Shown here: positions 1-20,000 of the stretch, piece after piece
Numbering within the stretch: position 1 is the stretch's first letter
How the letters are laid out: each line of letters begins with the position of its first letter
Made by a program: the position numbers and the translations under genes
IMG/VR virus record: IMGVR_UViG_3300003702_000449
DNA: 20,000 nucleotides
Origin: an uncultured virus (IMG/VR IMGVR_UViG_3300003702_000449)
Lineage: Duplodnaviria; Heunggongvirae; Uroviricota; Caudoviricetes
Strand: one strand, 5' to 3'
The notes under the pieces: model-generated
Told to the model about the DNA's origin: nothing
What the model saw: the letters and a program-made list of their open reading frames with translations, nothing else
Databases searched by the model: none

Positions 1-1
1 A

Positions 2-3000
2 GTCACTATCTGCATATAAGGCCGTAAAGGTTGTAGAAGTTGTGCAAGCCGTACCTGGGAATGTTATAGAATTCCCAACTTCAATATCCACAGTCTCAAT
101 AGCTGAAGGGGCACTGTTACCAATATCATCCTCATGTCTAAGCATAAACTGAGTTATACCTGCAGCATTAATAGAAGCTAATCCTGCAGCATTCAGAGGA
201 ATATCGTTATAGGCACCAACAACTAGAGTAGAAGCAGTTAATGCTGAAAGCTGTACTTGCACTGTATAATTTAAGTAATCATAGTCTCCAACAACTAAAG
301 GTTCAGATCCAGCTGCTCCAGCTTCCACTAGGAGTTGCCAGTCAGTACCCACATTTACACTGTCTATATAAATAGATAAGGTAGCAGCAGTAACAGTAGC
401 ATCACTAGGTAAATAACTAGTATCAAAGTTAGCCATATATCTATAGATACGATAGTCATTATCACTAGTCCCGGTAAAGTTATATGCAGCTATATAAGGA
501 CTAGCTGTCAGACCCACAAATAGAGTATCATCATTAGGATGGAACCCTATAGATGTGGTAGCTGAGCCTAATGCAGGACTAGGATCATCAAGTTTGGTAC
601 CAAAGACTCCAGTTAGTGTATTAAAGTTATAAACTGTCAAGTAAGGACCAACAGCATGGGATGCTGCTAAGTTAGTAGGACCAGAAGTATTTTCAGTTAG
701 CCAAGCTACTCCAGTACCAGCCCCAGGTAATGCAGTAGTAGAAATCTTTGTACCAATAGCCCCTGCACTAAAGGGATATACTTCTAAGTAAGGGCTAGTA
801 TCTGTTACTATAGCTATATGAGACCCATCTGGACTAAACTCAATGCCTGTAATTACTCCAGAAGGTATGTTACCTCCAGCAGGAGCTGAAGACTTAGAAC
901 TCCAAGAAGGGGTGCCTGCTCCTCCATTAGTTATAGCCCAGACATGCAAGTATGGACTAGTAGAACATCCAACTGCAACAAAAGTAGCATTAGTATTAAT
1001 ATCTACAGCATTACATTCAGCTCCTGGAGGACTCGTAGGTGCTGTTAAGGTACTAGTCCAGAAACCAGCTATAGCACCAGAGTTATCTATATCGTACATA
1101 TAGACACCAGCACTATCAGTAGTTGCTGCTACTACTATATTATCTCCAGTACCTATATCAAAGCCATTAACTCCTATTGATCCAACAGAGGTAGGATTGG
1201 GAGGAGTACCACTTATAACTCCTGTTGCGGGATCGAAGACATAAGCCCACAGATAATTAGCGTTAGCAGCAGTACCTACAACAAGCCTAGTTTTATCAGA
1301 TGTGAACATTGCATCTGTTCCAGCAGCAGCAGGAATAGTTGTAGGAGGATTAGAAGAAGAATCCCATTCTTTGTCTACTTCATCAAAAGCTTGAACTGTA
1401 AAGTAGGGTAGATCAGTATGTGCAAATACTGCATAGTCAGATCCTGACTGACTAAACGAACCTCCATTTACAGTACTAGACCAAGGTTCAAATATAATCA
1501 GTGCATCAGTTAAGGTTGCATTGAGTCCTCCAGCTTCGGTTGCCTTAACACTCCAATCTCCCGTCTGGATTCCATCGACAAGACAACTTACAACTACTGA
1601 AGTACCTCCTCCAGAAATAGGAGTACATGTTATAGGAGAAGTAGGAGCTCCTGATTTGAAGATTATTACATCCTCGGGAGGTGCAAACGTAGGACCAGGT
1701 AATCCAAGTCCAGTTAAGGTTAACTCTAAGCTACCAGAATTACCTGCCATTGTAGGAGATATACTAGTAAACCCAAAAGGTATCTGGTCAATGCTAAAAT
1801 TGTAATTCTCAGGAAGTACTATATCGTCTGGTACAATACCTGTTACAAAAGGTTTAATTGCACTACCAGGTATAGTTATACTAATGGTTTCTGTAGGTGT
1901 ACTAGGATTATACAGAACATGGGGAAGAAGTGTAATAGTAACTCTACTATCACTAGTCCTTACTACTTCGGAGACGTTCATATCATCTCTAACTGAGGTA
2001 TTCCAGTTAGTAGAACCAGCTCCTAAACTTCCTGTTAACCCATTAATTATATTCTGTCTCTGAGCATCAAAGGTTGCTCCTGCATCTACCCAATGAGTAC
2101 CCCAAAGGTCTAATACTATAGTTTCCCCACCAGATTGTATAATCTGAGCGTCTCCTATACTAGCACTATTGTCACCATGAATTACTATTAACTGAGGATC
2201 CCTGGTAGTTCCACCATACTCTGCCATATTAGCAGTCATATAGTCCGAACCACCTGTAGTATTATATTTAGTACCTAAATAATAAGAAGACTGTCTTATA
2301 GTTGGAGGGTCGTCTCCACCAATATAATCTAAATCGAAACTAGAACGTAGATTAAAGTAAGTTATACCCCCAGGATTAAAACTATGTAATCCTCTCTCAT
2401 TAAAGGCCATCATAGGAAAATGTTCGTTCCAAACATGTGGAGCACCTTGGTTATATATAGAAGGTTGCATTGAAATAGGAAATCTATTACCTAATTCCGT
2501 ATTGTACCATCTACCATCTTTAAAGTCTGATAGTGTTAGAATGTCTACATTACCTGAAAGGTCAGGTATGTTAGAATCAGTTAATACTACGGTACTTCCT
2601 AAACCAGATACGTTAGCAGAATCCGATGTGAATATTTTTAAGTAGGCTGAATGGTAACCTTTATTTGCACAGGGCTCACTATAATTTACTGTTAGTCTGG
2701 CACCTCTACCACCATCTTCGAAAGCCTGAATATCTACATAGGCATTTAACCCTGTTGCGCCTTGTCTCCACATAGGAGCACCATTACGAAAGTGGTCGAT
2801 AACTATCATAAAGCTAGAGGCACCAGTAGGGTCAATCGAATCTATGCCTCTATCATTTAATCTAAATTGATTTTCCTTTGGTCCAAATACCTGTGATGTT
2901 GATATATCGTTAATAATCAAATCATTAGCAAATGGAGGGTCTCCTGAGGGAGTAGCAGTTCTAAAGTTTGAAACTACACTATTATTTGCTACATCGCCAG

Positions 3001-6000
3001 GACTAAAGCCTATTAAGCTTATATGTATAGGAAAATCTGCAGTTCCCAAAGTATCATATTTAGCACTTGCCTTAAAGTCGATATAAGCTGAAGTAATAAT
3101 GGAATCGCTAGGTATACTAGATGTATCAAAGGACAGCGTAACGTCAGAACGGTCAGTATAGGCGTTGTTCTCAAAACCTAACTGAGACTTCACTCGGTTA
3201 GCACCTAAAGTCATACTAGTTTGAGCATCGTAAGGATGTCCAGGTGACTGGTTTGAAGGATCCCCTAGTATCTCTTTCCAACCTTGGTTCCATCCTCCAG
3301 ATGTATGGTTAGAGGTGCTAAAGTTTCCATCTTGATGCGTAGCAGACGTCTGTGTAACAAGAGTGCCTGTAGGACAAGAATAATCAGGTAGACTAGAAGT
3401 ATCGAATCCATAATACATCTTAGATAGATAGGACCAGGCACCTGGTGTATTATCTTTCTGACTTAATTGAATTGCTGAACCACCACTTTGAGTATAATGA
3501 ACTGTAGTTCCATTACCTCCGTACTGTAGGTATCTCCACATACCTGTATAGAAACCAGGTTGATAATTTACTATATCCCCATCCATACCTGTACCTGGGG
3601 CCCAGTTAACTCCTGTATAGAAGGTACTTACTGAGTTATTGTTCACAGTAGAGGTATTATCAACTTCAGCACAGGGAAGAACATAGCGTACTTCTAAGTA
3701 AGGATCTCTTTCGAGTCCAGTAGGACCCCAGTTATCTTCTGCATTATATGCAGAAATACCATTCATTCTATTAGCAGCCGTCCACCACGCAAAGTCATTA
3801 TCTATATCCATACCGAGGGCTAGTTGGAAACTAGTATTTTCAGTATCTTTCTTTATATAGTCTTTGCCTACATCAGTAAGGTCCCATACTTCATATCCGC
3901 CACCTCTATCCTTACCAAAAGACCCAACGTTAGGCGTCGCGTTCGCTACATGGAAAGGACCCATGTTCTCCATAAGCTTATCATTACTTAATCTCATGTA
4001 GGATGTACGATGCATATCCCCATTAGTGAAAGTAGTTTCTGATTGAGGATCAAAATCAATTAAAGCTAAGCCCTGTTTTCTCCAACGGTAATTTCCAAAA
4101 CCTCCATAATCTCTATCATTGTAGTGGTAAGCATAATTTATATAAAGTCCAACTCTACCTTCTATAATAAAAGCATCATCAGGTATCGCAGAAGTATCAA
4201 AACTAAACATCATCCTTTCGCCTACTTCATATAAATTATAAGAGGCGTCTGTTTGTATGATAGTTCTCATCGGAGACCAGCTATCACCTCCCCCATTTCC
4301 AAAGTTACTAACATTACTACGAGTTATTTGATCCCAAGTTAGACCAGGATATCCTGCATTTTGAGTTTGACCATATCCATCCCAACTATCTTGACCTGGT
4401 ACTCCATCTGCATCAGGATAGAATTTCATCTGAGTTGCTGGACACATCTTTAATGTATCAGTTGCATAGGTAATTACTAATTGAGGAGAAGGTTCTGATG
4501 ACTCTGAAGTATGGAACCTCATTTCAGTATCTGAAGTAGCGGCATGAGCGTGCATATCATCCATAAACATAAATAGTTCAGTCCAGCCTGTTCTATTTAC
4601 ATGGACATTTGTCATTCTAGGCCAAGAAGTATGACCCATGTTATTCATATTCATGGACCTAAGGGGAAAGGTCTCTAGAACGTTGTGACCTTGCTCACAT
4701 ATATCCGTTACAGCCCTTAATCTATGAGCATCATCTCCAGGAGAAGTTTTATACTGCTCAGCTGTCCATATATCTGTTGCATCTATAGGCCAATAACCTG
4801 TATAAGCTCCAGCAGTTTCACTTGACTGAGGATTAGCATAAGGTTGCTTTCCATGTGCCCAACCTATTCCAAATAATATGTGCTGGTCTCCAGTTGTTAA
4901 TTTAGAATGGCAAGCTAACTTTAAGTCTGCTTCTAAAATCAGAGCATCATCAGGTAAAGATGAAGTATCAAACCTTACATGGGAAAAGTTATACCTACCA
5001 ACACTATATTTAACTTCCATATCAGGCCAAGTTGTATTAGCGCTGCAACTACTTACAGTAGGAGCAGTAGCATAACAGTTTACCTCACCATCATCGGTAC
5101 CACTTGATACACTGAAAGTAACAGTGGGGTCAATAAGGTAAGGATAAGAAATTTCAGGAACTATAGAATCATCAAAATTCATTCTTATTCTATATTCATC
5201 CAATATCTCCCAAGAACCTGCATCAAACCTTTCTTGGTCTGAACCTATAAGTACAGGTCTAGGAACTACTAGTCTAGGTACCGAACCTCCAAATTCGCTT
5301 TCCTCTGTAAACCAATCTAAAGTTATAAAACCATCTATAGGCTCATAGAATAGGTCAGTATGTCCAGTTACAGCATTTCCCTGAAGATCAAGTCTTAAAG
5401 GTTGTACTCCAAATCCTAGAGGTTGGAATACGAAATCATATTCTTGTTGACCTAAAGGATTAGTAACTTCAGCAGTTAACTTAATGCCAGCATTGTTTAA
5501 TGTATAAATCCATTTAAGTCCTTCATATTCATACCAAGCAGTATTTCCTTCATAACTAAGAGGAGTAGGAGTATACCATCTACCTCCATATTCTCCATCA
5601 CTACTTAAGAAAGATATGGTACTCTGATTACCCTCAACCTTAAACCAGGGATGAGTAACCATAGACCAATTTTCTGGATTATCTGGATCTTGAATTAAGT
5701 TTAAACTAGTTTCTCTCCAGTCTCCTTCATCATCTTTATAATGTATATTAGGTTCATAAGTACTTCTTAAAGTACCAATTGCTATCTGGAAAGTCTTTGA
5801 ATCTCTAGTTCTTAAATCTATCCTTTCAGAGAAACTTTCTACTTCAGGTAACTCACCAAAATATTCTTCAATTAGGCCATCTTCATTTATCTTATAAGCC
5901 TTATTTATCAGATAAGAAAACTTGGACGCAAGACTATTAGCACCTGCAGCCTCATTCTCACTATAACTTCTAATTGGAAGTACTGACCTACCAATGTCCC

Positions 6001-6790
6001 TAGTCCATCCACTTACAATTCTAGTATAGTGCATACTTCCGACTACATTAAGTAGTGCCATTTCCTCTAACGAAGTCTCTGTCTTTAACTTCCAAAAAGC
6101 TCCCTTATCATAATGCCAACTAGTTCCCCCTGTACCTATATATCTAGGTTCGCCTAGAATAGCCTGAACTTCGTCTCCAGTCATTCCTTCAACTATACTA
6201 TCTGGAAAGACTCCATAATCATCTATTATTCCAGTTACAACCTGATGCTGTCCAGGAGTCTGTCCCTCTACCATTTGATCTATAGTAACAAACCCTGCAT
6301 TTTCAGGATCATCTGGATCTTCTAAAAATATATCTTCCCAAGTAGCCGCAGGCGTTACTAATTCTAAGGTAATATATCCAGTGGGTATATACTGCTCTAA
6401 TTCCTCTACGTCACTATTAGTCTCTTTATTAAATACAGGATAGGAACGATAAGGAGCTACAGTATTATCCTCCCTAAGAAATTCTCCTAATATATTAGTT
6501 TCTCTATCAACTCTTTCGTTTAGAAGTCCGTCCCAAGTGTATAGTTCATAAAACCATTCTTTACCATACTTATCTATATGTTGAACTTCTAATACTAGCT
6601 TTCCTTGAGCAGAACGGACATCTACTATTCTAAAGTCTGCACTATCATTATGGTTATGATTAGCTTGGTCGTGAGGCTCGCTTTCGCTATGAGCAAAAAG
6701 TTGATTAGGTACTACTATAATAGCTAAAGTAAATAGCACTATACTTAGCCAAGTAATTAACCAAGACTTATCTAATCTATGACGGATCAT
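2..6790 (-). CDS. Giant secreted multidomain adhesin/receptor-binding-like protein, partial (runs off left edge, at least 2263 aa)
   Basis: Not in the ORF track because it has no stop in the window. Manual translation from ATG 6790: MIRHRLDKSWLITWLSIVLFTLAIIVVPNQLFA (signal peptide); WapA/Rhs-N-terminal-like motifs (ERIDLRTRDSKTF...IHYKDEGDW, YPYLIDPT); five FDTSx(L/I)PxD-type DNRLRE-like motifs (about 4960, 4190, 3395, 3115, 415); IPT/TIG-like domain (about 1490-1780); 7-blade beta-propeller (about 480-1489). Frame is consistent at both ends. Confidence 0.9.
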   Translation of the reverse strand, partial: MIRHRLDKSWLITWLSIVLFTLAIIVVPNQLFAHSESEPHDQANHNHNDSADFRIVDVRSAQGKLVLEVQHIDKYGKEWFYELYTWDGLLNERVDRETNILGEFLREDNTVAPYRSYPVFNKETNSDVEELEQYIPTGYITLELVTPAATWEDIFLEDPDDPENAGFVTIDQMVEGQTPGQHQVVTGIIDDYGVFPDSIVEGMTGDEVQAILGEPRYIGTGGTSWHYDKGAFWKLKTETSLEEMALLNVVGSMHYTRIVSGWTRDIGRSVLPIRSYSENEAAGANSLASKFSYLINKAYKINEDGLIEEYFGELPEVESFSERIDLRTRDSKTFQIAIGTLRSTYEPNIHYKDDEGDWRETSLNLIQDPDNPENWSMVTHPWFKVEGNQSTISFLSSDGEYGGRWYTPTPLSYEGNTAWYEYEGLKWIYTLNNAGIKLTAEVTNPLGQQEYDFVFQPLGFGVQPLRLDLQGNAVTGHTDLFYEPIDGFITLDWFTEESEFGGSVPRLVVPRPVLIGSDQERFDAGSWEILDEYRIRMNFDDSIVPEISYPYLIDPTVTFSVSSGTDDGEVNCYATAPTVSSCSANTTWPDMEVKYSVGRYNFSHVRFDTSSLPDDALILEADLKLACHSKLTTGDQHILFGIGWAHGKQPYANPQSSETAGAYTGYWPIDATDIWTAEQYKTSPGDDAHRLRAVTDICEQGHNVLETFPLRSMNMNNMGHTSWPRMTNVHVNRTGWTELFMFMDDMHAHAATSDTEMRFHTSESSEPSPQLVITYATDTLKMCPATQMKFYPDADGVPGQDSWDGYGQTQNAGYPGLTWDQITRSNVSNFGNGGGDSWSPMRTIIQTDASYNLYEVGERMMFSFDTSAIPDDAFIIEGRVGLYINYAYHYNDRDYGGFGNYRWRKQGLALIDFDPQSETTFTNGDMHRTSYMRLSNDKLMENMGPFHVANATPNVGSFGKDRGGGYEVWDLTDVGKDYIKKDTENTSFQLALGMDIDNDFAWWTAANRMNGISAYNAEDNWGPTGLERDPYLEVRYVLPCAEVDNTSTVNNNSVSTFYTGVNWAPGTGMDGDIVNYQPGFYTGMWRYLQYGGNGTTVHYTQSGGSAIQLSQKDNTPGAWSYLSKMYYGFDTSSLPDYSCPTGTLVTQTSATHQDGNFSTSNHTSGGWNQGWKEILGDPSNQSPGHPYDAQTSMTLGANRVKSQLGFENNAYTDRSDVTLSFDTSSIPSDSIITSAYIDFKASAKYDTLGTADFPIHISLIGFSPGDVANNSVVSNFRTATPSGDPPFANDLIINDISTSQVFGPKENQFRLNDRGIDSIDPTGASSFMIVIDHFRNGAPMWRQGATGLNAYVDIQAFEDGGRGARLTVNYSEPCANKGYHSAYLKIFTSDSANVSGLGSTVVLTDSNIPDLSGNVDILTLSDFKDGRWYNTELGNRFPISMQPSIYNQGAPHVWNEHFPMMAFNERGLHSFNPGGITYFNLRSSFDLDYIGGDDPPTIRQSSYYLGTKYNTTGGSDYMTANMAEYGGTTRDPQLIVIHGDNSASIGDAQIIQSGGETIVLDLWGTHWVDAGATFDAQRQNIINGLTGSLGAGSTNWNTSVRDDMNVSEVVRTSDSRVTITLLPHVLYNPSTPTETISITIPGSAIKPFVTGIVPDDIVLPENYNFSIDQIPFGFTSISPTMAGNSGSLELTLTGLGLPGPTFAPPEDVIIFKSGAPTSPITCTPISGGGTSVVVSCLVDGIQTGDWSVKATEAGGLNATLTDALIIFEPWSSTVNGGSFSQSGSDYAVFAHTDLPYFTVQAFDEVDKEWDSSSNPPTTIPAAAGTDAMFTSDKTRLVVGTAANANYLWAYVFDPATGVISGTPPNPTSVGSIGVNGFDIGTGDNIVVAATTDSAGVYMYDIDNSGAIAGFWTSTLTAPTSPPGAECNAVDINTNATFVAVGCSTSPYLHVWAITNGGAGTPSWSSKSSAPAGGNIPSGVITGIEFSPDGSHIAIVTDTSPYLEVYPFSAGAIGTKISTTALPGAGTGVAWLTENTSGPTNLAASHAVGPYLTVYNFNTLTGVFGTKLDDPSPALGSATTSIGFHPNDDTLFVGLTASPYIAAYNFTGTSDNDYRIYRYMANFDTSYLPSDATVTAATLSIYIDSVNVGTDWQLLVEAGAAGSEPLVVGDYDYLNYTVQVQLSALTASTLVVGAYNDIPLNAAGLASINAAGITQFMLRHEDDIGNSAPSAIETVDIEVGNSITFPGTACTTSTTFTALYADSD
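476..1489 (-). repeat. Seven ~45-50 aa beta-propeller blade repeats within the giant ORF
   Basis: Repeating pattern (F/W/I)GxKxxxP...P...xxxxF(S/H)PDG..hhh....SPYhxhY, e.g. WSSKSSAP..PSGVITGIEFSPDGSHIAIVTDTSPYLEVYPF and FGTKLDDPSPALGSATTSIGFHPNDDTLFVGLTASPYIAAYNF; seven units counted. Confidence 0.85.
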
Positions 6791-8069
6791 TTAATTTCGC
6801 TCCAAAGGCTGCCGTAGTGTCTATAACCTTATCGTAAGCCTGCCCAATTTTATGGCTTGTTACTTCACTAGAAGTGTTTGAAAGGACATCTGCAGAATCT
6901 TCTTGTCTAACTGTTATATAGTTACTTGAGGCGTTATAGAAACTCTTTGAGTAAGATTCTTCAGCAGTAGCACTATAATAAACCCCTGCAGTTCCATCCT
7001 CCTCATTATGAGTCCAAGTTCCAATATAGTTACCACCTACTCCAGGGGCTGTAAGAGTTAAAGTATTATTGCCTCCAGCTACTAAAGCTGACTGGTAGCC
7101 TAAATCGAATGAGGCCCCTTTACCAAAGACTGTCCCTGTCTCATTAGTATCTACTTTAAAGTTCTGTTTAATCTCGAATCTCCAGCTACTACCAGGTTCT
7201 AATACAGCTGCATCTGCAGTTACAATCCCATCAAATCCAGGAAAATAGTTATGGAATGTATCAGTATCAGCCCCTCCAGTATATAGACTATAAGGTAGAG
7301 ATTCTCCTGCTGCAAGACTATCAGCATGGAACCACCACTGACCAGTTTCATACCAAGACTGTTCTCCTAAAGGTACTATAGTATTAGTACCAGCTGCAAC
7401 AGCTGTTACTTCTACCTTTAACCAATAAGCAGCAAAAGACTGGTGATTTTCCTTACCCCAGGCTCCACCTGTAGGCATAGTCCAACTAATACTATTATTC
7501 CCTACAGTCTTAAAACCATAATCATTACTGTCTAAAGTACTATCAAGTACTCCTGAAAATCCTACCCAACTAGTACAAGTAGTTGCATTAGACGTATCAC
7601 AGTATTTCCAGTTAGTAGTTAGATTATAATCAGTTGCTGTAGAAACAACTAAACGCATCATTCTTCCAGGATTATGTAAAGCAAATTCATACTCTTCATT
7701 TAATTGATAAGGGAATTCCATATCATTGGTAGTATTATTAGTAGCATCAGTAGTATCATCAGCAGCTAGTCTATTATAAGCTTTCTGCATATTTATCTTT
7801 AAAGAAGAGGGCATATTAGGTACATCAAAGGTACCTTGATGCAAGTGTGCATTTAAAGCATCTGGAGCTATATATCCAGTATCAATTAAGGTTTGAGCTG
7901 ATAAACCAAAATTCATAATAGCATCATTAACAGCAATACTCTGAGTATTCTGAGCTGTCATCTTCCACTGGACTAAACTACCAGTTATACTAGCTCCTAT
8001 CAAGAAAACAGAGAAAAAGGCAGTTAATAGAAGAAGGCCCCTCTTTTTATTTTTAGACTTACTAAACAA
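6777..8069 (-). CDS. Secreted/membrane-anchored beta-rich virion-like protein (430 aa); apparently the N-terminal half of a split adhesin gene
   Basis: TTG start 1 nt after upstream stop; basic N-terminus plus hydrophobic signal/anchor; Thr/Ser/Asn/Trp-rich beta-type sequence; ends abruptly in FGAKLNDPS, a propeller-blade start motif. Confidence 0.85.
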   Translation of the reverse strand: MFSKSKNKKRGLLLLTAFFSVFLIGASITGSLVQWKMTAQNTQSIAVNDAIMNFGLSAQTLIDTGYIAPDALNAHLHQGTFDVPNMPSSLKINMQKAYNRLAADDTTDATNNTTNDMEFPYQLNEEYEFALHNPGRMMRLVVSTATDYNLTTNWKYCDTSNATTCTSWVGFSGVLDSTLDSNDYGFKTVGNNSISWTMPTGGAWGKENHQSFAAYWLKVEVTAVAAGTNTIVPLGEQSWYETGQWWFHADSLAAGESLPYSLYTGGADTDTFHNYFPGFDGIVTADAAVLEPGSSWRFEIKQNFKVDTNETGTVFGKGASFDLGYQSALVAGGNNTLTLTAPGVGGNYIGTWTHNEEDGTAGVYYSATAEESYSKSFYNASSNYITVRQEDSADVLSNTSSEVTSHKIGQAYDKVIDTTAAFGAKLNDPS

Positions 8070-8070
8070 T

Positions 8071-9159
8071 TTAAGCCATCCTAGACATTATAAAGGTTAC
8101 CCCAAATAGAACCAAAATAAAGAAGAATACAGCAAAGACTAGTCCGATAGGAATAAGTCCTAACATACTTCCAGCTAAAATTAGAGGTATGCCAGTAACC
8201 ATAGCAGGAGTAACTGCCTGAGTTACATTAAAGATCATTCCAAGTATAGATATACCTATAAGAACGAAACCTATACCTCCAATAATCATACCTGTAGCCT
8301 TTGGATTTCCCTCTGAGTCCTCCTGTTCACCAAATAAAGCTAAGCCTAATGCATCTAAATTAGTAGACATACTCTCAGGTAAATTTCCCTCTAAGAAATC
8401 TTGTCCTTTAGGAGCTCCTGTATACGCTGTAGGTTCCTCAGCTATAGAAGCAGTAAATGCAAAAATATCTGGAACTAGAGTTCTAACCCCAGGAATAACC
8501 TTCATTGCAATAGTAGCACCAGCAACACTAAGTCTATCACCTAAGTTAGTTATTGTAGTATACTCCTGACCTGAAGCTATAGAAGCATTCTCAGTAATTT
8601 CAAGTATCTTACTCCCAAGAGAGTCTAGAGTAGTTCCTCCTAAAGTACCATCTATCCATATACTAGTATCATCTACTGATACTTTAGACTCATATGAGTT
8701 AGTAGAATCAACTGTAGAAAATAGAATAGGATTAGCACAGATACAAACCTTTAACTTATCCATATTCCAAGTTAAACCCTGATTTACCACACCCGCAGCA
8801 GTAAAGTACATAGCCTGATAAGCATGACCATAATAGAATATCTGTCTTATACCTCTAATAGTATCAGAAATTACAATTGGAGGTCCAGACTCAGTAACTT
8901 CTAGGATTAATTGTACTGCGAAGGCTCGCCTTGGATCTTCACTAGGAACCACAGCATAATTAACATTATATTCCACTAAGATAAGTAAATCATCAGCCTC
9001 TAAATAATTTCTAAAGACTGCAACCTGGTGTAACTTAATAGAATCAGGGTTAGTAATAGCAAAGACTGGATTAGCAGCAAAGCTAGCCAGAACTATTGCT
9101 ATAAGTATAAATATTAAGTGAAATCTACGTACTACCATACCTGAACCTAGTAAGTCCAT
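8071..9159 (-). CDS. Membrane protein with signal peptide and C-terminal transmembrane helices (putative virion envelope protein)
   Basis: Signal peptide (RRFHLIFILIAIVLASFAANPVFA), ~250-aa soluble region, 2-3 C-terminal hydrophobic segments. Alternative start ATG at 9138. Confidence 0.85.
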   Translation of the reverse strand: MDLLGSGMVVRRFHLIFILIAIVLASFAANPVFAITNPDSIKLHQVAVFRNYLEADDLLILVEYNVNYAVVPSEDPRRAFAVQLILEVTESGPPIVISDTIRGIRQIFYYGHAYQAMYFTAAGVVNQGLTWNMDKLKVCICANPILFSTVDSTNSYESKVSVDDTSIWIDGTLGGTTLDSLGSKILEITENASIASGQEYTTITNLGDRLSVAGATIAMKVIPGVRTLVPDIFAFTASIAEEPTAYTGAPKGQDFLEGNLPESMSTNLDALGLALFGEQEDSEGNPKATGMIIGGIGFVLIGISILGMIFNVTQAVTPAMVTGIPLILAGSMLGLIPIGLVFAVFFFILVLFGVTFIMSRMA

Positions 9160-9349
9160 CCTCCATTTGAGCCTTTACCATCCTAACTGCCCTAGCTCGA
9201 TTACTTGTAGGAAGATCAAACAACTCAGAATCCTTTATATTGCTCTGAGAAGAGATTTCTAATTTCTTCTGAGTTGCAAGATCTTCACTTTGATAAGGTC
9301 CATAAAATATAGGAGACCTTTCATCCATTGCCAGTATATACCAAGGCAT
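9125..9349 (-). CDS. Hypothetical protein (74 aa)
   Basis: Start abuts the stop of the upstream ORF (TAG ATG); natural composition; no recognised family. Confidence 0.75.
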   Translation of the reverse strand: MPWYILAMDERSPIFYGPYQSEDLATQKKLEISSQSNIKDSELFDLPTSNRARAVRMVKAQMEDGLTRFRYGST

Positions 9350-9592
9350 CTAAATACCCTTTATGCCTCTGAGTCCAGGACGCTTCCAGCCTTTCTTGGC
9401 TTTCTTTCCCATTACACCACTAGCTTGTTTCTTTACACCCTTAGCTACTTTAGTAGCTTCCTGGGCTAAACCAGATTTAATCTCACTGGCTTTAAATCCA
9501 CCATTAGTAACCTTAGCAGCTGCCTTAGCTTCATCTGCCATAGTTCTGGGTACTGCCTTAGTTTCCGGTAACGTGTATATTCTCTTAGCCAT
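9350..9592 (-). CDS. Small Lys/Ala-rich basic protein (80 aa), putative DNA-condensing protein
   Basis: AAGGAGG RBS upstream; highly basic (KKQASGVMGKKAKKGWKRPGLRGIKGI). Confidence 0.8.
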   Translation of the reverse strand: MAKRIYTLPETKAVPRTMADEAKAAAKVTNGGFKASEIKSGLAQEATKVAKGVKKQASGVMGKKAKKGWKRPGLRGIKGI

Positions 9593-9605
9593 TGTCTTAC
9601 CCTCC

Positions 9606-9746
9606 TTAAATCTTAAATCCAGACTTCTTTGAACCCTTTTTCCGCCCTTTACTTATACCCTTAGCAATCTTCGAACCCTTTACGTGACCCATTAGCTTCT
9701 TAATTTCACTTGCTATTTTAGTGCCACTAACTTGTCCCTTGTACAT
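9606..9746 (-). CDS. Small Lys-rich basic protein (46 aa)
   Basis: Manual translation MYKGQVSGTKIASEIKKLMGHVKGSKIAKGISKGRKKGSKKSGFKI; AGGAAGGA upstream; fills the gap; its stop overlaps the next RBS (TAAGGAGG). Confidence 0.75.
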   Translation of the reverse strand: MYKGQVSGTKIASEIKKLMGHVKGSKIAKGISKGRKKGSKKSGFKI

Positions 9747-9758
9747 CTATTATCCTTC

Positions 9759-12700
9759 CTAACTTATAGCTAATCTAGACATCTCAGTTTTACTTTTTCT
9801 ATCCAAAGCCGTAGGATACATCTTATGGTAATAAGTCTTTCCTGCAACTCCACTAGTAACAAACACTGCTGTTAATTCCTTATCATCGTCCATAAGAACC
9901 ATAAAAGATTTATTGGTTGTATCCTTACCTTCTACATCACCCTCCCAGTGATCAAACTTCCAGCCTTTATTTGCAACAGCATTAACCTTAATCATTTTAC
10001 CAGTTGCAATCCTTCTAGTTTTAGGAACTCCTCTGCCTGCCCCAGTAGGAGTAGACTTAATAAGTAAGTTAGATATACTTGGATCGTCTGTATCTTCTTC
10101 TTCCCTTTCAGGTGTCCACCAAGCGGGCCTACGCCTACGTATAATCCTTTTAGGCTTAGGTTTTTGAGGTCTGCCTACAGATGTATCAGTTTCAGTAGTA
10201 GTACTTGTAGTAACCTCGGGTTCAGTCATAGTACTAGTTGTTATTTCTGGGACCGTTTGAGTAGTAGTACTAGTTGTTAAACTAGGAGTAGTAGTAGTAA
10301 ACTGAGTAGGACCTACTATTGGAGCAGTAAACTGGCTAGGAGTTCCAATAGGTTGCATAGACGGAGAACCTGTTGTAGGAGCAATACCTGGACCAATACC
10401 TGGACTAATACTTGGACCTATGCCAGGACCTATCTTTGGACCTGTTCCTGGACCTGTTCCAGGGGTTGTAGTAGGACCTACACCAGGAGAGACTCCCGGA
10501 CTTACTCCAGGTGAAGGACCCACACCAGGAGATATATCAGGAGATATACCAGGACCCTGCCATTGACCTGGACCCCTTACCGGACCAATAATAGGAAGGC
10601 CACCAGGAGTCTTAAGAGGATCTCCAACTTGTCTTCTCCCAGGAGTAGTGGGACTTATAGGCTCTATAATAGGCGTACTAGGAGCTATCCCAGGACGTCT
10701 AACAGGAGTAGTGGGAGTTTCAGGAGGAAGTCTCTCAGGCTGGATTTCTGGAGTTACTTTAGGTTTCTTACTAGGAGCTGAAATTGTCTCAGGATCTGGA
10801 GGAAATAGACGAGTACCAGGAGAAACCGCATCTATTGCCTCAGCATCAGGATCTGGTTCCAGTACCCAACCTACCCCAGGTACAAACCTACTAGGAGCAT
10901 CACTAGAAGTTAACATTACAGGAGTACTTAGACCCAAACCAGCAGTTATACCTGAAAGAGGTCCCATTACACCTTGAAATCTACTTATTTCAGCGTCTGG
11001 TATTCCAGATACAGTACCACGTCTCTTTAAGATTTTAGACCATTCTGCATCAGATCTACCACTAGCTGTTAATCCAGGAATATTAGCTTTCTGTCTGAAT
11101 GTTACAGGAACTATAGTGCCTTCATAACCCCCAGCCCAATCTGTACCTGTTGGAGTTATTTTATAAGGTTCTCCTACCTGGGCATAATCTCCTGGAGCAC
11201 CTTTACCAGCTTGTAGTCTAGAGCCAAGTTCCATGACTGCATCATCTGGTATATCATCTGCTAGTATAGGAGCTGCTCTACCTTCAGCAATTTGTAACCT
11301 ATCAAGAACAGCCCTATCTGCTGCACTAAGACCAGAATAAGCATCATCTGCTACTAGATCTATTCTACCAACCTCAAGAGTATATGCGTCTGCAGCATCA
11401 TCACCCCGACTCATGCTAATTCTTGAAGCTTCCTCATACTGCTCTTTAGTAAGCTTAGGAGTTTGAGGTTCACTAGCACTTTTCCCTGTTGGCCTGACAC
11501 GAGTATCTGCTACCTTAGCTGACCCTCCAGGACCCTTCCAGCCTCCTCCTGTTGGAGTTAGACTTGGACTTGGACCTCCAGATATAGGAGGACCACCAGG
11601 CTCCAAACCTGGAATCTCCCAGTCATCCCCTTTAACTACCTTAAACTCTGTTACTAATTCCTCAGCTTCTCCCTTAGTAAGGGCTGGTAAGACATCTACA
11701 CCTTCAGTAACCTCTGGCTTGCCAAAGTAAGCCATAGTAGTTCTTAGTATACCTTCCTCGTCTTCTGGAGTAGCCTCTACGAATTCCCTCCTCCTACTTA
11801 CATAGACTGTAGTATGCATAGTATCAGCATCTACTTCTCTGACTACTCTAAGATAAGGCTCATCAACATCACCCGCTTCTCTAGGAACTTTGTATCCAAC
11901 TATTTTACCTTCACCTGGATCAACAGCAGTTAAGGACTTCTGCCTAATAGGGATCCAACCCTGATCTTCAATATACTTTGCAGAAGGAACGTAATTAGGA
12001 AGTACATCCACCCACTCGATCTCCCCTTTTACCCCTCTAAAACTATATGCTATATTTTCTATAGCATCTGCAAAATCTGCACCACCCTGTACAGCAGCTG
12101 CTTGTAACATCTTAGCATCATTAAGATGTAAGACTCTTTTACCAACTAGTACATCTCCAGTCTCTTTAATAGTCTGAAGAGGATGCCTAATAACTCTTGT
12201 AACATCCTTCACTCCCTGCTTAGCTAAGGTAGGTAAAGGAGTCTTCCAAGTCTCACTAGCTATTGCAACTGAGCCTTTTACTACAGATTTTCCAGCAGCT
12301 ACATATCCTGGAAGTACTGCAGCCCCTCCAGGTCCAACAGGAACTGCCTTCATGAGGGTCTTATCTACCATTCCCCCCAAAGTCCCAATAACAGTTCCAG
12401 TCTCCTCAGCTGTCTTTACAACCTGTCTTCCACCAGCAGCTGCTATATCACTTATAGGTTCAGTAGCTCCCTTATATAGAAGTCGTCCACCAGCAGTAAA
12501 AGGACTAAGGATTCTAGATACTTCAGGGGCTCTAGCAGCTACTTGGCCAGGATAGGCTAAAGGCTCTAAAACTGCAACAGCTTTACCAACTGTTTCTCCT
12601 ACTGATATTTTACTACTTAATTGCCCAGGATAGGCTAGAGGTTCTACTGCCTTAACTGCAGAAATAACTCTACTTGATACTGCGGACGAAAGCTGATAAT

Positions 12701-15700
12701 CCGCAGTTGCAAGGGCTCTAGGAGCAGCTTTAATAGCACTTATTATCCTAGGAGCCCCTAACATTATATCAACTGCGCCTGCTTCTGCGACTCCAACAGT
12801 TGCTTTAGTACCTGCAATAATAGGCTTAGCAGCCATTCTAACAGGAGCAGTAATCAACTTAAGACCTAAAGTCGGAGCAACTATTCCCATACTAGCAGTT
12901 AATTTTGCTAATTCTCCAGCATTATGTACTGCTATAACTACTCTTTCTTGTAATTCCTTCTTAGTTAAGTGGGAGGGAGCAGTTCTTAAAGCATTAGCAG
13001 CAGTTCTTACAAAACCTGCCTTTAAAGGAGCAGTTGCAACACTTCCAGCACCTAATGTTGCTATAGTAACTACATCTAAGACTCCTGAAACCCCTATCAT
13101 GGCTAACTCAGCCTTAGTAAAACCTCCAGGAGCAGACCTTATAATAATTCTTAGAGTACCAACTACAGGTATGGCATCCATACCCATAGACTTAGCATGG
13201 TCTAAAAAGGACTTAGTCTTAGTATAGTTAGGACTATCAACTATTTTTTGTATGTCTGTATCATCAAGACCAGCACGTCTTAACTGCTCTTCAGTAGCTT
13301 CAAGTTGTCCACCTGCCATTAAAGCTGTTAAAACATCAGAACTAAAGCTAATATCCTTATATTTGGGAAGCTGATCCTCTCCACTTATAACCTCTCCCTG
13401 TTCCTGCATTACTCTATATGCAAATGAACCTGGTTCAGGTTTCCATGCCTCTTCTAAAGGTCTATCAGCTGACTGCCCAGTACTTACCTTCTCAAAATAC
13501 TCTTTCCATTCTGGTGAGCGTATTTGCCCACCCTCTGCAACAGTATTACCCTCACTGTTTTTAACCCACCTAATAGGTGTCTTAGCCAGATTATTAAACA
13601 GAAATTGGTCAAAAGATATACCCTTATCAGGTAATCTAGCTGCCTCCTCTTCCGGAGTACCAGCCATATGCCAATCTGCCATAGGTCCAAGAATTGCACT
13701 TGACATACTTCCAGTGTCTATTTCAATATCTTGAACTATATTAACGCCTGCTGTAGGTACTCCACCAGCAGCATCTAAGCCATCAGACCCTTTAATAGGA
13801 GTTCCATCAGGACTAAGTCCAGCTAAACTAAGTAGGTAACCTTTCTTATCATCATAGTCTACAAAGGCCCTATCATACTCTTCTAGTTTCTCTGGAGTTA
13901 GATCAGTATACTTAAAGAGAATCCTATCAGAAACTCCAGCCTCTCTAGCCCCATCTATGTCTATACCACCTTCTTCAGTCATAAATGGAGTTAACTCATA
14001 TAGGTCATTTACCTCTTCAGCGTCAAATTCAGCAAGAACAGCAGTAGTTTTAGGTGAATCAAACTTTAACCCGGGAGTTACTCGGTCTAGAGAACTACTC
14101 TTTAAAAAGGGTATAATACCCCCAGCTTCCTCAATCTGTATCCTAGATTGTTCTGCAGTTACAACTTTATCCCCTAAATCTGTCCTTAATTCAGCATCAG
14201 TGAATTTTCCACTACGGATAATTGCTGAAGTATCTATACCTCCAGGAGTAATTTCTTCAAAACCGTCCCAGTCATATGCAGGTTGATTATAAAAATCCTT
14301 ATATTTATCTACCTCTCTAACATAATCTTCAGGAAAGCCTGCTTCTAGAAAAGTATCTACAGTAACTGAAGGATCTTCTAATGCAAGAGCAACTTGGAAT
14401 CCATTTAGTGACGTAACAGTTCCAACAACTGACTTTATCTGATCCTGGGCTGCTTCTCGTATAGCCTTTTGTTCTTCAAAAGCTGCTACCTCTCTTTCAT
14501 AGATTATGATGTTAGCACCATCAGAAGCAGCCTGATTTATAGTATCTTCATCTAATCCAAGTATCCTTAGATCTGCAATAAGTCTACCATGCTCTGCAAA
14601 ACTGATTTTCTGAGCATCAGCACTCATTGTAGCTATATCTAAAGTAGCAGTATCCCGCATGCCAGAACCATCCATACGGTGTATACCTTGATACTTTGTG
14701 TATTTAGCTAAAGTAGTATCATATTCTTCCTGTCGTCTTAGATTCTCTTCTAGTATTAACTTATTTTGGGCCTCTATTAATAAATTTGCTTCGTCTTGCC
14801 TAGCTTGTGCCTCCTCATCAATTATCTCTTGCTGTTTTACTGCTTCAAGTACTTTCCGGTCTCTCTCAGCTACAGCAGCAGCTGCACTCCTTCTAAAATC
14901 ATATACTGCTGTAACTCCTTTAGCTATATCTCGACTACTGAGTCCAGCCTTCCTTAAGTCTTCAGCTTTTCCACCTGCCTTTATAATAGCATCAATCTGG
15001 TACATCCCATCTTTAACAAGATCTGGGAACTCTTCCTGAAGTTTATCTCCATACTTTATATTCTGTCTAAGTCTACTTACTTCTGACCGTCTCATGCCTA
15101 GAGCAAGAAGATCTGAAGTAGTTGCCCCACTTCTGATTGCTTTACTTACATCTAGACCACCATCTGTCATCCAGCCTTGATTTCTAAACTTATTAGCTGC
15201 CTGCCAATATGCAGATAACTGGTCCTCAGTCGCTGTTAGTGGATCCAGAACTGGAAGCTCCTCTTCTTTAAGAGGTTGATTTACAATATATGAAATGTCA
15301 AAATCAAGAGAGGCTATCTGCTTCTCTAAATCTGGAAGTAACTCTGTTAAACCTTTCCCTTGAGCATCTCTAGCCTGAGCTAATACTCCTTCTTTCTTCT
15401 CTTGAAGAGCATCTATCTGAGTTTTCTTCTCTTCCTCAGTCATAGCAATAGGAACTACAACAAGTACAGGAGCATCTGTAGTTTCAGCTAATTGAGCAGC
15501 ATAAGCTTCAGACTGTTCTAGAGTACCTTCATAGAAACCCTGTTTGTCTTCATCCCAGTATATATTATCTTGAATATAAGTAGGAACTAATTTAGCTTTT
15601 TCAGCTTCTTCTTCTATAACCTGTATTCTAGCTACTTCTGCATCTGCAACTTCCTGGACCTTTCTAACTTCTATTGCACGGGCCTTCGATATTATATTCT

Positions 15701-16103
15701 GTCTGTCTTCTTCAGTATAGGCACCCTTTCTAACATCTGACTTAGTAGTTGCTATTATCTCTTCTATATAATCAGAGTCTGGTTCAGGGTCCTCCTCTTC
15801 AACTGAAGAATCCTCAACTTCTGTTGCTTCTGTAACTTCTGTAACTTCTATAGTACCTGAGGTCTCTGCAGGCTGGGAATCAGAAGTACCAACATCAGTA
15901 CCATCATCATCTACTGCAGGACTGTCAGCATAAATCTCAGGTGATCCTACATCAAGAGCTCCATCTGTATCAAAGTGCTCCTCAGATAAATTCCAATCCG
16001 CAGGACTATAGTCCACATCGGAAACTGCAGAGATAACCTGCTCATCTTCCTCAGTGGTCCAAGGATCAGATCCTGGTGTTGTGGACGGAGGCCTATTAGC
16101 CAT
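9759..16103 (-). CDS. Giant 2114-aa protein: acidic N-terminus, coiled coils, helical repeats, hydrophobic hairpin, Pro/Gly and Thr-rich tracts, C-terminal InlB B-repeat-like domain; putative virion internal/entry protein
   Basis: Long ORF without signal peptide; C-terminal IKVNAVANKGWKFDHWEGD...MDDDKELTAVF matches the divergent InlB B-repeat (Flg_new-type) pattern; function is inferred. Confidence 0.9.
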   Translation of the reverse strand: MANRPPSTTPGSDPWTTEEDEQVISAVSDVDYSPADWNLSEEHFDTDGALDVGSPEIYADSPAVDDDGTDVGTSDSQPAETSGTIEVTEVTEATEVEDSSVEEEDPEPDSDYIEEIIATTKSDVRKGAYTEEDRQNIISKARAIEVRKVQEVADAEVARIQVIEEEAEKAKLVPTYIQDNIYWDEDKQGFYEGTLEQSEAYAAQLAETTDAPVLVVVPIAMTEEEKKTQIDALQEKKEGVLAQARDAQGKGLTELLPDLEKQIASLDFDISYIVNQPLKEEELPVLDPLTATEDQLSAYWQAANKFRNQGWMTDGGLDVSKAIRSGATTSDLLALGMRRSEVSRLRQNIKYGDKLQEEFPDLVKDGMYQIDAIIKAGGKAEDLRKAGLSSRDIAKGVTAVYDFRRSAAAAVAERDRKVLEAVKQQEIIDEEAQARQDEANLLIEAQNKLILEENLRRQEEYDTTLAKYTKYQGIHRMDGSGMRDTATLDIATMSADAQKISFAEHGRLIADLRILGLDEDTINQAASDGANIIIYEREVAAFEEQKAIREAAQDQIKSVVGTVTSLNGFQVALALEDPSVTVDTFLEAGFPEDYVREVDKYKDFYNQPAYDWDGFEEITPGGIDTSAIIRSGKFTDAELRTDLGDKVVTAEQSRIQIEEAGGIIPFLKSSSLDRVTPGLKFDSPKTTAVLAEFDAEEVNDLYELTPFMTEEGGIDIDGAREAGVSDRILFKYTDLTPEKLEEYDRAFVDYDDKKGYLLSLAGLSPDGTPIKGSDGLDAAGGVPTAGVNIVQDIEIDTGSMSSAILGPMADWHMAGTPEEEAARLPDKGISFDQFLFNNLAKTPIRWVKNSEGNTVAEGGQIRSPEWKEYFEKVSTGQSADRPLEEAWKPEPGSFAYRVMQEQGEVISGEDQLPKYKDISFSSDVLTALMAGGQLEATEEQLRRAGLDDTDIQKIVDSPNYTKTKSFLDHAKSMGMDAIPVVGTLRIIIRSAPGGFTKAELAMIGVSGVLDVVTIATLGAGSVATAPLKAGFVRTAANALRTAPSHLTKKELQERVVIAVHNAGELAKLTASMGIVAPTLGLKLITAPVRMAAKPIIAGTKATVGVAEAGAVDIMLGAPRIISAIKAAPRALATADYQLSSAVSSRVISAVKAVEPLAYPGQLSSKISVGETVGKAVAVLEPLAYPGQVAARAPEVSRILSPFTAGGRLLYKGATEPISDIAAAGGRQVVKTAEETGTVIGTLGGMVDKTLMKAVPVGPGGAAVLPGYVAAGKSVVKGSVAIASETWKTPLPTLAKQGVKDVTRVIRHPLQTIKETGDVLVGKRVLHLNDAKMLQAAAVQGGADFADAIENIAYSFRGVKGEIEWVDVLPNYVPSAKYIEDQGWIPIRQKSLTAVDPGEGKIVGYKVPREAGDVDEPYLRVVREVDADTMHTTVYVSRRREFVEATPEDEEGILRTTMAYFGKPEVTEGVDVLPALTKGEAEELVTEFKVVKGDDWEIPGLEPGGPPISGGPSPSLTPTGGGWKGPGGSAKVADTRVRPTGKSASEPQTPKLTKEQYEEASRISMSRGDDAADAYTLEVGRIDLVADDAYSGLSAADRAVLDRLQIAEGRAAPILADDIPDDAVMELGSRLQAGKGAPGDYAQVGEPYKITPTGTDWAGGYEGTIVPVTFRQKANIPGLTASGRSDAEWSKILKRRGTVSGIPDAEISRFQGVMGPLSGITAGLGLSTPVMLTSSDAPSRFVPGVGWVLEPDPDAEAIDAVSPGTRLFPPDPETISAPSKKPKVTPEIQPERLPPETPTTPVRRPGIAPSTPIIEPISPTTPGRRQVGDPLKTPGGLPIIGPVRGPGQWQGPGISPDISPGVGPSPGVSPGVSPGVGPTTTPGTGPGTGPKIGPGIGPSISPGIGPGIAPTTGSPSMQPIGTPSQFTAPIVGPTQFTTTTPSLTTSTTTQTVPEITTSTMTEPEVTTSTTTETDTSVGRPQKPKPKRIIRRRRPAWWTPEREEEDTDDPSISNLLIKSTPTGAGRGVPKTRRIATGKMIKVNAVANKGWKFDHWEGDVEGKDTTNKSFMVLMDDDKELTAVFVTSGVAGKTYYHKMYPTALDRKSKTEMSRLAIS
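10380..10575 (-). repeat. Degenerate 12-nt tandem repeat encoding (G/S)PG(I/V/T) tetrapeptides
   Basis: GPGISPDISPGVGPSPGVSPGVSPGVGPTTTPGTGPGTGPKIGPGIGPSISPGIGPGIAP. Confidence 0.8.
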
Positions 16104-16213
16104 TAAATCTTACCCATAGAGATTATAAGATGCAAAAAGGAACTAAGCCACTTCGTGCTTAATTCTCTCCGAATACTGAATCCAGAAGTTATTAGAGGAA
16201 CTCTACTAACCAT
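16103..16213 (-). CDS. Possible 36-aa peptide
   Basis: MVSRVPLITSGFSIRRELSTKWLSSFLHLIISMGKI; fills the gap exactly, its TAA overlaps the ATG of the 2114-aa gene (TAATG); GAGG upstream. Confidence 0.5.
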   Translation of the reverse strand: MVSRVPLITSGFSIRRELSTKWLSSFLHLIISMGKI

Positions 16214-16216
16214 TAA

Positions 16217-16375
16217 TTAGATATCCCTCATAGATATCTTTTTAGACTTTCCCTTAAGTACTGGTTTTCCTCTCATCTTAGCAAGTTTCTTTATTATATC
16301 AGAAGACTTACTCTTTTTTACCACATCCTGATAAGTGGAAGACACTTTTGGTACTAATCCAGCTTTCTTAGCCAT
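16217..16375 (-). CDS. Small Lys-rich basic protein (52 aa)
   Basis: Manual translation MAKKAGLVPKVSSTYQDVVKKSKSSDIIKKLAKMRGKPVLKGKSKKISMRDI. Confidence 0.75.
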   Translation of the reverse strand: MAKKAGLVPKVSSTYQDVVKKSKSSDIIKKLAKMRGKPVLKGKSKKISMRDI

Positions 16376-16397
16376 TTACCATACCCTGTATCCTTCA

Positions 16398-16577
16398 TTA
16401 CATGCTCTTGTCCCAGTACAGACTGGCATTTCCAACATTCCTCTTCTTGCTAATCCTACTAAGACCTTTTTTGATACCTTTACGTTTCCTAGAATTAGAT
16501 TTCTTAACAGCTTTCTTAAATCCTTTATTATCAGCCTTCTTAAGTTTATACTTACGGCCATCCCCTACAGTAGCCAT
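16398..16577 (-). CDS. Small Lys/Arg-rich basic protein (59 aa)
   Basis: Manual translation MATVGDGRKYKLKKADNKGFKKAVKKSNSRKRKGIKKGLSRISKKRNVGNASLYWDKSM; ATG 3 nt after the upstream stop; preferred over the overlapping 61-aa track ORF. Confidence 0.7.
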   Translation of the reverse strand: MATVGDGRKYKLKKADNKGFKKAVKKSNSRKRKGIKKGLSRISKKRNVGNASLYWDKSM

Positions 16578-16580
16578 TAC

Positions 16581-16838
16581 TTACTCATCACTTTGAAATA
16601 TAATATATCCAGATCTACTAGCAGCCTCAAAGGTACTCTTCCAATGATCCACATTAGGACGATTAGACTTTAAAAAGACTTTTAGAACTGCACTCATACT
16701 GATTCCATCATTATCAGACACCAGATCTAATACTGCATACTCAGATTCATTAGCTTCAATACCATAGGCTCCTACTCCACTTCTTAATTCATAGAGTCTC
16801 TGAGAACCATCTTCAGTAATAAAAACTCTTCTATCCAC
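16581..16838 (-). CDS. Small winged-helix-like protein (85 aa)
   Basis: EYAVLDLVSDNDGISMSAVLK...TFEAASRSGYI pattern; similar to neighbour 16831-17130. Confidence 0.7.
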   Translation of the reverse strand: MDRRVFITEDGSQRLYELRSGVGAYGIEANESEYAVLDLVSDNDGISMSAVLKVFLKSNRPNVDHWKSTFEAASRSGYIIFQSDE

Positions 16839-17130
16839 TGATTTCTATATAACCTTTTCTAATAAGACTAGTGACTAATTTACTTTTATCCATAGACGAT
16901 AAAGTATCCAAATCAGCAGAGTCTACCATATCATCAAAAAATTCACTAGTAGTTACTTGGTAAGGAGTCCCAGAACTCCAAACACTCGCTAAGGCTAAAG
17001 TATCTAGAAGTTCATACTCTCTATAAGCATCAATTCCTAAACGTCTTGTAGGATCCTCAGAATTTTCAATAACTAACTTAAGTCCACTTAAATAGTCTTT
17101 ACCAGAATGTGTAAGTTGAACATATTTCAT
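16831..17130 (-). CDS. Small winged-helix-like protein (99 aa)
   Basis: YVQLTHSGKDYL...EYELLDTL...LVTSLIRKGYIEI pattern. Confidence 0.7.
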   Translation of the reverse strand: MKYVQLTHSGKDYLSGLKLVIENSEDPTRRLGIDAYREYELLDTLALASVWSSGTPYQVTTSEFFDDMVDSADLDTLSSMDKSKLVTSLIRKGYIEISG

Positions 17131-17150
17131 TAGTTATTCCAAATATATAC

Positions 17151-17195
17151 AAAAAATTAGGGAACAGACAAGCTTTTAAACCTGCCTGTCCCCTA
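17151..17195 (-). terminator. Rho-independent terminator after the capsid-like gene
   Basis: Minus-strand RNA UAGGGGACAGGCAGG-UUUAAAAG-CUUGUCUGUUCCCUA-AUUUUUU: 15-bp stem whose three G-U wobbles only pair on the minus strand, followed by a U6 tract. Confidence 0.9.
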
Positions 17196-17221
17196 GATGT
17201 ACTTCCCTGAACCTTGAATGA

Positions 17222-17419
17222 CTAGTCTGTAGAACCAGAAATCCACGCAACAGCACCCATCAAGATAACAGCGACGAAGACGTAAGGCAGGACAGAAATA
17301 AGCGCCTCAAGTCCGTCAGGAGCCGTGGTAGGTACTGCAGTAATAGTCTCCAAAATCGTAGGAATCAGGGTGACACCAACGACAATGGAAATCATGATAC
17401 CAATCAGAATTGCAACCAT
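17222..17419 (-). CDS. Putative major capsid protein, spindle-shaped virus (SSV1 VP1-like) two-helix hydrophobic fold
   Basis: 65 aa; helix 1 ILIGIMISIVVGVTLIPTI, short polar loop, helix 2 ALISVLPYVFVAVILMGAV; the GhxLhPxI and LhxhhPhhh motifs match my recollection of fusellovirus VP1/VP3; own promoter, RBS and terminator; distinct codon usage. Confidence 0.7.
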   Translation of the reverse strand: MVAILIGIMISIVVGVTLIPTILETITAVPTTAPDGLEALISVLPYVFVAVILMGAVAWISGSTD

Positions 17420-17429
17420 TGTTCTTTTT

Positions 17430-17435
17430 CCTCCT
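17430..17435 (-). promoter_or_regulatory. Shine-Dalgarno AGGAGG of the capsid-like gene
   Basis: TAATAGGAGGAAAAAGAACAATG, 10-nt A-rich spacer. Confidence 0.9.
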
Positions 17436-17535
17436 ATTACTAACTAGAGGCCCCACCGGGCTCCTTGAGGTGCTGCCCACATCGTACGGTCCGAACCCAG
17501 AACTTTATTGATATGTCCCAGAACCTTCAATGTCT

Positions 17536-17564
17536 ATTATAAAGGAAAAATCCAGATCTGTCAA
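17536..17564 (-). promoter_or_regulatory. Perfect sigma70/sigmaA consensus promoter
   Basis: Minus strand TTGACA (17564-17559), 17-nt spacer GATCTGGATTTTTCCTT, TATAAT (17541-17536), intergenic and upstream of the capsid-like gene. Confidence 0.92.
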
Positions 17565-17586
17565 ACAATGATATGGGATTTCAAAG

Positions 17587-18615
17587 TTAAGGTATAACTA
17601 TTTCACTTAGTATAGTATTCCCAGAGAAAATTACCACAATCCACTTACCTGGGGGTGCCCAAACATCAAATAATCCAGTAGTAGATCCCTCAAATACAAA
17701 AGTTTCTAGTACTCCTTGAGTATTATAAGTCCAACTTGTAGAATTTATCCAAGGTATACTAAGACTAGTAGGATTAAATCTGTACTCATTTATGCAGTAA
17801 GTCCAAAGATAGTTAGATTCTACACTTTTATCGTACTTCATACCTCTAGCAGGAGCAATTCTATAAAAGGCTACAGGCTTTTGAGTAAAACAGCCATTAT
17901 CATTACCATCACTAGTTACAGCATCAGTAGACCCATTTCTCTGCCATAACTGTACTACTGTAGGCATACCTAATCCCCTAGATATATAAGTAGAACTAAA
18001 ACTTAACTTACCATCTACCACTGTAGGTCCACTAGAAAAATCAAGATTATCAGGAGTTCCTATAATTTGCTCAGAACTTACTACTGAGTACTGGGGTAGA
18101 GGAGTAGGAGTAGGAGTAACTAAAATAGGAGTTGGAGTAACAGTAACTGGTATTGTAGGAGTAGGAGTAAGGATTACAGGAGTAGGAGTTGGAAGATTTA
18201 TAAGTTGCCAGGCTCCATTTCTAAAAATCTGCTGTCCATCTGGAGTAAGTTGTCCTTCCTGAGGACCAGTAGGAGTAGGAATAAGAACAGGTGTAGGTGT
18301 AGGTGTAGGAGGAACTAAGACACTTATCGGAGTAGGAGTAGGAGGACCTAAAGTTGGAGTAGGACTAGGAGGGGGCAGTAAAACTACTCTAGAAATAGGA
18401 GTCACAGTAGGATCTATAGGAACTATAGTACCTGGATCCACTACTAAAGTTTCTACAATAGTTGGCTCAGGAGTAAGAGTCTTTAAAAACATAACTTCAG
18501 GCTTAGACTCAGAAGAGGCCTCTCCACATGCAACTAGACCCATACTAATCAGACAAAACATCAGACTTAAGACTAAGATGGATGATCTCCAATATCTTTT
18601 CATTATAAGTAGCAT
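17587..18615 (-). CDS. Pro/Thr-rich lipoprotein
   Basis: Basic N-terminus, hydrophobic stretch, lipobox LVA-C; long PTPTP linker; globular beta-type C-terminal domain. True start may be ATG 18603. Confidence 0.85.
   Translation of the reverse strand: MLLIMKRYWRSSILVLSLMFCLISMGLVACGEASSESKPEVMFLKTLTPEPTIVETLVVDPGTIVPIDPTVTPISRVVLLPPPSPTPTLGPPTPTPISVLVPPTPTPTPVLIPTPTGPQEGQLTPDGQQIFRNGAWQLINLPTPTPVILTPTPTIPVTVTPTPILVTPTPTPLPQYSVVSSEQIIGTPDNLDFSSGPTVVDGKLSFSSTYISRGLGMPTVVQLWQRNGSTDAVTSDGNDNGCFTQKPVAFYRIAPARGMKYDKSVESNYLWTYCINEYRFNPTSLSIPWINSTSWTYNTQGVLETFVFEGSTTGLFDVWAPPGKWIVVIFSGNTILSEIVIP
18095..18375 (-). repeat. PTPTP low-complexity repeats in the lipoprotein
   Basis: Recurrent ggagta/ggtgta hexamers on the + strand encoding Thr-Pro. 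Confidence 0.8.
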
Positions 18616-19600
18616 TTAAATCCTCCAACTCTATATAAGTAAACTTTTCAGGTATCCCAGCATCTAAGTATCTCTCTTCAATAAAACCTGCCAACCTCCT
18701 AGTACCCAACGAATAGAACGAATTATATATACTGGAACCCACATAGACATGATAAGTAGGCATAAGCCTCCCAAAACTACCAACACTAGTAGGAAGACAA
18801 CCATCCGCATCTTTGACATATAACCTATTCTCTAGTCCAATTAAACTATAATATCCATTAGTACTAATAGTTTCATAAGGATCCCCAGGAAACTTATTAG
18901 TAATAACTAAATCTATTCTATCATCAATTATACCTAATTCTCTAGCTAGGACCGATCCCCAGGCTTCTCCATAGGCAATAATTTGCGGGCTGTTATAAGT
19001 AACTGTAATATAGTCCAGAACTGAGCTAATTTCATTAAGGACATAGGCTTGAAAAGTAACTGGACTATTACCATAACTAGAACTAGAACTAAGAACAGAC
19101 TCAGACCTACTAGGGAGATAGGGAATAATAAGACCAAACTCAGACCCAGCCAATAATGATTCTTCTTTAGTAAAGTCTGCATATGGACCAGAACCCCGTA
19201 GATATAGAATGAAAGTCTCAGTAGGTATAGGATTATCCACATCCTGGTACCTTTCCCTAAGCCAGAAAGTGACAAGTTGTCCATCAAGTTTCCCCTTTAG
19301 AGTTATTTCAGTTAAACCCTGGCTTATACCAGTTCTAGCCAGGACCTCAATCTTATTCTTAACTCTTATAGTGATTTTAGGAGTAGTTCCCATAAATCCA
19401 AGTCCAGAATCTAAAGCTACTTTCCCACATACAACATTATTCTTGGCATACAGTTGGTATTCTGCATCCTTCCTTTCAATAATCTGGTCTAAAGTAGTCC
19501 CAGATCCACCTGCTAAAGCACTGAATCCACAGTACATACCTACCATCATAACAACTCCAAGACCTACCAGAAGCCAAAACACTATATACTCTCCACCCAC
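18545..19600 (-). CDS. Membrane-anchored protein, possible degenerate alpha/beta-hydrolase fold
   Basis: N-terminal TM helix; FILYLRGSG and IIAYGEAWGSVLA...RIDLVI resemble oxyanion and nucleophile-elbow regions. Confidence 0.75.
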   Translation of the reverse strand: MGGEYIVFWLLVGLGVVMMVGMYCGFSALAGGSGTTLDQIIERKDAEYQLYAKNNVVCGKVALDSGLGFMGTTPKITIRVKNKIEVLARTGISQGLTEITLKGKLDGQLVTFWLRERYQDVDNPIPTETFILYLRGSGPYADFTKEESLLAGSEFGLIIPYLPSRSESVLSSSSSYGNSPVTFQAYVLNEISSVLDYITVTYNSPQIIAYGEAWGSVLARELGIIDDRIDLVITNKFPGDPYETISTNGYYSLIGLENRLYVKDADGCLPTSVGSFGRLMPTYHVYVGSSIYNSFYSLGTRRLAGFIEERYLDAGIPEKFTYIELEDLNATYNEKILEIIHLSLKSDVLSD

Positions 19601-19911
19601 AAATTCCTGAAACTAGACAAGTCTAGATGACTCCAACCTATTCTAAATTCATAGAAACAAGGCCTACAACAGAAAATATTATTATGTCCCCTCTTTTTCA
19701 TTACTCTTCTAAGAGATTCTCGGATAGTTTTGAAGGTTCCACAGTTAGGACACTTAAAACTCCAAGTTTCTGCTGCATAAATGTCAGTCCAGCACTCTCT
19801 GGAACAGGATTTAGCTATCTTAGAACCTGTGTCTTTCCCACATGCTAAACAATTAGTGTTGGAAGATTTAGATCTCCCTATCCTATCAGCAACAGCAGTT
19901 TCCAGATTCAA
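19582..19911 (-). CDS. Cys-rich zinc-finger protein, probably 5'-truncated by the inverted repeat
   Basis: CLAC...SCSREC and CPNC...FCCRPC; frame stays open upstream (QILNDLNLET), which resembles the tail of an HTH. Confidence 0.7.
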   Translation of the reverse strand: MNLETAVADRIGRSKSSNTNCLACGKDTGSKIAKSCSRECWTDIYAAETWSFKCPNCGTFKTIRESLRRVMKKRGHNNIFCCRPCFYEFRIGWSHLDLSSFRNLWVESI

Positions 19912-20000
19912 GTCATTAAGTATCTGAAAACTGCTGTTGCTGATAGGATAGGGAGATCTAAATCTTCCAACACTAATTGTTTAGCATGTGGGAAAGACAC
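19829..20000. repeat. Long inverted repeat (fold-back): arms 19829-19907 and 19922-20000, 14-nt spacer
   Basis: 79-bp arms are reverse complements with one mismatch (19902/19927); the right arm runs off the window edge. Confidence 0.97.

Follow-up and report, generated by a model that had tools for sequence, protein, structure and literature searches.

The window, by which we mean the whole 20,000-nt stretch of DNA analysed here, forms the right-hand end of a virus record of 71,461 nt (IMGVR_UViG_3300003702_000449) whose completeness the record gives as 95%. The public runs that contain the stretch are hydrothermal-vent, marine and seawater metagenomes. No RNA dataset is listed among them, which is uninformative on expression. 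The window carries the following genes and features.

1–457, minus strand: C-terminal part of a DNRLRE-like domain (from DYRIYRY); the gene continues through the C-core and a hydrophobic hairpin.
470–1489, minus strand: seven-bladed β-propeller, residues 1768–2107 of the giant protein, with only three strands in blade 7 (AlphaFold2 model).
578–604, minus strand: FGTKLDDPS, the motif's internal copy, which forms blade 6's outer strand in the model (E295–299; VFGTK).
1000–6800, no strand assigned: block recently exchanged with the relative L005, from mosaic DNA identity.
1478–1500, minus strand: junction B, the end of a TIG-like domain followed by [EQST]xWSSx[VI]NGGxF; boundary accurate to a few codons.
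1490–6779, minus strand: the insert (5,290 nt), with a signal-peptide-like start, an N-terminal module, DNRLRE-like repeats and an Ig/TIG-like end.
6777–6803, minus strand: junction A, comprising GGAG (6803–6800), the ATG of the giant gene (6790) and the stop TAG (6779–6777); overlap 14 nt.
6777–8069, minus strand: the 430-aa N-protein, a signal-peptide-like N-terminus plus the N-core common to fused family members.
6780–6806, minus strand: FGAKLNDPS, predicted outer strand closing blade 7 and start of the linker; the most conserved part of the N-protein.
6837–6983, minus strand: tail of the N-protein, predicted N-terminal part of the DNRLRE-like domain (about residues 363–411, ending KIGQAY), assigned via intermediate homologs.
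8071–9159, minus strand: 362-aa protein, signal-peptide-like at its start and with hydrophobic segments towards the C-terminus.
17222–17419, minus strand: 65-aa two-helix protein resembling the major capsid proteins of spindle-shaped viruses (weak profile matches).

The N-protein frame (8069–6777, minus strand) terminates ...FGAKLNDPS-TAG, and its product has no hydrophobic segment besides the signal-peptide-like N-terminus and no C-terminal anchor. The giant frame encodes 2,541 residues and ends 835 nt past the left edge of the window, at C1 50626, in a hydrophobic hairpin. Its GGAG comes from Gly-Ala codons of the N-protein gene. The first-pass annotation of this DNA had reported both frames with their coordinates and had noted that the upstream codons supply the ATG, 14 nt inside the N-protein frame, and the GGAG; we confirm all of this. 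Residue E1768 of the giant protein (EPWSSTVNGGSF) starts at position 1489, and deletion of 1490–6779 (5,290 nt, 3n+1) would indeed put both frames together, as had been pointed out. By itself this join is no evidence, because any codon boundary would give the same. Just inside the giant gene, at the start of its signal-peptide-like segment (6761–6772), 11 of 12 sequences keep a D[K/R]SW motif that varies synonymously; L003 has GKSW.

What does the insert encode? The arm specified by it comprises 1,767 residues. Its N-terminal module is homologous to the N-arm of the fused relative P0091 (E 6e-22). As the module extends the P0091 chain in line, the insert resembles the 5′ portion of a related spike gene and not a mobile element. 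A DNRLRE domain (NF033679) is found in the giant protein at 51.8 bits against a curated cut-off of 34, the best stretch being residues 857–1004. The insert had been described as having its own signal peptide and as ending cleanly at a TIG-like domain. A signal-peptide-like start is present; the TIG-like end is seen by eye, has no match in Pfam, and can be placed to within a few codons. The labels TIG and LamG-like are presumptive. In L008 the giant itself is present as two overlapping frames (1143–3380 and 3364–8841; 745 and 1,825 residues), the second with an ATG, either a second split or an assembly error. L010 and L011 have an additional DNRLRE-like domain nested in the Ig-like domain of the giant protein; nested insertion is a recurring habit of this spike family.

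How complete is the propeller? An AlphaFold2 model of giant residues 1768–2405, computed from an alignment of 11 sequences, is confident over its residues 1–340 (pLDDT about 65–92 per 10-residue block). Modelled blades 1–6 have four strands each (the outer one of blade 5 is short) and blade 7 has three, so that the giant protein would supply 27 of 28 strands. The fission reading had been staked on the propeller being incomplete without the N-protein peptide, and modelled blade 7 is in keeping with this. The best match in a fold search is to seven-bladed WD40 propellers (Z 34.7, rmsd 2.0, 280 residues aligned). The giant has the seven WD40-like blades and lacks the N-terminal strand that closes such a propeller within a single chain. 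Residue 1 of the model aligns with residues 10–13 of several of the WD40 targets, whose preceding residues we take to be the closing strand. A propeller with a strand missing can still be stable.

The candidate for the missing strand lies on the N-protein. A nine-column motif profile, built from 25 repeats of three unrelated propeller proteins, was run over 21,917 nine-residue windows. It ranked the internal copy FGTKLDDPS first (21.1 bits) and FGAKLNDPS, at the exact C-terminus of the N-protein, second (15.1 bits); the third scored 7.6. An HMM of unrelated repeats puts giant residue 1771 at position 14, the blade-1 match being weak alone; DPS then falls at positions 8–10 and E1768 at position 11. 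Unrelated blades are matched at E 0.0019 by the family's 22 C-terminal residues, where the best among 35 control windows reaches 0.054. The intact protein P0177 has seven repeats, the first of which opens GLKLADPS. The propeller register across the split, which the first-pass annotation had proposed, thus exceeds chance. Its further claim that the peptide is the missing start of blade 1 holds for the sequence of repeat 1; in the model the peptide would be, structurally, the outer strand that closes blade 7.

The DNRLRE-like domain that follows the propeller also appears to be divided. The copy in the giant protein matches positions 50–176 of a custom HMM (E 1e-28). In the model this part has middling confidence, and the final 120 residues lie below 40, which fits missing halves and also fits a shallow alignment. 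The tail of the N-protein had been proposed to supply the absent half. Direct profile comparison of the window tail with the start of intact DNRLRE-like domains gave no significant match (E 0.13, equal to the best control window). In distant split proteins the domain start is plain ahead of the terminal motif; the tail in the window has drifted. The proposal therefore stands through the intermediate homolog P0024, not through a direct match.

Is the split peculiar to this virus? A search for homologs of similar length returned 22 matches: the window's own protein, one 244-aa fragment and 20 others. Twenty of the 21 non-self homologs (33–83% identity) terminate at G[AD]K[LI]xDP[ST], and seven more distant representatives (P0023, P0024, P0028, P0030, P0034, P0035 and P0100) have the same end. 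In all of 11 distinct related contigs (L002 and L012 being one) a signal-peptide-like frame opens 14 nt short of the stop codon's end, the start codon being ATG in eight, TTG in one, and CTG with TTG one codon upstream in two. This frame runs into a long open reading frame in nine; two contigs end within 150 nt. Every one of the six relatives that reach junction B keeps its motif, WSSx[VI]NGGxF, 5,179–5,650 nt downstream, which is the range of insert lengths among them.

Fused relatives exist as well. A profile search found 1,463 proteins at E ≤0.001, and the best 150 of these were examined. Among 106 N-core rows, 67 end in a hydrophobic segment, 25 are of the split type and 14 are other or fragmentary. 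The fused protein P0075 aligns with the split protein P0024 up to ‘IGQ’, residue 801 (E 6e-58), and from residue 806 to its end with the C-part of the giant (E 3e-23). Because the two halves tile P0075 with a gap of four residues, the propeller sits in a four-residue loop of the DNRLRE-like domain. The family profile matches the two window genes at positions 11–440 and 474–692. These fused homologs support the earlier proposal of gene fission by insertion. That proposal had called for an uninterrupted homolog: fused relatives answer the call in part, since none of 190 proteins is a fused form that keeps both this propeller and the N-core. For that reason we infer the immediate ancestor. One candidate for a fused propeller form, P0072, was rejected, having no similarity to the C-part of the giant protein.

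Other searches added little. One for longer homologs found none among 7,996 candidates; we judge it insensitive because the profile search found many longer relatives. Single-protein scans of viral contigs returned nothing. Of seven loci from the A4 scan, L016 is a partial locus of the split family, L022 is the L002 contig once more, and the other five are contigs that share only part of the N-core and whose gene sets look unrelated. A search for the junction-B DNA pattern returned the L002 contig only. The N-protein has no match in PDB sequences, PHROGs or phage records. In the ESM Atlas there are propeller-type viral clusters (0.93–0.94), and a lead at 0.78 to DNRLRE/Laminin_G_3 proteins. 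We found no account of this family or of its split in the published literature, as covered by the main texts of papers mostly outside subscription.

The first-pass annotation had reckoned fission doubtful if homologs routinely ended at this point with no fused version. They do routinely end here (20/21), yet fused versions exist, and we therefore regard the split as old and maintained. On the sequence evidence it is fixed across the whole lineage, not a one-off. Did it arise once? A quick tree of the 106 rows forces at least three changes, and a careful tree of a 31-row subset (13 split, 18 fused) has one change forced by starred branches. An AU test on the 31-row tree rejects a single clade of split N-cores (p 0.0015), which suggests either lateral spread of the split or reversions.

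How strongly is the tail of the N-protein conserved? The mean pairwise identity among 22 rows is 0.82 over the last nine residues, 0.68 over the tail and 0.38–0.50 over the body. Part of the tail is constrained at the level of DNA by the ribosome-binding site, since its Gly codon is GGA, followed by G, in 12 of 12 sequences and belongs to the GGAG. Crossovers also fall in the tail, and its conservation can be inflated by them. Against the relative L005 the window is mostly 97–100% identical in DNA from about 6700 to 1000 and about 40–70% identical outside, and the X4 contig diverges near 6893, in the tail. Among 10 genomes, arms 93–94% alike occur behind N-proteins 36–43% alike, and N-proteins 85% alike occur with arms 39% alike. 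The identity of the N-protein does not track that of the arm (Spearman −0.12 over 45 non-independent pairs). In the six genomes that had sufficient sequence, the divergence of the N-body tracks that of the C-core in the giant, at a distance of 7 kb (Mantel rho 0.93, p 0.006, one of 12 tests), and the N-body compared with the arm gives rho 0.07; co-inheritance would explain the correlation with the C-core equally well. We conclude that the arm has been swapped between viruses by recombination in the conserved tail and propeller, as is seen in the mosaicism. The insert had earlier been suggested to be an exchangeable cassette, and both the mosaic with L005 and the independence of arm and N-protein agree with this.

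If the split is maintained, what maintains it? We think it probable that the two proteins are both exported and come together again through strand complementation, so that a branched spike with an exchangeable arm results. Such complementation fits the three-stranded blade 7 of the model and the conservation of the tail. The alternative that fares best is that fission is a matter of history only. The two proteins would now work apart or touch loosely, and the tail would be kept as the ribosome-binding site and start of the next gene and as a block of homology for recombination. The invariant GGA, the crossovers that map into the tail and the presence of split-type tails on several N-core lineages, as expected of a laterally spread block, would all follow. 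Against it stands the protein-level pattern. The terminal Ser codon is TCN in six and AGT in six of 12 DNA sequences, the D and P codons vary synonymously too, and residues 2–4 of the giant protein, encoded in the overlap, vary freely. The end point is constant to within one residue in proteins some 30–35% alike, the N-protein has no anchor of its own, and among the relatives the giant protein has never been seen to regain the strand. We consider a purely historical fission unlikely.

Could the 5.3 kb instead be removed, as DNA or as RNA, to give a fused spike and a switch between two spike forms? In favour of this, the join would keep both reading frame and blade register, and all relatives have conserved junction sequences. 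Against this, the longest direct repeat common to the junctions is 6–7 nt, with no fixed place, in seven genomes; the junction pairing energies are ordinary, 22–81% of control windows being as good or better; and Rfam has no match within 1–10000. No tyrosine or serine recombinase was found in the 95%-complete genome by searches whose controls were positive in 14 and 12 of 14. Nor does any of the 15 joints listed, of 20, link 1489 to 6780, in contigs, from which rare forms are dropped. Finally, the insert has its own signal-peptide-like start and reads in frame into the downstream part. Excision or splicing is thus very improbable. Misassembly or chance resemblance we set aside as scarcely credible: no single listed contig piece covers the whole stretch, but of four runs compared, three (X1, X2 and X4) have contigs that bridge junction A and two (X1 and X4) have contigs that bridge junction B, X1 being possibly the source sample. 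Support of this kind had been asked for both present junctions, and it is the reason we hold the stretch to be correctly assembled. The same layout recurs in 11 other contigs, and the motif ranks second of 21,917.

Other routes across the junctions were also considered and rejected. A crossover at a shared TAAATG would remove 11 residues, and junction A has no TAAATG in four of 12 sequences. A +1 frameshift into the giant gene was rejected by inspection, the codons before the stop being TCA, AGT, TCC or TCT with no common slip site. As for a split intein, the N-protein ends in DPS, the sequence ahead of junction B is TIG-like and lacks a terminal His-Asn, and no Hint domain is found by Pfam.

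To what kind of virus do these genes belong? The genome encodes ribonucleotide reductase, QueC- and QueF-like proteins and DNA polymerases of families A and B, the viral-type family B enzyme and the UDG-fused family A enzyme lying at G000:C1:4621–6369 and 7092–9500. It has a Zot-family ATPase (E 2e-7), as spindle-shaped viruses have for morphogenesis, and, in the hairpin-ended giant protein, a large membrane-anchored spike, another of their features. The 65-aa protein matches His1_capsid weakly (E 0.014, under the cut-off), and its single match in the PDB, also weak (E 0.11), is VP1 of SSV19. These two matches suggest, from the genes alone, a spindle-shaped-like virus, possibly of an undescribed group of large (70–80 kb) marine spindle-like viruses. 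In a scan of genome_contigs for the host, the sole match was partial and lay on a 3.6-kb contig. N-glycosylation sequons give no clue to the host, as they show no clear enrichment (p 0.11, 0.056 and 0.74).

Relatives with enough DNA have a gene for about 340–370 residues upstream of the N-protein gene, as the 362-aa gene is here. The gap upstream of the latter contains a 20-nt inverted repeat, 85% complementary, with 36 nt between its arms (9211–9286); promoter and terminator scans gave chance level only. Farther upstream lies a 2,114-aa protein (9759–16103, minus strand) whose N-terminus is acidic and which has Pro/Gly/Thr repeats and, at its C-terminus, a Flg_new_2 domain; genes of some 2,000 residues are likewise upstream in L002, L009 and L010. 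Elsewhere in the genome a TMEM260-like O-mannosyltransferase (G000:C1:38250–39827; L026:7251–8828; E 9e-13) adjoins a GT2/methyltransferase gene; genes for SIS, GHMP-kinase, transaldolase and nucleotidyl-transferase proteins are close by. TMEM260 acts on IPT/TIG domains. Gene content of this kind suggests that the virus may glycosylate its own spike.

Are there precedents for such a spike? In chaperone-usher pili, by donor-strand complementation, a β-strand of one exported chain completes the fold of another, and the halves of cleaved adhesins and spikes stay bound. Those cases depend on the design of pilins or on proteolysis of one precursor; here there are two genes with two signal-peptide-like starts and a product that would be branched. 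In another precedent, Sec13 and Seh1 are incomplete WD40 propellers completed in trans by the domain invasion motif that Sec31, Sec16, Nup145C or Nup85 carries, in the part of the source consulted (PMC8907234). The element missing from the giant's propeller likewise occurs on another protein. That case, as described there, involves a whole blade, the eukaryotic cytosol and unrelated partners, whereas the spike of the window would receive a single strand, outside the cell, from its own former N-terminal half, together with parts of other nested domains.

Among viruses the nearest likeness is to fusellovirus VP4 (SSV1, SSV19), a large spindle-virus spike with inserts. The available excerpts describe that of SSV19 as a large tailspike whose core has long inserted segments (PMC9351363) and report VP4 as separate N- and C-terminal parts in three SSV genomes (PMC9608457). 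The likeness is one of plan: the A1 profile of our family finds 0 PDB chains, so no sequence relation is shown, and the modelled VP4 core, in the excerpt, is a helical barrel. The SSV split concerns three genomes, and the excerpted account describes no inserted gene start, propeller strand or swapped arm. Also close are the fused relatives P0025, P0075 and P0091 of this uncharacterised family, which have the same N-core, DNRLRE-like insert, C-core and hydrophobic end. They differ in being single chains without this type of propeller, in which an arm, if present, lies in line and is not a branch.

How might a branched spike have come about? The family norm is one membrane-anchored protein: signal peptide, N-core, inserted DNRLRE-like domain, C-core and hydrophobic hairpin. 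In this lineage, to judge from the tiling of P0075, a WD40-like propeller came to occupy a loop within the DNRLRE-like domain. A 5′ stretch of a related spike gene, encoding a signal peptide and about 1,750 residues, would then have been inserted just past the closing strand of the propeller, whereupon the upstream codons could provide the giant gene with its ribosome-binding site and start. Because they do so, the two genes are probably coupled in translation. With their signal-peptide-like starts both chains would be exported. The anchorless N-protein would dock on the anchored giant and return three elements to it, namely the strand that closes blade 7, the beginning of the DNRLRE-like domain and one half of the core. 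The outcome would be a branched spike with an extra free arm, and swapping of the arm would probably vary host binding.

Whether the fuller scheme is right seems to us an even question. In it, a maintained fission yields a branched virion spike, the tail of the N-protein acts as a universal plug for the nested domains (propeller strand, DNRLRE start and core half), arms and N-proteins mix freely across viruses 30–40% alike, and several N-core lineages have acquired the tail-plus-giant module. The usual view of gene fission is of decay, or of a neat separation of one domain from the next. In the present case nested domains are themselves cut through, and the cut is kept across proteins some 30% alike and comes with a swappable 5-kb arm. 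If the scheme is true, these viruses would possess a natural plug-and-socket system for changing host range, and a way for a linear protein to acquire a branch. It would offer a testable mechanism for variation of the attachment protein in marine viruses that have no known tails, as well as a split-propeller tag of natural origin.

Follow-up and report, generated by a model that had tools for sequence, protein, structure and literature searches.

A predicted fusellovirus/His1-type capsid gene with bacterial-type expression signals in a widespread group of large viruses

Introduction

Textbooks present the spindle as a virus form confined to Archaea. The fusellovirus genome is a circle of roughly 15 kb that carries an integrase, and the fusellovirus protein VP1 (SSV19; PDB 7xdi) consists of two hydrophobic helices with a short loop. 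His1 (Halspiviridae) has a linear type of genome, ~15 kb long, that is bounded by terminal inverted repeats and encodes a protein-primed PolB; genomes of the Halspiviridae/Thaspiviridae type span about 14–38 kb. WyrdV1 (a Lokiarchaeota virus) and Muninn, with genomes of 12.7–15.6 kb, have a module in which the capsid gene(s) are followed by a small gene, a large adhesin gene and an ATPase gene. The spindle viruses of ANME-1 archaea (Itzamnaviridae, Tepeuviridae and Votanviridae) are, according to the available part of their description, large, with a structural and an enzymatic arm, QueCDEF, thymidylate synthase and two capsid genes; they are reported to be circular or to have an RNA-primed PolB, and CRISPR spacers tie them to archaea (PMC9894754). 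In the portion available, one account says that spindle-shaped viruses of bacteria had yet to be identified (PMC10866085), and the available part of the 2025 ICTV summary contains archaeal families only (PMC12451623). Our own literature search for a bacterial spindle-shaped virus found no case.

Here we describe P0001, a 65-codon gene on the minus strand of a 20-kb stretch of marine viral DNA (the window), which an earlier note had singled out as a spindle-virus-like capsid gene inside a bacterial expression unit. Its protein shares the two-helix layout of SSV VP1. Genomes of the group to which it belongs are 3–7 times larger than those of fuselloviruses, have bacterial-type expression signals and, where ends have been seen, combine a linear form and inverted repeats with a protein-primed polymerase. 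This genome type is that of His1; however, the group's contigs, at 48–119 kb, exceed the Halspiviridae/Thaspiviridae range, and the two near-complete relatives, G001 (88 kb; 87,793 bp) and G002 (110 kb; 82% complete), add a family A polymerase, 7-deazaguanine genes and ribonucleotide reductase. The module order is shared with WyrdV1 and Muninn and, as in Muninn, relatives have a capsid gene at the genome end beside the protein-primed PolB, whereas the capsid genes of WyrdV1 and Muninn lack a sigma-70-like promoter (best 9 of 12 positions). The likeness to the ANME-1 viruses is one of descriptions. Taken as a whole, the observed homology, gene order, signals and signal conservation are best explained, with a probability of about 0.6, by a fusellovirus/His1-type capsid of a non-tailed dsDNA virus that has bacterial expression signals and a bacterial host.

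Capsid protein homology and fold

A profile of 50 diverse relatives, compared with the PDB, matched SSV19 VP1 (7xdi_A) with an E value of 2.4e-10 over profile positions 7–70, which include both helices. The next-best match had an E value of 6.9e-3, leaving SSV19 VP1 seven orders of magnitude clear of all other PDB membrane proteins, and a narrower family profile returned SSV19 VP1 as its sole match (7.2e-4). The most frequent Pfam match among relatives was His1_capsid (PF25665), found in 31 of 50 and 27 of 50 members with best E values of 1.9e-4 and 2.8e-5; P0001 itself scored 15.8 bits (E 0.014), below the curated cut-off of 27. Searches for this family in two further records, G004 and G130, gave no match, and comparison of the family profile with the capsid proteins of WyrdV1 and Muninn yielded no significant similarity.

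The AlphaFold2 model of the P0001 protein (mean pLDDT 82.6) comprises helices at residues 2–28 and 35–62 with a short loop between them. In a fold search, 7xdi_A came out on top (probability 0.97, TM 0.72/0.68, rmsd 2.9), and all remaining matches had a probability of 0.23 or below. Given the simplicity of a helical hairpin as a fold, the Foldseek E value for 7xdi_A is no better than 0.26. The G-x-x-L-x-P motif of helix 1 and the L-P motif of helix 2 of SSV VP1 align with the P0001 family; P0001 differs in having no N-terminal extension, its helix starting at residue 2. The spindle-virus-like capsid proposed in the earlier note is thus borne out by the top PDB profile match, the commonest Pfam match and the top fold match, and on this evidence we take the 65-aa protein to be truly homologous to the major capsid proteins of the fusellovirus/His1 type.

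Other small hydrophobic proteins were considered. No pilin (VirB2/TrbC) or inovirus pVIII family is among the matches listed in 100 member scans, and neither a secretion ATPase nor any further gene for type IV secretion was found in G001 or G002. An A118-like holin family matched just one of the 50 members of one set (A2), with an E value of 0.029. More broadly, P0001 could encode a generic small membrane protein (a pilin, holin or vesicle protein), and the element that carries it could be large, linear and plasmid-like. The composition of a short hydrophobic protein can inflate profile matches, P0001 alone falls under the Pfam cut-off, its Foldseek E value is high and its capsid role is proposed from sequence, all of which would suit such a protein; however, the diverse profile singles out SSV19 VP1 by so wide a gap, pilin, holin and pVIII families are so uncommon in the member scans, and the tandem paralogues, adhesin-sized neighbours and pI-like ATPase of the group mirror the WyrdV1/Muninn morphogenetic module so well, in two large genomes free of type IV secretion genes, that we regard a non-capsid function as very improbable. 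The capsid paralogues of relatives sit in tandem in the manner of VP1 and VP3.

An Atlas look-up of the capsid protein returned viral clusters only. Against the GenBank phage/virus collection, tblastn of the capsid protein gave no match even at E 10, for which the low-complexity filter is a possible cause, and neither megablast of the window nor tblastn of the neighbouring 362-aa protein found a match.

Expression signals of the capsid gene

The promoter, the AGGAGG ribosome site, the two-helix reading frame and the hairpin with its T-run, as the earlier note had described them, are all present on the minus strand (Table 1). The promoter is the sole 12/12 match within the 20-kb window, against an arithmetic chance expectation of ~0.01 per 20 kb on both strands at uniform base composition. 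Neither promoter-like sites (43 versus 54.8 ± 7.2 in shuffles) nor terminator-like sites (11 versus 11.3 ± 3.2) are enriched across the window, and the signal is therefore specific to the P0001 unit. Its sigma-70-type consensus promoter, strong ribosome site and hairpin followed by a U-tract would make P0001 a transcription unit of its own built for high expression, and its product is predicted from these signals to be abundant.

Table 1 Features of the window
Feature	Position	Strand	Remarks
Giant secreted protein, >2263 aa	2..6790	-	Candidate fibre or adhesin; continues past window edge
430-aa signal-anchored protein	6777..8069	-	Homologues in 5 loci
362-aa protein	8071..9159	-	Signal sequence; C-terminal block of membrane helices
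Three small genes (46, 80, 74 aa)	9125..9746	-	46- and 80-aa products basic
2114-aa giant protein	9759..16103	-	Coiled-coil, hydrophobic and Pro-rich segments; C-terminal InlB B-repeat domain (PF18998, E 1.2e-8)
Second terminator-like hairpin	16165-16140	-	Downstream of the block of four small genes
Four small genes (99, 85, 59, 52 aa)	16217..17130	-	59- and 52-aa products Lys-rich, basic
Intrinsic-terminator-like hairpin, then ATTTTTTG	17150..17195	-	17 pairs, 7 G-C; hairpin proper 17195-17158, ahead of the T-run
Predicted major capsid protein gene P0001	17222..17419	-	65 aa, two hydrophobic helices; ORF runs 17419..17222; N-terminus MVAILIGIMISIVVGVTLIPT
Predicted P0001 5' leader	17420..17529	-	~110 nt between -10 hexamer and ATG
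Shine-Dalgarno AGGAGG	17430..17435	-	10 nt before P0001 ATG
-10 hexamer TATAAT	17536..17541	-	Spacer to -35 of 17 nt
-35 hexamer TTGACA	17559..17564	-	Part of the 12/12 promoter match
342-aa secreted protein	17587..18615	-	N-terminal signal sequence, lipobox-like LVAC, Pro/Thr-rich linkers
351-aa membrane-anchored protein	18545..19600	-	Homologues in 9 loci
109-aa Cys-rich, zinc-ribbon-like protein	19582..19911	-	Weak Zn_ribbon match only

Judged from the position of the −10 hexamer, transcription of P0001 would start at ~17529. The leader contains a CCUCU stretch able to pair with the ribosome site, and in six close relatives this CCUCU–AGGAG pairing has a weak consensus. Assembled contigs from four public RNA runs cover P0001 and span 17216–17518; the end of the longest, at 17518, falls between the start predicted for a bacterial-type promoter (17529–17527) and that predicted for a TATA box (~17514), and assembled contigs cannot fix a start.

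The same architecture recurs in relatives. Over 67 non-redundant regions upstream of their capsid genes, promoters matching at least 11 of 12 positions occur in 12 regions in the sense direction, compared with none antisense and 0.36 in shuffles, and eight upstream regions have a perfect promoter. Lowering the threshold to 10 of 12 gives 27 matches in the sense and 9 in the antisense direction, compared with 5.1 ± 2.0 in shuffles (26 of 65 sense once two slicing artefacts, one of which scored 10, are left out). TTGAnA recurs 17–18 nt upstream of TATAAT, the match to TTGACA peaking at a 17-nt spacer, and at many sites TGn precedes TATAAT, forming an extended −10 element. This arrangement is kept across divergent members although their flanks differ. 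GGAGG(T) stands before nearly all of the relatives' capsid genes, and 41 of 63 relatives have a hairpin with a T-run downstream of this gene, compared with 3.5 ± 1.7 in shuffles and 3 antisense.

By contrast, the capsid genes of archaeal spindle viruses used as controls have promoter scores of just 9, 9 and 8 of 12; this control comprises three genes, and a tblastn search with the WyrdV1 ATPase gave four records only. The capsid gene of G130, a Bathyarchaeia genome, has a plain TATA box ~40 nt before its ATG; it lacks a Shine-Dalgarno site, its oligo-T stop has no hairpin, and its protein has no relatives among viral contigs.

It may be that the virus and its capsid are as described here and that TATAAT is an archaeal TATA box, with TTGAnA, 17 nt upstream, a site bound by a regulator of the virus or its host that resembles a −35 hexamer by chance. 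Such a reading draws on the TTTATAAT-like strings in the AT-rich block upstream of the −35 hexamer, weakly on the closeness of the longest RNA contig end to the start expected from a TATA box, and on the scarcity of comparable promoters elsewhere in the large relatives: within 20 kb of G001 neither sigma-70-like sites nor terminators are generally enriched, across 101 intergenic regions of G001 and G002 near-consensus promoters (at least 10 of 12) number 4 sense versus 3 antisense, and a k-mer scan of these 101 regions found the ribosome site alone to be strand-biased. A chance resemblance accords poorly, however, with the joint recurrence of the −35 hexamer, the spacing peak at 17, TGn and TATAAT in divergent relatives, with the three archaeal capsid genes that are free of such a promoter, and with the hairpin terminators of the relatives. 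We therefore consider the TATA-box interpretation somewhat unlikely, and favour a bacterial-type promoter.

Introns in the capsid genes of relatives

The Rfam model of group I introns, RF00028 (gathering cut-off 50 bits), has 11 matches of 51.6–85.8 bits, which lie inside capsid genes and fall in 10 of 84 loci; further loci scanned with it gave no match. These inserts are ~200 nt long and have no endonuclease ORF. The last base of exon 1 is U and that of the intron is G, and at six loci (L018, L049, L050, L059, L061 and L063) the predicted splice junctions, read by eye, restore the conserved protein. We interpret the inserts as phage-type group I introns, predicted to be self-splicing.

Self-splicing group I introns occur in phage genes, for example in T4 td and in Staphylococcus phage Twort. 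The introns described here are likewise of the RF00028 type and interrupt a highly conserved gene that, from its signals, would be highly expressed; they differ in having at least five insertion points within a single gene of 65 codons. If this interpretation is right, the capsid gene would be a hotspot for introns of this kind. In the available part of a survey from 2018, a search of 6.7 Gb of archaeal sequence with RF00028 gave no match, and the group I introns detected in archaea, 39 in number, were all in rRNA genes (PMC6125680), so that this portion of the survey offers no precedent from Archaea for RF00028 introns within protein-coding genes, which argues against an archaeal host.

Neighbouring genes

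The genes that flank P0001 in the window have no informative family in Pfam, PHROGs or NCBIfam, and the 342-aa and 362-aa proteins have no match in them at all. The composition of the neighbourhood agrees with that given in the earlier note, which had pointed to a giant adhesin, small basic proteins and signal-peptide membrane proteins: there are two giant proteins (2114 and >2263 aa), several small basic proteins and proteins with a signal peptide or lipobox. The 362-aa protein is the second most conserved gene product of the module, with homologues in 23 loci including G002. The 74-aa protein of the adjacent small-gene block is conserved in seven loci, the 342-aa protein has homologues in four close relatives, and the >2263-aa protein shows only patchy similarity to large proteins of five loci.

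By composition alone, the Lys-rich 59- and 52-aa proteins are candidate DNA-binding virion proteins. The 2114-aa protein is a candidate tail or adhesin protein, its position resembling that of the WyrdV1 adhesin after the capsid genes. No genome end lies within the 20 kb of the window, which stops short of the expected position of the pI-like ATPase gene.

Genomes of relatives and virion type

Relatives are found on contigs covering the size range given above, and the exact P0001 sequence is present on 91 contigs, one of them 71 kb long, whose samples come from the ocean, from vents and from elsewhere. The habitats of the group are marine water, vents, sediments and saline lakes. Whichever domain its hosts belong to, this virus group is undescribed and very widespread, and the window would represent the structural arm of one of its members.

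G001 has a perfect 96-bp terminal inverted repeat; none was found in the 82%-complete G002. Both encode a protein-primed PolB (PF03175; E 2.9e-34 in G001 and 1.1e-36 in G002). An M13-pI/Zot-like ATPase is common to four records (G001–G004), and its best viral matches, WyrdV1 (1e-9) and Muninn virus (9e-8), both rank ahead of inovirus pI. HK97 capsid, terminase and portal genes were seen neither among the 15 window proteins nor, with Pfam, among 144 of 147 ORFs of G001 and 137 of 200 of G002, nor, with PHROGs, among 48 proteins of G001. The earlier note had seen no tailed-phage hallmark gene in the window; this now extends to two near-complete relatives, and the non-tailed virus that it proposed gains from the capsid–adhesin–ATPase module, which matches those of WyrdV1 and Muninn. 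The assignment of the window's element to a non-tailed virus is thus supported by its gene content.

By analogy with known systems, the P0001 hairpin would first enter the cytoplasmic membrane of the host and would subsequently polymerise into a helical lattice enclosing the DNA, forming a spindle or a rod. The M13-pI/Zot-like ATPase, encoded farther along the module, may aid this assembly, and the giant secreted proteins adjoining P0001 may form a terminal adhesion structure. The Inoviridae offer a parallel, as they too combine a small hydrophobic coat protein, membrane-inserted by prediction, with an assembly ATPase of the same family, and this combination suggests assembly at the membrane without lysis. 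However, inovirus pVIII is a single helix with a signal peptide whereas P0001 is a two-helix hairpin, and the P0001 group has dsDNA of tens of kilobases and its own polymerases, with no rolling-circle replication gene found in G001 or G002.

Irrespective of the host, the particle that the P0001 family builds may be rod-shaped, filamentous or pleomorphic instead of spindle-shaped. An assembly ATPase of the filamentous-phage pI type would suit such a particle, and the same protein family reportedly builds rods as well as spindles. Genomes of 48–119 kb have, on the other hand, been argued to favour large spindle capsids, in the part of that account available (PMC10866085), and we judge a particle other than a spindle to be unlikely. 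The spindle shape, like the assembly route, is proposed by analogy.

Host domain

A bacterial host is indicated because the promoter, ribosome site and terminator of P0001 coincide with group I introns in relatives and with phage-like replication genes; the phage-like genes of relatives comprise a PolA-UDG fusion, RusA, a Rad52-like protein, three LuxR/GerE regulators and a LigA-type BRCT domain. The earlier note had argued for a bacterium from a single expression unit. That argument has become much stronger because promoter, terminator and introns are seen across relatives rather than in one promoter, but the analysis turned up no link to a host, and a number of features speak for Archaea. 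We consider it probable that the host is a bacterium.

The features that point the other way are of several kinds, and they would fit the same virus and capsid in an archaeon, for instance one of a marine or sediment lineage in which Shine-Dalgarno sites are used. All characterised relatives of the capsid protein and of the ATPase are archaeal viruses, and the ANME-1 spindle viruses share the two arms, QueCDEF and the two capsid genes in the available part of their description (PMC9894754). The sole match among 185,579 species genomes is a MAG labelled Bathyarchaeia; however, the contig binned there holds viral genes only, the capsid family is carried by 1 of 401 genomes of that class, and CRISPR-type matches of the MAG-borne relative against these 401 genomes were 23–26 nt long and at chance level, none being spacer-grade. 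The thymidylate synthase of G001 fits the methanogen-type model (4e-27) better than the bacterial type (2e-9). One relative, L038, has a gene for a membrane protein of the DUF2206 family, which we take to be archaeal. Many paralogue loops contain N-x-T sequons, which fit archaeal N-glycosylation, and no peptidoglycan hydrolase was found in the relatives scanned, G001 and G002 included. Yet a scan of 281 proteins from G001 and G002 showed no MCM, PCNA, TFB, TBP or Hjc. Archaeal-type tRNA introns, looked for as a marker of the host, point neither way: in G001, the intron mode of ARAGORN gave two tRNA-like genes with inserts, one of them barely at the Rfam tRNA cut-off (30.3 bits), and a strict search for a bulge-helix-bulge found none, while shuffles often yield one. 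Weighing these features against the recurrent promoters and terminators, the introns, the scan free of MCM, PCNA, TFB, TBP and Hjc and the lack of a spacer-grade match, we regard an archaeal host as a serious but minority possibility.

On the preferred, bacterial reading, globally distributed large (about 50–120 kb) linear viruses with a fusellovirus/His1-type capsid would probably infect Bacteria. The 'archaea-only' spindle-virus architecture would then have crossed the domain boundary, and this may be the first such group in bacteria; the split between archaeal and bacterial viromes would be explained by envelope type and not by ancestry, and bacterial ecology would gain a non-lytic, membrane-assembled type of dsDNA virus. 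Even with an archaeal host, the lineage would be an undescribed one, with genomes far above those of the classified small spindle viruses and with introns inside its capsid gene. The host question is directly testable, since the promoter, introns and genomes are at hand. Possible hosts include bacteria with archaea-like envelopes, such as Chloroflexota, the pointers being habitat and a single lead, the flotillin of relatives, whose nearest Atlas clusters are all bacterial.

Identity and spread of the capsid protein

The open reading frame of P0001, the 65-residue candidate major capsid protein, runs from 17419 to 17222 on the minus strand and begins MVAILIGIMISIVVGVTLIPT. P0001 matches Pfam His1_capsid with an E-value of 0.014 (15.8 bits, short of the cut-off of 27), and its sole sequence match in the PDB (E = 0.11) is to the VP1 protein from Sulfolobus spindle-shaped virus 19 (7xdi_A). 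Its unnamed metagenomic relatives number 127 in one collection and, counted separately as representatives at 50% identity, 216. From the PDB, a profile of 50 close relatives retrieved 7xdi_A alone (7.2e-4); a profile of 50 diverse relatives retrieved it at 2.4e-10, covering both helices and the loop, with a transporter helix ranked second (6.9e-3). His1_capsid is the most frequent Pfam match among the members of the two sets (31 of 50, best E 1.9e-4, and 27 of 50, best E 2.8e-5). Pilin and inovirus coat families are missing from the family tallies of these 50 + 50 member scans, where an A118-like holin family appears in one diverse member only (E = 0.029). The AlphaFold2 model of P0001 (pLDDT 82.6) has helices at residues 2–28 and 35–62; its top Foldseek match is again 7xdi_A (probability 0.97, TM 0.72/0.68, E-value just 0.26), and the remaining matches have probabilities of at most 0.23. 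On these comparisons, we consider it established that P0001 is homologous to the capsid proteins of the fusellovirus/His1 family. The spindle-virus-like capsid gene proposed in the earlier note thus stands as a homologue, borne out by the diverse profile, while P0001 itself lies below Pfam's own membership threshold.

At ten loci the capsid gene is duplicated in tandem. In most of these pairs the loop of the second paralogue is longer and has many N-x-T sequons, such as NITYT, suggesting that the surface loops are glycosylated. Several glycosyltransferases and GT-C-like membrane proteins are encoded in the large genomes as well. Exact copies of P0001 are encoded on 91 contigs of up to 71 kb, and window DNA is present in vent and marine plankton runs; the lineage is widespread, whichever its host.

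Genomes of the relatives and virus type

Relatives came from 3 IMG/VR contigs, 167 metagenome stretches (80 retained) and one species genome. Long relative contigs measure 48–119 kb, often with the capsid gene a few kilobases from a contig end. Two records were analysed in full: G001 (87,793 bp, CheckV completeness 96%) and G002 (109,607 bp). At its termini, G001 has an inverted repeat of 96 bp without a mismatch (L085:1-96 and the end of L089); the contig extends 112 nt further on the right than on the left. Both genomes encode a protein-primed family B polymerase (E = 2.9e-34 in G001 and 1.1e-36 in G002), a family A polymerase fused with uracil-DNA glycosylase and exonuclease, Rad52-like and RusA proteins, a BRCT domain protein and a flotillin. 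The two polymerases make an unusual pair in G001. QueC, FolE, QueD and QueE are also shared, with QueF additionally in G002, whose QueE has an intein; this 7-deazaguanine gene set suggests modified DNA. A B12-dependent ribonucleotide reductase is found in G001 and not in G002. G002 encodes a TROVE (Ro60/Rsr-like) protein (L092:9406-10707); in Rfam, all Y-RNA-like families stayed below the cut-off.

Terminase, portal and HK97 capsid genes were found neither by Pfam (144 of 147 G001 ORFs and 137 of 200 G002 ORFs) nor by PHROGs (48 G001 proteins), in keeping with the non-tailed virus that had been proposed. The structural block ends with a Zot/pI-like ATPase of 220–236 residues in G001, G002 and two further relatives, G003 and G004. 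Of 50,697 virus records, Lokiarchaeota virus WyrdV1 (1e-9) and Muninn virus (9e-8) match it best, ahead of an inovirus assembly protein. WyrdV1 has the identical gene order, in which a pair of His1-like capsid genes precedes a small gene, an adhesin and finally the ATPase; Muninn virus likewise has a terminal capsid gene and a protein-primed family B polymerase. A search of the GenBank virus collection gave no match to the lineage. By published description (PMC9894754), the ANME-1 spindle viruses come closest to these genomes in overall design.

In the window, all 15 plausible genes lie on one strand. They encode two giant proteins (2,114 and >2,263 residues), Lys-rich mini-proteins and several signal-sequence proteins, one with a lipobox-like LVAC and Pro/Thr linkers, much as the earlier note had described the neighbourhood. 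Because a 362-residue membrane protein is kept, besides the capsid protein, in 23 loci including G002, the window is the structural arm of such a genome and, judged by gene content, belongs to a non-tailed virus akin to the spindle viruses. Tiny Lys/Arg/Gly-rich proteins (46–80 residues) repeatedly adjoin the capsid gene (Table). They are candidate DNA-condensing virion proteins, resembling VP2 of SSV1 in this respect.

Solved spindle viruses and filamentous phages suggest, by analogy, a likely mechanism. A short, stable capsid mRNA would be transcribed strongly, either constitutively or late, and the hairpin capsid protein would insert into the membrane and polymerise around the DNA with the help of the pI-like ATPase. 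The giant secreted proteins would form an adhesive end. Particles would leave without a lysis module of the tailed-phage style; no lysin was seen among genes of which the majority lack annotation.

Capsid expression unit

The 65-codon frame, TTGACA-N17-TATAAT promoter, AGGAGG site and hairpin terminator are all present as first described (Table). Across the whole window, promoter-like sites (43 versus 54.8 ± 7.2 in shuffled sequence) and terminator-like sites (11 versus 11.3 ± 3.2) are not enriched; the capsid unit is conspicuous by itself, not part of a window-wide excess.

The signals recur in relatives. The 200 nt preceding each capsid gene were compared in a non-redundant set of 67 regions (including two slicing artefacts, one scoring 10). 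At least 10 of 12 positions of TTGACA-N16-18-TATAAT are matched in 27 regions in sense orientation and 9 in antisense, versus 5.1 ± 2.0 after shuffling; for at least 11 positions the counts are 12, 0 and 0.36, and eight regions are perfect. At 38 perfect TATAAT sites the TTGACA match is highest with a 17-nt spacer, where 42% of sites match at least 4 of 6 positions, versus 26% at 23 nt and 0–13% elsewhere. The consensus reads AT-rich block, ATTGAnA, 17 nt, TGnTATAAT, in flanking sequence that varies from locus to locus. In 41 of 63 non-redundant loci, a hairpin rich in G+C and then a T-rich tail lie 3' of the last capsid gene (shuffled, 3.5 ± 1.7, maximum 9; antisense, 3), with stems unrelated in sequence among loci.

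As a control, three archaeal spindle-virus capsid genes reach 9, 9 and 8 of 12. The control gene of G130, a second genome among 401 of the class Bathyarchaeia, has a plain TTTTATATATA, an archaeal-type TATA box, about 40 nt 5' of its ATG; it lacks a Shine-Dalgarno site and ends at an oligo-T stop that has no hairpin. This 75-residue SSV-like capsid gene (L101, G130:C26, 1483-1710, minus strand) is distinct from the P0001 family, sits between a P-loop ATPase and a >487-residue protein, and probably marks a genuine archaeal spindle-virus element.

In the leader, a weakly supported pairing joins a CCUCU stretch to the ribosome site. At 17440-17475, and in L005-L008 and L039, CCUCU can pair either with an upstream GAG-rich stretch, which differs among relatives, or with the Shine-Dalgarno sequence; the pairing may tune or switch translation. 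RNA-library contigs (four metatranscriptome runs, four studies) span 17216-17518 at 90–98% identity. Because they match the capsid gene and leader, seawater RNA libraries contain related variants (DNA carry-over possible). The contig end at 17518 falls between the predicted bacterial (17529-17527) and archaeal (about 17514) starts.

Coordinates of features in the window and its relatives
Feature	Location	Strand	Remarks
-35 hexamer TTGACA	17564-17559	-	17-nt spacer to -10
-10 hexamer TATAAT	17541-17536	-	with TTGACA, sole 12/12 match within 20 kb
5' leader		-	about 110 nt, between promoter and capsid ATG
AGGAGG ribosome site	17435-17430	-	ATG 10 nt further on
17-pair hairpin	17195-17158	-	3' of ORF, then ATTTTTTG
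Lys/Arg/Gly-rich mini-proteins	window 9350-9746 and 16217-16577
Lys/Arg/Gly-rich mini-proteins	L020, L024, L026-L029, L056, L072, L080, L081		upstream of capsid genes
Tandem capsid paralogues	L002, L060, L065, L066, L068, L069, L072, L075, L077, L084
7-deazaguanine (preQ0) gene set, full	G001 L086:5057-13554; G002 L091:14882 to L092:17918
tRNA-like gene with insert	G001 12676-12872	-	insert 103 nt
tRNA-like gene with insert	G001 23883-24000		insert 40 nt
Group I intron	L049:469-675		codon 5
Group I intron	L061:90-291 (same in L062)		codons 8/9
Two group I introns	L059:142-339 and 449-681		codons 9/10; just 5' of final Q-G-stop
Group I intron	L050:1628-1851 (same in L051, L052)		codon 57
Group I intron	L018:389-562		just 5' of final Q-G-stop
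Group I intron	L063:424-647		just 5' of final Q-G-stop
Group I intron	L003:912-1109 (= L095:8499-8696)		gene's 5' end, predicted

Group I introns in capsid genes

Rfam RF00028 gave 11 matches (51.6–85.8 bits, cut-off 50) in 10 of 84 loci, every one in or at the capsid gene, and none in the window or the other relative loci scanned. At the junctions inspected visually, in L049, L050, L018, L059, L061 and L063, U is the last base of exon 1 and G that of the intron, and joining the exons restores the conserved protein. The introns are about 200 nt long, lack an endonuclease ORF and interrupt at least five distinct codons of the 65-codon gene. Read-through into introns accounts for some of the long capsid proteins that look like 'fusions'. 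A capsid gene so riddled is noteworthy independently of the host question. In the available part of their paper, Nawrocki et al. (2018) list 39 group I introns from archaea, confined to rRNA genes and to subtypes IA3 and IB4, and report no significant RF00028 match across 6.7 Gb of archaeal sequence (PMC6125680).

Host

We favour a bacterial host, with a probability of roughly 60–65%, because the signals that depend on the host are bacterial, whereas the archaeal traits are inherited proteins and one binning label. Promoter, terminator and perhaps introns must function with the machinery of the present host, and all are bacterial in kind. The original assignment to a bacterium therefore gains from the recurrence of promoter and terminator and from the introns, and is tempered by the archaeal traits. 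Counted for bacteria is a phage-like gene set in relatives (PolA-UDG fusion, RusA, Rad52-like protein, HNH endonuclease and three LuxR/GerE regulators). The BRCT domain is nearest bacterial LigA (4e-18) and the flotillin nearest FloT (8e-68), its closest Atlas clusters being bacterial throughout; MCM, PCNA, TFB, TBP and Hjc were not seen among the scanned G001 and G002 proteins.

An archaeal host, which we consider less likely, would fit the characterised kin of the capsid protein and ATPase, archaeal viruses without exception. The sole species-genome match is a 15.4-kb contig in a MAG labelled Bathyarchaeia, but that contig holds viral genes only, the P0001 family occurs in just 1 of the 401 genomes of this class, and the 401 contain no spacer-grade DNA match to the MAG-borne relative. 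Also on the archaeal side are the G001 thymidylate synthase (methanogen-type model 4e-27 versus bacterial type 2e-9), a DUF2206 protein, of a family known from archaea, in one relative, the N-x-T sequons of many paralogue loops, the lack of a peptidoglycan hydrolase among the scanned relatives' proteins, and the lack of enrichment of near-consensus promoters outside the capsid unit. The inserts of two G001 tRNA-like genes might be a sign of archaeal introns, although a search for bulge-helix-bulge motifs found none.

A bacterial host would make this, in the literature searched, the first spindle-type virus of bacteria on report, although supplementary tables of the ANME-1 papers might list related contigs. 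The available text of a 2024 paper states that no bacterial spindle-shaped virus had been identified (PMC10866085), and that of the 2025 ICTV summary gives archaeal families only (PMC12451623).

The G001 tRNA inserts are neither group I nor clear bulge-helix-bulge introns. In the tRNA-Met gene of G001 (23807-23881), position 1:72 is a U:U pair, and CCA is encoded in both this gene and the tRNA-Leu-like gene.
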